From assembly GCA_041477065.1 (NCBI GenBank), contig JBGOUQ010000017.1:3669-67668 (forward strand): a stretch of DNA of 64,000 bases, in the 5' to 3' direction. The notes under the pieces are model-generated. The model had not been told where the DNA came from. It did not search any database and was given only the letters and a program-made list of their open reading frames with translations. Both the position numbers and the translations under genes were made by a program. Origin of the DNA: Gemmatimonadota bacterium. GTDB lineage: Bacteria; Gemmatimonadota; Gemmatimonadetes; Gemmatimonadales; GWC2-71-9. Each line of letters opens with the position of its first letter. Positions within the stretch are counted from its first letter, which is position 1. Positions 1 through 64,000 of the stretch are shown piece after piece.

Positions 1-319
1 CGGAGGCGATTTCGTTCTTCGCGGAGTTGCTCAGCACCAGTTGAAGGTCCGTGCAGTCATTGTCGCACACCCCGATCACCACGTAGGAGACGCCGCCTTC
101 GAGCCTGACCGGGAACGATGCGGACTCCTCGCCGTTGAGAGAGCCGATGCGTGGAGGGGTCGTTCCTGGCCCCGCGTCCTTCACGCCGAGCGCCGAGGTA
201 GCGCGGCGCAACTGCTCCCGGACCTGTTGCGACCAATGCGGAGTCTGCGGGTGCGCCGGCGCGGCCGCCGCGAGGGCGAGTGCGAGTCCGCCGACGCCCA
301 GCACCCCGGCCCGACTCAT
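1..319 (-). CDS. hypothetical exported protein, 3' end outside window
   Basis: Not in the ORF track because there is no stop in the window. Manual translation from ATG (319-317): MSRAGVLGVGGLALALAAAAPAHPQTPHWSQQVREQL...VSYVVIGVCDNDCTDLQLVLSNSAKNEIAS. Signal-peptide-like N-terminus and G/C-rich third positions. ATGA overlap with the stop of the upstream gene (316-318). Confidence 0.55.
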   Translation of the reverse strand, partial: MSRAGVLGVGGLALALAAAAPAHPQTPHWSQQVREQLRRATSALGVKDAGPGTTPPRIGSLNGEESASFPVRLEGGVSYVVIGVCDNDCTDLQLVLSNSAKNEIAS

Positions 320-1497
320 CGGACCTGCCGCCGCCGAGCGGCGAGCGCGACGATGGCCACGGCCGAGCCGCCCAGCAGCAGGGCGAGTAGAGCGGCGCTG
401 GCCGGCGCGGTGGGGCCGAGCGGCAGTCTGGGGACGAACCGCCGCTCCCATCGAGCGGTCCATTCGCCCACCGGCATCTCGAGCGCCGCCGCGAGCGCGG
501 TGTCCACCGGCTCCGGGGAGTTCCAGAACCGGAGGAACCGCTCGCGGCCGACGTCGCGCGCCACGTCCGCGAGGTAGCGCTCGCCGGGCACCAACCCCTG
601 CCGCTGCCACCAGCGGCGCACCGGCGTCACCACCCGAGGGAGGGAATCGTCGAGGTTGCCGCGCATGCCCTCTAGCACCGCCTCCCGGCATCCACTCGGC
701 CTCCCGCCGAGACAGGCCACCGTGGTGGCGGGGAATCCATAGATCGTCTCCCACCACCAGCCCCCGGTGCGAAAGTCCCTCAGCCACCAGAACGCCTGCT
801 GAGATCCTCCCGGTCGAATCCAATCGGGCAACATGGCGAGATCGAAGTTGCGCCGGGCGAGCCAACGGCGGACCGGCTTCCCCGGATTGCCGTAGGCGGC
901 GTAGAAGGCGCACGGCCCCAGGGCCCCCTTGAGCCACTCGCGGAATCGCGGGTCCCGCTCCAGCCGCCGCCTCTGCAGGTTGATCGTCCAGTAACCGGCG
1001 GGGATGAAGACGGCGCACGTCGTCCGGTCGGTGGAATCCGGGAGCAGGTACGACGGATCACCGCCGAGCTGCTCGGCGGGCGCGAGCCGATACGTCCCGG
1101 GCCGCGGCACCGCGAACACCACGACGACTCCCACTTTCGTCGCGCCGAGGCCCACCTGCCGCCAAACGGTATCCATTGCCGCCGTCAACAGCGGGCGTAG
1201 CAGCGACGCGATCGAGTCGGGGCCGTCTACGACGACGGTCGGCAGGTCCTCTGCCATCCGGGAGTCCGGCCATTCGCCGTCATGCGTCGCCCGCAGCAGC
1301 GTCATGGCCGCCTGGGTGGCGCGCCACTGCAAGGCGAGGTCCTGGGCACGCAGCCGCGCCGGTGTCAACTGCGGCACCCGCATACGAAACCGCGACTCGC
1401 GCTCGGTGACCCCGCCCCGCGGGGGTAGATACCCGACCGCGACGATCGCACACGCCCCGAGGGCGACGGCGATCCAGCGTCTCACGCCACGCGCCAT
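316..1497 (-). CDS. hypothetical membrane-anchored protein (Trp-rich; hydrophobic segments at both termini)
   Basis: ORF 316..1614. Preferred start is ATG 1497 (MARGVRRWIAVALGACAIVAVGYL...). C-terminus is ...LPLGPTAPASAALLALLLGGSAVAIVALAARRRQVR. No family recognised. Confidence 0.55.
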   Translation of the reverse strand: MARGVRRWIAVALGACAIVAVGYLPPRGGVTERESRFRMRVPQLTPARLRAQDLALQWRATQAAMTLLRATHDGEWPDSRMAEDLPTVVVDGPDSIASLLRPLLTAAMDTVWRQVGLGATKVGVVVVFAVPRPGTYRLAPAEQLGGDPSYLLPDSTDRTTCAVFIPAGYWTINLQRRRLERDPRFREWLKGALGPCAFYAAYGNPGKPVRRWLARRNFDLAMLPDWIRPGGSQQAFWWLRDFRTGGWWWETIYGFPATTVACLGGRPSGCREAVLEGMRGNLDDSLPRVVTPVRRWWQRQGLVPGERYLADVARDVGRERFLRFWNSPEPVDTALAAALEMPVGEWTARWERRFVPRLPLGPTAPASAALLALLLGGSAVAIVALAARRRQVR

Positions 1498-2549
1498 CGG
1501 GAGCTCCGCAGGCCGCATCCGGCGAAGATCGCCATCCAGCTGAGCGCAACGAAGCACGCCCACAGCGGCATCACCACCGGCGCCGGTCGCGCCGCCAGGA
1601 TCGCCGCGCGCCACCTGGCCACGAGCGAGTCGCGGCCCAACCCCGCCGCGGCCGAGAGGCGCGCTCCGAGCGTCGCGGCGGGATCGGCGAGCAGCCGGCG
1701 GTACGCGTCCCGGCCCCCCAGCCGCAGCGCGAGGTGCACCAGCGTGGCCCGGGCATCGAACCCGAGGGGGCGCGGAAGCGCGCCGCTCGGCAGGGACCGG
1801 AGCAGCCCGGTGCAGGCGGAATCACCGCCCGCGGCGCAGCCACGGTACGCGGCGGCGTTGGCTCCATGGTTGAAGAAGTCGGCGAAGTCCGTCGTAACCA
1901 AGGAGCGTCGCTCGGCGGCGCTCGGATACCACGCTTCCAAAGCGGCCGATCCCTCGAGGTCCAGGGCTGTGGCGCAGCTCGGCACCTGCCCCAGGAAACA
2001 CGCGCGGGCTGCCTGCGACGGGGCCGTGACGAGCTGCACGTACACACCCGAGCGATCCTGCTCCGTGCGGACCGACGGCCGCACCGATCCGCCCAGCCAC
2101 AGCTGGAGGGCCGGGTCGGGCTGGGCGATCGGCACGTTGGAGACGAGCAGCATCGTAAGCGCCGCGGTGCTCATGTTCCAAGGAATCTCCATCCCGACGT
2201 GGAGCACGCCGCGCCGGACATTGGTATCGGGATCGAAGGCGTGGATGATGTACGGGTGCGCGACGAGGTTCGCCGCTGCCGTGCCGTAGAGGCTGTCGAT
2301 GACCGGCCAGGCCCCCTGCGCGGCCTCGCGCAAGGGCAGCGGCGAGGGATTGGCGACGATCCGCAGTGCGCCGACGGCGATCGTGTCCCGCCCCGCACCC
2401 GCGCGCTCGCGCTCCAGGCTGTCCACCAGGTCGGCGATCGCGTTGGCCTGGCGCCACTCGCGGGCGAGGCTGTCGGCGCGGTGGCGCAGGCGGGCGAGGC
2501 CGGTGTCTTGCGGAGCCAGCAGGGCGAGCGCCAACGCGAGGCTAAACAT
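1482..2549 (-). CDS. hypothetical exported protein with C-terminal hydrophobic anchor
   Basis: ORF 1482..2549. N-terminus MFSLALALALLAPQDTG is signal-like. C-terminus is ...VVMPLWACFVALSWMAIFAGCGLRSSRWRVA. 8-nt overlap with the upstream permease stop. No family recognised. Confidence 0.55.
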   Translation of the reverse strand: MFSLALALALLAPQDTGLARLRHRADSLAREWRQANAIADLVDSLERERAGAGRDTIAVGALRIVANPSPLPLREAAQGAWPVIDSLYGTAAANLVAHPYIIHAFDPDTNVRRGVLHVGMEIPWNMSTAALTMLLVSNVPIAQPDPALQLWLGGSVRPSVRTEQDRSGVYVQLVTAPSQAARACFLGQVPSCATALDLEGSAALEAWYPSAAERRSLVTTDFADFFNHGANAAAYRGCAAGGDSACTGLLRSLPSGALPRPLGFDARATLVHLALRLGGRDAYRRLLADPAATLGARLSAAAGLGRDSLVARWRAAILAARPAPVVMPLWACFVALSWMAIFAGCGLRSSRWRVA

Positions 2550-3198
2550 CGACCAGCATCCACCGGCCTGTGAATACCGCGAGGGGACCCGGCCAATTGA
2601 GGATGACCAGCTGCAGCTTGCCCAGCAGGTCCAGCTCGATGTTCGCGACGCTCGCGACGATCTGGACGACGATGATCGCGCCGATCACGCCGAGGATGAT
2701 CCCCGCCGTTCGGGCCGTGCCCGCGGAGACCGCGAAGAACACGGCGTAGGACACGAGCACGGCCATGGCGAACCGCAGCCCGAGCGCGAGGGGGTAGCTC
2801 TGGAGACCGGGCGGAATGGAGGCCATGGAGGTGGCGAGCAAGGCGCCGATGAACACCGCGAGTATCGGCGCGGCGAGCAGGGTCACCCCGCTGCCAAAGC
2901 GCAGCAGGACGTAGTGCCACCGGGGCAGCGGCAGGCTGAGCGCGTGGACGTGCCGGCCGCGATGGTCGGGGGCCCAGGTGGCGATCGCGACCAGCAGGCC
3001 GAGCGCCGCCGCGAGCACGGGATAGAGCGTGCCCCACGACTGCACCGCGCGCAGCAGCTCCTGAGCCTGCAAGGGACTCCGCTCGGCCGACCCCGCGCCT
3101 TGCAGGGAAATGATCGGCAGGGCGAATCCCGCCACCGTGCCGAGCAGGATGATCAACCGCGACCACTTCCACTGGCTGTAGAGTATCGCGCGGAACAT
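2542..3198 (-). CDS. integral membrane permease partner of the ABC ATPase (family not recognised)
   Basis: Within ORF 2542..3507. Start ATG 3198 (MFRAILYSQWKWSRLIILLGTVAGFALP...). Several hydrophobic segments. TGATG junction with the ATPase stop. Confidence 0.6.
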   Translation of the reverse strand: MFRAILYSQWKWSRLIILLGTVAGFALPIISLQGAGSAERSPLQAQELLRAVQSWGTLYPVLAAALGLLVAIATWAPDHRGRHVHALSLPLPRWHYVLLRFGSGVTLLAAPILAVFIGALLATSMASIPPGLQSYPLALGLRFAMAVLVSYAVFFAVSAGTARTAGIILGVIGAIIVVQIVASVANIELDLLGKLQLVILNWPGPLAVFTGRWMLVDV

Positions 3199-4103
3199 CA
3201 GGCCTCCTCGCGTCGCGGTCCCCGGAACGTGCGCAGCAGCTCGACGAAGCCGTCCTCCAGATCCAGATCGATCACGTCCAGCAGCGACGCACCGATGCCG
3301 TCGAACCAGGACGCCATCCGCGGCTCCCAGTCGCGGACGAGCCAGGTTTCGGCGGACCCGTTGGCCGGCTCGCGGCCGAGGACCACGAAAGGCGGCTGGC
3401 CGAGCTGCGCCGGCGCGCCGACGACGCGCAGCCGTTTGGTGCCGTTCTTGAGCTGTTCCATCGGCACCTCGGTGACGAGCCGGCCGTCGTCCATCACCGC
3501 GACCCAATCGCAGATCCGCTCGAGCTCGTGGACCAGGTGGCTCGAGATGAAGACGGTGGCCTTCCGCTGGGAGACGTATTCGAGCAGTGCGGCCAGGATG
3601 TCCCGCCGGACGACGGGATCGAGCCCGTCAGTCGGCTCGTCCAGCACCAGCAGGTCCCCCCGCTGCGCCAGCGCGAGCAGGATCATGAGCTTCGCTTTCT
3701 GGCCCTTGGAGAGCCGCCCGAACAGCCGGTGCTCATCGAGCTGAAACTGCCGCAGCAGCTGCTCCGCCCGGGACCAGTCCCAGGTCGGGTAGAAAGCGGC
3801 CTGGAAGCGCAGCGTCTCGCGCACGGTGAGCGTCGGATCGAGATGCGGCTGCTCGGGGACATAGCCCACGCGGGCGAGGATACGGGCCGCGCCGGCCGGC
3901 ATCCCGGCGCCGAGCACGGTGATGCGACCACGGACGGGCCGGAGGAGGCCGAGCACGAGGCGGATCGTGGTGGTCTTGCCGGAGCCGTTGGGGCCGAGGA
4001 AGCCGTAGATCGACCCGGCGGGGACGTGCAGGTCGAGGTCACCGATCTCGAAGCCCTTCCCCGGGCGGTAGTTCAGGTGCTCGATCTCGATCGCGTAGCT
4101 CAT
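3198..4103 (-). CDS. ABC transporter ATP-binding protein
   Basis: Walker A GPNGSGKTT, signature LSKGQKAK, Walker B LLVLDEPTDGLD. Confidence 0.9.
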   Translation of the reverse strand: MSYAIEIEHLNYRPGKGFEIGDLDLHVPAGSIYGFLGPNGSGKTTTIRLVLGLLRPVRGRITVLGAGMPAGAARILARVGYVPEQPHLDPTLTVRETLRFQAAFYPTWDWSRAEQLLRQFQLDEHRLFGRLSKGQKAKLMILLALAQRGDLLVLDEPTDGLDPVVRRDILAALLEYVSQRKATVFISSHLVHELERICDWVAVMDDGRLVTEVPMEQLKNGTKRLRVVGAPAQLGQPPFVVLGREPANGSAETWLVRDWEPRMASWFDGIGASLLDVIDLDLEDGFVELLRTFRGPRREEA

Positions 4104-4480
4104 CAGGTCTTCACTCCGATCTCTTCCTCGATCGCCGTCTGCAATTCGGCCAGGGACACGCCGCGGCGCCGCGCGTCGGCGAGCAGCGCCCGCACCAGTG
4201 CGGTCGCCTGGCGGGAGCGCTCCCGGGCGCGGCGGCCGGGCGCGAGCTCCCGCACGAACGTGCCGGCGCCGTGACGGATTTCCACGAATCCGTCGGATTC
4301 CAGATCCCGATAGGCCTGCACGACGGTGGCCGGGTTGACGCGCAGCTCCGCCGCGAGCTGGCGCACCGACGGCAGCGCGTCGGCGGGGCGCAGCTCGCCC
4401 GCCGCGATCGCGACTTTGAGCCGGGAGGCGATCTGCGCGTACAACGGCGTGGAACTGCGGGGATCGATTCGCTCGAACAC
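4103..4480 (-). CDS. GntR-family transcriptional regulator, short YtrA-like type
   Basis: 125 aa. Winged-HTH region PLYAQIASRLKVAIAAGELRPADALPSVRQLAAELRVNPATVVQAYRDLESDGFVEIRHGAGTFV. GTG start. Directly upstream of the ABC ATPase/permease pair. Confidence 0.85.
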   Translation of the reverse strand: MFERIDPRSSTPLYAQIASRLKVAIAAGELRPADALPSVRQLAAELRVNPATVVQAYRDLESDGFVEIRHGAGTFVRELAPGRRARERSRQATALVRALLADARRRGVSLAELQTAIEEEIGVKT

Positions 4481-4500
4481 GCGGTGACGGCCTGTGTGTT

Positions 4501-4516
4501 ACTGTGCTAATACAGT
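4501..4516. promoter_or_regulatory. candidate operator: inverted repeat ACTGT-N6-ACAGT upstream of the GntR operon
   Basis: actgtGCTAATacagt lies 21-36 nt upstream of the GntR GTG start, in the 56-nt gap to yjbQ. It is the only AT-rich palindrome in that gap. Confidence 0.3.
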
Positions 4517-4536
4517 GGCAGTCACTCCGGGCGCTG

Positions 4537-4956
4537 TCAAGTCCCCAGGACCTTGATGATCACCCGCTTGCGGCGCTGGCCGTCCCATTCCCCGTAGAAC
4601 ACCCGCTGCCACGGGCCGAGGTCGAGCTTGCCGGCGGTGATCGGCACGATCACCTCGTGTCCCACCGTCAGGCTGCGCAGATGAGCCGCCGCGTTGTCCT
4701 CTCCCGTTTCGTTGTGGCGGTAGCGCGCCGGCTCCCACGGGGCGACGGTCCCCTCGAGCCAAGTCAGGATGTCCTGCCACAGCCCCGATTCGTGGTCGTT
4801 CACGAACACTGAGGCCGAGATGTGCATCGCGCTCACCAGCACGTAGCCCTCGGCGACCCCACTCTTGCTCACCTGATCCGCCACCTCGTCGGTGACGTCG
4901 ATGATCTCCTGCCGCTGTTTGGTGTTGAACCAGAGATAGTGAGTCAGCGTCTTCAT
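4537..4956 (-). CDS. YjbQ/UPF0047 family protein (secondary thiamine-phosphate synthase-like)
   Basis: 139 aa. [25 protein letters not shown]...[25 protein letters not shown]...[33 protein letters not shown] is typical of the family. Confidence 0.8.
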
Positions 4957-5015
4957 GAGCTGCCCCTGTGTCGAATTGTCTCACCCAGGCTTTGGCCCTA
5001 GATTGCGGCAACAAT

Positions 5016-6206
5016 ATGCTCCTTCCGTTCCGCCGGCGAATCTTCGCCATCCTCGTCGCCATGGCCGCGGTCCCCACGACCCTGGCGGTCGTCGGGTGGG
5101 TGCTCTCGGTGCGGGCGGTGGCGCCGGCGGCGGGCGCGCGGGCTTCGCTCGAGCAGGTGAATGCGTCGGCCCGGGCCATGCTCCAGCGGGTGGACACAAC
5201 GCGGTTGTCCGCCGGCGCCCGGGTGGCGGTACGGCGGCACCTCGAGGAGATCTCCAACTCGGTGAGCCTAGCACGGCGCGCGGACGCCTACCTGCAGTAC
5301 TACTCCGCCGGTTTCGCCATCGTGATCGTGGGGCTCGGGGCCCTGGTGCTGTTCTCGGCGGTGCGCGTGGCGGGCCACTTGTCGCGCCAGCTCTCGCGAC
5401 CGATCGACGAGCTCGTGGGGTGGACGCAGCTCATCACCGTGCGTGAGCCGCTGCCCGCCGGGACCGCGGCGCGCGGCGCGCCCGAGTTCGAGTCGCTGCG
5501 CCGGGCGTTGCGCGATCTCGCCGGCGCCCTGGACGCGGCGCGGGAGCGCGAGCTCGAGGCCGAGCGACTCCGCGCCTTCCGGGAAGTGGCGCGGCGCGTG
5601 GCGCACGAGATCAAGAACCCGCTCACCTCGATGCGAATCGCGGTGGATCAGCTCAGCCGGACCGTGGGACCGTCGGACACTCGGGCGGGGACCGCGGTGG
5701 AAGTGATGACGGCGGAGACCGACCGCCTGGAGCGGCTGGCCAGGGAATTCGCGGACTTCGGGCGGATGCCGGAGGGGCCCCAAAGCGAGATCGATCTCCA
5801 CGAGCTGCTCGAGGAGCTGGGCCGGACCGCCGTCCCCCCGGAGGTGACGGTCCGGCTCACCGCCAACGGCGGGCGGCGCATCGTGAAGGGACACTACGAG
5901 GCGCTGCGGCGCGCCTTCGCCAATCTGCTCCGCAACGCGGCCGAGGCGATGCAGGGTCGCGGGACGATCGACGTGGACCTGGCGGGCGACTCCCGCGGTC
6001 TGCTCGTCACGATCGCCGACCACGGTCCCGGGATCCCGTCCGAGCTGCGCCAGCGGGTATTCGAGCCGTACTTCACGACCAAGCAGGACGGGACGGGTCT
6101 CGGCCTCGCGCTGGTGCGGCAGGCCCTGGAAGCGCACCGGGGCACGGTGCGGGTATCGGAGACGCCGGGCGGCGGCGCCACCTTTTCGATCGTGTTCGCA
6201 ACGTGA
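5016..6206 (+). CDS. sensor histidine kinase (NtrY/AtoS-like: 2 TM, HAMP, HisKA, HATPase)
   Basis: ORF 4968..6206. Preferred ATG 5016 (MLLPFRRRIFAILVAMAAVPTTLAVVGW); GTG 4968 is an alternative. H-box VAHEIKNPLTSM. G-boxes DHGPGIP and GTGLGLALV. Confidence 0.85.
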   Translation: MLLPFRRRIFAILVAMAAVPTTLAVVGWVLSVRAVAPAAGARASLEQVNASARAMLQRVDTTRLSAGARVAVRRHLEEISNSVSLARRADAYLQYYSAGFAIVIVGLGALVLFSAVRVAGHLSRQLSRPIDELVGWTQLITVREPLPAGTAARGAPEFESLRRALRDLAGALDAARERELEAERLRAFREVARRVAHEIKNPLTSMRIAVDQLSRTVGPSDTRAGTAVEVMTAETDRLERLAREFADFGRMPEGPQSEIDLHELLEELGRTAVPPEVTVRLTANGGRRIVKGHYEALRRAFANLLRNAAEAMQGRGTIDVDLAGDSRGLLVTIADHGPGIPSELRQRVFEPYFTTKQDGTGLGLALVRQALEAHRGTVRVSETPGGGATFSIVFAT

Positions 6207-7588
6207 GCCCGCGCGTCCTGCTGGTCGACGACGAGGCCAACATCCGCCGGATGGTCGGCGCGCTGCTGCAATCCGAGGGGTTCGAAACCTCAGAAGCGGC
6301 GAACGGCACCGCGGCCCTGGCGGCGGTCGAGGCGGGGCCGCCCGACGCGGTCTTGCTGGACCTGATGATGCCGCCCGGGCCCGACGGGCTCACCACGCTG
6401 GAGCAGCTCAAGCGCCGGGCGCCGGACCTGCCGGTCATCATGATGAGCGGCAAGGCCAATCTCGCGGACGCCGTGCGCGCCACCAAACTGGGCGCGTTCC
6501 AGTTCCTCGAGAAGCCGCTCACTCCCGAGGGCGTGCTGGTGGCGATTCGCAGCGCGCTGGAGCTCTCCCGCGCGCTACAACAGAACCGCCGGCTGCACGA
6601 AGCGCTGGGCCACAGCGATCCGCTCGTCGGCGTGAGCCGGGCCATGGACGAGCTGCGGGGGCTCATCGCCCGTATCGCCCCCACCGAGTCCCGGGTGCTC
6701 ATCACCGGCGAATCGGGCACCGGCAAGGAGTTGGTGGCGTCGGCGATTCACCGGCAGAGCGCCCGGGCCGCCAAGGCGTTCGTGACGGTGAACAGCGCCG
6801 CGATCCCGCGCGACCTGGTCGAGTCGGAGATGTTCGGGCACGAGCGCGGCGCCTTCACCGGCGCCACCGAGCGGCGGCTGGGCCGGTTCGAGCTGGCCGA
6901 CGAGGGCACGCTGTTCCTCGACGAGGTCGGCGATCTCGGACCCGACGCGCAGGCCAAACTGCTGCGCGTGCTCGAAGGCGGCGTGATCGAGCGGCTGGGC
7001 GGGGAGCGGCCGATTCAGGTGAACGTCCGCGTGATCGCCGCGACCAACAAGGACTTGACCAAGGCCGCCCAGGAAGGCCGGTTCCGGGAAGATCTGCTGT
7101 TCCGGCTCAACGTGCTCCCCATCCATATTCCGCCGCTGCGCGAGCGGCCCGAGGACGTCCCGCCGCTGGTGCGCCATCTCGCGACGCGCCAGGCGGGGCG
7201 ACTGGGCCGTCCGGTTGCGCTCGATCCCGGGGCGCTGCAGCTGCTCGGCGCCTACCCTTGGCCCGGCAACGTGCGCGAGCTGGCGAACATCGTGGAGCGC
7301 CTCACGATCCTCGCGGCCGGTCCGACCATCACCGCGGACGACGTCGCCCGCGTCCTCCCGCTGGATGGCCGGACCACTCCGCTCGGTGCGGCCGCGGACA
7401 CTGTGTGGACCGACGTCGCGCTCGCTGACGCCCTGGACCAGTACGAGCGCACCTTGATCGCCCGCGCCCTATCGATCGCGCAGGGAAATGTGGCCGAAGC
7501 GGCGCGGCGGCTCGCCACCGACCGGGCCAACCTCTATCGGCGGATGCGGCGGCTCGGTCTCGAGCCCCCGCGCAACACGGCGGGATGA
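6203..7588 (+). CDS. sigma-54-dependent response regulator (NtrC/NtrX-like)
   Basis: Receiver (VLLVDDE...LLDLMMP), AAA+ sigma-54 interaction domain (GESGTGKE, GAFTGA, LFLDEVG), C-terminal Fis-type HTH. GTGA overlap with the kinase stop. Confidence 0.9.
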   Translation: MSPRVLLVDDEANIRRMVGALLQSEGFETSEAANGTAALAAVEAGPPDAVLLDLMMPPGPDGLTTLEQLKRRAPDLPVIMMSGKANLADAVRATKLGAFQFLEKPLTPEGVLVAIRSALELSRALQQNRRLHEALGHSDPLVGVSRAMDELRGLIARIAPTESRVLITGESGTGKELVASAIHRQSARAAKAFVTVNSAAIPRDLVESEMFGHERGAFTGATERRLGRFELADEGTLFLDEVGDLGPDAQAKLLRVLEGGVIERLGGERPIQVNVRVIAATNKDLTKAAQEGRFREDLLFRLNVLPIHIPPLRERPEDVPPLVRHLATRQAGRLGRPVALDPGALQLLGAYPWPGNVRELANIVERLTILAAGPTITADDVARVLPLDGRTTPLGAAADTVWTDVALADALDQYERTLIARALSIAQGNVAEAARRLATDRANLYRRMRRLGLEPPRNTAG

Positions 7589-9363
7589 CACCCGCGGCTC
7601 CAACCCAGGTACTCCGTATGCGCGCAGCCCTCCTAGTGCTCGGCCTCCTCGCCCCGGCCGCGGTGTCGGCGCAAGACACGGCGATCGTCATCCACCCGGA
7701 GAGCGCGGGCGTCCATTTCACACCGCCCGAGCTGCCACGTCTCGTCGCGGAGGAGGCGATTCGCTTCTACAACGCCGCGGCCACGACGCACCTCACGGGC
7801 CGCACCCGGCTGCCGCGCGGCAACGAGTGGCGCGGCGACGTGGCGATCCGCAACGGACCGGCTCTGATCGGCGGCCGCATCCAGGGCTCGCTCCTCGTGA
7901 TCAACGGCGACGCGATCCTCGAGACGGGAGCGGAAATCACCGGTACGGCGCTGGTCGTGGGCGGCGCAATCAGCCGGGCCCCCGGAGCGACCATCGGCGG
8001 CGAAGCGCGGGAGTACCGCGAGCCGCTCACCTACCGGATCACGCTCGACTCGCTCGCCTACGCCCCGGACCTGCGCCGCCGCTTTCGCACCATCGGCGGG
8101 CAGTACGCCTTCGGCTCCGCCGACAGGCGCTCGGCCCTCACCCTGGCGACCGGCGGCACGTTCAACCGGGTCGAGGGGTTGCCGGTGGTGTTCGGCCCGG
8201 TGTTCGAGTGGCGGGTCCGCGACAAAACGCGACTCCGGCTCGACGCCTTGGGCGTCTTCCGGACGGCGGGGGACCTCACCCGCACCCGCAGCGATCTCGG
8301 GTATCTGGTACGCACCGAGCTGCGCCAGGGCGAATCGCGCCCGGTGAGTCTGCGGTTCCGGGCGTTCGACATCATCACTCCCGTGGAAGACTGGGGCTTC
8401 CACGCCGCTGAGGTTGGCTGGGCGGCCTTCCTGTTCCAGCGCGACTACCGCGATTACTACGTGAACAAGGGGATCGCCGGCGGCGTGGTGGCGCAGATCG
8501 AGGCGCCGCTCTCGGTGAGCCTGGAGCTGCGGCGCGAGCGAGAGACGAGCGTCCTGGCGCAGGATCCGTGGACGGTGTTCCGGAACAAGAAGGCCTGGCG
8601 CCCCAACCCACCCGTGGACGACGGGCACTACACCACCCTCGCGGCCGGCGCCACCCTGGACACACGGAACGACAAGGACAACCCGACCTCAGGCTGGTAC
8701 CTGCGTGGCTCGCTCGAGCACGGCAAGAGTCGCGACGTGACGCCGCAGGCCGGCGTGCCGGCGAACGTGCGGGCCCCCATTCCCACCGACGGCTCCTACC
8801 ACTTCCTGCGCGCCTGGCTCGACCTCCGGCGCTACTCGCGCATCAGCTCGGCGGGACGGCTCAACCTGCGTCTCCTGGCCGGCGGCTGGGCCGGGGGCGA
8901 TCCCCTGCCGCTGCAGCGGCGGCTCAGCTTCGGCGGGCCCGACCCGTTGCCGGGGTACGCCTTCCGCCAGGGGGCGTGCAATCAGAGCATCATCGACCCC
9001 GCGTTTGCCGGCTCGCGGCCGGGGGCGTGCGACCGGGTGGTCCTCGCGCAAGTCGAATACCGGGGCCACATCTCGCTCCACTGGACGTACAACCCCTCGC
9101 GCGAGGAAGGCGAGGGGCGCCCGCTCGAGTCGTTGATCCGGCTAGAGGGGCCGGACCTGGTGGTGTTCGGCGACGCGGGTCAGGGTTGGCTCGTGGGCAA
9201 CGGACCCGGTCGGCTGGCGGCCGGGAAGCTGCCGTCGCTGTCAGGCTGGTTGGCGGATCTCGGCCTGGGAGTGGACTGGGGAGGCTTGGGGCTCTACGCG
9301 GCGAAGGCCGTCACGCTGAGTGAGCCGATCCGCTTCGTCCTCCGGCTCGACCACCGCTTCTAG
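7585..9363 (+). CDS. outer-membrane beta-barrel protein with N-terminal bactofilin-like beta-helix segment
   Basis: Signal peptide (MRAALLVLGLLAPAAVSAQ). GDVAIRNGPALIGGRIQGSLLVINGDAILETGAEITGTALVVGGAISRAPGATIGGEA resembles polymer-forming (bactofilin-type) repeats. C-terminal part is Omp85/surface-antigen-like (LVVFGDAGQGW...) and ends in ...FVLRLDHRF. ATGA overlap with the regulator stop. Confidence 0.6.
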   Translation: MTPAAPTQVLRMRAALLVLGLLAPAAVSAQDTAIVIHPESAGVHFTPPELPRLVAEEAIRFYNAAATTHLTGRTRLPRGNEWRGDVAIRNGPALIGGRIQGSLLVINGDAILETGAEITGTALVVGGAISRAPGATIGGEAREYREPLTYRITLDSLAYAPDLRRRFRTIGGQYAFGSADRRSALTLATGGTFNRVEGLPVVFGPVFEWRVRDKTRLRLDALGVFRTAGDLTRTRSDLGYLVRTELRQGESRPVSLRFRAFDIITPVEDWGFHAAEVGWAAFLFQRDYRDYYVNKGIAGGVVAQIEAPLSVSLELRRERETSVLAQDPWTVFRNKKAWRPNPPVDDGHYTTLAAGATLDTRNDKDNPTSGWYLRGSLEHGKSRDVTPQAGVPANVRAPIPTDGSYHFLRAWLDLRRYSRISSAGRLNLRLLAGGWAGGDPLPLQRRLSFGGPDPLPGYAFRQGACNQSIIDPAFAGSRPGACDRVVLAQVEYRGHISLHWTYNPSREEGEGRPLESLIRLEGPDLVVFGDAGQGWLVGNGPGRLAAGKLPSLSGWLADLGLGVDWGGLGLYAAKAVTLSEPIRFVLRLDHRF

Positions 9364-9364
9364 A

Positions 9365-10000
9365 GTGCGAGGGCTCGCGCTCCTCGCGATGGTGGTTGTT
9401 GCCGCGGCACCCGCCGCGGCGGCGACCCAATCTCCTTCGCTCTCGATCACTGTCGAGCGCGAGACGCCGCGCATCCAGACCACCGCGCTGCTCGCCGACG
9501 GCAAGTACCTGGCGCTAATGCGCTCCGGGTTCCCCCTGCGGCTGCACTATCGTCTGGAGCTGTGGCGGGTGCGCTCGGGTTGGTTCGACCAGTTCGTACG
9601 AGAGGCCACCTGGGACGCCCTGGCCCGCCACGATCCCCTGGCCGACGACTTCGTGCTGATCCGCAGCGGCGGCTCGGTGAAGCGCTACGTCACCCCCGAG
9701 GATCTGGCGCGCGCGCTCGAAATCCCCTATCGCGTCACCCTCGCCCCCAAAGCGGGGGGGGGGGATGGGCGGTTCTACTTCCTCTGCCGGCTCGACGTCG
9801 CGACGCTGAACGACACCGACCTGGAAGAGCTGACGCGGTGGTTGAAGGGAGACGTGAGCCCGGCGGTGTCGGGCCAAGGCAGCGTGGGAGATGCGCTGGC
9901 GCGGGGGTTACAGCGTGTCCTGGTCCGCATCGCGGGGCTGCCCCGGCTCACGCTGGAGGCGCGCTCCACGGAATTCCGCCCGGCCGCGCCGGCGCGCTAG
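9365..10000 (+). CDS. DUF4390-like exported protein
   Basis: Frame of ORF 9320..10000. GTG 9365 lies 2 nt after the upstream stop (VRGLALLAMVVVAAAPAAAATQ is signal-like). Central LRLHYRLELWRVRSGWFDQFV...FYFLCRLDVATLNDTDLEEL resembles DUF4390. Confidence 0.55.
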   Translation: MRGLALLAMVVVAAAPAAAATQSPSLSITVERETPRIQTTALLADGKYLALMRSGFPLRLHYRLELWRVRSGWFDQFVREATWDALARHDPLADDFVLIRSGGSVKRYVTPEDLARALEIPYRVTLAPKAGGGDGRFYFLCRLDVATLNDTDLEELTRWLKGDVSPAVSGQGSVGDALARGLQRVLVRIAGLPRLTLEARSTEFRPAAPAR

Positions 10001-10001
10001 G

Positions 10002-10397
10002 TCAACTGCCGAATTGCCGGTCGATCGCTTCCCGGATCTGCTGCAGTGAGCTCCCCGCCTGCGCCATCCGCGTGGCGGCCATGGCCTCCCCCATGCAAAT
10101 GTCGCAGTAGGCACCGTGCTCGGATTCGAAGCAGGTGAGCAACGAGCGATGGCCCGCCGTGCGCGAGCAGTTGCAGTGGCAATAGACGCCGTCCAGCACG
10201 CCGGGCACCGCGTGGGCCGCCGCGTAGGCTTCGACCGAGCCCGGCGTGCGCGGGACCAGCCCCGGCGGCAGCACCTTCTCCGCGGTGATGCCGGGCCGCG
10301 GATCGGGATGGGTCGTGGCGTGCCCCGTGCGGGTCACGACCAACACCGCGGCCAGCGCCACGACCGCGACGCCCGCGATCACCCACGGCGATCTCAC
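10002..10397 (-). CDS. membrane-anchored Cys-rich protein, CYCXC/PCYCGC-motif family-like
   Basis: Within ORF 10002..10655. GTG 10397 (VRSPWVIAGVAVVALAAVLVV... TM anchor). Motif GVYCHCNCSRTAGHRSLLTCFESEHGAYCDICMGEA. GTGA overlap with the HNH stop. Confidence 0.5.
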   Translation of the reverse strand: MRSPWVIAGVAVVALAAVLVVTRTGHATTHPDPRPGITAEKVLPPGLVPRTPGSVEAYAAAHAVPGVLDGVYCHCNCSRTAGHRSLLTCFESEHGAYCDICMGEAMAATRMAQAGSSLQQIREAIDRQFGS

Positions 10398-10945
10398 AAC
10401 CCCTCCAGCGTCGCCAGCACGTCGGCACCGTAGAACAGCCGGATGTAGCGGCTCTGGATCGGCGTGAGCCGGCGCACCGCCCAGGCGAGGTGCACGAAGT
10501 GCGGCTCGACCGGCGGCCGCAGCGGGTGCATCCCCACTTCTTGGGGCAGGAGGTTGCCCTTGCGGGTGTTGCAGGTGCTGCAGGCGGTGAGCACGTTGCT
10601 CCACGCGTTTGTTCCGCCCCGAGACAGTGGGACGAGGTGATCGCGCGTCAGGCACTCACGATGCCGGAGCTCGCCCTGGTGTCGGCCGCAGAACTGGCAA
10701 CGGTAGTCATCACGGGCGAACAGGAAGGTGTTCGTGACCTGGCGGCGGAACCGCCGGGGGACGTGCACGAACTTGACCAGCCGGATCACCGCCGGGCGCG
10801 GGATGGCCAGGCGCTCGCTGCGGACGACCGCGCCCCGGTCGGCTTCGACGATCTCGGCTTTGCCGTCGATCACGAGGCGCAGGGCCCGGCGCACGGGCAC
10901 CATGGTCAGAGGCTCGAAGGACGCGTTCAGCGCAAGGCAGCGCAC
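10394..10945 (-). CDS. HNH endonuclease family protein
   Basis: CQFCGRH...LTRDHLVPLSRGGTNAWSNVLTACSTCNTRKGN. Preferred GTG 10945 (VRCLALNASFEPL) is preceded by GGGAGGG; the ORF-track start at 10987 is possible. Confidence 0.8.
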   Translation of the reverse strand: MRCLALNASFEPLTMVPVRRALRLVIDGKAEIVEADRGAVVRSERLAIPRPAVIRLVKFVHVPRRFRRQVTNTFLFARDDYRCQFCGRHQGELRHRECLTRDHLVPLSRGGTNAWSNVLTACSTCNTRKGNLLPQEVGMHPLRPPVEPHFVHLAWAVRRLTPIQSRYIRLFYGADVLATLEGL

Positions 10946-11040
10946 GGATCGCCCTCCCGGCGATAAAAGCGCCGCCCCACTCACCACGGGAGGCGGCGTC
11001 GTATGCTACACAGGGAGATAACGCGAAGCAAGACCGGGGG

Positions 11041-12438
11041 TTAAGCCCCGAGGGCAAACGCTTTGCGGAGCTCCTCGAGCTGGCCCTCCACCGATCGCCG
11101 GGACGAGCCGCCCGCGGTGGCGCGACTTTCGACGCTGTCCTCCCACGTGCCGAGCTGCGCGACCGCGGCGCCAAGATGGGGGTGGATCCCCGCCGCCACC
11201 GCGGCCGGGATCTTGTCGAGCGGTACGCTGGCGCGCTCGGCCTCCCGCACCAGCTTGCCCACCAGGCCGTGACTCTCGCGGAACGGCACGCCCGCCTCGA
11301 CCAGCAGGTCCGCCAGATCGGTGGCGCGCAGCGAAGCGTCGAGCGCCGCCGCCATGCGCGTGGCGCTCACGGTCAGGGTCCGCGTCGCGCCGGTGACCGC
11401 CGGCAGCACGACGCTCAGCGTATCGAAGGCATCGAACAGGAGCGCCTTGTCTTCCTGCAGATCCTTCTGGTAGCCGGCGGGGATCCCTTTGAGGGTGGTG
11501 AGCAGCGCCACCAGGTCGCCCAGCAGGCGGCCGGACTTGGCGCGGGCCAGCTCGAAGACATCGGGGTTGCGCTTCTGCGGCATGAGGCTCGAGCCGGTGC
11601 TGAAGGCATCGGAGAGCTGCACGAAGCCGAACTCCGAGCTGGCGTAAAGGATGATCTCGGCGGCCAGGCGTGACAGATGCACGCCGACGAGCGTCAGCGT
11701 GAACAACACCTCGGCCACGAAGTCACGGTCGCCCGTGACGTCCAGTGCGTTGGCCGACACGCTGCGAAAGCCCAAGGCCTCCTTGAGGAGCACACGATCC
11801 ACCGGGAAGCCGGAGCCGGCGAGCGCGCCGGAGCCGAGGGGCAGCTCGGCCACGCGGCGTCGCGCGTCGCCGAGGCGCTGGCGGTCCCGCACCAGGGGCC
11901 ACGCATGCGCGAGCAAGACGTAGGCCCAGCGCACCGGCTGGGCACGCTGGCCGTGGGTGTACCCCGGGAGCAGGACGTCGACGCCCTCGTTGGCTCGCTC
12001 CACCAGGGCGCGGCCCAGGGCGGCGAGGTCGGCATCGAGGTGGTCGACGGCGTCGAGGGTCCACAGCCGCAGATCGGTGGCGACCTGGTCGTTGCGGGAA
12101 CGGCCGGTGTGCAGCTTGCCGGCCACCGCTCCGACTTCGTCGTACAGCAGCCGCTCGACCAGGGTGTGCACGTCTTCGTCGGGAGCGCCGGCGGCGGCGC
12201 CGTCGGCGAGCCGCTCGGCGACGCGGTCCAATCCACCCTCGAGCTGGGTCTCCTCCGCGGGCGTCAGGACCCCGACCCGGCCGAGGGCGTGGGCCCAGGC
12301 CTTGCTGGCGGCGACGTCCTGCGGCCAGAGGCGGTGGTCCACGGGGAGGCTGCGGTTGAGGGCGTCGAGCGCCTCACTCGGGCCGAGGGCGAATCGGCCC
12401 CCCCACATATGATGGGCGGGGGTCTCGGTCGGCGGCAT
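11041..12438 (-). CDS. argH: argininosuccinate lyase
   Basis: MWGGRFALGPSEALDALNRSL..., GYTHGQRAQP, GSSLMPQKRNPD. Start ATG 12438 shares one nt with the argG stop. Confidence 0.95.
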   Translation of the reverse strand: MPPTETPAHHMWGGRFALGPSEALDALNRSLPVDHRLWPQDVAASKAWAHALGRVGVLTPAEETQLEGGLDRVAERLADGAAAGAPDEDVHTLVERLLYDEVGAVAGKLHTGRSRNDQVATDLRLWTLDAVDHLDADLAALGRALVERANEGVDVLLPGYTHGQRAQPVRWAYVLLAHAWPLVRDRQRLGDARRRVAELPLGSGALAGSGFPVDRVLLKEALGFRSVSANALDVTGDRDFVAEVLFTLTLVGVHLSRLAAEIILYASSEFGFVQLSDAFSTGSSLMPQKRNPDVFELARAKSGRLLGDLVALLTTLKGIPAGYQKDLQEDKALLFDAFDTLSVVLPAVTGATRTLTVSATRMAAALDASLRATDLADLLVEAGVPFRESHGLVGKLVREAERASVPLDKIPAAVAAGIHPHLGAAVAQLGTWEDSVESRATAGGSSRRSVEGQLEELRKAFALGA

Positions 12439-13670
12439 CAGTCCGCGGCCGCCGCCCCGACGGTGCGCTCGCGCTCGGCGGCCAGGCCGGCTCCGATCTT
12501 GATCGCCAGCCCGTACAGGTGGATGAACCCCTCGGCGTCCTTCTGGTTGTAGACGTTGTCCTTGCCGAAGGTGGCGTAGGAGGGCTGGTACAGCGCGCAC
12601 GGACTCTCCCGGCCCGCCACCGTCACGCCGCCCTTGAACAGCTTGAGCCGGACGGTGCCGGTGACGGTTTTCTGTGTGGCCGTGACGAGGGCGTCGAGCG
12701 CTTCACGCTCGGGTGTCCACCAGCGGCCGTCGTACACCAGGTCGGCGTAGCGAAGCGCGATTTCGTCTTTGAGCCGGAGCGTGCGGCGGTCGAGCACGAG
12801 CTGCTCGAGCTCGCGGTGCGCGGCGTAGAGGAGCGTCCCGCCGGGGGTTTCGTACACGCCGCGCGACTTCATCCCGACCAGCCGGTCTTCGACGACGTCC
12901 GCCCGGCCGACGCCGTGCTCGCCCGCGAGCTCGTTCAGCGTCTCGAGCAGCTCGACGGGACTGAGCGGCACGTGATCCACGCTCACGGGATTGCCTTCTT
13001 CGAAGCCGATCTGGACCATCGCGGGCTCGTCGGGCGCGCGGCGCGGGTCCCTGGTCATGAGGAAGATGTGCTCGGGGGCTTCGCGCGACGGATCCTCCAG
13101 AATGCCGCCTTCGTGCGAGCAGTGCCACAGATTGCGGTCTGTGGAGTAGGGTTTCTCGGCCGTGGCGACGACCGGGACCCCTTTCTGCTTCACATAGGCG
13201 ATCAGATCCTCCCGGCTCTTGAAGTCCCACTCGCGCCAGGGGGCGATGACCTGCAGCTCCGGGGCGAGCGCGGCGTAGGTGAGCTCGAAGCGCACCTGAT
13301 CGTTCCCCTTGCCGGTGCAGCCGTGGGCGACGGCCTGAGCGCCGAGGCGCTGCGCCAGCGCCGCGTGATGCGCGGCGGTGAGGGGGCGCGCCATGGACGT
13401 GCCGAGGAGGTAGGTCCGGGCGTAGACCGCGCCGGCCCGCAGCGTCGGGAAGACGAAGTCGCGGACGAACTCCTCGCGCAGATCCTCGACGATGCAGTCC
13501 TGGGCACCGGAGCGCTTGGCTTTTTCGACGAGCCCATCGAGCTCGCCGGCGCCCTGCCCCACGTCCGCCGCGAAGCACACCACGCGGGCTCCGTAGCGCT
13601 CGCGGAGCCACGGCACGATCGCGGAGGTATCGAGTCCGCCCGAGTACGCCAGGACGACCAGTGGGCCCAT
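12438..13670 (-). CDS. argG: argininosuccinate synthase
   Basis: VVLAYSGGLDTS..., GCTGKGNDQVRFE. Start ATG 13670 is preceded by GGAG. Confidence 0.95.
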   Translation of the reverse strand: MGPLVVLAYSGGLDTSAIVPWLRERYGARVVCFAADVGQGAGELDGLVEKAKRSGAQDCIVEDLREEFVRDFVFPTLRAGAVYARTYLLGTSMARPLTAAHHAALAQRLGAQAVAHGCTGKGNDQVRFELTYAALAPELQVIAPWREWDFKSREDLIAYVKQKGVPVVATAEKPYSTDRNLWHCSHEGGILEDPSREAPEHIFLMTRDPRRAPDEPAMVQIGFEEGNPVSVDHVPLSPVELLETLNELAGEHGVGRADVVEDRLVGMKSRGVYETPGGTLLYAAHRELEQLVLDRRTLRLKDEIALRYADLVYDGRWWTPEREALDALVTATQKTVTGTVRLKLFKGGVTVAGRESPCALYQPSYATFGKDNVYNQKDAEGFIHLYGLAIKIGAGLAAERERTVGAAAAD

Positions 13671-13678
13671 GTCCACTC

Positions 13679-13716
13679 CCTGTAGGTTTATGCAGGATGA
13701 TGAATAAAAATACAGG
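13679..13716 (-). promoter_or_regulatory. candidate tandem ARG boxes (ArgR operator) in front of argG
   Basis: Minus strand reads CCTGTATTTTTATTCATC-AT-CCTGCATAAACCTACAGG: two 18-bp units 2 bp apart. The first core TGTATTTTTATTCA fits TGNATwwwwATNCA. This is the only AT-rich patch in the argR-argG gap. Confidence 0.45.
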
Positions 13717-13752
13717 GCGTGGAAACGGCGTGTCAAGGTGCCGCGGCCGGCG

Positions 13753-14208
13753 TCAGCCCGGGAGTCCGGCGAGCTCCCGGAGCCGCGTCTGCACCGCCCG
13801 GCGGGCGCGCTCACTGCGGGTGATGACGAGGATGGCGTCGTCGCCGGCGATCGTGCCGATGATCTCGCTCCAGCCGGCGCCGTCCACCGCGAGGCCCAGC
13901 GGTTGGGCGCCGCCAGTCGCGGTTTTCAACACGAGCAGCGGGCCCACCCCGTCCGCCGACACGAGCATGGTGGGCAGCAGCTGCTCCAAGTGCGGACGAA
14001 CCTGGCCCCCGGACTCTGGCGGCGCGTAGTGCGACCCACCGTCGGGGGCGGACACCTTGGCGAGACCCAGCTCACGGATGTCGCGGGAGAGCGTGGCCTG
14101 CGTGACGTCGAATCCCTCCGCCCGGAGGAGCTCCCGCAGCTGCTCCTGGCTGCCCACGCGCTCGCGGCGCACGACATTGAGGAGGGCGGCGTGACGCTGG
14201 GTTTTCAT
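13753..14208 (-). CDS. argR: arginine repressor
   Basis: MKTQRHAALLNVVRRERVGSQEQLRELLRAEGFDVTQATLSRDIRELGLAKV; C-terminal GTIAGDDAILV. Confidence 0.9.
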   Translation of the reverse strand: MKTQRHAALLNVVRRERVGSQEQLRELLRAEGFDVTQATLSRDIRELGLAKVSAPDGGSHYAPPESGGQVRPHLEQLLPTMLVSADGVGPLLVLKTATGGAQPLGLAVDGAGWSEIIGTIAGDDAILVITRSERARRAVQTRLRELAGLPG

Positions 14209-14220
14209 GCATCCAATCTA

Positions 14221-15408
14221 CTATTTATGCAGCCTGTGGACGATCCGGCCGGAGACGGCGGTCAGGACGGCGGCGGATGGGCGGATCGGCGGGTAGGCGG
14301 ATAGTACAGTGAGATCGGCCGCCTTCCCCACTTCCAGGGAGCCGATCTCCGCCTCCCACCTGAGAGCCCGGGCTCCCTCGATGGTCAGCATCCGCAGGGC
14401 GTCCTCCCCCCGAAATCCCGCCGCCTCGGCCTCGGCCCAGAGATCGAGCGGCCCGACGCTCACCACCGAGTCGGTGCCCAGCCCCACGCCGATTCCCGCC
14501 GCCCGCAGCGCCGCCAGCGGTGCCGCGCCGTGACCGTGTGCCCGGTTGGAGCGCGGGCAGTGGGCGATCGTCGCCCCCGCCCGGGCCAGGATGGCGATGT
14601 CTGCCTCGCTCACCTGCACGCAATGCACGCACAGGCAACCGGACGCCACGACCCCGAGTCGTGCGAGATGCTCGACGGGGCTGCAGTGCAGCGGCTGCAC
14701 GGCGATGCCCCGGCCGCGCAGCGCCTCGGCGAACGGTCCGGTTCCCTCCCGCACGAATTCCGACTCCTCCCGCGACTCGGCGAGGTGCGCCGCCACCGGA
14801 AGCGCCGCCCGGCGCGCGTACTCGACCACGGCGCTGTACAGCGCGCTGCTGACGGTGTACGGCGCGTGCGGCGAGACGCCGAGGCGCACCTGGGGCGAGA
14901 CCAAGCGGCGCAGCCGCGCGACCGCCGCCTCGAGCTCGGCCATGCTCGACTCGAGGTGCGCGGGGTCGGGCCCGAATACTTCCTGGTACACGACGCCCCG
15001 CCCGCCGAGCCGGGCGAGCGCTTCCATCACCGCTCCGGTGCTCCCGGTCTCCGCGACGCAGGTCACGCCAGCGGCCCACCCCTCCCGGATCCCCTGCTCC
15101 GCCGCACGGTCGAACCCCTCCGGCGGCGTGGCATCCTTGAGCTGGCGCACGCGCCGGATCCAGCGCGGGAACTCCCGCTCCGCGTTCTGCCCGGCGAGAT
15201 GCGTCAGCTCGAGGTGCGTGTGGCAATTCACCAGTCCCGGCACGAGGTGGGCGCTGGGGAACTCGAGCGTCGTCGTACCGGGGGGCGCGGGAACGTGGGA
15301 GTGCGGGCCGACGGCGGCGATGCGACCATCGTCACCAACGAGAACGGCGCCATCGGAGATCGGTGGCGCCGTGACGGGGTGCACCGAGCCGGCGCGGATG
15401 CGCAGCAT
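14221..15408 (-). CDS. amidohydrolase family protein (chlorohydrolase / aminodeoxyfutalosine-deaminase-like)
   Basis: Within ORF 14221..16236. ATG 15408 (MLRIRAGSVHPV...). Metal motif LVNCHTHLELT; later HCVQV and GTDS. Confidence 0.8.
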   Translation of the reverse strand: MLRIRAGSVHPVTAPPISDGAVLVGDDGRIAAVGPHSHVPAPPGTTTLEFPSAHLVPGLVNCHTHLELTHLAGQNAEREFPRWIRRVRQLKDATPPEGFDRAAEQGIREGWAAGVTCVAETGSTGAVMEALARLGGRGVVYQEVFGPDPAHLESSMAELEAAVARLRRLVSPQVRLGVSPHAPYTVSSALYSAVVEYARRAALPVAAHLAESREESEFVREGTGPFAEALRGRGIAVQPLHCSPVEHLARLGVVASGCLCVHCVQVSEADIAILARAGATIAHCPRSNRAHGHGAAPLAALRAAGIGVGLGTDSVVSVGPLDLWAEAEAAGFRGEDALRMLTIEGARALRWEAEIGSLEVGKAADLTVLSAYPPIRPSAAVLTAVSGRIVHRLHK

Positions 15409-15425
15409 CGGCGGGGGCGAGCGGG

Positions 15426-17585
15426 TCAGGGCGTGAGCGCCGGGCCGAGGACGCGGTGCACCGGGCACTCCTGGGTGGGTTCCGTGCCCGGATAGAACCA
15501 CTCCCAGCGGTGCAGCTTCTGCGGGCAGAACGGTGTGGCGAGGTAGCCGGTCGAGTCGTCCACCTCGCGCGTCACCAGCGAGTCGGGCCGGGTCCAATCG
15601 GCTGGAGCCGGGCGCCGGTCGTAGACGTCGCGCATGAACGACGTCCAGGCGGGGGCCACGATGCGTCCGCCGCCCGCGTTGTGGTCGAGGATGCGGCGCT
15701 GATAGTCGTAGCCCATCCAAATCCCGGCCACCATCTCCGACGTGTACCCGATGAACCAGGCATCGGTATAGTCGTTGGTCGTCCCCGTCTTGCCCGCGGC
15801 GGGCAGGGTGAAGCCCGCACCCCACACTGCGCTGTAGGCGGTGCCGCGGCGGATCACATCCTTCATCATATCCACCATCAGCCAGGTGTGCTCGGGGTCC
15901 ATCACCAGCTCGGTGACCGGCCGCGGCTGCCAGAGAATGGTGCCGCGCCGGTCCTCGACCCGCAGGATGCCCTGCGGGACGGCGCGGGTGCCGAGCGTCG
16001 CGAACGCGGAGTAGGCGGCGATCATCTCGATGGGCCGCACGCTGGCCGCACCGATGTGAATCGCGGGAAACGCGCCGATCGGCGTCGTGAGGCCGTAGCT
16101 CTTCGCCTCCCCGATCACCGTCTGCTCCCCCAGCGCCATGCCCAGCTTGATCGTCGCCAGGTTGCGGGAGCCGTACAACGCTCTCCGCATCGTGATCTGC
16201 CCCCAAGTCGAGTCGTCGTCGTCCTTGGGATTCCACAGGCTGCTGTCGAGCTGCATGATCGGCTGGCTCAAGGGCGTGTCGTCGAGCATCTCCGTCACGG
16301 GATGGCCGGCGCGGACGGCGGCCGAGTAGACGAACGGCTTGAACGTCGAGCCCGCCTGGCGGGTGGCCTGGACGACGCGATTGAACTTGGAATCCTCGAA
16401 GTCGCGGCCGCCGATCATGGCGCGGATGTAGCCGGTGTTCGCCTCGAGTGCGAGGAACGCTCCCTGGAGGTACGGGGTGAACGAGCCGTGGTCCTCGCCG
16501 TTGGCGCGGGAGGACTCGATGTAGTCGCGGTAGGTGACGGCGCCGGACGGGAGCTTGGCGTACACGCCGGACTCGACGGCGTCGAGCTGGGCTTGGAGCG
16601 CGCGCTCGGCGGCCTCCTGCATGTCGAGGTCGAGGGTGGTGTAGATGCGCAGGCCCCCTTCGTACAGGTCGCGGCCGAAGCGCGCGTCAAGCTGGCCGCG
16701 CAGCCATTCCACGAAGTACGGCGCGACGTCCCCGTAGCTGGTGCGGTTGGTCGTCAACATCAGCGGATACGCTTTCCAGTACTCGGTCTCCTCGGGGGTG
16801 AGGAAGCCCTGGTCGCGCATCAAGGTGAGGACGAGGTTGCGGCGCCGCACCGAGCGGTCGGGGTGCAGCCGCGGATTGTAGGAGGTCGGCGCCTTGGGGA
16901 TCGCGGCGAGGGTCGCGGACTCGGCGACGTTCAGATCGCGGGCCGACTTGCCAAAGTAGATCTGGGCCGCCGCTTCGACGCCGTGGGCGCCCGCGCCGAG
17001 GTCGATCTGATTCAGGTACAGCTGGAGGATGGTGTCCTTGGGGAAGTTGCGCTCGATCTCCAGCGCGACGCGGGCCTCCTTGAGCTTGCGGGTGAGCTGC
17101 TTCTGCCGGCTGATCTCGTCGGGGAAGATGTTCCGCGCCAGCTGCATCGTGATCGTCGAGAACCCCTGGCTGTAGCCGAGGGAGACGATGTTGGCTTTGA
17201 AGGCGCCGAGGATGCGCCAGTAGTCGATGCCGTGATGCGCGTAGAAGCGCTTGTCCTCGGTGGCGACGAACGCCTGGCGCATAGGGAGCGGGATCTGGCT
17301 GAGCGGCACGACGGTGCGGCGCTCGGCACCGTACTCGGCGATCAGCCGGCCGTCGGCCGCATAGACCTTCGACGTCTGGGTCTGCCCGCCGCCCTGCAGC
17401 GGAAAAAGCCGCGAAATGCTGGGACAGCGTTCGGCCGCGCACACCCGCGTCCACGAGCCGTAGGCGACCCCCACGCCGTAGCCGCACGCGAGCAGCACCG
17501 CGGCGATGAGGCGCCCGCGAATCTTGCGGTCCTGCCACCAGCGCGCGGGGTCGGGGAGCGGGATGGGCGAGGAGAGCGTGGCCAT
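15426..17585 (-). CDS. class A penicillin-binding protein (transglycosylase/transpeptidase, PBP1A-like)
   Basis: Within ORF 15426..17747. ATG 17585 (MATLSSPIPL..., then a TM segment). GT51 motifs EDKRFYAHHGID and RKLKEA. Transpeptidase motifs STFKP and KTGTT. Confidence 0.9.
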   Translation of the reverse strand: MATLSSPIPLPDPARWWQDRKIRGRLIAAVLLACGYGVGVAYGSWTRVCAAERCPSISRLFPLQGGGQTQTSKVYAADGRLIAEYGAERRTVVPLSQIPLPMRQAFVATEDKRFYAHHGIDYWRILGAFKANIVSLGYSQGFSTITMQLARNIFPDEISRQKQLTRKLKEARVALEIERNFPKDTILQLYLNQIDLGAGAHGVEAAAQIYFGKSARDLNVAESATLAAIPKAPTSYNPRLHPDRSVRRRNLVLTLMRDQGFLTPEETEYWKAYPLMLTTNRTSYGDVAPYFVEWLRGQLDARFGRDLYEGGLRIYTTLDLDMQEAAERALQAQLDAVESGVYAKLPSGAVTYRDYIESSRANGEDHGSFTPYLQGAFLALEANTGYIRAMIGGRDFEDSKFNRVVQATRQAGSTFKPFVYSAAVRAGHPVTEMLDDTPLSQPIMQLDSSLWNPKDDDDSTWGQITMRRALYGSRNLATIKLGMALGEQTVIGEAKSYGLTTPIGAFPAIHIGAASVRPIEMIAAYSAFATLGTRAVPQGILRVEDRRGTILWQPRPVTELVMDPEHTWLMVDMMKDVIRRGTAYSAVWGAGFTLPAAGKTGTTNDYTDAWFIGYTSEMVAGIWMGYDYQRRILDHNAGGGRIVAPAWTSFMRDVYDRRPAPADWTRPDSLVTREVDDSTGYLATPFCPQKLHRWEWFYPGTEPTQECPVHRVLGPALTP

Positions 17586-17655
17586 CGGATTACAACCTAG
17601 TGAGGTCGCCGCGCGCTTGCCAGCGCGCAACGGGCTTCGTACGATTCGCCACCAT

Positions 17656-18924
17656 ATGACCGCTCTCCTCACCGAGCTCGAGTGGCGCGGCTTCGTGCAG
17701 CAAGCGACGCCGGGCCTGGACGCGCACCTCGCCAAGGGAGCGGTCACTGCCTATTGCGGGTTCGACCCGACGGCGCCCAGCCTGCAGCTCGGCAATCTGA
17801 TGCCGCTGATGCTGCTGCGACACCTGCAGCTCCACGGGCACCGACCCATCGTGCTGATGGGCGGGGGCACGGGCCTGATCGGCGACCCATCGGGCAAGCG
17901 CGGAGAGCGGCCGCTGCTGTCGAAGCAGCAGATCCGTGAGAATCTGCAGCGCCAGCGTGATCAGATGGCCCGGTTTCTCGACATCGGCCCGGGCAACGCC
18001 GGGGCCCTGGTGCTGAATAACGCCGATTGGCTCGAGCCGCTCCCGCTGATCGACTTTCTGCGTGACGTCGGCAAACACTTCACCGTCAACATCATGCTGC
18101 AGAAGGAGTCGGTGAAAGCGCGCCTCGAGGACGGCCTGTCCTACACCGAGTTCAGCTACATGTTGCTGCAGGCCTACGATTTCCTTCATCTATACCGGGA
18201 CCCGAAACGCCGCTGCACCTTGCAGGTCGGGGGCAGCGATCAATGGGGGAACATCACCGCCGGCGTGGAGCTGATCCGGCGGGTCGAGAACGGGGAGGCG
18301 CACGGTCTGGTCGCCCCGCTCGTCACGACGGCGAGCGGCCAGAAGTTCGGCAAGTCCGACGCCGGAGCGATCTACCTGGACCCGGCGCTCACGTCGCCCT
18401 ACAAGTTCTACCAGTTCTGGGTGAACGTGGACGACCGGGACGTCGAGATGTACCTGAAGCTGTTCACGCTGATGGCGAAGGACGACATCACCGCGCTCGC
18501 CGCGGCACACAAGGGGAATCCCGGGGCGCGCAAAGCCCAGCGTGCGCTCGCCCTCGACGTGACCGAGCGTGCGCATGGCGACGCCGCCCGTGCCGCCATG
18601 ACCGCCTCGTCCCTGCTGTTCGAGGACTTCGATCCCCGCGCCGCCACCCGGAGCGTGTTCGACGTCCTGGCCGAGGAAATCCCCACGGCGGTGGTTCCCA
18701 GCGCCGACGCCCTCTCGCTCGTCGATGCCGTCGTTCGCGCGGGCCTCGCGAAGTCCAAGAGCGAAGCCCGGCGATCGATCGAGCAGGGTGGCATCTACCT
18801 GAACCAGCACCGGGAGAATGAGGTGGAGCGGACGCTGGAGTCGAAGGACTGGCTGGATGGCGGCAACGTCCTGCTGCGCAGGGGCAAGAAAGACTTCGCG
18901 CTGCTGCGAGTGGCGAACCCCTAA
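17656..18924 (+). CDS. tyrS: tyrosine--tRNA ligase
   Basis: Within ORF 17506..18924. ATG 17656 (MTALLTELEWRGFVQQ). GFDPTAPSLQLGNL, KFGKS, C-terminal S4-like domain. Confidence 0.95.
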   Translation: MTALLTELEWRGFVQQATPGLDAHLAKGAVTAYCGFDPTAPSLQLGNLMPLMLLRHLQLHGHRPIVLMGGGTGLIGDPSGKRGERPLLSKQQIRENLQRQRDQMARFLDIGPGNAGALVLNNADWLEPLPLIDFLRDVGKHFTVNIMLQKESVKARLEDGLSYTEFSYMLLQAYDFLHLYRDPKRRCTLQVGGSDQWGNITAGVELIRRVENGEAHGLVAPLVTTASGQKFGKSDAGAIYLDPALTSPYKFYQFWVNVDDRDVEMYLKLFTLMAKDDITALAAAHKGNPGARKAQRALALDVTERAHGDAARAAMTASSLLFEDFDPRAATRSVFDVLAEEIPTAVVPSADALSLVDAVVRAGLAKSKSEARRSIEQGGIYLNQHRENEVERTLESKDWLDGGNVLLRRGKKDFALLRVANP

Positions 18925-18940
18925 CCACGGAGGCGCTGAC

Positions 18941-19600
18941 ATGTTCATCGGCCACTTCGCCGTCGGGCTCGCCGCCAAGCGCGCGGCCCCCAAGACCTCG
19001 CTCGGCCTGCTCATCGCCGCCCCGATCCTCGCCGACCTGCTCTGGCCGACCTTTCTGCTCCTAGGTTGGGAGCACGTGGGCATCAATCCGGACGGCCCAC
19101 CGTTCCTCAAGCTGGACTTTCTCGCCTATCCCTACTCACATAGCCTGCTCATGAATTGCCTGTGGGCGGCGCTGTTCGCCGGCGGCTACTACGCGGTCAC
19201 GCGCTACCGCGCCGGCGCCATCGTGATCGCGCTCGGCGTGGTGAGCCACTGGGTGCTGGACGTCGTCGTGCACGTCCCCGACATGCCCATCTCCCCGTGG
19301 AGCGAGACGAGAGTGGGGCTGGGGCTGTGGCACTCTGTGCCGGGCACGGTGGCCGTCGAGATCGTGATGTTCGCGATCGGGGTCTATCTCTATGCGACGA
19401 CGACGCGGGGGCGGGACGCGGTGGGGCGCTACGCGGTCTGGGCGATGGTCGCCCTGCTCTTCCTCTTCTACGTCGTTTCGGTCAACGCCGCCCCACCGCC
19501 GACCGCTCAGGCGATCGGGATCGGGGCCCTGGTCTTCGGCCTGCTATTCCCGGTGTGGGCGTGGTGGGGTGACCGCCACCGGGACGTCGTGACGACCTAG
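18941..19600 (+). CDS. polytopic membrane protein, YdjM/DUF457-like metal-dependent hydrolase family (tentative)
   Basis: ATG 18941 preceded by GGAGG. MFIGHFAVGLAAKR..., several TM segments, HWVLDVVVH. Confidence 0.5.
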   Translation: MFIGHFAVGLAAKRAAPKTSLGLLIAAPILADLLWPTFLLLGWEHVGINPDGPPFLKLDFLAYPYSHSLLMNCLWAALFAGGYYAVTRYRAGAIVIALGVVSHWVLDVVVHVPDMPISPWSETRVGLGLWHSVPGTVAVEIVMFAIGVYLYATTTRGRDAVGRYAVWAMVALLFLFYVVSVNAAPPPTAQAIGIGALVFGLLFPVWAWWGDRHRDVVTT

Positions 19601-20784
19601 AGCACGCCCTCCAAGACATCCATCACCTTGTCCATCTCCTCCGCCGTGTTGTAGCAATGCGGCGAGAGGCGAATCGCACCCTCGCGCAGCGAGCAGACCA
19701 CGCGCGCCCGCTTCACGGCGTGAAATGCCTCGACGGCCTTGGCCGGGGCGAGGCAGAGGATCGCCGAGCGGTGCTTGTCGTCCCTGGGCGAGGCGACACG
19801 GATGCCGTGGGCGTCCGCCCACTTGAGCAGCGGCTCGTGCAGCGACCGCGTGAACTCCGCGATGTCGCGGATGCCGATCTCGAGCAGCATGTCCACCGAC
19901 GACGTGAACCCGTAGAAATCCTGGAACGGCAGTGTGATCATCTCGAAGCGGCGGGCGTCGGCGCGGAACGTGGGGTTGTACTCGGTGAGGCGCGAGAAAT
20001 CGTCGGTGCCCTCGAACGCCATCCACCCGGTGACGGCGGGCTCCATCTGGGCCACCAGCTCCTTGCGCACGTACACGAACCCCGACCCCCAGGGGGACAG
20101 CAGCCATTTCTGGCCGCCGCAGGCGAGGACGTCCACCGGCGTTTCGCGCACGTCGAGGACCGAGTTGCCGACGCCCTGGATACCGTCCACCACGAGATAG
20201 GTGCCGTTGGCCCGGGCGGCGGCGCCGAGGCGCTTCAGATCGGCGCGGTACCCGTTGGAGAACTGGACGAACGACACGGCGAGCACCCGCACGCGCGGGT
20301 CGCGCAGCCGCTCGAGCAGGGCGTCCTCATCGGGCCAGCCTTCCGCCCGGCACGGGGCGAGCTCGACCTCGATCCCTTCCTTCTTGAGGCGTAGCCAGGG
20401 ATAGACATTGGCCGGGAACTCGCGATCGGAGACCAGGATCTTCTCGCCCCGACGCAGCGGAAGGGCGCGGGCCGCGAGGTTCAAGCCCCAGCTGGTGTTG
20501 GTCGCGAGCGCGATCTCTCCGGTGTCGGCGTTGATCAACCGGGCGGCGGCGTCGCGCGCGGCCGCGAGTCCGGCCTGGAGGTCGCGGTCGGGCAGGAGGT
20601 GGGGCGCGGTGCGCTTGGCGGTGAAGGCGTCGACGACGCGGCGGGTGCGCTCGGGGATGGGGCCGATGGACGCGTTGTTCAGATAGATCGTGTCGGCGGT
20701 CCAGGGGAACTCGCTGGCCCGGAGTGCCTTGAAGCTCTCGCGCAGCGCGCGCACCCGCGTGGGGTGGGAGACGATGTCGGTCAT
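19597..20784 (-). CDS. class V aminotransferase-fold PLP enzyme (cysteine desulfurase/SufS-CsdA-like)
   Basis: Within ORF 19597..20943. ATG 20784 (MTDIVSHPTRV...). YLNNASIGP; PLP-lysine context ACGGQKWLLSPWG. Confidence 0.8.
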   Translation of the reverse strand: MTDIVSHPTRVRALRESFKALRASEFPWTADTIYLNNASIGPIPERTRRVVDAFTAKRTAPHLLPDRDLQAGLAAARDAAARLINADTGEIALATNTSWGLNLAARALPLRRGEKILVSDREFPANVYPWLRLKKEGIEVELAPCRAEGWPDEDALLERLRDPRVRVLAVSFVQFSNGYRADLKRLGAAARANGTYLVVDGIQGVGNSVLDVRETPVDVLACGGQKWLLSPWGSGFVYVRKELVAQMEPAVTGWMAFEGTDDFSRLTEYNPTFRADARRFEMITLPFQDFYGFTSSVDMLLEIGIRDIAEFTRSLHEPLLKWADAHGIRVASPRDDKHRSAILCLAPAKAVEAFHAVKRARVVCSLREGAIRLSPHCYNTAEEMDKVMDVLEGVL

Positions 20785-21626
20785 AGCGCCGGTTCGCGGA
20801 AGCGGACGTCGAGGGCGTCGCGCAAGCCGTCGCCGAGGAGGTTGAGGCCGAGGACCGCGAGGCCGATCGCGAGGCCGGGGACGAGCGACACCCACGGCGC
20901 GACGCGCAGCAGGTCGCGCCCTTCCGCGACCATCGCGCCCCACGACGGCGTGGGCGGCTGCGCGCCCAGGCCCACGAAGGACAGCGCCGCTTCCGCCATG
21001 ATCGCCCCACCGATGCCGAGCGTGGCGGCCACGACCACCGGGGCGATCACGTTGGGGAGCACGTGACGCACGACGACCCGGGCGTCCGAAGCGCCGAGCG
21101 CCCGCGCGGCCTGTACGTACTCGAGGGCCCGTTCCACCAGCACCTGGCCGCGCACGAGGCGAGCCATCCCCGCCCAGCCCACCACGCCGATCACGACGAA
21201 GACGAGCGGCAGGGACGGCTTCATCGCGGCGGCGATGGCGATCAGCATGAGGAGCGACGGAAAGGCGAGCGTGACGTCGGCGACGCGCATCACGGCGGCG
21301 TCCACCCAGCGGCCGTAGTAGCCGGCCGCGAGCCCCAGCGCGAGACCCAACAGGGAGGCGATGCTTTGGCTGATCAGGCCGACCGCGAGCGACAGCCGCG
21401 CACCGAACAGCACCCGGGACAGCACGTCACGACCCTGTGCGTCCGCCCCGAACAGAAACGCCGACGACGGCCGGGTGAGGCTCTGCGCCAGGGCGCCGCG
21501 TGTGGGGTCGGCGGGTGCGACCCAGGGGGCGAGCAGGGCCGCAAGCACCAGCGCGGCGACGATGGCGAGGCCGGCGAGGGCCCAGCGATCGCGCGCGAGG
21601 CGGTGCCAGACGAGTGGCGCGTTCAT
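20781..21626 (-). CDS. ABC transporter permease, DppC/OppC-like
   Basis: Within ORF 20781..21698. ATG 21626 (MNAPLVWHRLARDRWALAGLAIV...). BPD_transp_1-type EAA loop region YVQAARALGASDARVVVRHVLPN. Confidence 0.8.
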   Translation of the reverse strand: MNAPLVWHRLARDRWALAGLAIVAALVLAALLAPWVAPADPTRGALAQSLTRPSSAFLFGADAQGRDVLSRVLFGARLSLAVGLISQSIASLLGLALGLAAGYYGRWVDAAVMRVADVTLAFPSLLMLIAIAAAMKPSLPLVFVVIGVVGWAGMARLVRGQVLVERALEYVQAARALGASDARVVVRHVLPNVIAPVVVAATLGIGGAIMAEAALSFVGLGAQPPTPSWGAMVAEGRDLLRVAPWVSLVPGLAIGLAVLGLNLLGDGLRDALDVRFREPAL

Positions 21627-21682
21627 GGGGGCTTCGACTACGTTACCCGGGACCTCACCTCCCGGGCAAGCGGACGCGTCAC

Positions 21683-22768
21683 GTGAAAGCCGGCACACCG
21701 TTCACACTGGTCTTGGGCGGCGGCGGGATGAAGGGGGTGGCGCACGTGGGCGTCCTCCAGGCGCTGCTCGAGCGCGACCTCATCCCCTCCCACATCGTCG
21801 GATCGAGCGTGGGCTCCTTGATCGGGGCCGCGTGGGCCGCGGGCCGCAGCATTCCCGAGCTGCGCGAAGTGGCGATGGGGCTGAAGCGCAAGGACGTCTT
21901 CGCCGTCGCGCACGCCGACATGGCGTTCAAGCGCATGCGCTCCCCCGCCTTGTTCCGGCGCGAGCCGCTCGAGCACCTGATCGCCCGCCTGATCGGGGAC
22001 CGCTCCTTTACCGACCTCAATCGGCCGGTGGTCGTGAACACGGTGGACATCAACTCGGGAATGCAGGTGTTCTGGGGCCTGCCGGGTCTCGACGAGGTGA
22101 AGGTCGGCGACGCCGTGTTCGCCTCGTGCGCGCTGCCGGGCTACCTGCCGCCGCGCGAGATCCGCGGACGCTTCTACGTGGACGGGGCCACCGTGGACAA
22201 TCTGCCGGTGGGCGCCGCGCGAGCGTTGGGAGGGCAGTGCGTCCTCGCCGTGGACGTCTCGGCGTCGAGCGCGCTGCGCGCCGATACGCAGGACGACGGG
22301 TTCGCGGCGGTGTTCGCGCGCGCGACCGAGGTAGCGATGCAAACGCTCCTCGAGCTCCGGATGCGCTCCTGGACCACGCCGCCGGTCTATTACATCCACC
22401 CCCGCGTCGAGCACATCTCGATGTTCTCCTTCAATCATCTGCGCGAGGTGGTGGAGGAAGGCTATCGCGCCACCAGCGCCGCGCTCGACCGCGCCGTCGA
22501 GTGGCCGGCGCCGGGAGAGGCCGGGGTCTACCCCAAGCGCCGGGTGATCGTGCGCGTGGAACGGGAGCGCTGCATCGGGTGCGGCGCCTGCCTGGTGCAG
22601 GGGCCTCCCGGGATGTTCGTGCTCGATGCGGAGGGCAAAGCGGTGGTGACGACGCCGGAGCAGGAGTGGTCTCCGACGGGCGGGGGATTCATCCGCCACT
22701 GCCCGACCTACGCGATCAGCGCGCGGCCGGCGCCGGCGGTCGTCGAAACGCTGCGTCGATCCGGATGA
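21683..22768 (+). CDS. patatin-like phospholipase fused to a C-terminal single-cluster 4Fe-4S ferredoxin-like domain
   Basis: Frame of ORF 21500..22768. GTG 21683 is needed to include GGGGMKG. Lipase serine GSSVGS; catalytic DGA (VDGATVDN). C-terminus CIGCGACLVQGPPGMF...HCPTYAI. Confidence 0.8.
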   Translation: MKAGTPFTLVLGGGGMKGVAHVGVLQALLERDLIPSHIVGSSVGSLIGAAWAAGRSIPELREVAMGLKRKDVFAVAHADMAFKRMRSPALFRREPLEHLIARLIGDRSFTDLNRPVVVNTVDINSGMQVFWGLPGLDEVKVGDAVFASCALPGYLPPREIRGRFYVDGATVDNLPVGAARALGGQCVLAVDVSASSALRADTQDDGFAAVFARATEVAMQTLLELRMRSWTTPPVYYIHPRVEHISMFSFNHLREVVEEGYRATSAALDRAVEWPAPGEAGVYPKRRVIVRVERERCIGCGACLVQGPPGMFVLDAEGKAVVTTPEQEWSPTGGGFIRHCPTYAISARPAPAVVETLRRSG

Positions 22769-23849
22769 AATCGCGCGCCACCCGATCCCAGTTGTAGTAA
22801 GTCTCCACCGCCCTGCGCCCGGCCGCGCCCATGCGCCGGCGCCGCTCCGGATCCCGCAACAGCGACACGATCCCCGCCGCGATCGGCTCGGGGGCCGTCG
22901 GGTCCACCAGCACGCCGGTTTCCCCGTCGCGCACGGCGTCGGGCACGCCGCCCGAGCGGCCCCCGACGACGGCGAGGCCCGACGCGGACGCCTCGACCAG
23001 CGAGATGCCGAACCCCTCCACGAGCAGATCGTGGCGACGCGAAGCGCCCACGTACAGGTCCGCCGCGTTGTACAGCGCCGGCAGGTCGGCGTCCGCCACC
23101 GGCCCCAGGAACCGCACGGCGTCACCCAGCCCGAGCTCCGCGGCCAGTGCGGTGAGCTGCGGTAGCCGCGGGCCGACGCCCGCCACGGCGTACCGGACTG
23201 CCGGAACGGCCGCGCGCACGGTGGGCAGCGCGCGGATCGTCATGTCGATGCCCTTGTGCCATTCCAGCCGGGCCACGGTGAGCAGCCAGGGGCCGCCGGC
23301 CAGGCCGTACTTCGCCCGCACCGCGGCCGCATCGAGCCCGGGCCGGAAGTGTGCCGGCTCGGTGCCGAGCGGCACGACTTGAACCTTGGCCGCGAGGTCG
23401 GGGCGCTCGAGCAATCCGTAGACCGACCGCGCCAGCCCAGCGGTCCAGGAGCTGTTGGCGACGAGCACCGCCGCGTCGTTCACCAGCGCGCCAGCGGTCC
23501 GGCGCTTGAAGCGACTACGGCGGATCTTAGCGTCGAGCAACAGCAGCTCCGTGCCGTGCACCACGACTCCGTAGGGAATGCCGTGGCGGCGCGCCAGCCA
23601 CCACGCCGGGTAGCCAGCCGGCTTCAGCTCGCCGCACCAGGTGAAGTCCGGACGCCAGCGTCGGGCGAGGGCGCCGGCGCGCCAGGTCCACAGGGCGAGG
23701 CCGTTGAGGGTGCGGAGTCGGGTCGCGCGGATGCCGACGCGGTCGATCGGCTGCGGGAAATCGGCGTCGCTCGCGGCGCTCTCGGGATATGCGCCGGTCG
23801 ACACGACGAGCGACTGCGGGGGGTAGCGGCGCGCCAGCTCGCCCATCAT
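22716..23849 (-). CDS. GT4 glycosyltransferase (paralog 1; true N-terminus probably upstream, see findings)
   Basis: EGFGISLVEASASGLAVVG motif. Paralogous to the next gene along its whole length. Homology continues 19 codons upstream of ATG 23849, up to the TAG of the upstream gene, with no ATG/GTG/TTG. Confidence 0.8.
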   Translation of the reverse strand: MMGELARRYPPQSLVVSTGAYPESAASDADFPQPIDRVGIRATRLRTLNGLALWTWRAGALARRWRPDFTWCGELKPAGYPAWWLARRHGIPYGVVVHGTELLLLDAKIRRSRFKRRTAGALVNDAAVLVANSSWTAGLARSVYGLLERPDLAAKVQVVPLGTEPAHFRPGLDAAAVRAKYGLAGGPWLLTVARLEWHKGIDMTIRALPTVRAAVPAVRYAVAGVGPRLPQLTALAAELGLGDAVRFLGPVADADLPALYNAADLYVGASRRHDLLVEGFGISLVEASASGLAVVGGRSGGVPDAVRDGETGVLVDPTAPEPIAAGIVSLLRDPERRRRMGAAGRRAVETYYNWDRVARDFIRIDAAFRRPPAPAAR

Positions 23850-23909
23850 GCGGGCGATCCCGCCGCCGTGGGGCGGGAAATTGAAGGACAGCAGCAGCGT
23901 GGTCAGTGC

Positions 23910-25082
23910 CTACGCCACCTGCGACTCGATCTCGCGCAGATCCTTGATGACCCGGTTCCAATTGAAGTAGGTCTCCACCGCCTTGCGGCCCGCCTGCCCC
24001 AGCCGCCGCGCCAGCAGCTGGTCGCTGACGAGCCGCGCGAGCGCGTCGGCCACCGCCGCCACGTCGTCGGGCTCGACCACGACGCCCGTTTCCCCATCGC
24101 GCACCGCCTCGGCGAGTCCGCCGCTCCGCCCGGCCACGACCGGCAGTCCGCAGGCGCTCGCCTCGGCGAGCGCGATGCCGAAGCCCTCGACGCGCGTCCC
24201 GTCTGCCCGCCGCGAGACCCCCAGGTACACGTTGGCGGCGTTGTAGAGCGCGGGCAGATCGTGGTCCGGCACCGTGCCGGCGAAGCGGACGACGTCGGTG
24301 ATCTTCAACTCCTCGGCGAGCTTCTTGTAGGCGCTCTTCTGTTTGCCCGCGCCGACGACGAGGTAGTGGACGTCGATCCCCTGCGTGCGCACCTGCGCCA
24401 CCGCTCGGAGCACCGTGTCCACACCCTTGTACGGCTCGAGCCGCGCGACGGTGATGGCCCAGAGATCGCCGTTCAGACGGTAGCGGGCGCGCACGTCGCG
24501 CGTGTCCAGGTCGGGCCGGAACTGCTCGGGGTCGGTGCCGAGGGGCACGACCCGGACGTGCTCGGCCAGCGGGTCGAGACCCAGCTCGCGCAGCACCTTC
24601 TGCGCCTGCTCGCGGGTCCACTGGCTGTTGGCGACGACGGACACAGCGGAGCCGAGCAGCGCCTTGAGCGTGCGCCGCGCCCAGGCGGAGTGATGGATCG
24701 CGTGCAGCTCTTTCAGCATGTCCCCGCCGTGGACCAGCACGCCGTACTTGGTGCCGACGCGCTCGTGCGCCCACTTGGCCGTGTAGGCCGACGGTCGCAC
24801 CGAATCGCACCAGGCGAAGCGCGGCTTGTAGTGGCGTGCCAGCGTGGCGACGCGGCGAGACCAGAAGAGCAACCCGCCGAGGTTCTTCAGCGCCCGGGTG
24901 GAGATCGGGAGGCGGTCGATGACCGCCGCGTACCGGCCGTCGGTCTCCGTCGAGTCGCGATGCCGGCCGGTGGAAACGAGCAGCTCGCCGCGAGGGTAGC
25001 GGCGCGCGATCTCGCCCATCATGCGGGCGACCCCGGTCTGCATCGGCGGGAATTCGTCGGTCAGGAGAAAGGTCTTAGCCAT
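23910..25082 (-). CDS. GT4 glycosyltransferase (paralog 2)
   Basis: Within ORF 23910..25115. ATG 25082 (MAKTFLLTDEFPPMQTGVARMMGEIARRYP). EGFGIALAEASACGLPVVA. Confidence 0.85.
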   Translation of the reverse strand: MAKTFLLTDEFPPMQTGVARMMGEIARRYPRGELLVSTGRHRDSTETDGRYAAVIDRLPISTRALKNLGGLLFWSRRVATLARHYKPRFAWCDSVRPSAYTAKWAHERVGTKYGVLVHGGDMLKELHAIHHSAWARRTLKALLGSAVSVVANSQWTREQAQKVLRELGLDPLAEHVRVVPLGTDPEQFRPDLDTRDVRARYRLNGDLWAITVARLEPYKGVDTVLRAVAQVRTQGIDVHYLVVGAGKQKSAYKKLAEELKITDVVRFAGTVPDHDLPALYNAANVYLGVSRRADGTRVEGFGIALAEASACGLPVVAGRSGGLAEAVRDGETGVVVEPDDVAAVADALARLVSDQLLARRLGQAGRKAVETYFNWNRVIKDLREIESQVA

Positions 25083-25827
25083 CGGCGCGCCGCTGCCGCT
25101 CCCACAGGCGGGCATACTTGAGGAAGACGCTCACGGCGGCGAGCCCGCACAGGACGACGCCGTGCCACCCTTCGAGGATCCCCAGCTGCAGCACGTAGGT
25201 CCGGAAAAAGGTGAACGGCGGCCGCACGACCAGGTCACCGAAGCGCGCCCGACGACCGCGATCCCATAGGTCCTCCGCCCCCCAGGCCGCATACCGGGTG
25301 AGCTTCTCCAGGTGCTCGGCGAGGTCGCGGTAGGGCACGTGCTCCACGGGCGCGCGCAGCCGACCCACGTTCGCCACCGGCTCGAGCCCCTCGTGCACCC
25401 GCCGTTCCACGAATCGGCGGTCGCGGCGGAACAGGCGGACCGACCAGTCCGTGCCCCACCCCGCGTACCGCATGGTGCGTCCGAGATACACGTTGCGGCG
25501 CCTGACGGCGTAGGCTTCGTGCCGCGGGGCCGCCACGACCTCGGCAAGCTCGCGCTCCAGATCGGTGCCGATCCGCTCGTCGGCGTCGAGGGCGTACACC
25601 CATTCGTGCCGCGCCGCGGCGATTGCCTCGTTACGCTGACCGGCAATCGTTGCCGCCCGGCTCTCGATCACGCGGGCGCCTGCCCCCCGCGCCGCCACCA
25701 CGGTGCCGTCACTCGAGCCGCCATCCGCCACGATCACCTCGCCGGCCCAGGCGAGCTGCCCGATGCACTCCGCGATGTGCGCCGACTCGTTGAGGGTCGG
25801 AATGATGACCGTGAGCGGCGTCGGCAT
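25075..25827 (-). CDS. GT2 glycosyltransferase
   Basis: Within ORF 25075..26094. ATG 25827 (MPTPLTVIIPTLNESAHI...ADGGSSDGT...ALDADE). Confidence 0.85.
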   Translation of the reverse strand: MPTPLTVIIPTLNESAHIAECIGQLAWAGEVIVADGGSSDGTVVAARGAGARVIESRAATIAGQRNEAIAAARHEWVYALDADERIGTDLERELAEVVAAPRHEAYAVRRRNVYLGRTMRYAGWGTDWSVRLFRRDRRFVERRVHEGLEPVANVGRLRAPVEHVPYRDLAEHLEKLTRYAAWGAEDLWDRGRRARFGDLVVRPPFTFFRTYVLQLGILEGWHGVVLCGLAAVSVFLKYARLWERQRRADG

Positions 25828-25840
25828 GCGTTCCCTAATC

Positions 25841-26956
25841 CTAACGGGGGCGTTCCCCGCGGAGCAATGCGCGTCGCTCCAGCGCCTCCCGGTACACCTC
25901 CTCGGTTCGCTCGACGGTGCGCTCGAGGGTAAACGAGCGGCGCACGAGCTCGCGGCCGGCCCCGCCGAGCCGCGCCAGGGTAGGCGCATCGTCAAGCAGT
26001 CGCGCCAATGTCGCCGCCCACGCCTCGGCATCGCGCGGCGGGACGAGCACCCCGGTCGCATCCGGAGTGATGAGGTCGGGATTCCCGCCGGCATCGGAGG
26101 CGACGACCGGCACGCCGAGGGCCATCGCCTCGAGCAGGGCCTGCGACAAGCCCTCGATCCGGGAGGGGAGCGCCACCAGCGTGGCTAGCCGGTAGTAGGC
26201 GAGCGGGCGCTCGGTGAACGGAATGAACACGGCCCGGTGACGCGAGGGCAGCGCGGCGGTGAGGGCGGCGAGCTCGGCGTCGGGCTCAAGCCCGACGCAC
26301 GCCAGGACGACGGGGCGCGAGAGCTGCGCCAGCGCCCGCAGCACGACGTCCTGGTCCTTCCGGCGCGCGACCACCAGGATCACGGTGCGGTCGCCGACCT
26401 CGCCAAGCGCGGCGCGGGCGGCGGCGATCTCATCTCCGGTGGGCGGCGCGTCCACGCGGGCCACATCGATTCCGTTGGGCACGACGCGCAGCCGGCCGCC
26501 AGGATGGAGCCGCCGGCGCAGGGCGCGAGCCACCGCCGAGCTGACCGCGATCGTGCGGTCGGCGGCGTGCCCGACGGCGAAGAGCTCGAGGGGAGACGTG
26601 CGCGGCATGGTGCGACGGGTGACGACGAACGCCTGAGGCAGCCTGGCGCGCCACCGCAGCCAGGTGAGCGCGCGGCGGTCGAGCGTCGCGTGGCTGTTGA
26701 GCACGTCCACGCGCTCCCGCGCGATCACGTCGGCGAGCCGCGCCGCCAGGCGCTCGAGGCGCGAGAAGTCGAGCGGCACGTGGCCGATCCCCGCGTCGCG
26801 CGCCATTCGGGCGAGCAACGACTCCGCCCGGCATCCCAAGAGCACGCGGTGGCCGCGGTGCTGCAGGTGCTGGCCGAGGTTGAGAATCGATTGCGTCGAG
26901 CCGGCGCCGTCACCCTGGTGAGTCAGCTGCAGCACGGTGAGCGGGGCGTGTGGCAT
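25841..26956 (-). CDS. GT4 glycosyltransferase
   Basis: MPHAPLTVLQLTHQGDGAGSTQSI...; EGLSQALLEAMALGVPVVASDAGG. Confidence 0.85.
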   Translation of the reverse strand: MPHAPLTVLQLTHQGDGAGSTQSILNLGQHLQHRGHRVLLGCRAESLLARMARDAGIGHVPLDFSRLERLAARLADVIARERVDVLNSHATLDRRALTWLRWRARLPQAFVVTRRTMPRTSPLELFAVGHAADRTIAVSSAVARALRRRLHPGGRLRVVPNGIDVARVDAPPTGDEIAAARAALGEVGDRTVILVVARRKDQDVVLRALAQLSRPVVLACVGLEPDAELAALTAALPSRHRAVFIPFTERPLAYYRLATLVALPSRIEGLSQALLEAMALGVPVVASDAGGNPDLITPDATGVLVPPRDAEAWAATLARLLDDAPTLARLGGAGRELVRRSFTLERTVERTEEVYREALERRALLRGERPR

Positions 26957-26985
26957 GGCTCGAAGGTAGTTATACTCTACGCCCG

Positions 26986-27933
26986 ATGCACATCGCGGTC
27001 GCGTCGCATCACCGCCTGCCGGTCCAGGGCTACGGCGGCACCGAGCGGATCGTCGCCGCGCTCGTACGCGGGCTCGCGGCGCTGGGCCACCAGGTGACGC
27101 TGATCGCGGCCACGGGCACGAAGCTCCCCGAGGCGAGCGTCGTCGAGGTTCCCCCCAAGCGACTGCGCGACCCCGCGCTCGACTTCACCCGGCTGGTCCC
27201 GCCCGACGCCGATGTGCTGCACGTCCACTTCCCCGTCCGCAAGCCTCCCACAGGTGGGATGCCCTTTCTGCAGACGCTGTACGGCAACCTCAAGCAGGGC
27301 GAGCCGGTGCCGCCCAATACCGTCTTCCTCTCGCGCAACCACGCCGCGCGCAACGGCCGCGACGCGTTCGTGTATGCCGGACTCGACCCCGCGGAGTTCA
27401 TCTTCCGCGACCGCAAGGAGGACTACGACTTCTTCATCGGCCGGCTGCACAGCGCCAAGGGGTACCACTGGGCGGTCGAGGGCGCCAAGCGCTCGGGACG
27501 GCGCTTGATCCTGGCCGGCGGCTGGCGGCCTTCCTTCACGGGCCGGATCAAGTACGTGGGGGAGGTGGACGGGAAGGAGAAAGCCGAGCTGCTCGCCGGG
27601 GCCCGCTGCCTCTGGATGCCAGCGCTGTGGGACGAGCCATTCGGGCTCACCACCATCGAAGCGCTGTTCTCGGGCACCCCCGTATTGGGGACGCGGCGCG
27701 GCGCGTTGCCGGAAGTCCTCACTCCCGAGGTCGGCGCGCTGTGCGACACGCTGGACGAGATGATCGAAGCGTCCCGCGACATTCACACCCGGGTGCCCGC
27801 GGTATGCCGCGCCCACGCGGAGCGGTACTTCACCCACCGGGTGATGGCCGAGGAGTACCTCCGGGTGTACCGGCACCTGCGCGAGACTACCGTCCTGCCT
27901 GCGGGGCGGCCGACGCCGCAGGCGCCGCACTGA
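26986..27933 (+). CDS. GT4-like glycosyltransferase
   Basis: Within ORF 26950..27933. ATG 26986 (MHIAVASHHRLPVQGYGGTERIV). EPFGLTTIEALFSGTPVLG. Divergent from the previous gene across only 29 nt. Confidence 0.8.
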   Translation: MHIAVASHHRLPVQGYGGTERIVAALVRGLAALGHQVTLIAATGTKLPEASVVEVPPKRLRDPALDFTRLVPPDADVLHVHFPVRKPPTGGMPFLQTLYGNLKQGEPVPPNTVFLSRNHAARNGRDAFVYAGLDPAEFIFRDRKEDYDFFIGRLHSAKGYHWAVEGAKRSGRRLILAGGWRPSFTGRIKYVGEVDGKEKAELLAGARCLWMPALWDEPFGLTTIEALFSGTPVLGTRRGALPEVLTPEVGALCDTLDEMIEASRDIHTRVPAVCRAHAERYFTHRVMAEEYLRVYRHLRETTVLPAGRPTPQAPH

Positions 27934-27940
27934 GCCCCCC

Positions 27941-28201
27941 CTATTCGTCGGGGTCGTCCACGATGTCGCTGACGAAGGGGTCCTCGCCGGTTCTCGCCGT
28001 GATGACCAGCAGCCACCCGAGCGCCGCGTTGCCGACGCACGCCACCACGACCGCCACCCAACCCAACGCACCCGGGCACCTGCCGTTCGCGACACACCGG
28101 TAGATCGTCGCGCCCAGGAGGATCACGCCGGCGCCGGCGAGGCCCGGTCCGAGCACGCCGCCGAGGATCCGGAACGTGCGGCTCACCCGCTGCGGCCGCA
28201 T
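27941..28201 (-). CDS. small membrane protein (86 aa, two hydrophobic segments)
   Basis: Within ORF 27941..28381. ATG 28201 (MRPQRVSRTFRILGGVLGPGLAGAGVILLG...WVAVVVACVGNAALGWLLVI). Starts 6 nt after the upstream stop. Confidence 0.4.
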   Translation of the reverse strand: MRPQRVSRTFRILGGVLGPGLAGAGVILLGATIYRCVANGRCPGALGWVAVVVACVGNAALGWLLVITARTGEDPFVSDIVDDPDE

Positions 28202-28206
28202 CACAC

Positions 28207-29724
28207 TCACACGGCGGTCCTCTCGAGGAGGCGCTCGGCGCTCGCGACCGCGTGCAGCAAGCAAAACGGGTAGAAGTGAACCAGATGGCGGCCGAAGCCG
28301 GTGTGGATGATGAACAGCGTGCTCATGTGCGGCTGGCCCAGGAACGTGAGGGCCGCGTACGCGGCGTAGGTGGCGACCCACCCCGCCAGCCCGGCGAGCC
28401 CGAAGCGCCGTGCCAGTGCCGCGCGCGTTGCCTCACCCTCACCCCCCACCCCCCCCCCTCCTCCTCGACGCGCCACCCAGATCACCACGATCAGCCAGCT
28501 CCACGCGAACGCCCCGTAGCCGTAGTGGGAAAACACCTGCCCCTGTACGCCGTACGCCAGCCGTGCCATCGCCCGCAACGCGGACACCGCTGCTTCGGAT
28601 TGTGCGGCCAGTGTCGGGGCGAACAGCGCGGGCGCATGCACCGCCGCGGGCCGCAGCGTCCAGCTGAGGTATCCCACAGCCGCGCCGGCGAGCGGGGCCC
28701 ACAACCGCCAGTCGCGACGCTGGGGAGGAGACGCGAGCCAAATGAGCACGCCCATCGCCACGACGAATTCGGGAAGCCCGTCCCGGCGGATGAGCGCGAC
28801 CGCAGCCCCGGCCACCGCCCCGATCGTGAGCGCGAGCGCCCGCGTCGGGATGAGCGCGCCGTCATCGGTCGCCACAACGATCGCAACGGCGATCGCCAGC
28901 ATCACCGGCACGCCGGCGTAGGCCGTGATCTGGCCCTTGAGAACGTGGTCGGTGACCAGCAACCACACCAGCCCCCACGGGGCGAGGGCCGGTGCCACGC
29001 GCCGCAGGAGATAGTAGAACAGCAGTACGAAGGCACCGAACAGCAGCAGCGGGAGCAGGCGGCCCTGGAAGGTGGGATCGCCCACACCCATCCACAGTAT
29101 CACCGAGTGGAGCGGCGGGCGGGCGGGATCCAGGCAGTCGAATATCCCGCTCAGTGCTCCGCGCTCGGCGAACTTGAACGCCCGGCACGCCCAGATCTCC
29201 ACGGCGTCGGTGTAGTGATACGGAAACACGAGGTGCGGGACCTCGGCGAGGAAAAACGCCAGCGCGAGCCACAACGCGGGATGGACGCTTCGCGAGACGG
29301 CCGGCTCGGTGGCGGTCGTACGATCCTCAGATGGGGAGGGGCCAGTGCGGCGCACCCAGACGCCCGCGATGAAGGCGACGCCGAGCGCCACCCACGTGAC
29401 TGCGGGGGCAAGCCGACCCGTGGCGAGCGCCCAGCCGTAGTCGACGAGCGCGACAACCCAGGTAAGCGTCAGGAACCGAAGCGCCCACGCGGCCGCTGAG
29501 CGGTGGCCGCGGGCAGGGAGCCACCACCACGCGGCCAACGCGAGCAGCCCGCAGAGCAGCAGATCGGCGCCCAGTCCCGCCGACGGGCCCACCGGCCGGA
29601 CCCCCGCCGCCAGTCCTTGCTGGAACATCACGGCGGCGCGCCAGGTGCCGATGCCGACCTGCACGGCCGTGAGCAGGCCGAGGACGATCCAGGCCGCGCG
29701 CGATCGGCCGGCAGCGGCGGTCAC
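28207..29724 (-). CDS. polytopic membrane protein, GT-C-fold glycosyltransferase / O-antigen-polymerase-ligase-like (tentative)
   Basis: Within ORF 28207..30195. GTG 29724 (VTAAAGRSRAAWIVLGLLTAV...) lies 2 nt after the upstream stop. More than 10 hydrophobic segments. Loop motif YHYTDAVEIWACRAF. Confidence 0.5.
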   Translation of the reverse strand: MTAAAGRSRAAWIVLGLLTAVQVGIGTWRAAVMFQQGLAAGVRPVGPSAGLGADLLLCGLLALAAWWWLPARGHRSAAAWALRFLTLTWVVALVDYGWALATGRLAPAVTWVALGVAFIAGVWVRRTGPSPSEDRTTATEPAVSRSVHPALWLALAFFLAEVPHLVFPYHYTDAVEIWACRAFKFAERGALSGIFDCLDPARPPLHSVILWMGVGDPTFQGRLLPLLLFGAFVLLFYYLLRRVAPALAPWGLVWLLVTDHVLKGQITAYAGVPVMLAIAVAIVVATDDGALIPTRALALTIGAVAGAAVALIRRDGLPEFVVAMGVLIWLASPPQRRDWRLWAPLAGAAVGYLSWTLRPAAVHAPALFAPTLAAQSEAAVSALRAMARLAYGVQGQVFSHYGYGAFAWSWLIVVIWVARRGGGGGVGGEGEATRAALARRFGLAGLAGWVATYAAYAALTFLGQPHMSTLFIIHTGFGRHLVHFYPFCLLHAVASAERLLERTAV

Positions 29725-29725
29725 G

Positions 29726-30589
29726 TCAGACGAGCCGGTAGTTCCGGAACTCGAATACGCGCGCACCCGTGAGCCGCTCGATCCAGTCCGAGAGGTAGAA
29801 GCGGAGGTGGTCGGGCCGGAAGTGCCGCGGCCCGATGACGCGCTCGGGGTCGTGGGCACGCGCGGCGATCCAGTCGCGCGCGACGCTGGGATGCTCGCCG
29901 GCGAACGGCCGGAGCAATGGGAGCCAATCGAGGTACCCCTTCGCCTGCTCGCGCGCCGAGCGCTCTCGGCTCCAGGGATAGATAGTCTTGGAGATCTCGT
30001 ATTTCTCGCGGATGGCGTGCGCCGGCCGGGCCCATCCGTAGTGGAACATGGCCGCGTCGGTGACCCGTGCGCGGATCTTCCGGTAGCCGGGCCCGACGCG
30101 GAACCCTTGCGCCCCCTGGTAGGGGCGGATGTCCCGGTCGAGCCGGATGCAGCGCACCTCGCGGCGGTACCAGCGGCGGCTGGTCGCGACGGCATCGAAT
30201 CCGCCGTAGAAGTGCAGGTATTGCACGAGCAGGCCCTCGACGCGCTCGTCGCCGTCCCACTCCGCGACCTTTTCCTGGAGGATGCGGGCGCCCCGCTCGT
30301 GCAGCACCTCGTCGGCCTGGATGTAGATGCCCCAGCGGCCGCGGCAAGCGGCCATCGCCTTGCGGGTCTCGATGGACAGCATCTCGTTCTTTTTGGTGAA
30401 GTCCCACTCGCTGTCCACGATCTGGACGCGCGGGTCGGCCACCGACGCCACCAGGTCGCGCGTCTCGTCCTCGGACCTCCCCACGTTCACCACGACCTGG
30501 TCGCACACCTCCAGCACCGAGCGGATGGCCGGGACGATGGGGAAGTCGAGCTTGATCGCGTTGCGGACGATCGTGAAGCCGCACAGCAT
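29726..30589 (-). CDS. GT2-like nucleotide-diphospho-sugar transferase family protein
   Basis: MLCGFTIVRNAIKLDFPIVPAIRSVLEVCDQVVVNVGRSEDETRDLV...IYIQADEVLHE, typical of a widespread GT-A-like family. Confidence 0.65.
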   Translation of the reverse strand: MLCGFTIVRNAIKLDFPIVPAIRSVLEVCDQVVVNVGRSEDETRDLVASVADPRVQIVDSEWDFTKKNEMLSIETRKAMAACRGRWGIYIQADEVLHERGARILQEKVAEWDGDERVEGLLVQYLHFYGGFDAVATSRRWYRREVRCIRLDRDIRPYQGAQGFRVGPGYRKIRARVTDAAMFHYGWARPAHAIREKYEISKTIYPWSRERSAREQAKGYLDWLPLLRPFAGEHPSVARDWIAARAHDPERVIGPRHFRPDHLRFYLSDWIERLTGARVFEFRNYRLV

Positions 30590-30594
30590 CGCGG

Positions 30595-32397
<1,803 letters not shown>

Positions 32398-32399
32398 TC

Positions 32400-33974
32400 T
32401 CACCGGACTCCGCGGCGCGGCGTCAGCAGAGCCACCGGCAGGATCACCTCTTCGGGAGTCACCCCGCCGTGGAGGAACGAGCCGCGATACCGGGCTTGAT
32501 ATTCCCGAAGCTTGGTGGGGTAGACGAAGAAGCGGTCGCCGGTCGCGAGCAGCATCCGCACGCCGAGTCCCATCCCCGGGAGGCCGTACGACTTGAGATC
32601 CTCGACCAGGATGGACGACTCGGGATCCTCGGCGCGCAGGTCCTCGCCGAATTTGTAGCGGAGGTTGGCGGTCGCGTCCCGCTTCGCGTACACCGTGGCC
32701 GGGGTCTGGCAGTGGATCGAGCCGTGGTCGGTGGTCAGCAGGACGGGCACGCCGCGCCGCTCGGCCTCCTGCAGCGCCGCCAGCACGGGCGAGCGCTCGA
32801 ACCAAGTGCGCGTCAGCCCGCGCAGCGCGTCGGCGTCGCGCGCCACTTCGTAGAGGATCGCGCTCTCGGAGCGCCCGTGCGTCAGCTGGTCGATGAAGTT
32901 GAAGACCAGCGCCGTGACGCCGTCCTGGGCGAGGTGCGCCGGCAGCCGCCGCAGCAGGTCCCCGCCGTCCACGGAGCTGAACAGCTTCTCGTAGCGCACC
33001 GGCACCGGCTTCCCCATCAGGTCCTGGAGCTGCTCCGTGAGCAGCTCGGCCTCATGGGCGTTGAGGCTCTCCTCGTCGGAGGGGGCACCCCACCATTCGG
33101 GGTGGCGCGCCGCGATCTCCATCGGGAACATCCCGCTGAAGATGGAGTTGCGGGAGAACGGCGTGGCGGTCGGGACGATGCTGAAGTAGTGCGACTCTTC
33201 GACGTCGAACAGCGGCGTCACCAGGTCGCGCAGCGTCTCCCACTGGTCGAGCCGCAGGCAATCGACCACGATGAACAGCACCCGCCCGGTGGACTTCAGC
33301 ACCGGCACCAGGAACTCGGCGCCGACGTCCACCGAGAGCGGCGGCCGGTCCCCCTCGGGGTTCGCCAGCCATTTCGGGTAGTGCCGGCGGAAGAACTCGG
33401 CGAAGTCCTTGCGCAGGCTCTCCTGCAGGTTGCGCAGCGCTTCAGAGAGGCCGGGCTCGGCGGCCTCTGCGAGACGCACCTCCCAGCGGGTGAGCTCCAC
33501 GACCAGCTCGATCCACTCACGCCAGGCCATCGTCGCGCCGCGCCGCGCCGCGAGCTCGCGGAACCGCGTCACGAAGTCCCGCGCCAGGCGCTGCTGGCGG
33601 ATGCGGTCGCCTTCGAGCAGCCGGGTGACGACGGAGAGGATCTGCCGGGGATGCACCGGCTTGACGAGGTAGTCGTCCACCTCGATGCCGATCGCTTCTT
33701 TCAGCGTTCCCTCATCCTCGCTCTGCGTGACCATGACGACGGGCATGGCGGGATCGATGGCGCGGATCTCCCCCAGCAGCTCGAGACCGCGGCGGCCGGG
33801 CATCTGCTCGTCAAGCAGCACCACGCTGTAGGGTTGCCGGCGCAGCAGGGCCAGGGCGTCGTCTCCGTGCGCCGCCTGTTGCACGGAGAACCCCTGTTGT
33901 TCGAGGAACCGGCGGTGCGCCGCGAGACCTTCAACCTCGTCGTCGACCCAGAGAATGCTTTTCGGGCGGGGCAT
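32400..33974 (-). CDS. response regulator with C-terminal PglZ (alkaline-phosphatase-like) domain, PorX-like
   Basis: Within ORF 32400..34703. ATG 33974 (MPRPKSILWVDDEVEG...VVLLDEQMPG). PglZ-type motifs VLFIVVDCLRLDQ, TATPFSRNS, LLTTDHGS. Confidence 0.8.
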   Translation of the reverse strand: MPRPKSILWVDDEVEGLAAHRRFLEQQGFSVQQAAHGDDALALLRRQPYSVVLLDEQMPGRRGLELLGEIRAIDPAMPVVMVTQSEDEGTLKEAIGIEVDDYLVKPVHPRQILSVVTRLLEGDRIRQQRLARDFVTRFRELAARRGATMAWREWIELVVELTRWEVRLAEAAEPGLSEALRNLQESLRKDFAEFFRRHYPKWLANPEGDRPPLSVDVGAEFLVPVLKSTGRVLFIVVDCLRLDQWETLRDLVTPLFDVEESHYFSIVPTATPFSRNSIFSGMFPMEIAARHPEWWGAPSDEESLNAHEAELLTEQLQDLMGKPVPVRYEKLFSSVDGGDLLRRLPAHLAQDGVTALVFNFIDQLTHGRSESAILYEVARDADALRGLTRTWFERSPVLAALQEAERRGVPVLLTTDHGSIHCQTPATVYAKRDATANLRYKFGEDLRAEDPESSILVEDLKSYGLPGMGLGVRMLLATGDRFFVYPTKLREYQARYRGSFLHGGVTPEEVILPVALLTPRRGVR

Positions 33975-34031
33975 CGGGGCGAAAGCTAGTCCGACTGGCG
34001 GAGCGCGGCAACGCGCCGATACATTGCCCGC

Positions 34032-35027
34032 GTGCTGACCATCCTGTTGGTCCGCTTCAGCTCCATCGGGGACATCCTGCTGACCACGCCGCTGGTGCGC
34101 ACGCTGCGGCGCCGCCATGCCGAGGCGCGGCTGGTCTTCGTCACCAAACGCGCCATGGCCCCCCTCGTCGCCGACAACCCCCACCTCTCGCAGGTCGTGA
34201 CCCTGGAGCCCGACGAGCCGGTGCGCCACCTCGCCGAACGGCTCCGCCCCCTGAACGCCACACACGGCCTCGATCTGCACGGCAGCCTGCGCAGCGCGGC
34301 GCTGCGCCTGCTGGTGCGCGCCCAATGGAGCGGCTACTCCAAGCGCAAACTCGCGCGCACGCTGCTCATCGCCACGAAGCTCGACCGTTACGGCCGCCGC
34401 GTGAGCGTCGCCGAGCGCTACTTCGAGGCGGCGCGCGAGCTCGACGTCCGGCCCGACGGCGGCCCGCCCGAGTTCCACCTCGGCCCGGGGGCGCGCGAGC
34501 GCGCCGACGCCTGGCTGGCGAAGCGCGGCCTGGCGGGCGGCGCGCGCCTCGCCGCGCTCGCACCCGGGGCGGCGCACGCCACCAAACGCTGGCCGGTCGG
34601 CCACTGGATCGCACTCGCCGACCGGCTGCGCGCCGCGGGATTGACGCCCATCGTGCTCGGCGGCCCGGACGACCGCGGGCTCGCGCAGCAGCTCGCCGCC
34701 CATGCCGAGAGCGCAGCCGGCGAGTTCTCGCTCCAGGAAACCGGAGCGCTCCTGTCACGCGCGGCGGTGCTCGTGACCAACGACACCGGCGTGATGCACA
34801 TGGCGACCGGCGTCGGGACCCCGGTCGTCGCCCTGTTCGGACCGACCGTGGAGCAGTTCGGCTTCTTCCCATACGCGCCGGCGCCGAGCACGGTGCTCCA
34901 ACGTGATCTCGACTGCCGTCCCTGCTCCGCCATGGGCACCGCGACCTGCCCGCTCGGCCACCACCGCTGCCTCGCGGATATCGCGCCGGCCGACGTGATG
35001 CGGGCGGTGGGTGGAGCGGTGGCGTGA
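34032..35027 (+). CDS. GT9 glycosyltransferase (ADP-heptose:LPS heptosyltransferase-like)
   Basis: MLTILLVRFSSIGDILLTTPLVRTLRRRH...; GAAHATKRWP; VTNDTGVMHMA. Confidence 0.8.
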   Translation: MLTILLVRFSSIGDILLTTPLVRTLRRRHAEARLVFVTKRAMAPLVADNPHLSQVVTLEPDEPVRHLAERLRPLNATHGLDLHGSLRSAALRLLVRAQWSGYSKRKLARTLLIATKLDRYGRRVSVAERYFEAARELDVRPDGGPPEFHLGPGARERADAWLAKRGLAGGARLAALAPGAAHATKRWPVGHWIALADRLRAAGLTPIVLGGPDDRGLAQQLAAHAESAAGEFSLQETGALLSRAAVLVTNDTGVMHMATGVGTPVVALFGPTVEQFGFFPYAPAPSTVLQRDLDCRPCSAMGTATCPLGHHRCLADIAPADVMRAVGGAVA

Positions 35028-35407
35028 CGCAGGCGACCACGCTGGGCGAGGAACGCCTGATCGCGCTGCTCGCGGCCGCCGGGCGAGGACCCAAGCGCGA
35101 TGGCCTGTACGCGCTGTGGCTGGTGCTGCGCGCGGCCGAAGCGCTGCTTCCCCCACACCCGCTGGGAGGCCGGAGCCACCGGCGCCGTCTCCAGGCGCTC
35201 GACGCCCGGCTCGCCAGCCTGGCGTTGCCGGCGCCCCTCAAGCGGGCCCTGCTGGCCGCGCGGCAGCACCTCGAGCCTGCGACCGCCGGGGCCTCCGCGC
35301 TCGTGCTCTCCCAGCTGGTCGCGCCGGCCCGGGACGTGCTGGGCGCGGAAGCCGCGGACGCCATTGCGGGTGCCGCGCGCGCGGCCCGCGTACATTTATC
35401 GGCATGA
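35024..35407 (+). CDS. hypothetical Ala/Leu-rich helical protein (127 aa)
   Basis: GTG start in a GTGA overlap with the GT9 stop and an ATGA overlap with the next gene. G/C-rich third positions. The alternative frame (35011..) is an Arg/Pro/Gly-rich shadow. Confidence 0.5.
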   Translation: MTQATTLGEERLIALLAAAGRGPKRDGLYALWLVLRAAEALLPPHPLGGRSHRRRLQALDARLASLALPAPLKRALLAARQHLEPATAGASALVLSQLVAPARDVLGAEAADAIAGAARAARVHLSA

Positions 35408-36285
35408 GCACCCGGCGGCTGCAGAAGCGACCCTCCCTCGAGGGGCTGGTCCAGCAGGTGGATCAGCGCCGGCGGGGTGAAGTCACGGGGGACACGATCC
35501 CCTCGGGATTCGCCTCGCTCGACAAGTTCTTGGGCGGAGGGCTTCGGCGGCGCGACCTCATCGTGCTGGGCGGTGACGTCGGCGCGGGGAAGTCGGCGCT
35601 GGCGCTGGGGTTCGCGCTGCGGGTGGCGCAGCAAGGGACGGGGGTCGCGTATCTCTCGGGCGAGATGGACGAGGAGCGGCTGATGGAGCGCGCGCTCGCC
35701 ATCGAAGGCCGCGTGTCGGTGGACGAGCTGCGCGGAGGCGGCGGCGCGTTGCACGACCAGACGCGCGCCGGCATCGGCGCCGCAGCGGTGCGGCTACGCG
35801 GGCTGCCGCTCGCCATGCTGCCGCTCGCCGCCGACGACCTCGACGCGATGGCGGAGCGGCTCGATCCGCTGCGCCAGCTCGGCCTCGTGGTGATCGATTA
35901 CCTGCAGCTCGCGCCGCCGACGACGTCATCCGTCGCGCGCGCGAGCCAGGACGAAGATCTCGCCCTCGTGCTGCGGCGGCTCAAGGCGCTGGCGCTGGAG
36001 CGTCAGGTCGCGCTGGTGGTGGTGTCGCAGCTGCCGCGGTTCGCTCCCGCGCGCGAGAACCCGCGCCCGACCCTCGACGACTTCGGCCACCTCGGCGCCG
36101 TCAAGCAGCACGCCGACGTGGTGCTCGCGATCTTCCGGGAGGAGATGTACAACCCGGGCGGCGGGGTGGAAGGGGCGACCGAGCTGCTCGTCGCGAAGAA
36201 CCGCAACGGCCCAACGGGATTCGTGGACTTCTACTTCTACAGGCGCTGGATGCGGTTCGAGGACATGCTGGATCCCGACCGGTAG
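35404..36285 (+). CDS. DnaB-like helicase C-terminal (RecA-fold) domain protein lacking the DnaB N-terminal domain
   Basis: ATG 35404 (MSTRRLQKRPSLEGLV...IPSGFASLDKFLGGGL). Walker A GDVGAGKS. DnaB-specific VVIDYLQL, LKALALERQVALVVVSQL, VKQHADVVLAIFREEMY, LLVAKNRNGPTG. Only 293 aa. Confidence 0.8.
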   Translation: MSTRRLQKRPSLEGLVQQVDQRRRGEVTGDTIPSGFASLDKFLGGGLRRRDLIVLGGDVGAGKSALALGFALRVAQQGTGVAYLSGEMDEERLMERALAIEGRVSVDELRGGGGALHDQTRAGIGAAAVRLRGLPLAMLPLAADDLDAMAERLDPLRQLGLVVIDYLQLAPPTTSSVARASQDEDLALVLRRLKALALERQVALVVVSQLPRFAPARENPRPTLDDFGHLGAVKQHADVVLAIFREEMYNPGGGVEGATELLVAKNRNGPTGFVDFYFYRRWMRFEDMLDPDR

Positions 36286-36374
36286 ACGCCGGACCCTCGC
36301 CCGGCCGTACCGCGTGCAACCAATCCCAGGCCGGCGGTGTCGCATCGAAGGACCGCCCTTCCTGGGAGTCACCC

Positions 36375-37829
36375 ATGTCGCATCGTCGCTGCGCCGCCGC
36401 CCTTGCCCTGCTGGCCCTTCTCCCCACCACCGCGCGGGCCCAGCACCTCGCCTCCCGCATCGCCGCTGCCGGCGACGGCGCGGTCACCTTCAGCTACGCC
36501 TCCCGTCCCGGAGCCTGCGGAGACGGGCGCAGCCTGTACATCGCCGGCCTCGGCGCGCACGGCGGCACATTCATCTTCTCGCCTGACGGCAACGGGCTCT
36601 TCTCCGGTTGGACCGACGAGACCGCGACCTTCGCGGGGTGCGTCCCGGGACCCGCTCGGGTCCGCCTGAGCATCCGGGACGGCCGCGTGAGCGCGTTGCG
36701 CCCCGCGGTCGGCGGTCGGAGCGCCGCCCCCGCAGGCACGACGGACCTTGGGACCGTCGGCGCGGCGGAAGCGGCGACGTATCTGCTCGACCTGGCGCGA
36801 ACGGGACCGGAATCCGTGTGCACCGCTGCGCTCGTGGCCGCCGCACTCGCCGACAGCGTGCGGATCGCCACCCCGCTCCTCGCGATCGCCCGGGACCGAA
36901 CCCTGGCGCCCACCAATCGGGAGCACGCCCTCAAGTGGGTCGGCTGGACCGCCGGAATGGAGGGGAGCACGACCGCGGACGCGGGCGTGCGCGCCATCGC
37001 GGCGGATGAGACCGACGTGCCCGAGGTGCGCGAACGCGCGATCCGCGTGGTCGCTCATCCGGCCGGCGACGCATTCTTGCGCGACCTGTACCGCCGGCTC
37101 ACCGCGACTTCACTCAAGGAGCGGGTGATCCGCGTCCTGGGCGAATCGCCCCTGCCCGCTCCCGCGAACGTCGAGTGGCTCGAGCGCCTGGCGCGGACCG
37201 AGAGCGAGAGTCAGTCGCTGCGCGAGCGCGCCATTCGGGTGCTCGGAGAGCTGGGAGAGACGGGACGCCTGCGCGCGCTGTACGCTGGACTATCGTCCGA
37301 CGAGCTCAAGGACCGCGCGGTCCGGGTCGCCGCCGACGGCGACAAGGACGGGGGCCCCGACGCCGCGACGATCGCGTGGATTAAGGGGCTGGCGGCTGCG
37401 CCGAGTGAGCCCATGGCCGCGCGCGATCGGGCGATCCGCGTGCTGGGGGAGCAGGGCGAAGTGCCGTACCTGCGCGACCTGTATCCGCGGCTCGACCGGC
37501 CTGACCTGCAGGATCGAGTACTGCGGGTGATCGGGGAGGTCAGCGGCGAAGAGAACCAGCGGTTTCTGTGGACGGTGGTGCGCGACGTCCGCCAGCCGAC
37601 GGAGCGCCGCGACCACGCGCTGCGCAGTCTGGCGGCGGCGGGGGTCCCGACCGCCGCGCTGGTCGCCGTGTACGACTCGCTTCCGAGTCGCGAGCTGAAG
37701 GAGAGGCTGATCGGGCTGTTGTCCGAGCGCGGGGACGCGGCGGCGCGAGAGAAGCTCGGCGCCATCGCCCGGCAGGATCCCGACGCGGACCTGCGGCGGC
37801 GCGCGCAGCGCCGGCTCGGCGGGCGCTAG
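36375..37829 (+). CDS. exported HEAT/PBS-lyase-type repeat protein
   Basis: Signal-like MSHRRCAAALALLALLPTTARAQ. Repeated units ..RERAIRVLGE.., ..LKDRAVRV.., ..ARDRAIRVLGEQGEVPYLRDLY...LQDRVLRVIGE.., ..LKERLIGLLSERGD.. Confidence 0.6.
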   Translation: MSHRRCAAALALLALLPTTARAQHLASRIAAAGDGAVTFSYASRPGACGDGRSLYIAGLGAHGGTFIFSPDGNGLFSGWTDETATFAGCVPGPARVRLSIRDGRVSALRPAVGGRSAAPAGTTDLGTVGAAEAATYLLDLARTGPESVCTAALVAAALADSVRIATPLLAIARDRTLAPTNREHALKWVGWTAGMEGSTTADAGVRAIAADETDVPEVRERAIRVVAHPAGDAFLRDLYRRLTATSLKERVIRVLGESPLPAPANVEWLERLARTESESQSLRERAIRVLGELGETGRLRALYAGLSSDELKDRAVRVAADGDKDGGPDAATIAWIKGLAAAPSEPMAARDRAIRVLGEQGEVPYLRDLYPRLDRPDLQDRVLRVIGEVSGEENQRFLWTVVRDVRQPTERRDHALRSLAAAGVPTAALVAVYDSLPSRELKERLIGLLSERGDAAAREKLGAIARQDPDADLRRRAQRRLGGR

Positions 37830-38240
37830 CTACTTCACCGTATCGGTCTTCGCCGAATCCACCGCGGCGCCGATCAGCGTGTAAGTCGTGCCCGGCCCGC
37901 CCGCGTTGGGCCGCAGGGTGATCCACAACGGCTTGTCGCCCTTTTGCGCGAAGAGGCTGACCGTCCCGTCCGGGGCTTTGGCGTCGCTCTGCAGCTCCCA
38001 CCCGTTCAGCGGCAGCATGCGGTGGTACCACGCGGCGACGGTGTCCACCGACGCGGGGGTGCTGAACACCATCTGACCGGCGTCGGTGCCCGCCTGCATG
38101 CTCACGGGACTCGACAAGGGATAGGCCAGCACGCCGCGCATGGCCTGGCTCAGGACGGCGCGGGATTCGGCCTGCCCGCGGCGCTCGCAGCCGGCGGCGA
38201 CACCCGCGATGGCGGCGAGCAGAATGAGGGTTCGCGTCAT
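37830..38240 (-). CDS. lipoprotein, function unknown
   Basis: Within ORF 37830..38321. ATG 38240 (MTRTLILLAAIAGVAAGC, lipobox-like). Confidence 0.6.
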   Translation of the reverse strand: MTRTLILLAAIAGVAAGCERRGQAESRAVLSQAMRGVLAYPLSSPVSMQAGTDAGQMVFSTPASVDTVAAWYHRMLPLNGWELQSDAKAPDGTVSLFAQKGDKPLWITLRPNAGGPGTTYTLIGAAVDSAKTDTVK

Positions 38241-38309
38241 GGGTGCGAATGGTACCGGTGGCGGACCCGGTCGGTCAAGTTGTAAGTTGCGTACAACCGC
38301 GAGGTTGGT

Positions 38310-39059
38310 ATGGCCGGCCATAGCAAATGGAAACAGATCAAGCGCAAAAAGGCAGTGACCGACGCCCGCCGCGGGGCCGCCTTCACTAAGCTCATCCGGG
38401 AGATCACCATCGCCGCCAAGCAGGGTGGCGGCGACCCCGCCGGCAACGCCCGGCTCCGCACCGCCATCGACGCGGCCAAAGCCGAGAACATGCCGTTGGA
38501 CAACATCGAGCGCGCCGTCAAGAAGGGCACCGGCGAGCTCGAGGGTGTGACCTACGAAGAAGTGACCTACGAGGGCTACGGCCCGGGCGGCGCGGCGATC
38601 CTAATCCACGCGACCACCGACAACGCCAACCGCACCGTCGCCGAGATCCGCTTCGTGTTCTCGCGCCACGGCGGCAACCTGGGCGCGACCAATTCCGTGG
38701 CGTGGATGTTCGACCGCAAGGGCCAGATCCTGGTCGACGCGACCCGGGCAGACGAGGACATCACGATGGAAGCGGCGCTCGACGCCGGAGCGGAGGATAT
38801 GGTCCGCGAGGGCGATGTGTTCCTGATCACGACGCCGCCCAACCAGCTGCACGCCGTGCACGAAGCGCTGAAGGCCAAGCGTCTCCCCGTGCAGAGCGCC
38901 GAGATCGCCATGCACCCCAAGAGCACGGTGAAGGTCGACGGCGGCGAGGCCAAGAAGCTGCTGGCGCTGATCGAGGGGCTCGAGGAAATGGACGACGTCG
39001 CCAAAGTGTTCTCCAACTTCGATATCGACGCCGAGGCGATGGCCGCGGTGACGGGATGA
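38310..39059 (+). CDS. yebC: YebC/PmpR family DNA-binding regulator
   Basis: MAGHSKWKQIKRKKAVTDARRGAAFTKLIREITIAAKQGGGDPAGNARLR. Confidence 0.95.
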   Translation: MAGHSKWKQIKRKKAVTDARRGAAFTKLIREITIAAKQGGGDPAGNARLRTAIDAAKAENMPLDNIERAVKKGTGELEGVTYEEVTYEGYGPGGAAILIHATTDNANRTVAEIRFVFSRHGGNLGATNSVAWMFDRKGQILVDATRADEDITMEAALDAGAEDMVREGDVFLITTPPNQLHAVHEALKAKRLPVQSAEIAMHPKSTVKVDGGEAKKLLALIEGLEEMDDVAKVFSNFDIDAEAMAAVTG

Positions 39060-39060
39060 C

Positions 39061-39534
39061 GTGAGAGTGCTGGGCATCGACCCGGGCACCTCCGTCACGG
39101 GCTACGGCGTGGTGGACGCGGAGCCGGGGAGGGCCGGTGGCCGCCTCGTCGAATGCGGCGTCCTGCGATTCGCGCGGCGCAGCTCCCTCCCCCATCGGCT
39201 CCACGAGCTGCACAAGGGGATCACCGAGTTGATTACACGGCACCGGCCGGACGCGCTCGCCCTGGAAGACGCCTTCTATCAGAAGAACGTCCGCACCACC
39301 CTGGTCCTGGGACACGCCCGGGGCGTCGTGCTGCTCGCCGCCGAGCAGGAGGGGCTCAAGATCGCGGAATACTCGCCCGCCACGGTGAAGAAGACCGTGG
39401 TCGGTGCGGGGGGCGCCGGCAAGAGCCAGGTCGCCGCCATGGTGGCGCGGCTGCTCCGCCTTCAGCAGCCGCCCCGCCCCTCCGATGCGGCCGACGGCGT
39501 GGCCGTGGCCCTCACCCACATCATCCGGTCGTGA
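39061..39534 (+). CDS. ruvC: crossover junction endodeoxyribonuclease RuvC
   Basis: VRVLGIDPGTSVTGYGVVD...; LEDAFYQKNV; ADGVAVALTH. GTG start 1 nt after the yebC stop. Confidence 0.95.
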   Translation: MRVLGIDPGTSVTGYGVVDAEPGRAGGRLVECGVLRFARRSSLPHRLHELHKGITELITRHRPDALALEDAFYQKNVRTTLVLGHARGVVLLAAEQEGLKIAEYSPATVKKTVVGAGGAGKSQVAAMVARLLRLQQPPRPSDAADGVAVALTHIIRS

Positions 39535-40151
39535 TCGCGACCGTGGCCGGCCGCCTCGCGGCCAAGTCGGCCGACCGGGTCGTGGTCCAGACGAACGGCG
39601 GCGTCGGCTACGAAATCGTGGTGCCGCTCGGCGTAATGGAGCGGCTGCCCGCCGTGGGCGAGCAGGTCACGCTCGCCACGGAGCTCGTCGTGCGGGAAGA
39701 CGGCTGGGCGCTGTACGGGTTCCTCGTGGAAGCGGAGCGCCACTTTTTTCAGCGTCTCACCTCAGTCTCGGGGGTCGGTCCCAAGCTCGCCATCGCGTTG
39801 CTCTCGGCGCTCGGCGCGGGACGGGGAGCGAAGGCGATCCAGGAGAAGAACATCGCCCTGCTCTCTTCGGTGAGCGGCATCGGCAAGAAGACCGCCGAGC
39901 GGCTAGCGCTCGAGCTGGCCGACAAGGTCGGCGAGTTCGTGAGTGCGGCCGGGGAGGCAAGCGGAGCCGCCGCCCCGCCGCCGGGAGGGGGGGGCGCCGG
40001 CGAAACCGCCCTCCGGGCGCTGGAGCGGCTCGGGTACGGTCCGGCGGAGGCCGATCGGGCGCTGCGGCAGGCGCTGGCCGAGAACGGCGGCGGCGCCGGG
40101 GACCCGGAGCAGCTGGTGCGCCGCGCCCTCCACCTCCTCACTCAGAGATGA
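39531..40151 (+). CDS. ruvA: Holliday junction DNA helicase subunit RuvA
   Basis: GTG 39531 (GTGA overlap). [32 protein letters not shown]; HhH motifs VSGVGPKLA and [12 protein letters not shown]. Confidence 0.9.
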
Positions 40152-40327
40152 CGATGTCCACCACCACCGCGGAATGGATCTGCACGCGCTGCGGCTCGAC
40201 CAACCGCAGGCTCGTGCCCGAAACGGCGACGCGGGCGGAGGACGTCTGCGTGACCTGCCACGCCAGGCACGAGCTGGAGTCGGACGCGCGGCCCGTGCGG
40301 TGGCGCGCCCGGCCTGTTTCGAGATGA
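40148..40327 (+). CDS. small zinc-ribbon protein (59 aa) between ruvA and ruvB
   Basis: ATGA overlaps at both ends (with the ruvA stop and the ruvB start). [42 protein letters not shown]... carries CxxC-x19-CxxC. Third codon positions are almost all G/C. Confidence 0.6.
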
Positions 40328-41355
40328 CCCGCGCCGAGATCACCACGCCGGAGGTTCTCCCCGAGGAGCGCGTGACGGACGCGGCGCTCCGGCCCTCGCG
40401 GCTCGACGAGTTCGTCGGCCAGGCCAAGGTCAAGGAGTCTCTCCAGATCGCGATCGACGCCGCCAAGCAGCGCCGCGAGCCGCTCGACCACGCGCTGTTC
40501 TTCGGGCCGCCCGGTCTCGGCAAGACAACGCTCGCGCTCCTCATGGCCCACGAGATGGGGGTGAACATCCGCATCACCTCCGGTCCGGTGCTGGAGCGCC
40601 CGGGGGACCTCGTCGGCATGCTGACGGCGCTCACGGCGGGAGATATTCTCTTCATCGACGAAGTCCACCGCCTGCGACCGGTGCTCGAGGAATTCCTCTA
40701 CCCAGCCATGGAGGAGTTCCGGGTGGACGTTCGGATCGCGGACGGCCCGCACGCGCAGACGATCCCGATGCCGCTCGAGCGCTTCACGCTCATCGGCGCC
40801 ACGACGCGCTTCGGCCTGCTGACCCCGCCGATGCGCGCCCGGTTCGGCCTGGTGGAGCGGCTGTCCTACTACCCGCCCGACGACCTCGCCCAGATCATCA
40901 CGCGCTCAGCCAAGATCCTCGGCGTCAGCGCCGACGCGGCGGGAGTGGCGGAGATCGCCCGGCGCAGCCGCGGCACGCCGCGCGTCGCCAACCGGCTGCT
41001 GAAGCGCGTGCGCGACTACGCCCAGGTGCGCGCCAGCGGCAGCATCACCGGTGCGGTCGCCGTGGAGGCGCTGAAGCGCCTCGACGTGGACGAGTTCGGG
41101 CTCGACGACATGGACGGCCGCATCCTGAAGACCATCATCGAGCAATTCGACGGCGGCCCGGTGGGGCTCAGCACCGTGGCGGCCGCGGTCGGCGAGGACG
41201 CCGGGACGCTGGAAGAGGTGTACGAGCCGTTTCTGATGCAGCAGGGCTTCCTCGCCCGCACGGCGCGGGGGCGCTGCGCGACGGCCTCGGCATATCGCCA
41301 CTTCGGCTTCACGCCGCCGAAGCGCGCCGAGCAGCCGAACATCTTCGACGGGTGA
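40324..41355 (+). CDS. ruvB: Holliday junction DNA helicase RuvB
   Basis: ATG 40324. [39 protein letters not shown]. Confidence 0.95.
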
Positions 41356-41361
41356 CCAAAC

Positions 41362-41435
41362 TGCGGATTGTGGATTGTGGATTGCGGATTTGAGGGTGGA
41401 GCGTCCAATCCGCAACCCGCAATCCGAAATCCGCA
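41362..41435. repeat. heptamer-built palindromic element (4 x TGYGGAT, 18-nt spacer, 4 x inverted ATCCGMA-type)
   Basis: Direct reading: tgcggat tgtggat tgtggat tgcggat ...18 nt... atccgca acccgca atccgaa atccgca. It fills the ruvB-queA gap. Confidence 0.85.
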
Positions 41436-41444
41436 ATCTGCTCC

Positions 41445-42470
41445 ATGCGCCTCTCCGACTTCGACTACCCTCTCCCCCCCGAGCGGATCGCCCAAGTGCC
41501 GCTCCCCGACCGCGCCGCCAGCCGCCTGCTCGTGCTGGAACGATCCACGGGCGCGTTGCGGCACCTGCAATTCGCCAACCTCCCCGAGCTCATCGCACCG
41601 GGCGACGCCCTCGTCCTCAACGCCTCGCGCGTGATCCCCGCGCGCCTGCGCGGCCAGCGCGAGCTGGGCGCCCCCGCCGAGCTGCTCCTATTGAAGGAAG
41701 GAGCGGACGGTGATTGGCTCGCCCTGGGGCACCCGGGCGGCAAGCTCAAGCCGGGGCGCCGGATCACCATCGGACCTGAAAGCGTGGTGGAGATCGTTGG
41801 GGTGCTGGGCGGCGGGGTGCGCCGGGTGCGCTTCGTCGGGAATCTGGACGCCCGCGCCACGATCGCCCGCTACGGCGAGGTGCCCCTGCCGCCGTACATT
41901 CACCGCCGCCCCGACGACGCGGACCGGGAGCGCTACCAGACGGTGTATGCCGAGCATGAGGGCAGCGTCGCGGCGCCGACGGCGGGGCTGCATTTCACGA
42001 CGGCGCTGCTCGATCGGCTCGTCGCCATGGGCGTCGCGGTGGCGCGGCTCGACCTCCACGTGGGACTCGGCACCTTCAAGCCGGTGGTGGTCGAGGACGT
42101 GGAACGGCACGTGATGCATCCGGAGTCGTACGCGGTGAGTGAGGAGGCGGCGACGGCGATCAACGCGCGCCGCGCGGCGGGCGGGAAGGTCTGGGCGGTG
42201 GGGACGACGGTTGCCCGCACCCTCGAAACCGTCGCCGACGCCGCCGGGCGCGTGCGTGCCGGCGCGGGTGAAACGAGCCTGTTCATCCGGCCGCCCTACA
42301 CTTTCCGCGCCGTGGACCGGCTGATCACGAACTTCCACCTGCCGCGCTCGACGCTGCTGATGCTGGCGTGCGCCTTCGGCGGTTACGAGCGGGTGATGGG
42401 AGCGTATCAGGAGGCGGTGGCGCAGGGGTACAGGTTCTACTCGTATGGCGATGCGATGGCGATCGTCTGA
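41445..42470 (+). CDS. queA: S-adenosylmethionine:tRNA ribosyltransferase-isomerase
   Basis: MRLSDFDYPLPPERIAQ...SRLLV; PLPPYI; TNFHLPRSTLLML. Confidence 0.95.
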   Translation: MRLSDFDYPLPPERIAQVPLPDRAASRLLVLERSTGALRHLQFANLPELIAPGDALVLNASRVIPARLRGQRELGAPAELLLLKEGADGDWLALGHPGGKLKPGRRITIGPESVVEIVGVLGGGVRRVRFVGNLDARATIARYGEVPLPPYIHRRPDDADRERYQTVYAEHEGSVAAPTAGLHFTTALLDRLVAMGVAVARLDLHVGLGTFKPVVVEDVERHVMHPESYAVSEEAATAINARRAAGGKVWAVGTTVARTLETVADAAGRVRAGAGETSLFIRPPYTFRAVDRLITNFHLPRSTLLMLACAFGGYERVMGAYQEAVAQGYRFYSYGDAMAIV

Positions 42471-42506
42471 ATGCGGAATGCGGAGTGCGGAATGCGGAAT
42501 GGAAGA
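42469..42506. repeat. direct array of about 5 heptamers (TGCGGAA/TGCGGAG), same family as 41362-41435
   Basis: Reads tGAatgcg gaatgcg gagtgcg gaatgcg gaatgga. It begins inside the queA stop codon and ends 6 nt before the tgt ATG. Confidence 0.8.
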
Positions 42507-42511
42507 CGCCG

Positions 42512-43690
42512 ATGTTCGAGTTTACCGTAGAGTCGACCAGCGGTCCAGCCCGCGCCGGCCTGCTCACCCTGCCGCACGGCACCGTCGAGACGCCGGTGTT
42601 CATGCCCGTCGGAACGCAGGGCACGGTGCGCGCGCTCTCCCCGAACGACTTACGCGCCGTGGGCGCGAGCCTCGTGCTCGCCAACACCTACCACCTGCAC
42701 GTCCGCCCGGGCGAGGATGTCGTCGCCAAGCTCGGCGGCCTGCACCGCTTCATGGGGTGGGACCGCCCGCTGCTCACGGACTCGGGCGGATTCCAGGTGT
42801 TTTCGCTCGAGGGGTTCCGGCGCGTGGACGAGGACGGTGTCGAGTTCCAGAGCCACGTGGACGGGGCGCGCCGTCGCCTCACACCGGAGCGCGCCACCGA
42901 GATCCAATGGACGCTCGGCGCGGACGTGGCGATGGCGTTCGACCACGTACCGCCCGGCGGGGTGGAAGAGCCCGCGGCCCGTGACGCACTGGAGCGCACG
43001 TTACGCTGGCTGGAGCGGTGCGAGCGGAAGCATCGGGAACTGGCGGAAGGAGGGAAGGTTGGAAGGTCCGAAGGTACCTTCGCACCTTCCGACCTTCCCT
43101 CCTTCTCCCAGACTCTCTGGCCCATCCTTCAAGGCGGCACTCACCTCGGCCTCCGGCTGGAGGGCCTGCGGCGCATCCTGGACCTGGGCGACTGGACCGG
43201 CCTGGCCATCGGCGGGCTCTCGGTCGGAGAGCCCAAGCCGGCGATGTATGCCACGCTCGAAGCGCTCGCGCCCCGGCTGCCGGCGGCCCTTCCCCGTTAT
43301 CTTATGGGCGTGGGGTTCCCCGAGGACCTCGTGGCGGCGGTAGAGCGTGGAGTGGATCTGTTCGACTGCGTGGCCCCCACGCGCAACGGCCGTAACGGCA
43401 CGGCGTTCACGCCAGACGGCCCCGTGAACATCCGCAACGCGTCGCACCGTGAGGACCCGCGCCCCCTCGATGCCGGCTGTGATTGCGAGACGTGCACCAC
43501 GTTTTCGCGCGGCTATCTGCGGCATCTGTTCATGGCCGGGGAGCTGTTGGGGCTGCGGCTGCTGTCGCTGCACAACGTCCGGTACCTCATCCGGCTCGCC
43601 GCGCAGATGCGTGCGGCGATCGGCGCGGACGACTTCTCGCGGTGGGCCGCCGACTGGCGCCGCCGCTACACTCAACCGGGATCACCATGA
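42512..43690 (+). CDS. tgt: queuine tRNA-ribosyltransferase
   Basis: ATG 42512 (MFEFTVESTSGPARAGLLTLPHGTVETPVFMPVGTQGTV). LTDSGGFQVFS, YLMGVGFPEDL, CDCETC. Contains an in-frame 20-codon palindromic insert. Confidence 0.95.
   Translation: MFEFTVESTSGPARAGLLTLPHGTVETPVFMPVGTQGTVRALSPNDLRAVGASLVLANTYHLHVRPGEDVVAKLGGLHRFMGWDRPLLTDSGGFQVFSLEGFRRVDEDGVEFQSHVDGARRRLTPERATEIQWTLGADVAMAFDHVPPGGVEEPAARDALERTLRWLERCERKHRELAEGGKVGRSEGTFAPSDLPSFSQTLWPILQGGTHLGLRLEGLRRILDLGDWTGLAIGGLSVGEPKPAMYATLEALAPRLPAALPRYLMGVGFPEDLVAAVERGVDLFDCVAPTRNGRNGTAFTPDGPVNIRNASHREDPRPLDAGCDCETCTTFSRGYLRHLFMAGELLGLRLLSLHNVRYLIRLAAQMRAAIGADDFSRWAADWRRRYTQPGSP
43046..43105. repeat. 60-nt near-perfect palindrome inside the tgt CDS, built of 8-nt units (GGAAGGNN x4 and inverted x4; full 8-unit repeat block spans 43045-43108)
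   Basis: Positions 43046-43075 are complementary to 43105-43076 at 28/30 positions, centred on GGTACC. The block starts on a codon boundary and encodes EGGKVGRSEGTFAPSDLPSF. Confidence 0.9.
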
Positions 43691-44013
43691 CCGGACTCTT
43701 CGCACTTCTCTTTGCGCCGCAGGGGCAGACCGGCGGCGGGCTCGCCATCTTCGTCGTTCAGATCGGCGCGTTCATCGCGATCTTCTACTTCCTGTTGATC
43801 CGCCCGCAACGTCAGCAACAGCAGAAGCACAAGGCGCTGCTCGCCGCCCTGCAGCGCGGCGACCAGATTGTGACCTCGGGGGGGATCATCGGCGAGGTGG
43901 TGCACCTCAAGGAGAACGAGGTGACGATCCGCAGTGGGGAAGCCAAGCTGGTGGTGATGCGCAGCAACATCGCCACGATCCTGAAGAGCGGCGCCGAGGC
44001 GAAGTCCGCGTGA
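43687..44013 (+). CDS. yajC: preprotein translocase subunit YajC
   Basis: ATG 43687 (ATGA overlap). IFVVQIGAFIAIFYFLLIRPQRQQQQKHKALLAALQRGDQIVTSGGIIGEV. Confidence 0.9.
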   Translation: MTGLFALLFAPQGQTGGGLAIFVVQIGAFIAIFYFLLIRPQRQQQQKHKALLAALQRGDQIVTSGGIIGEVVHLKENEVTIRSGEAKLVVMRSNIATILKSGAEAKSA

Positions 44014-44558
44014 GCGTCCGGGGCCTCCACCTCCTCGGCTCCCCGGCGCTGCGCCAGCGCGCGGCGCCGATCGCCGCGGTGGACGACGAGGTCCGCTCCC
44101 TGGTGGACGATCTGTTCGAGACGATGCGCGCCGCCAAGGGCGTCGGGCTCGCCGCGAACCAGGTGGGCGTCGCGCGCCGCGTCGCCGTGGTGGACGTGGG
44201 GCCGGACGAGCCCCCGCCCCTCGTGCTCATCAACCCGGTGATCCTGCGTCACGGCGACGAGCTCGAGACCGCGGAGGAGGGATGCCTGTCCATTCCCGAC
44301 CTCTTCGGCGACGTGGAGCGCCCACTCACGGTCGTGGTCGAGGCGACGGATCGGGACGGCTGCCGCTACACTGTGGAGGCCTCCGGCTACAAGGCGCGCG
44401 CCATTCAGCACGAGATCGACCACCTCGACGGCATCCTCTTCCTGGACCACGTGAGCGCCGTGAAGCGTGGCCTGCTGCTGGCCAAGTGGAAGCGGGCACG
44501 CAAAGGGAAGTCCGGCTACGTCAAGGAGGTGACGCCGGAGCCGGCCGGCGAGCTGTAG
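44010..44558 (+). CDS. def: peptide deformylase
   Basis: GTG 44010 (GTGA overlap). GVGLAANQVG, EGCLSIP, QHEIDHLDG. Confidence 0.9.
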   Translation: MSVRGLHLLGSPALRQRAAPIAAVDDEVRSLVDDLFETMRAAKGVGLAANQVGVARRVAVVDVGPDEPPPLVLINPVILRHGDELETAEEGCLSIPDLFGDVERPLTVVVEATDRDGCRYTVEASGYKARAIQHEIDHLDGILFLDHVSAVKRGLLLAKWKRARKGKSGYVKEVTPEPAGEL

Positions 44559-45481
44559 TGCGCGTCGTCTTCTTCGGTACCCCAGAATTCGCGGTGCCTT
44601 CGCTGGAAGCGCTGCTCGGCGAAGGGTTCGACGTCGCCGCGGTGGTCACCCGCCCCGATAGCCCGCAGGGCCGCTCCCGCTCGCAGCTCGTGCCCTCCCA
44701 GGTCAAGCTCGCCGCGCAAGCCGAAAGCGTGCCGCTGCTCGAGCCGGAGCGGCCGAGTACGCCGGAGTTCTACGCGCAGATCCGCGCGCTCGCTCCCGAC
44801 ATCGGCGTGGTCGTCGCCTACGGCCACATCCTGAAGCCCGAGCTGCTCGCGATTCCCGCCCAGGGCATGGTGAACGTCCATCCCTCGCTGCTCCCCGCGC
44901 TGCGCGGGCCGGCGCCCGTCGAGTGGGCGATCCTGAACGGGCTCCAGAAGACCGGCGTCACCATCATGCAAATGGAGGCGGGACTCGACAGCGGTCCCAT
45001 CTTGCACCAGATCCCGCACGCCATCCCGCCGGACATCACCGGCGGAGAGCTCTCCGACCACCTGTCCGAGCTCGGCGCCCAGGCCCTGATCGAAGCGCTC
45101 GGGCTGCGTCAGCAGGGCTTGCTGAAGCCGGTGCCCCAGGATGACGCGCGCGCCACCTACGCCCCGAAACTCACCCGTGAGCTGGCGCGCGTCCGCTGGG
45201 ACGACGCTCCCGACCGCGTCGCGCGCGTGATCCTGGCGCTCGATCCCAGGCCCGGCGCCTGGGCGGAGCTCGACGGTCGAGAGGTGAAGCTATTCGGAGC
45301 GACGACCGTTTCGATGTCGGGCGCTCCCGGGGAAGTACTGCGAGCCGACGGCGACTTTGTGCTCGCCGTGGGAAACGCGGCGATCGCCGTCGCGGAGGTG
45401 CAGCCGGCGGGGAAGCCCCGGATGCCCGCGGCCGACTGGATCCGCGGGCGCGGAGTGCGGGCCGGCCAACGTTTCGCGTGA
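44558..45481 (+). CDS. fmt: methionyl-tRNA formyltransferase
   Basis: GTG 44558 (1-nt overlap with the def TAG). VRVVFFGTPEFAVPSLEAL; NVHPSLLPALRGPAP. Confidence 0.9.
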   Translation: MRVVFFGTPEFAVPSLEALLGEGFDVAAVVTRPDSPQGRSRSQLVPSQVKLAAQAESVPLLEPERPSTPEFYAQIRALAPDIGVVVAYGHILKPELLAIPAQGMVNVHPSLLPALRGPAPVEWAILNGLQKTGVTIMQMEAGLDSGPILHQIPHAIPPDITGGELSDHLSELGAQALIEALGLRQQGLLKPVPQDDARATYAPKLTRELARVRWDDAPDRVARVILALDPRPGAWAELDGREVKLFGATTVSMSGAPGEVLRADGDFVLAVGNAAIAVAEVQPAGKPRMPAADWIRGRGVRAGQRFA

Positions 45482-46092
45482 GACTCCCGCTTCCCCGCCT
45501 GCATGCGATCACCGATGAGCGAATCGCGCGCCTCGCGAATCTCTCCGAGATCGCCCGGGACCTCGCCGCGGGGGGCGGGACCGAGCTGGCCTTCCACGCC
45601 CGCGGACGGGCGCTGTCGGGACTGCAGCATCACGAGCTGGCCGTCCGTCTCTCCGCCTATCCACCGGTCCGCCTGTTCGTCAACGACCGCCTCGACATCG
45701 CGCTGACCGTGGCGGCATCCGGCGTCCAGCTGGCTCACGGCAGCCTCGCCCCGCGGGACGCCCGCCGCTTGAACCCCGACTGGTGGATCGGGCGCTCGGT
45801 CCACGACGCGGCGGAAGCCGAAGCGGCGCAAGCCGAGGGAGCCGACTATCTTGTTGTAGGACCCGTGTTTCCCACGGCGACCCATCCCGGCCGGCGGCCG
45901 CTCGGGCTCGCGGTGCTGCGCGACATCGTCCGGCTCGGCCTGCCGGTGGTGGCGATCGGTGGGGTGACGCGGGAGCGGGTCCGCGAGATCCGCGACACGG
46001 CGGCCTGGGGCGTGGCCGCGATCCGCGCGCTGTGGGAGGCGGCGGACCCCGCCGAGACCGCGCGCCGGATGGCAATGGAGCTGAAGCCGTGA
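45478..46092 (+). CDS. thiE: thiamine-phosphate synthase
   Basis: RLHAITDERI...; LFVNDRLDIAL; DYLVVGPVFPT; AIGGV. GTGA overlap with the fmt stop. Confidence 0.85.
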   Translation: MRLPLPRLHAITDERIARLANLSEIARDLAAGGGTELAFHARGRALSGLQHHELAVRLSAYPPVRLFVNDRLDIALTVAASGVQLAHGSLAPRDARRLNPDWWIGRSVHDAAEAEAAQAEGADYLVVGPVFPTATHPGRRPLGLAVLRDIVRLGLPVVAIGGVTRERVREIRDTAAWGVAAIRALWEAADPAETARRMAMELKP

Positions 46093-46301
46093 ATGCAACG
46101 ATCGACGTCGTCGTGAACGGAGAGTCTCGTGCGGTCGCGCCCGGCCAGACGCTGCTCGATCTGCTCGGGACGCTCGGGCTCGACGCGCGTACGGTCGTCG
46201 TCGAGCACAACCGCCACATCGTGCGCCGCCCGGCCCTGCGCGACGTGACCGTGGCCGCCGGCGACGCCATCGAGCTGGTGCATTTCGTGGGAGGCGGGTG
46301 A
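46089..46301 (+). CDS. thiS: sulfur carrier protein ThiS
   Basis: GTG 46089 (GTGA overlap). 70 aa. VNGESRAVAPGQTLLDLL...VVEHNRHIV...GDAIELVHFVGGG ends in GG. Confidence 0.85.
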   Translation: MNATIDVVVNGESRAVAPGQTLLDLLGTLGLDARTVVVEHNRHIVRRPALRDVTVAAGDAIELVHFVGGG

Positions 46302-46305
46302 ACAG

Positions 46306-47103
46306 ATGACGACGGCAGTCGAGACGATCCGGGACACCCCGTTCACCATCGGTGGACGGACCTTTCAGTCCCGCCTGATGGTGGGGACCGGCAAGTACCG
46401 CGATCACGAGACGATGATGCACGCGATCGAGGCCTCGGGTGCCGAGATCGTCACGGTGGCGGTGCGACGCGTGAACCTGGATCGCACCAACGAGGAGAGC
46501 ATCCTCCATCATCTCGATCCCAAGCGCTATTTCCTCCTGGCCAACACCGCCGGGTGCTACAGCGCGGACGAGGCGATCCGGTACGCCCGGCTGGCACGGG
46601 AGGCCGGCTTCAACGACTTCGTGAAGCTCGAAGTCATCGGCGACCAGGAGACCTTGCTGCCCGACGCCGCCGGCCTGCTGGAGGCCGCCCGTACGCTGGT
46701 GAAAGAAGGCTTCAAGGTCCTCGCCTACACCAACGAGGACCTGATCACGGCGTTGCGGCTCGAGGAGGCGGGGTGCGCGGCGGTCATGCCGCTCGCGTCG
46801 CCCATCGGCAGCGGGCTGGGCCTGCTCAACCCGTTCAGCGTCCGGACCATCAAGCGCCGCCTCACGGTTCCGGTGGTCGTGGACGCGGGCGTCGGCACGG
46901 CGTCCGACGCGTGCGTCACCATGGAGCAGGGCGTGGATGGCATCCTCATGAACACGGCGATCGCGGCGGCGCGGGACCCGGTGGGGATGGCGCACGCGAT
47001 GCGACTCGGCGTCGAAGCGGGGCGCACCGCCTTCCTGGCCGGCCGCATGCCGCGGCGCGAGGTGGCGGTGCCGTCCAGCCCGCTCGAAGGGATGCTGGAT
47101 TAA
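46306..47103 (+). CDS. thiG: thiazole synthase
   Basis: FTIGGRTFQSRLMVGTGKY...; VKLEVIGD; MPLASPIGSG. Confidence 0.95.
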   Translation: MTTAVETIRDTPFTIGGRTFQSRLMVGTGKYRDHETMMHAIEASGAEIVTVAVRRVNLDRTNEESILHHLDPKRYFLLANTAGCYSADEAIRYARLAREAGFNDFVKLEVIGDQETLLPDAAGLLEAARTLVKEGFKVLAYTNEDLITALRLEEAGCAAVMPLASPIGSGLGLLNPFSVRTIKRRLTVPVVVDAGVGTASDACVTMEQGVDGILMNTAIAAARDPVGMAHAMRLGVEAGRTAFLAGRMPRREVAVPSSPLEGMLD

Positions 47104-47149
47104 GGGCCCGACCGCCGCGCGGCGTGCGGCGCTGGAGATCCTCGGCGCG

Positions 47150-48364
47150 GTGCGCGCCGGCGCCACGTTGGGCGACGCCCGCGACCCCGCGCTCGCCGGT
47201 CTCGCCGAGCGGGACCGCCGCCTCGCCTACGAGCTGTCGGCCGGCATCCTGCGCCGCCAGGCCGAGCTCGACCGGGCGCTCACCTTGGCGCACGTCGACC
47301 CGCGCCTCCACGACATCCTTCGCCTCGGCCTCTATCAGCTCCGCTGCCTGGCGCGCGTCCCCGCGCACGCCGCCGTCTCCACCAGCGTGGAGCTCGCCCG
47401 CGAAGCGGTGGGAGAGGCCGCCGCGCGCTACGTCAATCAGGCGCTCCGCAAACTCACGCAGGACGCGGAAGGCTCGAGCGGAGACGAGAGCGCCACGCAT
47501 CCGGAGTGGCTGGTGCGCCGCTGGCGCCGCCAGTTCGGCGCCGCCGAGGCGGCGCAGCTGCTCGCCTGGAACGACGAGCGGCCGGCGCTGACGCTACAAC
47601 CCGCGCGCTGGGATCAGGACACACTGGCGCGGCGGCTCGAGGAGGCGGGGATCGGAGTGACCGAGGCGCCGTTCGGAGCGGGACTGCGGCTGGCTCTCCC
47701 CCACCCGCCACCCCCGTCGCTGCCTGGGTTCGCCGAGGGCGCGTTCCTGGTGCAAGACTCGGCGCAGGCGCTCCTCGCACGGTACGCCGCGGTCCCGCCC
47801 GGCACGCTGGTCTACGATGCCTGCGGCGCGCCCGGCGGCAAGGCGGTCGCCCTGGAGCGGGCCGGGGCGCGCGTGGTGGCCGGGGACGCGCGGGGTGAGC
47901 GCCTGCCCCGGCTGCTCCAGACCGCGCGTCGCTGCGGAGTGGCGATCCGAGTCCTCGCCGCCGATCTTCTGTCGGCGCCCTTCGCGCCGCTCAGTCTGCC
48001 CGTGGTGCTGGTGGACGCGCCGTGCACCGCCACCGGAACCATGGCACGGCACCCGGACGCCCGCTGGCGACTGCGCCCCGGCGCGATCCAACGCGCGGCG
48101 GAGCGCCAGCGTCACTTGCTCGCCGCCGCCGCGGCGCTGGTCGCACCCGGCGGGGTACTAGTCTACGCCACCTGCTCCCTCGAGCCCGAGGAGAACGCAC
48201 TGGTCGTGAAGGATTTCTTGGAGCGAGCTCCGGAATTTCGGCGCGCTACGGTGGCGGGCGCCGTGGATCCGGCCCTGCTCGCACCCGACGGGGAGTTCCG
48301 CACTTTCCCGCCGCGCCACGGGATCGACGGCGCCTACGCGGTGCGACTGGAGCGGAGCCGGTGA
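47150..48364 (+). CDS. rsmB: 16S rRNA (cytosine-C5)-methyltransferase RsmB/Sun family (N-terminus probably extends upstream)
   Basis: NusB-like N-domain and SAM-MTase motifs (DACGAPGGKA, VLVDAPCTATGT, YATCSL). The in-frame upstream sequence ..TAARRAALEILGA.. looks like part of the protein but has no ATG/GTG/TTG. Confidence 0.85.
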   Translation: MRAGATLGDARDPALAGLAERDRRLAYELSAGILRRQAELDRALTLAHVDPRLHDILRLGLYQLRCLARVPAHAAVSTSVELAREAVGEAAARYVNQALRKLTQDAEGSSGDESATHPEWLVRRWRRQFGAAEAAQLLAWNDERPALTLQPARWDQDTLARRLEEAGIGVTEAPFGAGLRLALPHPPPPSLPGFAEGAFLVQDSAQALLARYAAVPPGTLVYDACGAPGGKAVALERAGARVVAGDARGERLPRLLQTARRCGVAIRVLAADLLSAPFAPLSLPVVLVDAPCTATGTMARHPDARWRLRPGAIQRAAERQRHLLAAAAALVAPGGVLVYATCSLEPEENALVVKDFLERAPEFRRATVAGAVDPALLAPDGEFRTFPPRHGIDGAYAVRLERSR

Positions 48365-49134
48365 TGCAGTTCCGCCGTCACATGCCGCCGCTGCGCGAGT
48401 GGCGCGTGCCGGAGGTGATCCGGCGCCGGGCCGCGCGCTGGAGCCTGTGGGGGATCGGCGCGGTGCTCGCCGGCTACCTCACCGCGTACCTGCTGATCTT
48501 TCCGACGCCGATCCTGCACGGGCGCCAGGTGGTCCCGCGGGTACTGGGGCTCTCGTCGCAAGATGCCGGGCAGCAGATCCGCAACGCCGGCTTCGACGTG
48601 CGGGAAGGCGGCGGCGAGCCGCATCCCACCGCGCCCGCGGGCACGGTCATCTGGCAGGATCCGCCGGCCGGCGTCAACGCCCCGGCGGGCTTGCGGGTCA
48701 CCCTGGTGGTGAGCGCCGGCCCGCCCAAGATTCCGGTGCCGGACGTGTCGGGCCTGGAGGGGTCGCTGGCGCAACGGCTGGTGAGCGCGGCAGGGCTCAC
48801 CGTGGCGCAGGTCGAATCGGTTCAGGCGGCCGCCCCCACCGGCATTACCATGCTGACCCGGCCGGCCGCCGGGTCGCTTCTGCTCCCGGCGGGCGGCGTG
48901 ATCGTGGTCGTGAGCCGCGGCGCGCCGACGATTCCCGTGCCCGACCTGCTGGGGATGTCGGTGGCCGATGCCCGCACGCGGCTGGAAGCCGAAGGACTTC
49001 AGGTCGGCACCGTGACGCGGCGCCGCACCGCCGAATCAAACCCCGGGACGGTGGTCGGCCAGAAGCCGGCCGCCGGGACGCTGGCGGCTCCCGGCACCGT
49101 CGTGGACCTGATCGTAGCCCGGAGCCCGCAATGA
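48364..49134 (+). CDS. membrane-anchored protein with three PASTA domains and no kinase domain
   Basis: ATG 48364 (1-nt overlap). TM segment WSLWGIGAVLAGYLTAYLLIF. Three units of the type VPxVxG.s...A...L...G..v. Confidence 0.8.
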   Translation: MQFRRHMPPLREWRVPEVIRRRAARWSLWGIGAVLAGYLTAYLLIFPTPILHGRQVVPRVLGLSSQDAGQQIRNAGFDVREGGGEPHPTAPAGTVIWQDPPAGVNAPAGLRVTLVVSAGPPKIPVPDVSGLEGSLAQRLVSAAGLTVAQVESVQAAAPTGITMLTRPAAGSLLLPAGGVIVVVSRGAPTIPVPDLLGMSVADARTRLEAEGLQVGTVTRRRTAESNPGTVVGQKPAAGTLAAPGTVVDLIVARSPQ

Positions 49135-49802
49135 GCGACGGCGTGCGCATCGCCCCGAGCATCCTCAGCGCCGACCTGACGCGGCTCGCCGAGCAGGTAC
49201 GGGCCGTCCTGGACGGGGGCGCGGATTGGCTGCACGTGGACGTAATGGATGGCCGATTCGTCCCCAACCTGACCTTCGGGTCCAACATGGTGGTCGCGCT
49301 CCGCAAACTCACCGACAAGCCGATCGACGTGCACCTGATGGTCGTCGAGCCGGAGCGCTACATCGAGCCGATGGCCGACGCCGGCGCGTCGGTCCTGACT
49401 TTCCACCCCGAGGCGACGATTCACGTGCAGCGCCAGCTCGCGGACATCCGCCAGCGGGGGATGCTCGCCGGCCTGGCCCTGAACCCGGGCTCGCCGCTCG
49501 CCCCGGTCGAAGAGGTGGTGGACGACCTCGACCTGGTGCTCGTCATGACGGTGAACCCGGGCTTCGGCGGGCAGTCCTACATCCCGGCGTCCACCGAGAA
49601 GATCGGCCGGCTCCGCGCCCTGCTCACCGCGCGGCGCTCGCGGGCCGCGCTGGAGGTGGACGGCGGCATCACGACCCAGACGATCGCGACCGCGCACGCC
49701 GCGGGGGCCGACACGTTCGTGGCCGGTAACGCCATTTTCGCGGCCCGCGACCCCGGGCACGCCGTCGGCGAGCTGCGGCGCCGCTGCCTCGTGACCGCAT
49801 GA
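49131..49802 (+). CDS. rpe: ribulose-phosphate 3-epimerase
   Basis: ATG 49131 (ATGA overlap). IAPSILSADL; LHVDVMDGRFVPN; MTVNPGFGGQ. Confidence 0.95.
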   Translation: MSDGVRIAPSILSADLTRLAEQVRAVLDGGADWLHVDVMDGRFVPNLTFGSNMVVALRKLTDKPIDVHLMVVEPERYIEPMADAGASVLTFHPEATIHVQRQLADIRQRGMLAGLALNPGSPLAPVEEVVDDLDLVLVMTVNPGFGGQSYIPASTEKIGRLRALLTARRSRAALEVDGGITTQTIATAHAAGADTFVAGNAIFAARDPGHAVGELRRRCLVTA

Positions 49803-50335
49803 CGAACCGCCAGCAGTGGACTGTCGTCGCGGGGATCGTAGGAACCGTCGTGTTCGGCGTGGCCCTCGCCCTCAAGGTCCGCGCGGAGATCGACCTCCTC
49901 GGCGTCGGCTCGCACGCCCCCGAATTCCATGCGGCGCATCTCGGCAGCGGACGGCCGGCCACTTTGGCCGACTATCGAGGCAAGGTCGTGCTGCTGAACA
50001 TCTGGGCCACCTGGTGCGAACCGTGCCGCGTCGAGATGCCGTCGCTGGAGCGGCTGCACAAGAAGCTGGCGGGGACCGATTTTCAGCTCGTCTCCGTCAG
50101 CATCGACATCCAGGACTCGACGGTGGTGCGCAAGTTCGCCCAGGAGCTGGGGCTCACCTTCGAGATCCTGCAGGACCGGTCCCGGGCGATCGAGCAGGTT
50201 TATCAGACGACCGGCGTGCCGGAGAGTTTCGTGATCGACCGCGACGGGGTGATCGTGAAGAAAGTGATCGGCGCCGCCGAGTGGGACGGCCCGGTGAACG
50301 AGATGCTCATCCGGCGGCTGGTCGATGCCCATTGA
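49799..50335 (+). CDS. TlpA/ResA-like thiol:disulfide oxidoreductase (thioredoxin fold)
   Basis: N-terminal TM. LLNIWATWCEPCRVEMP contains a CxxC active site. Confidence 0.85.
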   Translation: MTNRQQWTVVAGIVGTVVFGVALALKVRAEIDLLGVGSHAPEFHAAHLGSGRPATLADYRGKVVLLNIWATWCEPCRVEMPSLERLHKKLAGTDFQLVSVSIDIQDSTVVRKFAQELGLTFEILQDRSRAIEQVYQTTGVPESFVIDRDGVIVKKVIGAAEWDGPVNEMLIRRLVDAH

Positions 50336-51257
50336 CCTGACGCGGCTGGTCACCCGCAACTGGCCGATCAAGCTGGCCGCGGCGTTCCTCGCGCTGATGC
50401 TGTACGTGGCCGTCGCCGCCCAGCAGCAGATCAGTCAGACGTTCGACCTCAAAGTCGTCGTCCTGGTGCCGCCCGGCCGCGCGCTGCTCGAGCAGCCGCC
50501 GACAGTGTCGGTCGCGATCACCGGGAAGGGGCGCGAGCTGCTCAAGCTCCGGTCCTTCCCCCGGGTGCTCAACCTGGCCGTCCCCGACACCTTCTCCGGG
50601 TCGGTGTACCGGGTGAGTCTGCGCGCGGGTGACGTGGCCATGCCCAAGGACGCCGAGGTGCAGGTCTCCGACATGGTGCCGCGGGAGATCACGTTGACCC
50701 TGGATTCCGTCGCCAAGAAGGACGTGCGCATCGTACCGCTCGTGGTGGTGGTGCCCGACTCGGGCCAGGAGCTGCGCGGCGGCCTCACGCTCACGCCCGC
50801 GGTCGCGCGCATCGTCGGCTCGGACCGGGCGCTCGCGGGGATCGAATCGGTCACCACGGTCCCCACGCGCATCTCCAGCGTGACCGGCAAGTTCGTCCAG
50901 CAGGTCTCCATCGACACCGCGCCCCTCGGCCCTGTCCGGATCGCGCCCAAGGCGGTCGACGTCGCGGGCGAGCTCGGCCCGGTCCACGAGCGCGTCTTCG
51001 CCGGGCTGCCGGTCGAGACCGGCGCGGGCCGGACCACGAGCTTCACGATGGTGCCGTCCCACGTGTCCGTCGCCGTGCGGGGCCCGGAGGACCGGGTCCA
51101 GGCGCTCACCCGCGACAGCCTCAAGGTCATCGCCCACGTGAACGGCCCGGCGGTTGACGGTGCATGGGCGCACCTCACCGTCGTCGCGCCCCGCGGGATC
51201 ACCACGCGCATCACTCCCGATTCCGTCGTCCTCAGGAAGAAAACCGGCCGTGGCTGA
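50325..51257 (+). CDS. YbbR-like domain protein
   Basis: N-terminal TM (WPIKLAAAFLALMLYVAV) followed by repeated beta-rich units (V.V.V.G......). Family call is by overall resemblance only. Confidence 0.55.
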   Translation: MPIDLTRLVTRNWPIKLAAAFLALMLYVAVAAQQQISQTFDLKVVVLVPPGRALLEQPPTVSVAITGKGRELLKLRSFPRVLNLAVPDTFSGSVYRVSLRAGDVAMPKDAEVQVSDMVPREITLTLDSVAKKDVRIVPLVVVVPDSGQELRGGLTLTPAVARIVGSDRALAGIESVTTVPTRISSVTGKFVQQVSIDTAPLGPVRIAPKAVDVAGELGPVHERVFAGLPVETGAGRTTSFTMVPSHVSVAVRGPEDRVQALTRDSLKVIAHVNGPAVDGAWAHLTVVAPRGITTRITPDSVVLRKKTGRG

Positions 51258-52335
51258 CGTCGTTCTGGGCATTGAGACGTCGTGCGACGAGACGTCGGCG
51301 GCGGTGCTCGTGGCCGGCGGCTCGACCGGCGGGGGGGGGCGCCCTGCTCCACCCGAGCTCGCCAGCCTCATCATCCTCTCCCAGGACATCCACAAAGTGT
51401 TCGGCGGCGTGGTCCCGGAGCTCGCCAGCCGAGCACACCTCGCGGCGTTGCCCGCGGTGGTGGAGCGCGCCCTGGCGGAGGCGGGCATCGCCTGGAGCGC
51501 CGTGGACGCCGTGGCCGTCACGCAGGGCCCGGGACTCGTCGGCGCGCTGCTCGTCGGCGTGGTCTACGCCAAGGCGCTCGCCTACGCGGGCGACCGCCGG
51601 CTCATCGGAGTGAACCACCTCGAGGGGCACCTGTTCGCGCCGGCCGTGGAAGACCCCGAGCTGACTCCACCGTTCGTGGCCCTGCTGGTCTCGGGCGGCC
51701 ACACGCTGCTGCTCGACGTTCCGGCCTGGGGTCGCTACCGGCTGCTCGGCGCGACACGCGACGACGCCGGCGGCGAGGCGTTCGACAAGGTCGGGACCCT
51801 GCTCCACCTCGGCTACCCCGGCGGCCCGGCGATCGAGCGCCTGGCCCGGGAGGGCGACCCGACGCGCTTCACCTTCCCGCGGCCCATGAAGGACGAGGGG
51901 TTCGAGTTCTCCTTCTCGGGCCTCAAGACCGCGGTGCTGCACGCCGTGCGCGCGAGCAGCGACCTGGACCGCGACCGGGCGCACCTGGCACGCGCATTCC
52001 AGGACGCGGCGCTCGACGTGCTGGTCACGAAGCTCGAGCGTGCGGTCCGGGCCACGGGCTACGGTACGGCCGTGCTGGGTGGTGGCGTAGCCTGCAACCG
52101 GGCGTTGGCGGCGCTCGCGGCCGAGCGGCTGGCCGGCCGGGCCCGCGTGGCGGTGGCAAGTCCGAGACTGAACGCCGACAACGCGGCGATGATCGCCCGC
52201 GCCGGCTGGTGGCGTCTCGCCCAGGGGGAGACCAGCGACTGGACGCTCGACGCCCGCGCCGACCTGCCGCTCCCGGGGCTGGAAGCTGCAGCCCCCATTC
52301 CGCACTCCACATCCCGCGCTCCGCATTCCCGATGA
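51250..52335 (+). CDS. tsaD: tRNA N6-adenosine threonylcarbamoyltransferase TsaD
   Basis: GTG 51250 (VADVVLGIETSCDETSAAV). NHLEGH, LVSGGHT, GGVACN. The last about 14 aa (PIPHSTSRAPHSR) are encoded by a heptamer repeat array. Confidence 0.9.
   Translation: MADVVLGIETSCDETSAAVLVAGGSTGGGGRPAPPELASLIILSQDIHKVFGGVVPELASRAHLAALPAVVERALAEAGIAWSAVDAVAVTQGPGLVGALLVGVVYAKALAYAGDRRLIGVNHLEGHLFAPAVEDPELTPPFVALLVSGGHTLLLDVPAWGRYRLLGATRDDAGGEAFDKVGTLLHLGYPGGPAIERLAREGDPTRFTFPRPMKDEGFEFSFSGLKTAVLHAVRASSDLDRDRAHLARAFQDAALDVLVTKLERAVRATGYGTAVLGGGVACNRALAALAAERLAGRARVAVASPRLNADNAAMIARAGWWRLAQGETSDWTLDARADLPLPGLEAAAPIPHSTSRAPHSR
52296..52330. repeat. array of 5 heptamers (cattccg cactcca catcccg cgctccg cattccc), reverse complement of the TGYGGAR family
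   Basis: Direct reading. It lies inside the 3' end of tsaD, immediately before the tsaD-stop/lgt-start ATGA. Confidence 0.75.
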
Positions 52336-53150
52336 CCGTCTATCCCCTGATCCTGCACCTCGGGCCGCTCACCGTCACCGGCTACGGCCTGATGATGATG
52401 GTCGCCTTCCTCATGGCCGGCTGGGCGATCCAGCTCGACCTGCGCGGGCGGGGGCAAAACGAGGACTACGCCGCCGACATCGTGATGGCGGCCGTGATCG
52501 GCGGGCTGGTCGGCGCGAAGATCTGGTACGTGCTGCTCACCGGCGAGTGGGACGCGCTGCTGCGGCGCGGCGGCTTCGTGTGGTACGGCGGCTTGCTCGG
52601 CGGCTCGGCCGGCGTGCTCATCGCCGGGTGGCTGCGGCGCGTATCACTGCGGCTTACGGCCGAGATCTGCGCCGCCCCGCTCGCGCTGGGCTACGCCTTG
52701 GGTCGCGTCGGCTGCTTCCTCGTGAATGACGACTACGGCATCCCCAGCTCGCTGCCCTGGGCGATGAAGTTCCCCCAAGGCCTGCCCGCCACCACCGTGG
52801 GCAACCTGCAAGCAATGCACGTCAGATTCCCGCCCGGGGCGGACCCGCTTCAGGTGGTGGCAGTCCACCCCACCCAGCTCTACGAGACGGCGCTGATGTT
52901 TCTCGCGTTCGCGTGGCTGTGGCGCCTGCGTGGCCACTCCCACGCCGTCGGCTGGCGGTTCGGGGTTTACCTGGTACTGGCGGGGACGGAGCGGTTCCTA
53001 ATCGAGCTGGTGCGCGCCAAGGATGACCGAGTGCTCGGCCCCTTCACGCTGGCGCAAGCGGCGAGCGTACTGCTGGTGGGCGTGGGCGTGTACCTGATGC
53101 GGCGGTGGTGGGACCACCCGGCGGTCAGCCGGCCGGCGACGGCTTCCTGA
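52332..53150 (+). CDS. lgt: prolipoprotein diacylglyceryl transferase
   Basis: ATG 52332 (ATGA overlap). YGLMMMVAFLMAGW; GRVGCFLVNDDYG; HPTQLYE. Confidence 0.9.
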   Translation: MTVYPLILHLGPLTVTGYGLMMMVAFLMAGWAIQLDLRGRGQNEDYAADIVMAAVIGGLVGAKIWYVLLTGEWDALLRRGGFVWYGGLLGGSAGVLIAGWLRRVSLRLTAEICAAPLALGYALGRVGCFLVNDDYGIPSSLPWAMKFPQGLPATTVGNLQAMHVRFPPGADPLQVVAVHPTQLYETALMFLAFAWLWRLRGHSHAVGWRFGVYLVLAGTERFLIELVRAKDDRVLGPFTLAQAASVLLVGVGVYLMRRWWDHPAVSRPATAS

Positions 53151-54855
53151 CCATCCAGAAAATCGCGAACAGCACCAGCGCCACGAGCAGTCCCTGAAGG
53201 GCGAGTGACTCGACCGTCGGATAGATGCCGAGGAACGGAATGCGCGGCAGCCGCTCGATCACCGTCGTCCCGACGTACCCCCCTTCCTGCAGCTCGGCGA
53301 TGCCCTTCCCCGTGAACACGAACGCCATGTAGTAGAGCAGACTCCCGGTGACGGCGAAGAACGGCTTCATGGGAATCCGCATCCCCCACCGATTGATGGC
53401 GAGGTACAGCACGACGAGGGCCGCGGTGCCGAGCGCGATGCCGCCCAACACCGCGCCCGAGCCACCGGTCCCTCCAGACGACAGCAGCGCCTTGAAAAAG
53501 AGGATGGTCTCGAAGCCCTCGCGGTAGACCGCGAGGAAGGCGACCGAGGCGAGGGCGATACCGGAGCCCGACGAGAGCGCGTCCCGCATCTTGCCCCGGA
53601 GGAAGGCGCTCCACTTGTCGGCTTCGATCTTGGACAGCAGCCAGTAGCTGACGTAGAAAAGCACCACGGCCGCGAGCAGCATCGTGCCCCCCTCGAGCGC
53701 GTCGCGTTGGCCGGGGGTCACGTGGAACAACAGCTCGATCGCCGCGGCGGTGAGCGCGCTCGCGCCGACGGCCGCCCACGCTCCCCACGCGACCTCGCGG
53801 CGTCGCTCGGTGGCGCCCGCCTTCCCCAGAAACGCCATCAGCGCACCGACGATGAGGATCGCCTCGAACCCCTCCCGCAGCAGCAACAGGAACGACTGGC
53901 CGAGCAGGTTCGCCCCCGAGGGATGGTCGACGACGAGTCGCTCGGCGCGCTCTAACCCCGCCAGCAGGCGTCCGTGCAGCGCGGCCAGCTCGGCGTCGGG
54001 GGCCCCCGCCTTGGCCCGGGCGCGCAGCCGGCCGAACACGTCCTCCAGCTCGGTGGCGAGGCCGGGGTTGCGCGCCCGCACGTCCGTTTCCACTTGCTCG
54101 AAGGTCAGGTAGGCGTCGAAGACCATCCTGTCCGAGCGGCGCGCGACCGCCGAGTCCACCTCGCGCCGCACGGCGGCGAACACCGCCCCGCTCGCCGATC
54201 CGCCGTACGGCAGCGTGGCGACGTAGGCCGTCACCGCCCACCGGTCGGAGTCCGGAAGGTCATCTTCGAACGACGGCATCGCGGTGCCCGCCACCCCCAG
54301 CATGATCTTGCGATAGATGTCGAGGGGCGTGACCCCTCCCATCACCGCCGGATCGGCGAGGTCGGCGGGTGGCGGGCCTTTGACGGATTTCGCCTTTGGG
54401 CCGTCGCCGCGGCCGGCGGCGCCGTGGCAGGCGGCGCACTGCACGCGGTACACCTCGGCCCCACGCGCCAGCGATGGGGCATGGGCCGGCGTCGGGACGA
54501 TGGCGCCTCTCCCACCTACCGCCGCCGCGAGGCGCCGCGCTAGAGCGTCGGCGAGGCGTTCGACGTCCGCCGGCGGCGCCGTCCGATCCAGGAGGTTGCG
54601 CAGGGCGGCCAAGGCGCTATCGCCGAAGGCGCGCACCACGGTGGGCAGGAAGGGGATGTCGTAGCGGGCCTGGTCGAGGAACTGCTTAGCTTCGTCGACC
54701 TCCTCAGGATGGTCGATCCGGCCGCCGGTGGCCGGCACGCCGGCCGCGTACTCTTTGGCGGACAGGGCGGTGGCGGCGACGAGGCGGCGGGCGGCGCTGA
54801 GGGAGTCGTTCGCCTGACCCGGGAGTGGTGTTGCCAGACAGGCAGCGAACACCAA
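53125..54855 (-). CDS. cytochrome c / FTR1-family iron permease fusion
   Basis: Heme motif CAACHG in the N-terminal exported part. C-terminal polytopic domain has REGFEAILIVG and YREGFETILF (two REGxE motifs). TTG 54855 or GTG 54852 start. Confidence 0.8.
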   Translation of the reverse strand: MVFAACLATPLPGQANDSLSAARRLVAATALSAKEYAAGVPATGGRIDHPEEVDEAKQFLDQARYDIPFLPTVVRAFGDSALAALRNLLDRTAPPADVERLADALARRLAAAVGGRGAIVPTPAHAPSLARGAEVYRVQCAACHGAAGRGDGPKAKSVKGPPPADLADPAVMGGVTPLDIYRKIMLGVAGTAMPSFEDDLPDSDRWAVTAYVATLPYGGSASGAVFAAVRREVDSAVARRSDRMVFDAYLTFEQVETDVRARNPGLATELEDVFGRLRARAKAGAPDAELAALHGRLLAGLERAERLVVDHPSGANLLGQSFLLLLREGFEAILIVGALMAFLGKAGATERRREVAWGAWAAVGASALTAAAIELLFHVTPGQRDALEGGTMLLAAVVLFYVSYWLLSKIEADKWSAFLRGKMRDALSSGSGIALASVAFLAVYREGFETILFFKALLSSGGTGGSGAVLGGIALGTAALVVLYLAINRWGMRIPMKPFFAVTGSLLYYMAFVFTGKGIAELQEGGYVGTTVIERLPRIPFLGIYPTVESLALQGLLVALVLFAIFWMVRKPSPAG

Positions 54856-54878
54856 GCCAACAAACAGCTTACGATGGA

Positions 54879-54893
54879 TGAGAACCGTTCTCA
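54879..54893. promoter_or_regulatory. perfect 7-1-7 palindrome TGAGAAC-C-GTTCTCA upstream of the iron permease (Fur-family-like architecture)
   Basis: Direct reading. It lies 24 nt upstream of the permease start, in the 95-nt lower-GC gap. Confidence 0.4.
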
Positions 54894-54950
54894 GAAAGGG
54901 TGCGTCGAATACTAGAGCGAATCAGTCGGGAATGCAAGGCGAGGCAGGTA

Positions 54951-55340
54951 TCACCCTTCTTCGACGAGTACTGCGACGGCGACCGCAGCAAGATGCGTGT
55001 GCGACAACGACAGCAACACGCGCGCGACGCCCATCGCCGCGGCGCGCTCGGCGGCGAGCCCAGACAACGCGACGGCGGGGCGGCCGTCCGGCGCGCGCAC
55101 GACTTCGATTTCCCGCCAGCCGATCCCCCGAGCCGCCTCACTCCCCTGTAGCGCTTTGTAGACCGCTTCTTTCGCAGCGAGCCGCACCGCGACGTGCTCC
55201 GCCGGGTTCGGCCGGCTGCGGCAGTACTCCGCTTCCGTCACCGTCAGCAGGCGGTCGAAGACGTGGGCGCCCTTGTCCGCGATCATCTGACGGGCACGCT
55301 CCACCTCGACCAGGTCCACCCCGACGCCGACGGCGCTCAC
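54951..55340 (-). CDS. acpS: holo-[acyl-carrier-protein] synthase
   Basis: GVGVDLVEVERARQM...; AAKEAVYKAL; SLSHT. GTGA overlap with the upstream stop. Confidence 0.9.
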   Translation of the reverse strand: MSAVGVGVDLVEVERARQMIADKGAHVFDRLLTVTEAEYCRSRPNPAEHVAVRLAAKEAVYKALQGSEAARGIGWREIEVVRAPDGRPAVALSGLAAERAAAMGVARVLLSLSHTHLAAVAVAVLVEEG

Positions 55341-57529
55341 GGCGCCGCCCGCGTCACGAACAGCCGGCGCCGCAGCACGCGGCCGTCCACCTCGACCGCC
55401 ACCAGATAGACGCCGTTCGGCATCCGTCGACCTCCGGCCGTCAGATCCCAGACGTACTCATTGCCCGGCGGGGCCACCGTCGCTCCGATCAGGCGGTCAC
55501 CAGTGAACGTGTAGATCCCGAGGCGCGCGGCAGCCGTTCCCACCGGCCAGGAGATCACGACCTGATCGCTCTTCACCGGATTTTCGGAGACGTCCACCCC
55601 GCCGGCCGTCGCGAGCGACAGGAACGCCGCCGTCGAATCGGAGCCGAAGCCGACGGCGTCGAGCCACCACGGCATCCCGCGCCCGATGAACCGCACCCGG
55701 GCGCCCGCCACCCCCGCCGCCGCCGGGAGGTCCACCCGCACGGGATACCAGGCTGGGCCGCTTCCTGCCAGCGCAGCGACCTCGCTCCAGCTCCGCCCGC
55801 TGTCGGCCGAGAATTGAACTTCACCCTGCTGCTGCGGCGCGAAGCCCGAGCCCGCGTGCTTGGTCCAGAGCTGCAGCCAGACGCGGATGCGGCCGCTCAA
55901 GTCCACCACCGGCGAGGTCAGCGTGTCGTTGCCCGCCCCGTACCAGGCGTATTGCCCCACCAACGCATCGCCGGTGCGCGTCCACCCCGTCCATCCCCGG
56001 TCGCCATCCTCGGCCCCGGCGATCGAGACGAGCTCGGCGGCGAGGCCCGCACCGTCCACCCGCACCGCGCGCGCGCCGTCGGCGGTGACGTCGCTGCGCC
56101 AGGAGTTCCGTAGCCGCCCGCGCCAGAGGGAGTCGGCGCGTGCGTTGCGCGTCACGATCTGGCCGGTCGACGTGCGCACGCTGAGGGAGAGCGGTATGGA
56201 TGCCCCCGCGTCGAGGCTGACCCTGACTTCAGGCCACACCGACTCTACGCGCGCGGCCGACGGCAGCAACCCCGACGGGCCTTGAGCCCCCGCCGGGTCG
56301 CCTGCCCCGGCGATCACCGCCAGCGCGAACGGCAGGTTGTCGCGGAACACCCGATCCACCAACGCGCTGTCGTCCGGAAACACGAACCCGTAGTAGAGCC
56401 CGGAATCGGGCGTACAGCACCCGCTCGTCAGCTCGGTCGTGAACGCGATGGTCCCATGGGCCCGGTAGGCCCAGTCGGTGTACTCGCCGTTGGTGGTGTA
56501 CAGCGTCCAACCGGGACCCGGGTGATACGCCGGCAGACTGGAAGCGGGCACGTTGTCGCGCACCGCCGGCTGCAGATCGGTGCCGGCCAGCGCCTGGAAC
56601 ACCGGCTGGTCGGGCGCCAGCTCGCCGTTGCGGAAACCGTAGGGGTAGAGCACCAGCCCGCTGTAGGTGTGGTAGGACACCGCTAGAACCGGCGGATGCG
56701 CGGCGTGGAAGGCGATGATCGCCTGAGTCTCGGGCTCCGAAGCCGGGGCGGAGCCGCGGTAGATCTCGACGCCCGGGTCGGGGCTCGAGCCCGCGTCGTC
56801 CACGCCCCAGAAGGCGGGGTAGTTGCGGTTGGGGTCGACGCCGTAGGTCCCGTCGGCGTTGTGCCGCCGGTTCTTCCGCCACAGCCGGCTGGTGGTGAAG
56901 GTGTACTGGTAGCCGTCCGGGTTTTCCACCGGGATCACCCAAATGTCGCGGCTGGCGAGCAGCGCCGGCGGCAGCGAGTCCGCGATCCAGCGGATCAGCC
57001 GCATCGCCACCTCAGTCGATACCCACTCGCGGGCGTGGTGCGTCGCCATGAACAACACGTTGGGGCGCGCGGGCGAATCCCCGGCGCTCCCGATTTTCAC
57101 CGCCAGGATCGGCCGGCCCTCCACGGAGGCTCCGATCGAGTCCACCTGGATCCGCGAGTCGGCCGCGGCCCAGGCGGCAAGCGTGGCGCGGATGCCTGTG
57201 ACCGGCTTCTCGAAGGACCGAAAGGTCTTGAAAGTGTCGGCGACGGTGGGCGCGCCCCCTACAGGGGCGCCGGCCACCGGCGCGACGACGTAGCCACGCG
57301 CCGCCAGCCGGCGCTCCGTCTGATCCGACACCACGATCACCGCGGTGAGGCGGCCGTCCACCGTGCGCAGCGCCGCCACCTCGAAGCCCAAGCGCACCAG
57401 CGAGTCGAGGCCGGCGCGGCCGCTGACTGGCACCTGCGCCATACGCAGCTGTTGCGCGGCGACGGCGGGGAGCGTGATCGCCGACGCGAGCAGAAGGAGG
57501 GCTAGAAGCCCAGGCGTTCGGCGAGCCAT
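55337..57529 (-). CDS. secreted M14 zinc carboxypeptidase with a C-terminal beta-sandwich sorting-type domain (T9SS CTD / FlgD-Ig-like)
   Basis: Within ORF 55337..57616. ATG 57529 (MARRTPGLLALLLLASAITLPAVAAQ). M14 motif MATHHAREWV. C-terminus ...WDLTAGGRRMPNGVYLVAVEVDGRVLRRRLFVTR. Confidence 0.8.
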   Translation of the reverse strand: MARRTPGLLALLLLASAITLPAVAAQQLRMAQVPVSGRAGLDSLVRLGFEVAALRTVDGRLTAVIVVSDQTERRLAARGYVVAPVAGAPVGGAPTVADTFKTFRSFEKPVTGIRATLAAWAAADSRIQVDSIGASVEGRPILAVKIGSAGDSPARPNVLFMATHHAREWVSTEVAMRLIRWIADSLPPALLASRDIWVIPVENPDGYQYTFTTSRLWRKNRRHNADGTYGVDPNRNYPAFWGVDDAGSSPDPGVEIYRGSAPASEPETQAIIAFHAAHPPVLAVSYHTYSGLVLYPYGFRNGELAPDQPVFQALAGTDLQPAVRDNVPASSLPAYHPGPGWTLYTTNGEYTDWAYRAHGTIAFTTELTSGCCTPDSGLYYGFVFPDDSALVDRVFRDNLPFALAVIAGAGDPAGAQGPSGLLPSAARVESVWPEVRVSLDAGASIPLSLSVRTSTGQIVTRNARADSLWRGRLRNSWRSDVTADGARAVRVDGAGLAAELVSIAGAEDGDRGWTGWTRTGDALVGQYAWYGAGNDTLTSPVVDLSGRIRVWLQLWTKHAGSGFAPQQQGEVQFSADSGRSWSEVAALAGSGPAWYPVRVDLPAAAGVAGARVRFIGRGMPWWLDAVGFGSDSTAAFLSLATAGGVDVSENPVKSDQVVISWPVGTAAARLGIYTFTGDRLIGATVAPPGNEYVWDLTAGGRRMPNGVYLVAVEVDGRVLRRRLFVTRAAP

Positions 57530-58212
57530 GCGGGAGCGGCAAGGTAGCCGCCGAGCACCAATCCCAGCCAGAGCACCAGGGCCGCGAGCGGCGCCCAGAC
57601 GACGAACACCGGCCACAGCGGGGGGCGCCAGGCCGCGACGTCCGCGATCTCCGGCGCCCAGCGCCCGCGCTCGGCCGCGACCTCATCCTCCAGCGCCAGC
57701 CAGGCGGCCTCGAGACGCCGCGCGGCGGCGCGCAGCGCCTCCTGCCAGTCGGCGTGCGCATCCTTGTCCAGCACGCTCGCCTCGTGCACCTGAAACGCCG
57801 CCGTCTCGAGCGTGTCGAGCGCGTCCACGAACGGACCGCCACCCGTCCCGAGCCGGGCGGCGATGGCCCGCTTTTCGGCGCTGGTAAGCAAGCGGCGGCG
57901 CCAGCGTCGTGGCGGCATTCGAACGCCGCGGGCGGCGCGCTCGATTTCCGCGTCCAGGGCCGTCGCCAGCCGCTCCGCCACCGCCCGCACGGCCTGCTCC
58001 CACACGCCCGTCCAGACGCGCCGGCTGACCGCCTCGAGCACCGCGTCGCGCTGCTCGCGCATCGCCGCGGCGCGGCCCTGGCCGCCCAGCTCGAGCACGT
58101 GCGTCGCGAGCTGCTCGCGGATGTCGTCCAAGGGGATCCACGGCGGGGTGAGGCGCCGCGGCACGATCACGCGCCCGAGCGCGGGGGCCAGCTCGGGAAC
58201 GCGGAGCGGCAT
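57502..58212 (-). CDS. hypothetical protein with C-terminal TM segment
   Basis: Within ORF 57502..58407. ATG 58212 (MPLRVPELAPALG...). C-terminus PLWPVFVVWAPLAALVLWLGLVLGGYL. No family recognised. Confidence 0.5.
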   Translation of the reverse strand: MPLRVPELAPALGRVIVPRRLTPPWIPLDDIREQLATHVLELGGQGRAAAMREQRDAVLEAVSRRVWTGVWEQAVRAVAERLATALDAEIERAARGVRMPPRRWRRRLLTSAEKRAIAARLGTGGGPFVDALDTLETAAFQVHEASVLDKDAHADWQEALRAAARRLEAAWLALEDEVAAERGRWAPEIADVAAWRPPLWPVFVVWAPLAALVLWLGLVLGGYLAAPAWLAERLGF

Positions 58213-58232
58213 CGGAATCCGGACGGGCGCGC

Positions 58233-58799
58233 TCACTCGGCAGCGATGCGCGCGCGCCGCCCCGTGCGCGACTCGTAGTCGGCTACGAAGTAGGGCAACG
58301 CCTCGGGCAGGAAGCGCGCGCGCCCGAGGCCTGTCGCCGCCACCGCCTGCTCGATGGCCGCGGGCGTACCTTCGATCTCCACCAGCACGTCCATTGCGGG
58401 ATACCATTCGAGCCGCACGGCGGCGCCGCCCAGCCGGTACTCGGCGATTGTCCGGTCGATCCGCATCACGACCTCGTACCCCAACCGCTCGAGGATGGCC
58501 AGCGCCGCGTCCGGATCGGCGACGCGCACTTCATGCTCCTCGCGGTGCTTGTACCCGTCACGTACGCTCACCGGCCCTTTCCAACCGAGCACACCACCCG
58601 CGGTGCCGCCGGTCGGCCGGTAGATCCGCAGCCGCAGCACTTCGTCCCGCGCGCTGAGCCCGCCGTCGCGGTCGTAGCGGCGGTCGATCATCTCCCCGCG
58701 AAACACCGGCTCGGCGCCGCTCCCGACGAGGGCGCGCTCCAGCGCGTCGGGATCCTCGACCCGGGCCTTGAGCTCGAGCTCGTCGTGGGCGGCGCTCAC
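58233..58799 (-). CDS. CYTH-domain protein (class IV adenylate cyclase / triphosphate tunnel metalloenzyme family)
   Basis: N-terminal ELELKARV (ExExK). Overall pattern ...LRLRIY...WKGP...REEHEVRV...RIDRTIAEYRL...VRLEWYPAMDVLVEIEG. Confidence 0.75.
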   Translation of the reverse strand: MSAAHDELELKARVEDPDALERALVGSGAEPVFRGEMIDRRYDRDGGLSARDEVLRLRIYRPTGGTAGGVLGWKGPVSVRDGYKHREEHEVRVADPDAALAILERLGYEVVMRIDRTIAEYRLGGAAVRLEWYPAMDVLVEIEGTPAAIEQAVAATGLGRARFLPEALPYFVADYESRTGRRARIAAE

Positions 58800-59500
58800 C
58801 CGAAGATCGCGTCGAGCACGGCGGCGGTGTCACTCAAGTCCGCAAAGACGTGCGCGGCGCCGGCGGCGCGGAGCGCGGCGGCATCGTAGTGGCCGGTGGC
58901 GACCGCGACCGTGCGCGCTCCGAACGGCCGCCCGCAGGCCACGTCGTCGGGCGTGTCCCCGATGATGACGACGTCTCGGCCGGAGACTTCCCACCCCGCC
59001 CCCTGTTCGGCCGCGCGCCGCGCCGCGATCGCCGGCAAGTCGGGCCGGTGCCCAGAATCGGAGCCGTAGGCGCCCACGCTGAAGCGCCCCGGGTCGAGCC
59101 CGGCCGAGGCGAGCTTCAGCGCGGCCCCGCGCTCCACATTGCCGGTCAGCAGCCCCACGAGCGCGCGGCCCTCCGCCTCGTACGGCTCGAGCGCCGCGAG
59201 CAGCTCGCGGACGCCGGGAAAGAGGCGCGTGCGCTGGGTGGCCTGGGCGAGCTCGTGCGCCAGCAGCGCCACGTAGCGGCGGCACACCGCGTCTACCCGC
59301 TCCGCCGCGGCGGCCTCGGCGTGGCCCGCGAGCGCCAGCAGCTCGCGCACGATTTGCGGATCGGTCTTGCCGTCGAACCGGTACGTATCGATCGGCCCCG
59401 CCGTGCCCATCTCGTCCAGAAGGGCGCGATGGATGGCCCGGCGGCCCGCGCCATCGGTCCAGAGCAGCGTGCCGTCGATGTCGAAGAGCACGAGTCTCAT
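58796..59500 (-). CDS. HAD-superfamily hydrolase (phosphoglycolate-phosphatase-like)
   Basis: Within ORF 58796..59647. ATG 59500 (MRLVLFDIDGTLL). LLTGN; VIIGDTPDDV. Confidence 0.85.
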   Translation of the reverse strand: MRLVLFDIDGTLLWTDGAGRRAIHRALLDEMGTAGPIDTYRFDGKTDPQIVRELLALAGHAEAAAAERVDAVCRRYVALLAHELAQATQRTRLFPGVRELLAALEPYEAEGRALVGLLTGNVERGAALKLASAGLDPGRFSVGAYGSDSGHRPDLPAIAARRAAEQGAGWEVSGRDVVIIGDTPDDVACGRPFGARTVAVATGHYDAAALRAAGAAHVFADLSDTAAVLDAIFG

Positions 59501-60516
59501 GGCCGCCGCGCCTCCGGCCGCCGCACCGCGACGAGCTGGCCGCGCAGCCGTCTCCCGATCGCCGATTCCCCGAAGAGGTCGTCGCCCGAGACGCCGCCGC
59601 GCGAGAGAGCGGAGTGCACGATGCGTCCCGCGCCCCCCCCTGCCCACAGCGCCACGTGCGACACGCGCCCGTTCTCGGCGAAATACAGCAGGTCGCCCGC
59701 CTCATAGCCCGCGCCTCGCGGGTCCACGGGCACCTCCCCTCCCTGCGTCACCTGCAGGTCGCTGTCACGCAGCAGGGCAATGCCCCGCGCGGCGTACACG
59801 CTCTGGGCGAGGCCGGAGCAGTCGATTCCCCACTCGGTGCGCCCACCCCACAGATAAGGGGCGCCGCTGAACCAGCGCAGCGCCAGCTCCGGCACGGCCA
59901 GCATACGCGCCTCGGTGCGGATCTCCGCCTCGGCGCGCGCGGCGCCGGCCTTCACCGTGGCTACCCGGCCGTCCGCCAGCTCCACCGTGCCGTCACGCCG
60001 TGGTGCGACGCGCGCCCCGATCGGGAGCCGCCGTCGGCCGTCCGGCGTGACCACCTCGAGACCCAGGGAGCGGGCGGTGGCGCGCCCCGTCCAGTCCGCG
60101 GCCCAGTCCTCGGCGCCGGTCGCGACGTACCCAGCGTGCATCCATCCATGATAGCCGTCCCCGACGCGGACCCGCAGCCATCCGTCGCGCCGCTCCAGCA
60201 GTGCCAGGGGCTCGCCGTGGAGCACCTCGTTGACGCGTGCGGCGTTCAGCTTCGGGTGCTCGAGGAGGGGCGCGATCGCCGCCGTCAGGATCGCGGCCGT
60301 GTCGCCGCCGAGCGAGGCGTCGGGCAGCGGTGTCAGGTCGACGTCGAGCCCGGCGTCGCCGCCCAGGCGGCGCAGCGCTTCGAGCGCGTCGCGGCTGGTG
60401 GTCTGGCCGGCGAGACGCCGCGGCGCGTCCTCCACACGCACCTCGAACACGCCGAGCCGCGCGTCCGGCACCCACCTGCGCCGCAGGTCGTCGATGGTGC
60501 GCTCGAGCTTGTCCAT
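59497..60516 (-). CDS. NlpC/P60 peptidase with N-terminal SH3b-like domains (YkfC / gamma-D-glutamyl-diamino-acid endopeptidase-like)
   Basis: Within ORF 59497..61116. ATG 60516 (MDKLERTIDDL...). Catalytic context YLWGGRTEWGIDCSGLAQSVY and SHVALW. Confidence 0.8.
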   Translation of the reverse strand: MDKLERTIDDLRRRWVPDARLGVFEVRVEDAPRRLAGQTTSRDALEALRRLGGDAGLDVDLTPLPDASLGGDTAAILTAAIAPLLEHPKLNAARVNEVLHGEPLALLERRDGWLRVRVGDGYHGWMHAGYVATGAEDWAADWTGRATARSLGLEVVTPDGRRRLPIGARVAPRRDGTVELADGRVATVKAGAARAEAEIRTEARMLAVPELALRWFSGAPYLWGGRTEWGIDCSGLAQSVYAARGIALLRDSDLQVTQGGEVPVDPRGAGYEAGDLLYFAENGRVSHVALWAGGGAGRIVHSALSRGGVSGDDLFGESAIGRRLRGQLVAVRRPEARRP

Positions 60517-61514
60517 CAGGCCGTCCCGTCGGCGAGGCCGGGGACGGCCGGCGTGCCCTTCGCCAGGCGCACGGCGCGCTCCAGCGCCTCGGGCACGGCT
60601 TCGGCGGCGAGGGCTTCCACTTGCAGAGCCGAGGCGGGCGCCACGCCGCCCACGCTCACGGCGAAGCTGATGTCGCCGTCGTACAGGGTGCCGAATGGGG
60701 TGATGCGCCGGGCCAGGGCGTCGTTCGCGGCCTGGGCGAGGGCCTGGAGCGACACCCGATCGATTGTGGCGTTGGTAGCGACGACCGCCAGGGTCGTGTT
60801 GCTGGGCGCCCGGCTCTGGGCGCCCGCGTCCGAACTGCGCCCGAACGGAGCGCCGCCCTGCGCCAGGTAGCGCAGCGAGTCGAGATACGTTCCGTGAGGG
60901 TCCCGGGCCCCGGCGATGATCGCGCCGCGTGCATCGCGCACGTCGCCCACGGCATTGACCACCACGAGCGCGCTCACGACGACGTCTCCCGCGCGCACCG
61001 CCCAACTGCCGAGGCCGCCCTTCATCATCGCGCCGGGCCCGGCCACTTTGCCGATCGTGGCACCCGCGCCGGCGCCGACCGAGCCCTCGGCGAAGGTGGT
61101 GCCGGCGGCGTCGCAAGCGCGCGCCGCATCCTCCGGCGAGGGCCAGTGCCCCTCCGATCCGGGGTGCCCCAGATCGAAGATCACCGCGGTCGGCACGATG
61201 GGAACGAGCGTGGGTCCGACCGGCAGGCCGCGGCCGCGCTCGCGCAGCCAGCGCATCACACCGTCGGCGGCGCCGAGACCGTAGGCGGAGCCGCCGGTGA
61301 GGAGGATGGCGTGAATCGAATCGACGAGATGGCGGGGGTCGAGCGCGTCGAGCTCCCGCGTGCCGGTGGCGCGCCCACGCGCGGCCGCCGCCGCGCGCAT
61401 GCCCTCTTCGGGCGCGAGGACGACGGTGCAGCCGGTGGCGCCGCCGGGATGGGTCCAGTGTCCCACGGTGATCCCGGGGACGGCGGCGAGGTTGGACGGA
61501 GCGCGGACGGGCAT
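60516..61514 (-). CDS. P1/S58 (DmpA-type) aminopeptidase family protein
   Basis: PGITVGHWTHPGGATGCTVVL...; ILLTGGSAYGL; NTTLAVVATNA. ATG 61514 is preferred; GTG 61559 is possible. Confidence 0.75.
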   Translation of the reverse strand: MPVRAPSNLAAVPGITVGHWTHPGGATGCTVVLAPEEGMRAAAAARGRATGTRELDALDPRHLVDSIHAILLTGGSAYGLGAADGVMRWLRERGRGLPVGPTLVPIVPTAVIFDLGHPGSEGHWPSPEDAARACDAAGTTFAEGSVGAGAGATIGKVAGPGAMMKGGLGSWAVRAGDVVVSALVVVNAVGDVRDARGAIIAGARDPHGTYLDSLRYLAQGGAPFGRSSDAGAQSRAPSNTTLAVVATNATIDRVSLQALAQAANDALARRITPFGTLYDGDISFAVSVGGVAPASALQVEALAAEAVPEALERAVRLAKGTPAVPGLADGTA

Positions 61515-61573
61515 CGACCCGCGAAACCTAGCGTTGCTTGCTCGGCTTGTGGAGTCCACGTAGCTTCCGACCC

Positions 61574-62188
61574 ATGCCGGTCAGCAATGTCCGCTCCGAG
61601 CCCACCACGGTCCTCGTCGTGGACGACGAGGAGGGCATCCGCCAGGCGCTGGAGCGCTTCCTCACGCGCCTGGGCTACCGCGTGATGACAGCCGAGGACG
61701 CCGCGGTGGCGCTCACGCGGATCGCGCCCGGCAGCCTCCAGGCGATGCTGTGCGACATCCGGATGCCGAACATGACGGGCGTCGAGCTGGTTCCCAAGGC
61801 GCTGGCGCAGGACCCCGATCTCGCCATCCTGATGCTCACCGCGATCGACGAGCCGCGCACGGCCATCGAGTGCCTCAAGCTCGGGGCGTTCGATTATCTG
61901 ATCAAGCCGGTGGACCTGGAGGAGCTGGAGCTGTCGCTCCAGACCGCCCTGCGGCGGCGCCAGCTGGAGATCGACCGCCGCGAGCTGGAGCAGTGGCTGG
62001 CCCGGGAGGTCGCGGTGCGCACGCGGGAGCTCGAGGAGCGCACGGCGGCGATCGAGGCGGTGGCGCTCGACGCGCTCGCCGCGACGCGCGACTGGAGCGG
62101 CGCGGACGAGGCGTTGGGGCGGCTCGCGCGCGAGCTGGGGATGACGATGGACGAGGTGAGACGCGAAGTCCGCTCGCGCCAGGTCTAG
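61574..62188 (+). CDS. response regulator: receiver domain plus coiled-coil tail, no recognised output domain
   Basis: Within ORF 61538..62188. ATG 61574 (MPVSNVRSEPTTVLVVDDEEG...MLCDIRMPNMTG...KP). Confidence 0.8.
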   Translation: MPVSNVRSEPTTVLVVDDEEGIRQALERFLTRLGYRVMTAEDAAVALTRIAPGSLQAMLCDIRMPNMTGVELVPKALAQDPDLAILMLTAIDEPRTAIECLKLGAFDYLIKPVDLEELELSLQTALRRRQLEIDRRELEQWLAREVAVRTRELEERTAAIEAVALDALAATRDWSGADEALGRLARELGMTMDEVRREVRSRQV

Positions 62189-62367
62189 GCTTTCGACGCG
62201 TTCGCTTTCGCTTCGCAGGCCTTGCAGCGCGTAATGCCGCGGAAGGTGCAGATCAGGCAGATGAAGGTCCCGCAGTCCGAGCAGGGGTAGCCCTCCGACG
62301 CACGCTCCTCGTTCCCGCAGTAGCGGCAGACCATTCCGTCGTGCTCTTTCAGGACCGGCTTGTCCAT
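62185..62367 (-). CDS. small Cys-rich protein with four CxxC motifs (60 aa)
   Basis: MDKPVLKEHDGMVCRYCGNEERASEGYPCSDCGTFICLICTFRGITRCKACEAKANASKA. Starts 6 nt after the sigma-54 activator stop. G/C-rich third positions. Confidence 0.55.
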   Translation of the reverse strand: MDKPVLKEHDGMVCRYCGNEERASEGYPCSDCGTFICLICTFRGITRCKACEAKANASKA

Positions 62368-62373
62368 AGTGCC

Positions 62374-63717
62374 TCAGAGGTCCAGGGCGTAGGTCTTAAT
62401 CTTATTGATCAGCGTCGCGCGCGAAATGCCGAGCTCCAGCGCCGCGCGCGTGCGGTTCCCGGCATGGTGGCGTAGCGCCCGCTCGACCTGCGTTTTCTCC
62501 ACATCCGCCAGGGTGAGCGGCTGGTGGCGCCGCTCGCCCGCCCCGCCCTTGCGGAAGTCCGCCGGCAGGTGCTCCACCCCGATTTGGGACTGGCCCCGCG
62601 CGAGGATCATCCCGCGCTCGAGCACGTTCCGCATCTCGCGCACGTTGCCCGGCCACGGCGCCGACAGCAAACGGTCGAGCGCCTCGGTGGAGCACTCGGC
62701 CGGACACCCCGGAAGCTGCCCGCGCAGCTCGGCCAGAATCCGGGTGAACAGCGCCAGTCGGTCCTCGCGGGAGCGCTCCCGCACCGGCGGCAGGTGCAAC
62801 GGCATCACGCTCAACCGGTAGAAGAGATCTTCCCGGAACTTGCCCACCTTGACGTCCCCCACCAGGTTGCGGTTCGTGGCCGCGACCAGCCGCACGTTCA
62901 CGGTGAGCTCGCGGGTGCCGCCGAGGCGCCGGAAGGTCTTGGTCTCGAGCACCTTCAGCAGCTTGGGCTGCAGCTCGGGGGCGAGGTCGCCGATCTCGTC
63001 GAGAAAGATGGTGCCGCCGTCGGCGAGCTCGAACAGCCCCTGCTTGCGGTCCTTGGCGTCGGTGAAGGCGCCCTTCTCGTGGCCGAACAGCTCCGAATCG
63101 AGGAAGGTCGCCGAGAGACCGGCGCAGTTCACTTCGACGAACGGGCCCGCGGCGCGCTGGCTCAAATGGTGCACGATGCGCGCTACCCACCCCTTGCCGG
63201 TGCCGCTTTCGCCGGTGAGCAAGAGGGTGGTACGCTCGGTCGCCGCGAGCAGCTGCACCTGCCGCGCCAACTCCTGCATCGCCGGAGAGACCCCGAGGGA
63301 GTCGAGGCCCTCTTCCAGACGTTCGTGCGCGCGCAGCAGGAGGTTCTGGCGCCGCAGCCGCACCTTCTCCGATACCCGCGCCGCCGCCGCCGCCAGGTGG
63401 GTCATGTCGACCGGCTTAGTGAGAAAGTGCTCGGCGCCGAGCTGCATGGCCCGGACCGCGGTTTCGATGTCCCCATGGCCCGTGAGCACGATGACCGACG
63501 CGCCCTGGGCCTTCAGCCGCTCCAGCACGTCGAGCCCGTTCGCGTCGGGCAGGTGCAGGTCGAGGATCACCACGTCCGGCCGGACGCGCTCGAAGCTCTC
63601 GATGCCCGCCTGGGCGGTCGCCTCCCGATACACGTCGGCCCCGATCTTCTCGAGGTAGGCGCCGATGGCGCGGAGGACACTGTCGTCGTCGTCGATCAGC
63701 AGGACGCTGTCAGGCAT
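62374..63717 (-). CDS. sigma-54-dependent response regulator (NtrC family)
   Basis: Receiver (VLLIDDDD...ILDLHLPD), GESGTGKG, GAFTDA, IFLDEIG, C-terminal Fis HTH (AGNRTRAALELGISRATL). Confidence 0.9.
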   Translation of the reverse strand: MPDSVLLIDDDDSVLRAIGAYLEKIGADVYREATAQAGIESFERVRPDVVILDLHLPDANGLDVLERLKAQGASVIVLTGHGDIETAVRAMQLGAEHFLTKPVDMTHLAAAAARVSEKVRLRRQNLLLRAHERLEEGLDSLGVSPAMQELARQVQLLAATERTTLLLTGESGTGKGWVARIVHHLSQRAAGPFVEVNCAGLSATFLDSELFGHEKGAFTDAKDRKQGLFELADGGTIFLDEIGDLAPELQPKLLKVLETKTFRRLGGTRELTVNVRLVAATNRNLVGDVKVGKFREDLFYRLSVMPLHLPPVRERSREDRLALFTRILAELRGQLPGCPAECSTEALDRLLSAPWPGNVREMRNVLERGMILARGQSQIGVEHLPADFRKGGAGERRHQPLTLADVEKTQVERALRHHAGNRTRAALELGISRATLINKIKTYALDL

Positions 63718-64000
63718 GGGTAACCCCTTGGATTCCCCCCGGCACGGTGGCCGGATCCACCAGCACGGCGAGGGCGCGGGGCTCGAGGTGCACCTCGAGC
63801 GGCGTTCCCCCGACCACTTCCCCGTCCAGCTGGACGGGCTGCGGCGCGCCCTCCAGGACCTCCACTCGCACCGCGCGCCCGCGGGCGAACCACACGCGGC
63901 CGGTGCCGTTCGCCGTGCGGCGCACCAGATCGAAAAACGCCGCGGCGCTCTCCAGGAACCCGTCCCCGCGCATCGCGACCACGTCGAGGATGCCGTCGTC
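63710..64000 (-). CDS. diacylglycerol-kinase/YegS-like lipid kinase, C-terminal part only (5' end outside window)
   Basis: The reading frame is open to the window edge. ..DDGILDVVAMRGDGFLESAAAFFDLV...LDGEVVGGTPLEVHLEPRALAVLV is typical of the DAGK_cat family C-terminus. 8-nt overlap with the downstream activator start. Confidence 0.6.
   Translation of the reverse strand, partial: DDGILDVVAMRGDGFLESAAAFFDLVRRTANGTGRVWFARGRAVRVEVLEGAPQPVQLDGEVVGGTPLEVHLEPRALAVLVDPATVPGGIQGVTHA

Follow-up and report, generated by a model that had tools for sequence, protein, structure and literature searches.

A PorX orthologue heads an MsbA-like exporter operon in a probable lipopolysaccharide locus of Gemmatimonadota

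Within the window, i.e. the whole 64-kb stretch of Gemmatimonadota DNA that was analyzed, a porX orthologue is followed immediately by the gene of an MsbA-like exporter, and we consider, with a probability of roughly 55%, that they belong to a locus for the assembly and export of lipid A-core (LPS) in a soil Gemmatimonadales bacterium, the main operon being headed by PorX. PorX of Bacteroidota combines a two-component response regulator with a Zn-dependent phosphodiesterase and controls type IX secretion. The porX-exporter pairing was phylum-wide in Gemmatimonadota and occurred in no other phylum sampled; this genomic link is robust, and it may point to a functional link between PorX and the supply of outer-membrane lipopolysaccharide.

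As proposed in the first-pass annotation, five co-directional and tightly packed ORFs lie on the minus strand, with gaps of 2, 5, 1 and 5 nt in order from porX, and the public gene calls concur (GCA_041491145.1, contig JBGPUK010000008.1, NCBI; products of 524, 600, 287, 505 and 89 aa). The first gene (32400-33974, minus strand) encodes a 524-aa protein with a receiver (Response_reg, E 1.9e-26), a helical linker and a phosphodiesterase domain of the PglZ/alkaline-phosphatase superfamily (PglZ, E 9.4e-18). Its product scored 514.3 bits against the NCBIfam family NF052313 (T9SS_RR_PorX; cutoff 300), residues 6-520 aligning to profile positions 2-513 of 513, and matched end to end the PorX structures of F. 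johnsoniae (8TED, E 2e-110) and P. gingivalis (7PV7, E 2e-106). Across 82 PorX sequences, D55, D238, T271, D362, H366, D416 and H417 were invariant. The three PglZ motifs noticed earlier, VVDCLRLDQ, TATPFSRN and TTDHGS, were all found in the translation and contain the invariant D238, T271, D416 and H417. The phospho-acceptor aspartate, the catalytic threonine and the Zn ligands correspond to residues proven functional in P. gingivalis PorX (PMC9757075). Since the protein exceeds the family cutoff, matches the PorX crystal structures over its full length and keeps the invariant phospho-acceptor, catalytic and Zn-binding residues, the window regulator is, on these sequence criteria, a full-length, bona fide PorX orthologue.

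The second gene (30595-32397, minus strand) encodes a 600-aa MsbA-like type IV ABC half-transporter with the TMD-NBD arrangement (Pfam ABC_membrane, E 1.5e-43; ABC_tran, E 4.4e-33). Its top NCBIfam family was TIGR02203 (MsbA_lipidA), matched over the full length with 523.5 bits, which is below the cutoff of 602, and the HepA family came close with 498 bits. Among PDB half-transporters, MsbA structures matched best, aligning to residues 79-598 (3B5X, E 4e-108), and Sav1866 was nearly equal (E 1.5e-104). In E. coli MsbA, we take R78, R148 and K299 to be the basic residues holding the lipid A phosphates. In 14/14 exporter sequences, lysine occupies both the R78 and the K299 position, and the R148 position holds Gln, Ser or a variable residue. 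Lipid A is the presumed substrate. At the porX/exporter junction, the genes are separated by 2 nt, and a GTG that could serve as an alternative start shares bases with the stop codon of porX (GTGA); elsewhere in Gemmatimonadota, according to our own ORF calls, the two frames share 4 nt or are separated by 1-35 nt. This spacing suggests that porX and the exporter gene are translationally coupled, so that the proteins would be made together, and we infer their co-transcription. No sigma-70-type promoter or intrinsic terminator was readable anywhere in 27500-34500, which counts against the lipid A-core reading.

We analyzed the conservation of this pair in Gemmatimonadota and in other FCB phyla. 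All 12 Gemmatimonadota species genomes that we sampled have the exporter gene behind porX (adjacent in 11, with a single intervening gene in one), as does one further long contig, and the pair was found in 69/69 close metagenome contigs. PorX identity ranged from 51 to 88% across the loci L001-L013, with the exporter kept downstream. By contrast, none of 68 loci from the other FCB phyla had an exporter gene within 10 kb of porX. In those phyla, porX neighbours are housekeeping genes (tsaE, tsaB-like, GNAT, accD), the next gene downstream of porX is tsaE/ubK in 54 of 64 loci, and sprA precedes porX in nine loci. A tsaE/ubK gene was not detected next to porX in the window, L001-L013 or L082-L161; in these loci the MsbA-like gene stands in its place. 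The earlier proposal of a link general to this regulator family therefore narrows to a Gemmatimonadota-wide one. The synteny of regulator and exporter holds across the phylum; the GT2-like gene follows them in close relatives, and the glycosyltransferase island is variable.

The surroundings of the pair are of LPS type. In other Gemmatimonadota lineages, it is followed by an LpxL-type lipid A acyltransferase, a GT2 and a DUF3108 gene. The acyltransferase was identified after the exporter in eight loci, by PF03279 in L007, L010 and L011 (E 1e-41 to 8e-51) and by tblastn in L004, L005, L008, L009 and L013. It lies close behind the exporter in L005, L007-L011 and L013, and behind one GT4 gene in L004; the spacing goes from a 4-nt overlap of the two frames (L011, L013) to a distance of up to 150 nt (L007). 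On the other side of porX, the predicted divergent GT9 gene was confirmed (34032-35027, plus strand; PF01075, E 6e-32). It encodes an RfaF/WaaF-like heptosyltransferase with 125.9 bits against TIGR02195 (heptosyltransferase II; cutoff 134.6), and it was present and divergent from porX in 71/71 close relatives. The 57-nt intergenic region between both genes (33975-34031) carries conserved CAATGTA(C/G) and TAGCTTT blocks in the alignment of 68 distinct relatives. Two genes co-directional with GT9 (35024-36285, plus strand), one for a hypothetical protein of 127 aa and one for a DnaB_C/KaiC-like ATPase of 293 aa (PF03796, E 2.9e-50), are also kept upstream of porX in close relatives.

Beyond the five ORFs, Pfam confirmed the five further glycosyltransferases, four GT4 and one GT2, at 22716-27933. 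One GT4 gene is on the plus strand (26986-27933; Glycos_transf_1 and Glyco_transf_4) and the other four genes are on the minus strand (22716-26956: GT4 at 25841-26956, GT2 at 25075-25827, GT4 at 23910-25082 and GT4 at 22716-23849). The number and order of glycosyltransferases in this island vary among relatives. A patatin-like phospholipase gene (21683-22768, plus strand; PF01734, E 5e-34) forms its conserved far flank: it closes the island in L001 and many metagenome loci, and directly follows the exporter gene in L003, where the island is absent. The window genes that were scanned include neither a Kdo transferase nor a member of the O-antigen ligase (Wzy_C) family. Since the pair runs into LpxL-type acyltransferase, GT2 and DUF3108 genes in other Gemmatimonadota lineages, the locus is best read as one for the LPS core and not as one dedicated to an anchor glycolipid. 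The glycolipid handled would most simply be ordinary lipid A-core. The first-pass annotation had tied the regulator to a surface glycolipid, possibly the anchor of secreted cargo; this interpretation is partly supported, in that the neighbours are of LPS type, but nothing in this analysis marks the glycolipid as a T9SS cargo anchor.

The third gene (29726-30589, minus strand) encodes a 287-aa protein that belongs to no curated family. The GT2 families of Pfam matched it only below threshold (PF13704, 22.7 bits for a cutoff of 27.5, E 1.4e-4; PF00535, 16.9 bits for a cutoff of 23.3), and no NCBIfam family matched. The AlphaFold model (pLDDT 81, pTM 0.82) had 237 PDB matches at E <= 0.001 in Foldseek, and those listed are GT-A/GT2 enzymes, the best being SunS (E 2e-11, TM 0.53), followed by ThuS, WrtF, TarS and SpsA. 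The stretch Q91-A92-D93-E94 is invariant after a beta-strand and may correspond to the DxD-type metal/nucleotide-sugar motif. The GT2-like assignment thus finds a counterpart in the modelled GT-A fold, though not in Pfam, and we propose the protein as a candidate GT-A glycosyltransferase. In 50/50 close relatives its gene comes after that of the exporter, and the more distant Gemmatimonadota lack it.

The fourth gene (28207-29724, minus strand) encodes a 505-aa polytopic membrane protein without any Pfam, NCBIfam or PDB sequence match. Its 56 homologues, as far as they are named, are all labelled Gemmatimonadota. Among 42 family members, two had weak DUF2142 matches and otherwise no Pfam GT-C family was matched; Wzy_C gave nothing at E <= 1 in any of them. 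In Foldseek, only GT-C enzymes exceeded a TM of 0.3 against the AlphaFold model (pLDDT 88.6, pTM 0.92), namely EmbB (probability 0.84, TM 0.38), PIG-M, STT3, AglB and PimE, all GT-C matches having E > 0.2. D173, C180 and C197 are invariant, in the loop following the fifth helix. Of the earlier description as a GT-C/O-antigen-ligase-like protein, a weak GT-C likeness of the model is retained and the ligase is not; the protein matches no transporter family either. Since the gene was present in only 4/41 close relatives, it is a strain-variable accessory and not a fixed part of the porX-exporter unit. The last ORF (27941-28201, minus strand; 86 aa, or 89 aa from a start at 28210, as called in the public record) has two hydrophobic segments at the place first described, but it had no Pfam match and no tblastn match even in five loci with the polytopic gene. 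Its status as a gene is doubtful.

We also evaluated the evidence for type IX secretion. Neither the annotated genes of the window nor the sampled Gemmatimonadota loci included a T9SS core gene, and the sprA, kinase and ubK genes that usually neighbour porX in other phyla were all missing. The cargo-like M14 peptidase reported earlier (55337-57529, minus strand) is a secreted carboxypeptidase (Peptidase_M14, E 9e-61), but its possible T9SS type A C-terminal domain remained below threshold: residues 649-724, at the extreme C-terminus, matched TIGR04183 with 14.1 bits (cutoff 23, E 0.036) over profile positions 3-70 of 72, and FlgD_ig with E 0.056. In phmmer, this C-terminus also had weak matches at the C-terminal ends of ORFs from L028 and L044. 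The lack of a core gene among the annotated window genes and the sub-threshold score of the sole cargo-like domain count against the best explanation, as does the literature, which gives a T9SS in Gemmatimonadota only as a possibility (PMC11285876). In its favour, T9SS and LPS have known links: cargo is described as anchored to A-LPS (PMC8545088), and the T9SS is required for lipid A 1-phosphatase activity (PMC12704123).

In the mechanism that we propose, the ancestral Gemmatimonadota operon was likely porX-msbA-lpxL-GT2-DUF3108, and its tail would have been replaced by a variable glycosyltransferase island in the family of the window. The GT9 heptosyltransferase gene would be transcribed divergently from the 57-nt control region that it has in common with porX. 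PorX would be phosphorylated on D55 by an unlinked PorY-type kinase, and its amount would track LPS export because it would be co-expressed with MsbA. Secretion and surface attachment of cargo bearing the C-terminal domain could thereby keep step with LPS supply. What was observed directly is the orthology, the conserved active site, the operon-like spacing of the genes and their synteny with LPS genes across the phylum; any regulatory or physical coupling of PorX to LPS is our inference.

Gene order by itself is no proof of functional coupling, and this also counts against the preferred reading. A tentative alternative, clearly less probable than that reading, is that porX became fixed early in Gemmatimonadota within an essential, constitutive operon and stayed there by operon inertia, without any tie to LPS. 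The location of porX amid housekeeping genes in 54 of 64 loci of the other FCB phyla fits such an incidental adjacency, as does the variability between lineages of everything past the exporter. Moreover, the partner of porX changes between phyla, so no single neighbour would be needed for its function. However, the pair is kept at 51% PorX identity with overlapping or near-touching frames while all other neighbours turn over. In addition, UbK1, the usual tsaE-family neighbour of porX in P. gingivalis, is a kinase described as phosphorylating PorX, and therefore this apparently housekeeping neighbour is functionally tied to it; mutation of the UbK1 target site, however, was without effect on secretion (PMC13241743), which counts against the preferred reading.

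It is unlikely that the ABC protein is a dedicated exporter of a glycolipid, polysaccharide or signalling molecule that works with PorX instead of flipping lipid A. The score below the TIGR02203 cutoff, the HepA-family and Sav1866 similarities near the MsbA level and the unconserved R148 position, one of three lipid A-contacting positions, would favour this and weigh against the lipid A-core reading; moreover, glycosyltransferases and not lpxL follow the exporter in the window. Against it, MsbA is the top family match over the full length, LpxL-type genes stand close behind the exporter in the seven loci given above and past one GT4 in L004, and the heptosyltransferase gene is always divergent in the family of the window. 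A redeployment of Gemmatimonadota PorX away from type IX secretion, to act as a regulator of the envelope or of LPS or as an independent enzyme in bacteria perhaps lacking the T9SS, seems very improbable. The missing core genes and missing sprA, kinase and ubK neighbours, together with the sub-threshold cargo-like domain, agree with it. Yet the protein exceeds the PorX equivalog cutoff by a wide margin and has lost none of the functional residues, the M14 extreme C-terminus matches the whole T9SS sorting domain, if weakly, and a review lists Gemmatimonadetes among the phyla possibly having a T9SS (PMC11285876).

Compared with known systems, the window PorX has the same three-part architecture as known PorX over the full length, with about 36-42% identity, and its D55, T271 and D362 plus H366 correspond to D58, T272 and D361 plus H365 of P. 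gingivalis PorX, respectively. Tyr79 of P. gingivalis PorX, the UbK1 target, is not conserved, and the genetic context differs, porX heading an msbA-like/LPS operon in the window and having ubK1/tsaE next downstream in P. gingivalis. The exporter aligns end to end with E. coli MsbA (PDB 3B5W) at 35% identity overall (24% in the membrane domain, 50% in the nucleotide-binding domain), but it falls below the curated MsbA cutoff and does not conserve the R148 position. In E. coli, msbA is classically linked to lpxL (htrB) and encoded with lpxK; the Gemmatimonadota msbA-like gene is likewise linked to an LpxL-type gene in other lineages, whereas the upstream partner is a response regulator in the window and a lipid A enzyme in E. 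coli. The polytopic protein resembles, among solved structures, only the GT-C enzymes (EmbB/EmbC, PimE, PIG-M, STT3/AglB) at TM 0.30-0.38 and without a significant match (E >= 0.2). Like them, it has an invariant Asp where a loop that contains two short helices begins behind a transmembrane helix; it differs by four extra N-terminal helices and the lack of a large soluble domain. Finally, as in waa-type LPS core clusters, the window combines a GT9 heptosyltransferase with several GT4/GT2 genes and strain-variable content between conserved flanks; unlike them, it includes a GT-C-like protein from a family whose named members are all Gemmatimonadota.

The window has a G+C content of about 71%, and the named nearest relatives of its proteins are labelled Gemmatimonadales and come mostly from soil metagenomes. 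Five ORFs lie on the minus strand: porX (32400-33974; Pfam Response_reg and PglZ), an ABC exporter gene (30595-32397; ABC_membrane and ABC_tran), genes for a 287-aa protein with a sub-threshold Pfam GT2 signal (29726-30589) and for a 505-aa polytopic protein without Pfam match (28207-29724), and an 86-aa two-helix hydrophobic ORF, also without Pfam match (27941-28201). They are separated by 2, 5, 1 and 5 nt, and the porX-exporter junction reads ...CGG TGA GA ATG..., which leaves a 2-nt gap or, with a GTG start, a GTGA overlap. A GT9 heptosyltransferase gene (34032-35027) is divergent from porX, and the far side of the operon carries a further five glycosyltransferase genes, four of the GT4 and one of the GT2 type. 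All parts of this layout had been proposed in the first-pass annotation and were borne out at the window coordinates. An identical 287-aa protein is encoded on JBGPUK010000008.1 (NCBI GCA_041491145.1), where the public gene calls are the same as ours. A promoter and terminator scan of positions 27500-34500 returned nothing, such a scan being uninformative for Gemmatimonadota. Two blocks of the porX/GT9 divergent region (33975-34031) were conserved in 68 distinct relatives, CAATGTA(C/G), some 8 nt away from the start of the GT9 gene, and TAGCTTT, some 8-15 nt away from the ATG of porX, with an insert between them varying from 0 to >100 nt. These blocks resemble the Bacteroidota -7 promoter element, TAnnTTTG; if they are promoter elements, nearly leaderless transcripts would be implied.

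PorX is unusual among response regulators: an enzyme domain stands where DNA binding would be expected, and debate continues over its physiological substrate and its outputs. The window regulator, first annotated as PorX-like, is a PorX orthologue: it scored 514 bits with the NCBIfam equivalog model (cutoff 300) and aligned end to end with the PorX crystal structures of F. johnsoniae (E 2e-110) and P. gingivalis (E 2e-106). The PglZ motifs quoted for it are present in the product and include residues invariant across the family. D55, T271, D362 and H366 are retained in the window protein and invariant in 82/82 PorX sequences; their P. gingivalis counterparts D58, T272, D361 and H365 are required for phosphorylation, catalysis and Zn binding (PMC9757075).

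We analyzed the surroundings of porX by searching 185,579 species genomes with an alignment built from 43 diverse PorX proteins, themselves taken from a representative-library search. The best 80 loci, which were kept, span the FCB superphylum. Just downstream of porX, in the same orientation, an MsbA-like gene was found in all 12 loci with a Gemmatimonadota or Longimicrobiales label (L002-L013; PorX identity 51-73%), with one oppositely oriented penicillin-binding-protein gene intervening in L005, and likewise on a long metagenome contig (L001). No exporter homologue was detected within 10 kb of porX in the other 68 of these best loci. We also scanned metagenomes with the window PorX and recovered 80 close relatives (85-94% identity), counting for each gene only the contigs with room for it. 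The divergent GT9 gene was present in 71/71, the MsbA-like exporter in 69/69 and the GT-A (GT2-like) gene in 50/50 contigs. The synteny check set in advance for the porX-msbA-like pair thus found it conserved in the sampled Gemmatimonadota loci; for the wider proposal of porX-exporter-glycosyltransferase synteny, the exporter and, in the close relatives, the GT-A gene held, but the polytopic gene was present in only 4/41 contigs and the island content was variable. One locus labelled Gemmatimonadetes (L066; 42% PorX identity) has the tsaE arrangement and was counted as another lineage or mis-binned, not as a counter-example. The labels of L066, L025 (Limnocylindria), L042 and L050 (both Hyphomicrobiales) look wrong or mark deep lineages; the porX of L025, L042 and L050 is of the FCB type, and the last two loci have a G+C content of about 38-40%. 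On a Longimicrobiales chromosome (L007:5770-7938), a gene about 2 kb upstream of porX encodes a TPR protein of 722 aa that includes a GWxTD domain (TIGR04514).

The exporter, a type IV ABC half-transporter, had MsbA as its top family match (TIGR02203, 523.5 bits over the full length, under the cutoff of 602), followed by HepA (498 bits), and among solved half-transporters MsbA and Sav1866 were nearly tied. In an alignment with E. coli MsbA (reference sequence identical to 3B5W), lysine occupied the R78 and K299 positions in 14/14 Gemmatimonadota sequences and R148 was not kept; according to papers on MsbA-LPS structures, these three basic residues hold the lipid A phosphates. That the exporter may be the lipid A flippase is most strongly indicated by other Gemmatimonadota lineages, in which LpxL-type genes lie near it. 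In seven loci (L005, L007-L011 and L013) porX and the exporter gene are followed by a gene for an LpxL-type late acyltransferase of lipid A (PF03279, E down to 8e-51) and then by genes for a GT2 and for a protein of the DUF3108 family. The exporter-LpxL junction is operon-like, with a 4-nt overlap in L011 and L013 and a spacing that reaches 150 nt in L007. A single GT4 gene separates the two in L004. No lpxL homologue was found within the window. Historically, msbA was found as a multicopy suppressor of htrB/lpxL. The porX-msbA-lpxL-GT2 cluster ends, in seven Gemmatimonadota loci, with a conserved gene of the uncharacterised DUF3108 family (e.g. L007:15231-16070 and L010:15175-15876), a position that suggests an LPS-related role.

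Since sequence searches of Pfam, NCBIfam and the PDB yielded no usable assignment for either the 287-aa or the 505-aa protein, we used structure prediction. The 287-aa protein has thousands of homologues, the closest 120 at 79-100% identity and the named ones annotated as hypothetical. Its AlphaFold model (pLDDT 81) adopts a predicted GT-A fold, the nearest solved structures being GT2 enzymes led by SunS (E 2e-11). The initial label of GT2-like is therefore supported at the level of the predicted fold, but the curated families do not accept the protein. The 505-aa family has 56 detectable members, and every named one is labelled Gemmatimonadota. Its model was confident (pLDDT 88.6, pTM 0.92) and had no significant match in the PDB; a TM-score >0.3 was reached only by GT-C enzymes (EmbB/EmbC, PIG-M, STT3, AglB and PimE), and the protein is probably GT-C-like. 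D173 and two cysteines are invariant in the family and lie in the loop after the fifth helix, which, judging from the charge distribution of the loops, should face the periplasm. An O-antigen ligase was rejected on the lack of a Wzy_C signal in 42 family members, and an unrelated transporter on transporter matches at a TM-score of about 0.1. One family member (P0427) gave amino-acid-permease Pfam matches (E 5.5e-7) that are absent from the other 41, probably a composition artefact. The 86-aa ORF, which is called in the public record, had no homologue in our searches, including in five relatives with the 505-aa gene, and may not be a conserved gene.

In the metagenome relatives, the stretch from the GT-A gene to a conserved patatin gene contains GT4 and GT2 genes in varying number and order, and in L003 the patatin gene directly follows the exporter gene. 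The glycosyltransferase island is therefore a variable region; variable gene content is usual for surface-glycan loci.

Outside Gemmatimonadota, porX has other neighbours. A TsaE-family gene (PF02367; TsaE/UbK) follows porX on the same strand in 54 of the 64 loci with enough downstream sequence, and in about 26 loci it is itself followed by TsaB-like, GNAT and accD genes (example of the TsaE-family gene, L075:11576-12073). This arrangement spans at least 10 FCB phyla (L014-L081), and its conservation is much wider than in the published report, which describes the neighbour in P. gingivalis strains alone (PMC13241743, 2026). According to the same report, the TsaE-family kinase UbK1 phosphorylates PorX on Y79, and mutation of the phosphosite had no effect on secretion (PMC13241743). 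Among the 82 PorX sequences, the presence of this tyrosine did not correlate with ubK beside porX, the column being variable in all phyla. In nine loci, mostly MAGs with an Ignavibacteria, Chlorobi or Bacteroidota label (L019, L035, L043, L047, L049, L055, L058, L064 and L069), the gene that immediately precedes porX in the same orientation is sprA/sov, which encodes the T9SS translocon (TIGR04189, 1077 bits for L043:2927-9943), giving the order sprA-porX-tsaE. A GAF-HisKA-HATPase kinase gene adjoins porX in 19 loci of Latescibacterota, Eisenbacteria, Poribacteria, Zixibacteria and others (L015, L020-L022, L025-L029, L031 at 15190-16644, L033, L038, L041, L045, L054, L062, L066, L071 and L080); its product is a candidate cognate PorY-type kinase. 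In the window, positions 4968-10000 encode an NtrB/NtrC-like pair of histidine kinase and sigma-54-dependent response regulator, followed by Omp85-family and DUF4390 proteins; this kinase is not an obvious PorY, since it is paired with its own regulator.

The window locus is best read as serving LPS core synthesis and export, and porX heads its main operon. The first-pass annotation raised the possibility that the glycolipid is the cargo anchor; the presence of LpxL-type genes, in the other lineages, and of heptosyltransferase genes points to an ordinary lipid A-core. A bolder reading is that PorX works as one unit with the MsbA-like flippase in Gemmatimonadota, PorX sensing or controlling LPS export directly; a phylum-wide, translationally coupled gene pair and an intact PorX active site are compatible with this, but we consider it unlikely, at roughly one chance in eight. 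PorX contacts PorL in P. gingivalis, and in Gemmatimonadota it could similarly contact the cytoplasmic domains of the transporter; alternatively, an intermediate of the LPS pathway at the inner leaflet might be the target of its alkaline-phosphatase-superfamily domain. In both cases, the PorX-flippase pair would be a checkpoint coupling LPS supply to the way cargo is secreted and anchored at the surface. In the broader sense, a functional tie between PorX and LPS export is plausible in view of the UbK1 precedent, in which a conserved neighbour of porX proved meaningful, and of the ties between T9SS and LPS: cargo is anchored through A-LPS (PMC8545088), and lipid A 1-phosphatase activity depends on a working T9SS (PMC12704123). 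However, gene order is the sole evidence for such coupling, and the partner of porX differs between phyla. Our literature search found no report of a PorX-MsbA or PorX-LPS gene link.

It also weighs against such coupling that no T9SS core gene was found among the annotated window genes. The sole candidate cargo, described in the first-pass annotation as a cargo-like M14 peptidase (55337-57529), is indeed an M14 peptidase, but its match to the T9SS C-terminal sorting domain was sub-threshold. Nearby, positions 53125-54855 encode a 576-aa fusion of a c-type cytochrome domain and an FTR1-type iron permease. A review states that Gemmatimonadetes may have T9SS (PMC11285876), and on T9SS core genes in Gemmatimonadota our literature search found nothing beyond that sentence.

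The window proteins add members to known families; what is new is the setting of a known regulator, namely a porX-msbA(-lpxL) operon that is phylum-wide and mutually exclusive with porX-ubK. The neighbours of porX have been productive before: it was through the adjacent ubK1 gene that phosphorylation of PorX by UbK1 came to light. Another neighbour found throughout a phylum, an MsbA-like flippase with an LpxL-type acyltransferase close behind in several lineages, yields a testable hypothesis in which PorX signalling is linked to LPS biogenesis and which fits the known but unexplained links between T9SS and LPS (A-LPS cargo anchoring and T9SS-dependent lipid A dephosphorylation). The finding also offers a handle on envelope biology in Gemmatimonadota, a phylum common in soil of which few members have been cultured. 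It is hypothesis-generating and not a demonstration of function; if the adjacency reflects operon inertia only, the outcome is the correct annotation of an LPS core locus. Compared with known systems, the kinase-adjacent porX of the 19 loci is unlike the orphan arrangement of P. gingivalis, and Gemmatimonadota stand apart within the superphylum in that msbA has replaced ubK as the neighbour of porX.

Follow-up and report, generated by a model that had tools for sequence, protein, structure and literature searches.

The N-terminal collar of DnaB is regarded as an integral part of bacterial replicative helicases, with roles in primase docking, ring stabilisation, and the switching of ring conformations. 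In a 64,000-nucleotide stretch of a Gemmatimonadota genome (contig JBGOUQ010000017.1, assembly GCA_041477065.1; hereafter the window), a DnaB-family protein without this collar (DnaBc) is encoded directly after a small helical protein (o127) and a GT9 glycosyltransferase. A sequence-only reading of the locus had proposed that o127 is a highly diverged, split-off DnaB N-domain; its alternative was a new ATPase module unrelated to replication. The question raised by this locus is which of the two describes the pair, and the evidence favours the alternative, as a module that is not tied to bulk replication.

The reality of the three genes was evaluated first from the gene calls. The ORFs and the GTGA and ATGA overlaps on the plus strand are exactly as the sequence-only reading gave them (Table 1), and the NCBI and JGI gene callers call identical three ORFs on contig JBGPUK010000008.1 of the metagenome-assembled genome GCA_041491145.1. 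The o127 frame is coding (GC by codon position, 0.86/0.59/0.86), and the upstream open extension of the DnaBc frame (35011-35403) is non-coding (0.87/0.86/0.60). Because of the codon-position GC of each frame, a frameshift merging o127 and DnaBc into one full dnaB, which had been named beforehand as a possible refutation, is ruled out; the two ORFs are also intact in 120 loci. The companion concern, that the 127-aa ORF is unconserved or carries stops, was likewise dispelled, with no stops in relatives. Promoter and terminator scans of 33700-36600 returned nothing, as did Rfam and tRNA scans across the whole window.

Table 1. Features of the o127-DnaBc locus and its borders (window coordinates; residue numbers refer to DnaBc)
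Feature	Position	Strand	Remarks
Response regulator with PglZ domain	32400-33989	-	PF00072 + PF08665; divergently transcribed; conserved left border, flanks the slot in almost all loci
GT9 glycosyltransferase (heptosyltransferase-like) gene	34032-35027	+	331 aa; PF01075
GGAG, Shine-Dalgarno-like, ahead of o127 start	35013-35016	+	Read from sequence
GTGA overlap, GT9 stop/o127 start	35024-35027	+	Read from sequence
o127 gene	35024-35407	+	127 aa; Ala/Leu/Arg-rich, all-helical; family without characterisation
ATGA overlap, o127 stop/DnaBc start (translational coupling)	35404-35407	+	Read from sequence
DnaBc gene	35404-36285	+	293 aa; ATG at 35404; DnaB-family RecA-fold ATPase
Linker-helix segment, residues 11-22, SLEGLVQQVDQR	35434-35469	+	Aligned to the segment before the canonical C-domain (A3)
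Walker A, GGDVGAGKS, residues 56-64	35569-35595	+	G62, K63, S64 invariant in 116 unique sequences
Catalytic glutamate E87 (SGEM; canonical FSLEM)	35662-35664	+	Invariant
Walker B region, LVVIDYLQL, residues 161-169	35884-35910	+	D165 invariant
Altered DNA-contact loop, DDFGHLG, residues 225-231	36076-36096	+	Replaces canonical (S/T)D(L/I)RESG; A3 alignment
Arginine-finger motif K265-N-R267 (canonical KQRNG)	36196-36204	+	K265, R267 invariant
Family-specific C-terminal motif, D-(L/F)-YFY-x-x-W-(M/L)-RFEDM-(L/V)-DP-(D/E)-R	36226-36282	+	Conservation across family
yebC, ruvC, ruvA, ruvB, queA	38310-42470	+	Pfam assignments; conserved right border

DnaBc matched the DnaB_C domain (PF03796) at 2.9e-50 over profile positions 2-255 of 255. 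Against the DnaB model TIGR00665, it scored 185 bits, below half of the equivalog cutoff of 385.25 bits, and aligned with model positions 158-433 only. Its best match among PDB sequences was Geobacillus DnaB (2r6a, 8.8e-40), in an alignment from residue 177, just past the linker helix. The three results agree with the original description of a DnaB C-domain that begins at the linker helix. No PF00772 N-domain is present in the same polypeptide, which starts at TIGR00665 position 158 and is preceded by the non-coding frame. Homologs are 281-300 aa long in the 120 loci and 282-307 aa in divergent loci. The motifs GAGKS, VVIDYLQL, VVVSQL, KQHADVVLAIFREEMY, VAKNRNGPTG, and DDFGHLG are all present as first quoted. 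The AF2 model of DnaBc alone was poor, with a pLDDT of 42. The label of the protein at JGI is "replicative DNA helicase".

The ATPase site and the linker helix of DnaBc are kept. K63, S64, E87, D165, K265, and R267 do not vary among 116 unique sequences, S11, L12, L15, V16, V19, and D20 of the linker helix are conserved (116 sequences), and dN/dS values of 0.04-0.18 indicate purifying selection. In canonical DnaB (2r6a, 4esv), the linker helix packs on the adjacent subunit. By homology to DnaB, retention of this helix and of the complete inter-subunit ATPase site makes a hexameric, ATP-burning ring the most likely form of DnaBc. The DNA-contact loop is different. The change from (S/T)DLRESG to DDFGHLG, noticed in the sequence-only reading, was seen in the alignment with canonical DnaBs; among family members, D226, G228, and G231 hardly vary, Gly always takes the canonical Arg position, and the canonical Glu position is variable. 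The loop Arg contacts ssDNA in Geobacillus DnaB (4esv). Since this loop is rebuilt, DnaBc probably grips its substrate unlike DnaB. In a divergent lineage, YLQL around Walker B drifts and the sensor Gln of SQL is replaced by His or Pro, which is hard to square with a classical helicase cycle. No part of the family is better conserved than the C-terminal motif, which persists even in the 50%-identical lineage and is unconserved in canonical DnaB.

These departures raise the possibility that DnaBc no longer works on DNA and is a RecA-fold ring switch or remodeller, much as KaiC or other members of the DnaB/RecA superfamily, with o127 as its substrate or regulator, and may be tied to the surrounding envelope genes. 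Such a role would suit the rewritten loop, the drift of the sensor and Walker B surroundings in one lineage beside a C-terminal motif conserved above all else, and the weak KaiC/AAA_25 Pfam matches; however, the likeness of DnaBc to DnaB is far above that to KaiC (2.9e-50 vs 9.7e-8), and the DNA-loop region shows little or no variation at R217, R221, P222, and K234. The left neighbours are indeed cell-envelope genes (an MsbA-type ABC transporter, glycosyltransferases, and the response regulator with PglZ), but they are on the other strand or, as GT9, dispensable. The very basic o127 (pI 11) also suits nucleic-acid binding. A role away from DNA is thus considered unlikely.

o127 is the founder of a new uncharacterised family, which is restricted to Gemmatimonadales. 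A total of 660 homologs belong to it; its 140 representatives at 50% clustering are, with few exceptions, standalone proteins of 120-140 aa. The pI is about 11.4 for the window protein, and the family median is 11.3. The AF2 model (pLDDT 93) consists of six long helices of 12-19 residues each, and dN/dS values of 0.02-0.25 indicate purifying selection. No Pfam, NCBIfam, PHROG, or PADLOC match was obtained for o127. The first impression of an Ala/Leu-rich helical protein without a family was therefore correct, and the gene is real and conserved.

The relation of o127 to the DnaB N-domain was assessed at the levels of sequence, profile, and fold. Of 53 family members, none matched PF00772 even at E<=10. 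The hhalign probability of o127 against a profile of seven canonical DnaB N-domains was 0.2%. A profile search of 1.84 billion proteins recovered no canonical DnaB and no genuine fusion; apparent fusions in the representative search (P0241, P0358, and P0368) were mis-called or frame-shifted sequences. The o127 profile gave nothing below E 0.18 against PDB sequences, and Foldseek found no match for the model in PDB or among viral models (BFVD). The globular helical head and hairpin of the DnaB N-domain fold were not found in o127, nor was a helicase-loader domain or fold (DnaC/DnaI AAA+, DciA DUF721, SPP1 G39P). With Pfam, hhalign, the PDB-sequence profile search, and Foldseek all negative, o127 was rejected as a DnaB N-domain, and the split-off N-domain first proposed is not supported. 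The arithmetic behind that proposal holds, in that 127 and 293 aa sum to 420 aa, close to the 437-468 aa of canonical DnaB, but there is no homology behind it, and the nearness in length is a coincidence.

The occurrence of the pair was then surveyed. o127 immediately precedes DnaBc in 80 genome loci and in 69 metagenome loci, the latter retrieved with a distant o127 subfamily; in a still more distant subfamily, the two are adjacent in 6 of 7 contexts. The gap between them is -4 nt in 36 of 120 complete pairs and <=13 nt in about 90. The co-occurrence on which the sequence-only reading had staked its case is seen in all of the related genomes amenable to examination, except for two loci with DnaBc loss and two uninformative contig ends. 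o127 and DnaBc are thus a real, conserved, uncharacterised pair in soil Gemmatimonadales. In four loci (L007, L008, L010, and L037), an insert of 700-860 bp separates the two genes; inspection of L007 and L037 for a hidden N-domain revealed one or two small lipoprotein-like genes.

In L108, a 781-bp frame-breaking deletion affects DnaBc, and o127 and yebC are intact. In L164, an o127-like gene is followed directly by yebC, and DnaBc was not found within 16 kb. Both absences are at the level of the slot. The o127-like protein of L164 is recorded on a second contig too. A frameshift in L119 and a 32-codon gap in L139 were discounted as further losses because disruption is equally frequent in the neighbouring genes, at only 1-2% of loci. 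That two lineages have apparently lost DnaBc and kept o127 argues for DnaBc as an accessory paralog and against it as the replicative helicase. The persistence of o127 in L108 and L164 also suggests that o127 may have a role partly independent of DnaBc.

These losses bear directly on the proposal that DnaBc is the sole replicative helicase, its N-domain lost, with o127 (non-homologous or unrecognisably diverged) providing the collar and primase docking in trans. In its favour, the pair is found throughout the clade in tight coupling and adds up to near DnaB length; DnaBc has invariant catalytic residues and evolves as slowly as its housekeeping neighbours, and its closest solved relatives are cellular replicative DnaBs, not phage helicases. 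Against this stand the deletion in L108 and the empty slot in L164, the lack of any likeness of o127 to DnaB N-domains, the lost ssDNA-contacting Arg, the unconserved sensor Gln of one sublineage, and the score below half of the DnaB cutoff. DnaB (COG0305) inteins have been reported in Gemmatimonadetes (PMC4760082, Table 1), in contrast to the DnaBc homologs seen, all of which are 281-307 aa long (about 290 aa). In the search for a canonical Gemmatimonadota dnaB, tblastn against plasmids returned no Gemmatimonadota record, and the literature gave indirect hints only. A sole replicative role for DnaBc is accordingly rated as quite improbable. That the Gemmatimonadales chromosome is replicated by a two-piece helicase, with DnaBc as the motor and o127 replacing the collar that docks primase and gates the ring in all other known bacteria, would further require relocation or assembly error at L108 and L164, and we regard it as very improbable.

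The pair occupies a fixed slot, in the order PorX-like regulator, GT9 (where present), o127, DnaBc, and, further on, yebC-ruvCAB-queA. In many relatives, yebC starts 20-150 nt past DnaBc on the same strand and is followed by ruvCAB; in the window and in many further loci, the intervening stretch carries unrelated genes, some of them on the opposite strand. Because synteny extends over the entire region throughout the clade, nearness to ruvCAB is not independent evidence for a shared pathway. The GT9 assignment given at the outset was confirmed by the Glyco_transf_9 domain (PF01075, 6e-32); the best heptosyltransferase model, TIGR02195 (type II), gave 125.9 bits, below its cutoff of 134.6. GT9 is in the slot in most close relatives and is missing from it in L071-76, L079-80, many metagenome loci, and all Gemmatimonadaceae-type loci. 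Of the coupled trio first described, the o127-DnaBc pair is therefore kept and GT9 is not; since many relatives have the pair without GT9 in the slot, the three genes do not form a unit. The link to an LPS enzyme is incidental, a matter of local gene packing.

The slot also bears on the origin of the pair. Phages usually encode a small helical protein immediately ahead of the helicase, as in genes 39 and 40 of SPP1. The pair could thus be an anciently domesticated phage or plasmid replication module, a small loader or inhibitor with an N-domain-less helicase (cf. SPP1 G39P-G40P), that was fixed in the chromosome and serves special-site loading or has no host DNA role. The best PHROG match of DnaBc is phrog_19, the DnaB-like replicative helicase family (4.9e-53), a 299-aa DnaB_C-only protein is encoded beside HTH and HNH genes on a Methylibium plasmid, and mycobacteriophages have RecA-core-only proteins (PMC4523182). 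Nevertheless, DnaBc scores higher with cellular DnaB (140 bits) than with G40P (92 bits), o127 has no PHROG family and no viral or PDB fold match, and neither protein has relatives in the 2.9 million contigs of IMG/VR. No integrase, repeats, or other mobile-element genes were found near the pair, which holds an identical chromosomal slot clade-wide under strong purifying selection. Domestication of such a module is judged improbable. The search against PADLOC defence models gave P-loop-level matches only (best, 4.3e-5 over 32 residues); a phage or defence origin was rejected for want of IMG/VR relatives and a PADLOC match.

The explanation we favour, with moderate confidence, is that o127-DnaBc is a Gemmatimonadales-specific module in which a DnaB-derived ring ATPase and a basic partner serve an accessory DNA role, not bulk replication. 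DnaBc would have arisen from the replicative helicase DnaB as a paralog that lost the N-terminal collar, the primase-binding domain, and kept the linker helix that holds DnaB rings together, along with the full inter-subunit ATPase site. o127 would be its dedicated partner, made in step with it, as an adaptor, loader, or regulator. The charges of the two are complementary (median pI 11.3 for o127 vs 5.7 for DnaBc), which would be consistent with physical binding; o127 may bring the acidic ring to nucleic acid or control it, and may take over, without homology, part of the job of the missing N-domain or of a helicase loader. The DNA transaction served by the module would be one such as repair, recombination, or the restart of forks. 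Without further domains, the RecA core of a DnaB-family protein can unwind DNA (PMC4523182).

The DnaB-type ATPase of this module lacks the collar and, with its ATPase residues intact, its DNA loop rewritten, and an obligate small partner that matches no known fold, has been kept under selection across a whole bacterial order. As an accessory helicase, it would be a new, experimentally tractable case of re-use of the replicative motor, possibly in repair or restart beside ruvCAB. If DnaBc were instead the replicative helicase, it would be the first known exception to a rule of all bacteria. In either case, o127 defines a new protein family. The JGI label on DnaBc could mask the genuine dnaB when metagenome-assembled genomes are analysed.

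Among known systems, the closest to DnaBc is the C-domain of DnaB (TIGR00665; 2r6a/4esv of Geobacillus, 6bbm of E. coli), with 31-35% identity over about 270 residues (A3). The two share Walker A and B with the catalytic Glu and the arginine finger, the linker helix, and, past the DNA loop, the QxxD region. DnaBc differs from DnaB in lacking the N-terminal domain, hence the known primase-docking collar; in its Walker A context (GGDVGAGKS vs ARPxMGKT); in the loss of the IDD motif; in its DNA loop (DDFG-x-LG vs (S/T)DLRESG); in the family-specific C-terminal RFEDMLDP motif; and in its apparent loss from two lineages. o127 resembles the DnaB N-domain (PF00772) in being all-helical, roughly comparable in size, and upstream of a DnaB C-domain, but is strongly basic, has six long helices, and shows no detectable sequence, profile, or fold likeness to it.

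SPP1 G39P, lambda P, DnaC/DnaI, and DciA are small proteins encoded next to DnaB-type helicases, and o127 is likewise immediately upstream and translationally coupled; by this analogy, the first role to suspect for o127 is that of a loader or regulator. Distinct from DnaC/DnaI, o127 has no AAA+ domain, and DUF721/DciA and the other loader families are unmatched by it in Pfam. G. aurantiaca, the representative of the phylum in a survey, already has DciA (PMC5109545, Supplementary Data 1).

N-domain-less DnaB-family helicases of mobile elements, of which RSF1010 RepA is one, have the same RecA core as DnaBc, with or without the linker. The mycobacteriophage RecA-core proteins and the truncated Wildcat gp80 belong to this kind, and such a core can be an active helicase (PMC4523182). 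Unlike DnaBc, the DnaB_C-only protein of the Methylibium plasmid RPME01 has kept a canonical DLRDSG loop. These helicases are carried by phages and plasmids, whereas DnaBc is chromosomal, holds a fixed core-genome slot across an order, and has loop and C-terminal motifs of its own.

The pair formed by o127 (a 127-aa protein) and DnaBc (a 293-aa DnaB paralog without the N-terminal domain) is a real, conserved, and uncharacterised two-gene module, and it does not form a functional trio with GT9, the heptosyltransferase-like gene upstream of o127. The three plus-strand ORFs described in the sequence-only reading, with their GTGA and ATGA start/stop overlaps, were confirmed at the coordinates in the table. 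The same ORFs were called by the NCBI and JGI gene callers on contig JBGPUK010000008.1 of MAG GCA_041491145.1, which is identical to the window. The description of the 293-aa protein as a DnaB C-terminal domain lacking the N-domain also held. In addition to its match to DnaB_C, DnaBc matched the NCBI DnaB equivalog model at positions 158-433 only, scoring 185 bits where the cutoff is 385. Its best solved relative was Geobacillus DnaB (2r6a, 8.8e-40), with an alignment from residue 177, just past the linker helix, to the C-terminus.

Features of the o127-DnaBc region of the window
Feature	Position	Strand	Description
Envelope-polysaccharide cluster	22716-32400		four GT4, one GT2, one weak GT2-like glycosyltransferase, MsbA-type ABC exporter
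12-TM-like membrane protein	28207-29499		no Pfam match; member of envelope-polysaccharide cluster
Response regulator fused to PglZ (alkaline-phosphatase-like) domain	32400-33989	-	divergent from o127-DnaBc
GT9 gene	34032-35027	+	331 aa; Pfam Glyco_transf_9, 6e-32
o127	35024-35407	+	127 aa; no Pfam match
DnaBc	35404-36285	+	293 aa; Pfam DnaB_C, 2.9e-50, full profile
HEAT-repeat protein, secreted	36375-37829	+	484 aa; recurring 'ERAIRVLGE' unit
Lipoprotein-like gene	37830-38321	-	163 aa; between DnaBc and yebC

The suggestion that o127 is a diverged, split-off DnaB N-domain was not supported. PF00772 matched none of 53 diverse o127 family members, even at E ≤ 10, and profile-profile comparison with seven canonical DnaB N-domains (from Deinococcota, Actinomycetota, Cyanobacteriota, and Pseudomonadota) gave a probability of 0.2%. 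The family profile retrieved nothing below E 0.18 from PDB sequences, and Foldseek found no match for the o127 model in the PDB (best E 0.86, TM <0.4) or in BFVD. With every test run negative, o127-DnaBc is not a split DnaB. Nor is it an ordinary dnaB broken by a frameshift, a possibility that had also been raised. Upstream of DnaBc, its frame is open to 35011, and codon-position G+C there is 0.87/0.86/0.60, a non-coding pattern; the o127 frame shows 0.86/0.59/0.86, the pattern expected for a gene in this genome (window G+C, 71%). Therefore, a full dnaB cannot be rebuilt by any frameshift. In four loci (L007, L008, L010, and L037), 700-860 bp lie between o127 and DnaBc. A hidden N-domain in this insert was rejected; one or two small lipoprotein-like genes occupy it in both inspected loci, L007 (5331-5996) and L037 (5228-5969). 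The insertion breaks translational coupling in these two loci, and both genes stay intact.

o127, the partner protein, belongs to no known family. Both o127 and DnaBc have many close homologs, and all the named ones belong to Gemmatimonadales, Gemmatimonadetes, or Gemmatimonadaceae. The o127 homologs are 124-133 aa long, with 46 invariant columns among 32 members. Among 1.84 billion representative proteins, the search with a profile returned only 140 o127 representatives, nearly all of them standalone and 120-140 aa long. Three long matches (P0241, P0358, and P0368) were considered as fusions and rejected, being frame-shifted or mis-called sequences on reading. The o127 proteins are very basic (median pI 11.3), whereas DnaBc is acidic (5.7). 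AlphaFold modelled o127 as six long helices with a pLDDT of 93; the well-known DnaB C-domain fold of DnaBc reached only 42 against this value for an orphan, from alignments similar in depth and diversity.

Three sets of loci were compared: 80 species-representative genomes, 69 metagenome contigs retrieved with a distant o127 subfamily (35-50% identity), and seven contexts of a remoter subfamily (~25% identity), for which the names were likewise Gemmatimonadales or Gemmatimonadaceae. In all three sets, DnaBc lies directly downstream of o127 in the same chromosomal slot, except in L108, where most of DnaBc is deleted, and L164, where DnaBc is absent from the slot. The slot reads msbA-type ABC transporter (-), response regulator with PglZ (-), GT9 where present, o127, DnaBc, variable genes spanning 0-3 kb, and yebC, ruvC, ruvA, ruvB, and queA (+). 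In 120 loci, neither ORF is incomplete, bearing out the expectation that the 127-aa ORF is conserved and the pair co-occurs in other genomes. Of these loci, 36 have a gap of -4 nt between the two ORFs, and about 90 have one of ≤13 nt. Given this adjacency, the complete ORFs, and dN/dS values of 0.04-0.18 for DnaBc and 0.02-0.25 for o127, the pair is a conserved unit under selection.

Membership of GT9 in the unit, as first proposed, failed the synteny comparison. Most close relatives have a coupled GT9 gene here, but o127-DnaBc occupies the slot without GT9 in L071-76, L079-80, about half the metagenome loci, and every locus of the Gemmatimonadaceae type. Tight packing of genes at the border of an envelope-biosynthesis cluster accounts for the coupling, and GT9 looks like an outlying member of the envelope-polysaccharide cluster. 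The most conserved neighbour is the response regulator-PglZ gene (68-93% identity across the clade), whose architecture we take to be that of PorX of type IX secretion. The slot varies between DnaBc and yebC: many relatives have no gene there, and Gemmatimonadaceae-type loci carry a TPR/CsgG-like gene and a 350-aa unknown.

We favour DnaBc as a paralog rather than the replicative helicase. The two loci lacking DnaBc speak against its being the sole replicative helicase of these bacteria, a reading that we consider improbable. In L108 (metagenome contig Ga0255054_10019476, 560-740), comparison with L106 showed that an internal, frame-breaking deletion of 781 bp has taken out 92% of DnaBc. The first few and last 22 codons are left, both o127 (134 aa) and yebC remain intact, and microhomology at the junction is only 1-2 nt. 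Disruptions of neighbouring genes occur in only 1-2% of loci, none with a deletion of this kind. In L164 (JGI Ga0643524_0002135, 8001-9240), yebC begins 77 nt after an intact o127-like gene (139 aa), and no DnaB-like gene was found within the 16-kb locus. The L164 protein is recorded on two contigs with largely similar neighbours, the longer being 641 kb. Because this gene is intact without DnaBc, o127 can persist there without its partner. Inteins have been reported in DnaB (COG0305) of Gemmatimonadetes (PMC4760082, Table 1), yet every DnaBc homolog seen is 281-307 aa long. G. aurantiaca, the representative of the phylum in a survey of DciA, the usual helicase operator, has DciA (PMC5109545, Supplementary Data 1), which also favours a paralog. 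Homologs of ~290 aa are named 'replicative DNA helicase' by JGI and 'DnaB-like helicase C-terminal domain-containing protein' by NCBI; because of the JGI label, automated replication-gene inventories of Gemmatimonadota MAGs may count the wrong gene. DnaBc would be of high interest only if the unlikely sole-helicase reading were true.

DnaBc represents a new form of DnaB-family protein. Among 116 unique sequences, Walker A residues G62, K63, and S64, the catalytic E87, Walker B D165, and K265 and R267 of the arginine-finger motif KNRNG are invariant, and R217, R221, and P222 are invariant or nearly so. The linker-helix segment is conserved, and the most conserved stretch is a family-specific C-terminus, D-L-YFY-x-x-W-(M/L)-RFEDM-(L/V)-DP-(D/E)-R. 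In a 50%-identical Gemmatimonadaceae-type lineage, the Gln of the SQL sensor becomes His or Pro and YLQL drifts; DYLQL reads DPLPAL, DPLQAL, or DSLQAV and SQL reads TSHL or TTPL in L162, L163, L165, L168, L171, and L172 (282-307 aa). The Walker A Lys, catalytic Glu, Arg finger, and C-terminal LYFY..W.RFEDM.DPDR are fixed in this lineage; this pattern suggests that ATP turnover and a putative docking motif are under stronger selection than classical helicase coupling.

We infer that DnaBc would assemble into a ring via the linker helix and hydrolyse ATP at inter-subunit sites completed by R267, with nucleic acid translocated on or remodelled through a rebuilt central loop. Translational coupling would keep o127 stoichiometric. 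It may bind DnaBc, with the conserved acidic C-terminal motif as a possible site, and act as an adaptor, loader, or regulator. The pair would serve an accessory DNA transaction. In many genomes, the pair lies a short way upstream of yebC-ruvCAB on the same strand, a hint of a role in recombination or fork repair; this is weak evidence because synteny within the clade extends over the entire region.

In Geobacillus DnaB (4esv), ssDNA is held by the Arg and backbone amides of the (S/T)DLRESG loop. The altered form of this loop noticed in the 293-aa protein proved to be family-wide: DnaBc has D-D-(F/Y)-G-x-(L/M)-G, with Gly always at the Arg position. The Walker A context is GGDVGAGKS in DnaBc and ARPxMGKT in canonical DnaB, and DnaBc has lost the IDD motif. 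Its similarity to cellular DnaB exceeds that to phage G40P. No relatives of o127 or DnaBc were found in IMG/VR, neither matched a defence-system model, and no mobile-element genes lie near the pair. An ancient domestication from a mobile element is possible because N-domain-less DnaB-like proteins are known from such elements, including mycobacteriophage RecA-core proteins, among which a helicase truncated at its N-terminus remains able to unwind DNA (PMC4523182). Duplication within the lineage, after which the N-domain was lost, is no less likely. On Methylibium petroleiphilum plasmid RPME01 (L082, 2444-3343), a 299-aa protein that has a linker helix and DnaB_C as its only domain lies among HTH-regulator, dCMP-deaminase, and HNH-endonuclease genes, with no o127-like neighbour. 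It shares the absence of the DnaB N-domain with DnaBc as an independent mobile-element example, and it retains the canonical loop, DLRDSG.

Follow-up and report, generated by a model that had tools for sequence, protein, structure and literature searches.

The tgt locus and its repeats

The window, by which we mean the whole 64-kb stretch of DNA analysed here, comes from a clade of soil Gemmatimonadales. Short repeats lie on both sides of queA and inside the downstream gene tgt, and a separate array was found elsewhere in the window (Table 1). The gene that carries the palindrome encodes Tgt: PF01702 is listed for the protein, which is identical to a database protein, and its residues 2-387 align with the Z. 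mobilis Tgt structure (E = 6.6e-114), including the motifs TDSGGFQV, AFD, QGG, GGL.VGE and DLFDCV and the zinc motif C.C..C...H. The stop codon of tgt overlaps the start codon of yajC (ATGA at 43687-43690), and tgt is, as read from the sequence, translationally coupled to yajC. In model bacteria, tgt is dispensable.

Table 1. Features of the queA-tgt region and a further repeat array in the window.
Feature	Coordinates	Strand	Remarks
Context: ruvB stop, spacer-A hairpin, queA (41445-42470), spacer-B array, tgt	41354..43690	+	
Spacer-A hairpin, ruvB-queA	41354..41443		GGATTGY x4, 10-16-nt loop, GCAATCC-type x4.7; 7-nt units
Spacer-B array, queA-tgt	42467..42501	+	GAATGCG x4.7, direct only
tgt (queuine tRNA-ribosyltransferase), 392 aa	42512..43690	+	ATG at 42512; motifs aligning with Z. 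mobilis Tgt intact
Full palindrome	43040..43111		24 codons, LAEGGKVGRSEGTFAPSDLPSFSQ; outermost pairs are the conserved Leu CTG and Gln CAG codons
Left arm, four tandem 8-nt units	43045..43076	+	GGAAGGAG GGAAGGTT GGAAGGTC CGAAGGTA
Right arm, four inverted 8-nt units	43075..43106	+	TACCTTCG CACCTTCC GACCTTCC CTCCTTCT
Separate 8-nt tandem array, GGCGGATN x4	14272..14304	-	In frame, C-terminal part of an amidohydrolase-like ORF

A palindrome of octamer units in frame within tgt

An inverted-repeat search of the window identified a 72-nt palindrome in frame inside tgt, with 36-nt arms (43040-43075 and 43076-43111) that are 89% complementary and have no spacer between them. It ranks first among the inverted repeats of the window; apart from the hairpin upstream of queA, the next ones are 20-26 nt long at 71-81%. 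The original prediction had described a 30-nt core (43046-43075 against 43076-43105) with 28/30 pairing, mismatches at 43060/43091 and 43068/43083, and the centre GGTACC. All of this was reproduced, the mismatches being T.G and C.C, respectively, and the centre lying at 43073-43078, within a full palindrome that is larger than claimed. The proposed four 8-nt units per arm were recovered as well (TRF period 8, 4.0 and 3.8 copies), in a register one base off from the one proposed. The unit type of the window allele is GGAAGGNN, present four times per arm, and the left and right arrays share 2 nt at the centre. Folded as RNA, the palindrome has an MFE of -62.9 kcal/mol (z = -8.9, 0/200 shuffles as good), and as DNA one of -31.7 kcal/mol (z = -6.9). 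The window sequence has no U-tract 3' of the stem, and neither the window nor three relatives had an Rfam match at the gathering threshold. Sub-threshold Rfam matches by E-value were generic miRNA-precursor hairpins on both strands and were dismissed.

The in-frame location had been called correctly: a codon begins at 43046, and the peptide encoded by 43046-43105 is EGGKVGRSEGTFAPSDLPSF. Compared with Z. mobilis Tgt, the window protein has 17 additional residues exactly at the palindrome, where solved Tgt structures are gapped and have a short linker, as had been stated for E. coli Tgt. A frame-preserving insert in an otherwise conserved and apparently intact enzyme is supported. The insertion had been put at 20 codons; the net gain is only 15-18 codons, given a 27-aa linker here and 9-12 aa in relatives with an 'empty' linker. 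The palindrome also takes in two conserved codons, Leu (CTG) and Gln (CAG). An AlphaFold2 model places the insert, at low pLDDT, after helix 153-180 and before strand 201-206; only the order of secondary structures was taken from this model, which was built from a 31-sequence alignment and has a poor mean pLDDT of 46. The insert is predicted to be a low-complexity, disordered loop in an unconstrained helix-strand linker. From the alignment with solved Tgt structures and general TIM-barrel geometry, we infer that this loop would point away from the catalytic face.

Alleles of the tgt linker in related genomes

Across the approximately 150 Gemmatimonadales tgt loci that we compared, the hairpins in this linker always have period 8, while their units are unrelated between alleles. 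Besides the window type, we found the units GGACGGGC (L094, L095, L114 and L136), CACGACGC (L001 and relatives), GCACGTCG (L019), GGGTAAGC (L068), GGACGGAA (L063, 27/27 paired), GGACGGTC/GGACAGTC (L009/L016) and GGTTAGGC (L143), and the encoded insert peptides are unconserved. The distribution of linker lengths has two modes, at 9-12 aa and 27-33 aa, and many lineages have an 'empty' linker of 9-12 aa that lacks the hairpin. Many of the short linkers contain a small CTGGCG...CGCCAG palindrome, and one-arm deletion scars are seen in L004, L105, L129, L144 and L147. The short allele L142 has a single copy of the unit GCGGACGG (Ala-Asp-Gly), against four copies in L094, L095, L114 and L136. A short linker that holds one unit could be either a seed or a scar, so that the direction of change is ambiguous.

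All of these alleles were recovered in frame, in a search by protein similarity that is biased against frameshifted copies. No frameshifted tgt allele was found among them; the loci that failed the first motif were motif variants, all in frame. In L143, the single unit that would read TAG in frame carries CAG.

Closely related genomes can differ in the whole cassette. L094 and L128 differ in tgt at one site outside the tract from -34 to +3, yet their cassette types differ, and L095 and L103, 98.4% identical over 3.4 kb, carry a 90-nt hairpin and a 39-nt remnant, respectively. Upstream of the replaced tracts, the flanking SNPs form clusters, as homologous recombination predicts. In a quick NJ tree, the tgt insert types are intermixed and non-monophyletic. 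We attribute this mixing to recombination, although in such a tree recurrent insertion would look similar. Strictly vertical evolution in situ was ruled out by the intermixed types together with the differing cassettes in near-identical genomes.

Repeat arrays elsewhere in the window and the clade

The hairpin in tgt had been likened to an intergenic element upstream of queA. The architectures do match, both having direct units followed by their inverse; the intergenic hairpin consists of 7-nt units. In spacer B the window has direct units only, relatives have a complete 78-nt hairpin, and L161 has none. Both spacers next to queA carry hairpins of stereotyped form (78 nt, with 31-nt arms and a 16-nt loop) in many genomes across large divergence. 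By this conservation they look selected, and a function for the hairpin class is possible.

Tandem arrays with these periods are in large excess in the clade, judging from the sample, which comprised the window and approximately 1.7 Mb of related loci centred on tgt. Compared with a triplet-shuffled null, there were 338 arrays of period 7 against 23 expected (15-fold) and 141 of period 8 against 2 expected (70-fold), and no excess at periods 6 and 9. In the hairpin census, 68/70 classifiable heptamer hairpins were non-coding and 26/36 octamer hairpins were coding, with loops of 0-47 nt and arms of 14-35 nt. In-frame arrays or hairpins also occur in queA, valS, rsmB and a thiE-like gene. Units can be shared between sites of one genome: queA and tgt share one in L064, and in some genomes the same holds for spacers A and B and for two rsmB arrays that lie 220 nt apart. 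The rsmB pair co-varies, with a median score of 15 within a genome and 6 between genomes. In L030, the rsmB arrays are direct, not inverted.

Symmetry and substitutions

Units that face each other in the stem are more alike (identity 0.88) than units within an arm (0.80) or non-facing units (0.78; n=27), and in the window hairpin the corresponding values are 0.92 and 0.71/0.75. Successive units share substitutions at the same position, and the opposite arm shows their mirror image. This is exemplified by the alignment of CACGACGC-type alleles, where the C->T changes in columns 19/27/35 have G->A counterparts in columns 73/81. In the same alignment 89% of cells are paired and 17 are compensatory, which 0/500 shuffles equalled. 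Stem mismatches in the 8-nt hairpins showed no enrichment of G.U (G:T 17, A:C 20, other 57). A first count in tgt gave 5 G.U against 8 A.C, and the spacers had a weak asymmetry of 48 against 32. The mismatch pattern suggests a signature at the level of DNA, not RNA.

Origin of the palindrome

The reading that we favour, and to which we give about half of our confidence, is that the tgt palindrome is a palindromic microsatellite that is bound to its locus and turns over fast by birth and death, being neither a transposable element nor a dedicated functional RNA. Arrays would arise and lengthen by replication slippage of a 7-8-nt unit, and some units would resemble resident codons, GCGGACGG being an example. 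The complementarity of the arms would be made or kept by intrastrand template switching of the type for which a mechanism is established in quasipalindromes (PMC7202029, PMC3820800). Long palindromes would be lost again through deletion, and alleles would pass between lineages via homologous recombination over short tracts. Selection would act mainly as a filter, which an allele passes if its total length is divisible by 3, if it reads through without a stop and if the protein can accept extra residues at that place; the insert would be harmless because translation turns it into a disordered loop that points away from the catalytic face. Several observations count against this microsatellite reading, among them the ambiguous direction of change and the intermixed insert types described above. 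The units shared between two sites (L064, spacers A/B and rsmB) need transfer between sites, for which simple slippage is insufficient; it gives no account of why coding hairpins have period 8 and spacer hairpins period 7; and the spacer hairpins are stereotyped.

A secondary possibility, which we take seriously but consider rather improbable, is that the stem-loop has a function, either in the queA-tgt-yajC mRNA or as extruded DNA, and that selection keeps its arms complementary. It might help to process or stabilise the mRNA, make transcription or translation pause, or bind a clade-specific protein. The very stable fold (z = -8.9), compensatory changes above those in shuffles with facing units the most complementary, the 78-nt hairpins stereotyped on both sides of queA and the co-variation of rsmB arrays 220 nt apart (15 vs 6) are consistent with such a role, and STRR hairpins have been suggested to act on transcript stability or translational coupling (PMC2670836). 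However, the hairpin at tgt is dispensable and interchangeable within approximately 98%-identical genomes, and many lineages lack it. Its mismatches are not enriched in G.U, its loop and arm lengths vary widely (0-47 and 14-35 nt), the rsmB arrays of L030 lack the inversion, and it has neither an Rfam family nor a U-tract after the stem.

Only tentatively do we put forward an undescribed system of the Gemmatimonadales, possibly driven by an enzyme or a function, that would generate complementary 7-8-nt tandem arrays and maintain them at many fixed sites: both queA spacers and, in frame, tgt, queA, valS and rsmB. The tgt palindrome would then be the most compact representative of a new class of structured and translated repeats with a role at the nucleic-acid level. 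Such a system would be in keeping with partner arrays that co-vary over distances of 220 nt to 1.5 kb and with the exchange of cassettes between near-identical genomes.

The original prediction had seen in the palindrome an inserted repeat element analogous to the Rickettsia palindromic elements (RPEs); its reading as a dispersed mobile element is not supported. A mobile palindromic mini-element (RPE-, MITE-, REP- or SDR-like) that repeatedly and site-specifically entered a small native palindrome in tgt and other permissive sites seems unlikely to us. The variety of units would then reflect several members of a family, and the CTGGCG...CGCCAG palindrome of short linkers could be the target. 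Presence/absence polymorphism at tgt and spacer B (L161), whole-cassette differences between near-identical genomes, insert types that are not monophyletic and units that recur at two sites of a genome (queA and tgt in L064; spacers A and B) are what such an element would produce, and in-frame RPE insertions are a precedent (PMC10969869). However, dispersal was not seen in the relatives' DNA sampled. GGAAGGNN is absent outside tgt from the window and 1.29 Mb of related loci, and two successive copies of it occur only in the window tgt and one relative's tgt (window and approximately 1.7 Mb of related loci). More generally, tgt units are absent outside tgt in 81 loci (1.29 Mb), save for a few loose two-unit matches of GGACGGNN (L020, L057 and L065). 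By the prediction's own terms, a palindrome unique in the genome would refute it: within the DNA sampled the palindrome has no sequence family, whereas its architectural class is common in the clade. Nor are the ends those of an inserted element. There is no target-site duplication, the mark of a MITE, the flanks CTGGCG / TCCCAG being inverted with no bordering direct repeat, and the GTAG/CGTC tag of REPs (PMC3733652) is at neither end. Instead, the stem runs on into the conserved Leu and Gln codons. All tgt alleles have period 8 at one exact site with differing unit sequences, GCGGACGG equals resident codons, and the upstream SNP clusters of replaced tracts fit homologous recombination. Integron attC sites, retrons, DGRs and CRISPR were dropped as candidates, with genes that are core and syntenic, no R''/R' core and no associated genes seen.

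We think it very unlikely that tgt is a phase-variable contingency locus in which 8-nt repeats toggle the gene by slipped-strand frameshifts. As 8 cannot be divided by 3, one unit more or less puts the gene out of frame, and the gene can be dispensed with in model bacteria; however, the recovered alleles are all in frame (within the recovery bias noted above), each arm has just 3-4 units, which are imperfect, their inverted arrangement is foreign to contingency loci, and tgt would be coupled to yajC in translation. Phase variation by heptamers and other simple sequence repeats is itself well known (PMC4679880; PMC12721329). An assembly or sequencing artefact such as a chimeric fold-back is practically negligible: amplification or assembly errors can yield perfect palindromes with zero spacer, but the reading frame is preserved, the identical sequence is present in the NCBI MAG GCA_041491145.1 and a JGI metagenome record, the protein is found on 10 contigs, and different projects have yielded >100 other assemblies with equivalent tgt hairpins, several of them on contigs of 0.1-0.6 Mb (L068, L077).

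Relation to known repeat systems

Among known systems, cyanobacterial STRR hairpins and, as regards the consequence for the protein, RPEs come closest. The repeat hairpins of the window resemble STRR heptamers, which are likewise tandem short units (7 bp in STRRs) that fold into a hairpin, here in a different phylum, the Gemmatimonadota. Spacer A is of a very similar kind, and spacers A and B both have the 7-nt period of STRRs; the heptamers themselves (GGATTGC/GGAATGC/GGAACGC) presumably differ from cyanobacterial STRR units. The tgt element departs further, having 8-nt units that are coding and translated instead of intergenic 7-nt repeats. To our knowledge, no STRR has been reported inside coding sequence and translated. 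STRR hairpins lie in intercistronic spacers such as that of hupS-hupL, with a proposed role in transcript stability or translational coupling (PMC2670836).

Like RPEs, the tgt element is palindromic, lies in frame in a housekeeping ORF that it does not destroy, is translated in a manner compatible with function and is polymorphic in presence among relatives (PMC10969869). RPEs are approximately 150 bp long and form ten dispersed families, with 44 copies in R. conorii and a conserved peptide per family (PMC10969869). In contrast to their 100-150-bp consensus, the tgt element has 60-72 nt of tandem 8-nt units at one locus, with no conserved peptide and a sequence that varies among alleles. With REP/BIME/REPIN sequences it shares the form of a short imperfect palindrome, often in operon spacers, and genome-specific sequence. 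REPs are 20-40 bp long, extragenic, high-copy, tagged with GTAG or CGTC and linked to RAYTs (PMC3733652, PMC3116915), whereas the tgt palindrome is intragenic, 72 nt long and untagged, and in the DNA sampled it lacks their copy number.

The 15-fold (7-nt) and 70-fold (8-nt) excess in the clade fits the pattern of prokaryotic LSSRs (Mrazek et al. 2007), a lineage-specific excess of 5-11-nt repeats, with heptamers commonest, for which an origin by slippage was proposed (PMC4679880). According to the summary of that work, units that are a multiple of three are likeliest in coding regions (PMC4679880). The units seen here, by contrast, have lengths not divisible by 3, yet they are combined with inverted copies and kept in frame inside genes. 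Template switching at quasipalindromes perfects imperfect inverted repeats (PMC7202029, PMC3820800) and would give strand-symmetric complementarity at the DNA level without G.U pairs, as observed here. It is known for point and cluster mutations in laboratory reporters, not for long-lived intragenic hairpins, and its part in tgt is our proposal. Borg repeats are similar in being fast-evolving, locally born tandem repeats within ORFs that add low-complexity disordered segments; they differ in being direct, not inverted, and were reported from archaeal extrachromosomal elements (PMC9879509).

Implications

The original prediction knew of no such element class for this kind of genome, and literature searches on repeat hairpins in Gemmatimonadota likewise found no description. 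If the microsatellite reading is true, a very strong hairpin (approximately -60 kcal/mol) is born, reshaped and lost within genes of essential pathways, and the protein carries a disordered loop. The approximately 150 alleles with their many unit types would then form a natural series in which microsatellite slippage can be set against palindrome 'correction'. Such a series may serve the study of the tolerance of long palindromes in bacteria, of reading-frame filtering of non-triplet repeats, and of mutational hotspots that give conserved enzymes new low-complexity segments. The findings also add a phylum that has received little study to those with STRR-like repeat hairpins. For annotation, length variants of tgt, queA, valS and rsmB in the Gemmatimonadales should be taken as real and not as frameshift errors.

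An inverted array of 8-nt units inside tgt

The strongest inverted repeat of the whole 64 kb lies within tgt, where an inverted-repeat search found two 36-nt arms with 89% complementarity and no spacer. The original prediction had described a 60-nt palindrome, and its main features were confirmed: 28 of 30 core positions are matched, with mismatches T.G (43060/43091) and C.C (43068/43083), the centre is GGTACC, and each arm holds four 8-nt units (TRF period 8). The palindrome extends further than was first seen, to 72 nt. Its predicted fold is -62.9 kcal/mol as RNA (z = -8.9) and -31.7 kcal/mol as DNA (z = -6.9). The proposed in-frame position also holds, as 43046 is the first base of a codon and the 20 codons from there encode EGGKVGRSEGTFAPSDLPSF. 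The gene has its effective start at ATG 42512, and its 392-aa product is identical to database protein P0001. It is identified as tgt by its match to Z. mobilis Tgt structures (E about 1e-113), with every aligned motif intact; the names attached to its homologues are Gemmatimonadetes or Gemmatimonadales. The window Tgt has 17 residues more than Z. mobilis Tgt exactly at the palindrome site, which agrees with the predicted insertion. The tgt stop and the yajC start overlap as ATGA (43687–43690), so translational coupling of tgt to yajC is probable; def and fmt are the next genes.

The gap in the Z. mobilis alignment falls just before the strand whose end carries the substrate-pocket motif QQG. 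Loops that lead from a helix to a strand lie opposite the catalytic face in (beta/alpha)8 barrels. The AlphaFold model, which is poor (pLDDT 46), has the insert (residues 181–200, pLDDT <50) between a long helix (153–180) and a strand (201–206), and on this model the insert would sit on the non-catalytic barrel face.

Diversity of the tgt linker in relatives

The comparison covered an alignment of 120 close Tgt proteins and the nucleotide sequences of 160 related loci, taken from both genomes and metagenomes (L numbers denote tgt-bearing loci). Between ..RH.EL and QTLWPI.QG, Tgt contains a hypervariable segment of 7 to 39 aa, with length modes at 9–12 aa and 27–33 aa. Long linkers correspond to hairpins with arms of tandem 8-nt units, and the unit varies from allele to allele (see table). 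In most types, the stem runs from a conserved Leu codon (CTG/TTG) to a conserved Gln codon (CAG/CAA), and the hairpin occupies the entire unconstrained linker and no more. One-arm or part-arm forms are found in L004, L105, L129, L144, L147, L029 and L030, and short linkers include small palindromes (CTGGCG-GACGGG-CGCCAG in L142, a 7-bp stem in L146 and an 11-bp stem in L133). The Ala-Asp-Gly-encoding 8-mer GCGGACGG has a single copy in L142 and four copies in each of L094, L095, L114 and L136, which suggests local duplication, with a deletion scar as the alternative.

All recovered tgt alleles are in frame. In the L143 hairpin (GGATAGTC GGTTAGGC GGTCAGGC GGTTAGC), only one unit would place a TAG stop in frame, and that unit has CAG instead; avoidance of stop codons has left a visible mark inside the repeat. 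Together, these observations mean that translation of the repeat is clearly maintained.

Repeat features of the window and of related tgt-bearing loci
Feature	Location	Unit	Details
tgt palindrome	window 43040–43111		
tgt unit	window, L161–L163	GGAAGGNN	
tgt unit	L063	GGACGGAA	27/27 paired
tgt units	L009, L016	GGACGGTC/GGACAGTC	
tgt unit	L094, L095, L114, L136	GGACGGGC	
tgt units	L001 and many others	CACGACGC and TACGACGC	
tgt unit	L019	GCACGTCG	
tgt unit	L068	GGGTAAGC	
tgt unit	L143 2943–3014	GGTTAGGC	
tgt unit	L081, L108, L157	GACGGAAG	
Full hairpin 5' of queA	window 41354–41443		z = -5.1
queA-flanking spacer hairpin in relatives	L162, L163 1405–1510		
queA–tgt spacer	window 42467–42501	GAATGCG x4.7	left (direct) array alone
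valS in-frame hairpin	L023 3105–3175	GGGCGTCC	8-nt units; 29-nt arms, 13-nt loop; minus-strand ORF 1352–4102
queA N-terminal loop	L064 8960–9130		
queA N-terminal loop	L071 8381–8447	GGCCGGAC x8.4	
queA insertion hot spot	L012 8045–8069		
Amidohydrolase-like ORF	window 14272–14304	GGCGGATN	8-nt (other strand CTRTCCGY); minus-strand ORF; in frame, near C-terminus
thiE-like gene	L012 12086–12120, L013 13131–13165, L005 4573–4606	GGCGGATN	in-frame direct array
rsmB/sun array pair	L001 14995–15026, 15244–15269		reverse complements
rsmB/sun array pair	L030 7718–7760, 7937–8010	CCGGCTC	direct
rsmB/sun	window about 47453, 47678		degenerate array traces only

Arm symmetry and cassette replacement

Across 27 octamer hairpins, facing units are 0.88 identical as complements, against 0.80 within arms, and units that do not face each other reach 0.78; for the window palindrome, the facing units are at 0.92 versus 0.71/0.75. 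As facing units are the most complementary, hairpin symmetry is position-specific. When 18 CACGACGC-type alleles were aligned, 89% of cells formed pairs and 17 were compensatory (equalled in 0 of 500 shuffles). The same alignment has C->T at columns 19/27/35, 8 nt apart, with a matching G->A in the other arm at columns 73/81, a concerted change over units and arms. Sense-strand stem mismatches show no G.U preference (G:T 5 vs A:C 8 in a first set of tgt stems; 17 vs 20 when all octamer hairpins are counted). The pattern speaks for symmetry at the DNA level, or else for hairpins that arose very recently, rather than for compensatory evolution of the classic RNA kind.

In an NJ tree built from 146 Tgt cores, loci with different insert types are intermixed, and unrelated cassettes occur in pairs of loci with nearly identical flanks. 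L094 (GGACGGGC type) and L128 (CACGACGC type) have one tgt difference outside the tract -34..+3; L095, with a 90-nt hairpin, is 98.4% identical across 3.4 kb to L103/L004, which have a 39-nt one-arm remnant; and L136 and L142, at about 95% identity, have linkers of 81 and 27 nt, respectively. Turnover at the tgt site is rapid and involves cassette replacement. On its upstream side the cassette is directly bordered by small SNP clusters, which is consistent with coexisting tgt alleles exchanging short tracts by homologous recombination.

Arrays of 7- and 8-nt units across the clade

In 1.72 Mb of loci, we found 338 period-7 tandem arrays where triplet-shuffled sequence gave 23 (15-fold) and 141 period-8 arrays where it gave 2 (70-fold), with periods 6 and 9 both at the null. 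Heptamer hairpins are non-coding in 68 of 70 classifiable cases, nearly all in the two queA-flanking spacers (ruvB–queA and queA–tgt), and have a stereotyped anatomy of about 31-nt arms, a loop of about 16 nt and a total of 78 nt. Their 7-nt units (GGATTGC, GGAATGC, GGAACGC or GGAGTGC) are mostly equal in both spacers of one genome and unequal among genomes, and the non-complementary units GGATTGT, CCGAAAT and CCACAAT recur at fixed positions. The queA–tgt spacer hairpin is full in relatives, has only its left array in the window and is missing from L161, where the stop codon of queA and the start codon of tgt overlap and leave no spacer; it is thus polymorphic in presence and completeness.

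Octamer hairpins are coding in 26 of 36 cases, 25 in tgt and one in valS (valyl-tRNA synthetase), where it encodes ...EPGRPDAQTAGRPKEHGGRPGVRASGRR.... The N-terminal loop of queA is an insertion hot spot for 8-nt hairpins and arrays in L064, L071 and others, and the L064 insert shares its unit with the tgt insert of the same genome. A second queA hot spot carries a direct in-frame array of three heptamers (+7 aa), e.g., RDAGSGMRGSGGK. In relatives, rsmB/sun contains two heptamer arrays, both in frame and separated by about 220 nt, which are reverse complements of each other and switch unit jointly between genomes (GGGAAAC, GGGAAGC, GGGATGC, GGGGAGC, GGGGGAC), with a median complementarity score of 15 within and 6 between genomes. 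L030 is an exception in that identity of the two arrays is kept and complementarity is not, which a function in RNA pairing alone would not easily explain.

Origin of the tgt palindrome

The best-supported reading, which we hold with about even confidence, is that the tgt palindrome is a birth-and-death palindromic microsatellite. A selected hairpin function is a less probable explanation; its chief support is the stereotyped anatomy of the spacer hairpins, together with the co-variation of the rsmB arrays over a long range. At tgt, allele comparison shows the hairpin to be interchangeable and dispensable inside a species-level population, which is evidence against a sequence-specific or essential function there. 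Somewhat more doubtful still is a targeted mobile mini-element, which would account for presence/absence polymorphism and cassette switches. Against it, at least two tandem GGAAGGNN units occur in 1.29 Mb of loci only at tgt (window and L063), the remaining tgt unit types are almost confined to tgt, and the window palindrome has no target-site duplication. The dispersed, RPE-like (Rickettsia palindromic) element originally proposed was therefore not upheld: the expected family of unit copies did not appear in these loci, although similar 7/8-nt hairpins do occur in the clade. RPE, MITE and REP identities were rejected on this lack of dispersal and target-site duplication and of a GTAG/CGTC tag at the window palindrome. 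Phase variation, which a non-triplet unit could permit, is improbable given that every recovered allele keeps frame. Finally, the palindrome DNA is identical in separate NCBI MAG and JGI records, so it is no one-off assembly error, and an artefact is hardly credible.

Among known kinds, the queA-flanking hairpins resemble STRR, the cyanobacterial heptamer hairpins (PMC2670836), and conform to the heptamer-rich LSSR class as far as it is outlined in PMC4679880 (Mrazek 2007). The tgt element is like RPE (PMC10969869) and Borg tandem repeats (PMC9879509) in its protein consequence. It differs from all four in that its units, whose length is not divisible by three, form an inverted array that stays in frame, at one locus only and with many unrelated alleles. 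The literature searched yielded no earlier description of such repeat elements in Gemmatimonadota, in line with the original prediction.

Deeper-branching Gemmatimonadales (L038–L062, L073–L080) have a plain 12-aa tgt linker and almost no 7/8-nt arrays, so the propensity for such arrays is lineage-specific. As a birth-and-death microsatellite, the tgt palindrome would grow via slippage of 7–8-nt units, its arm symmetry may be upheld by quasipalindrome-type template switching (PMC7202029, PMC3820800), hairpins would be lost through deletion and alleles shuffled via recombination, and selection would be limited to frame, stop codons and location.
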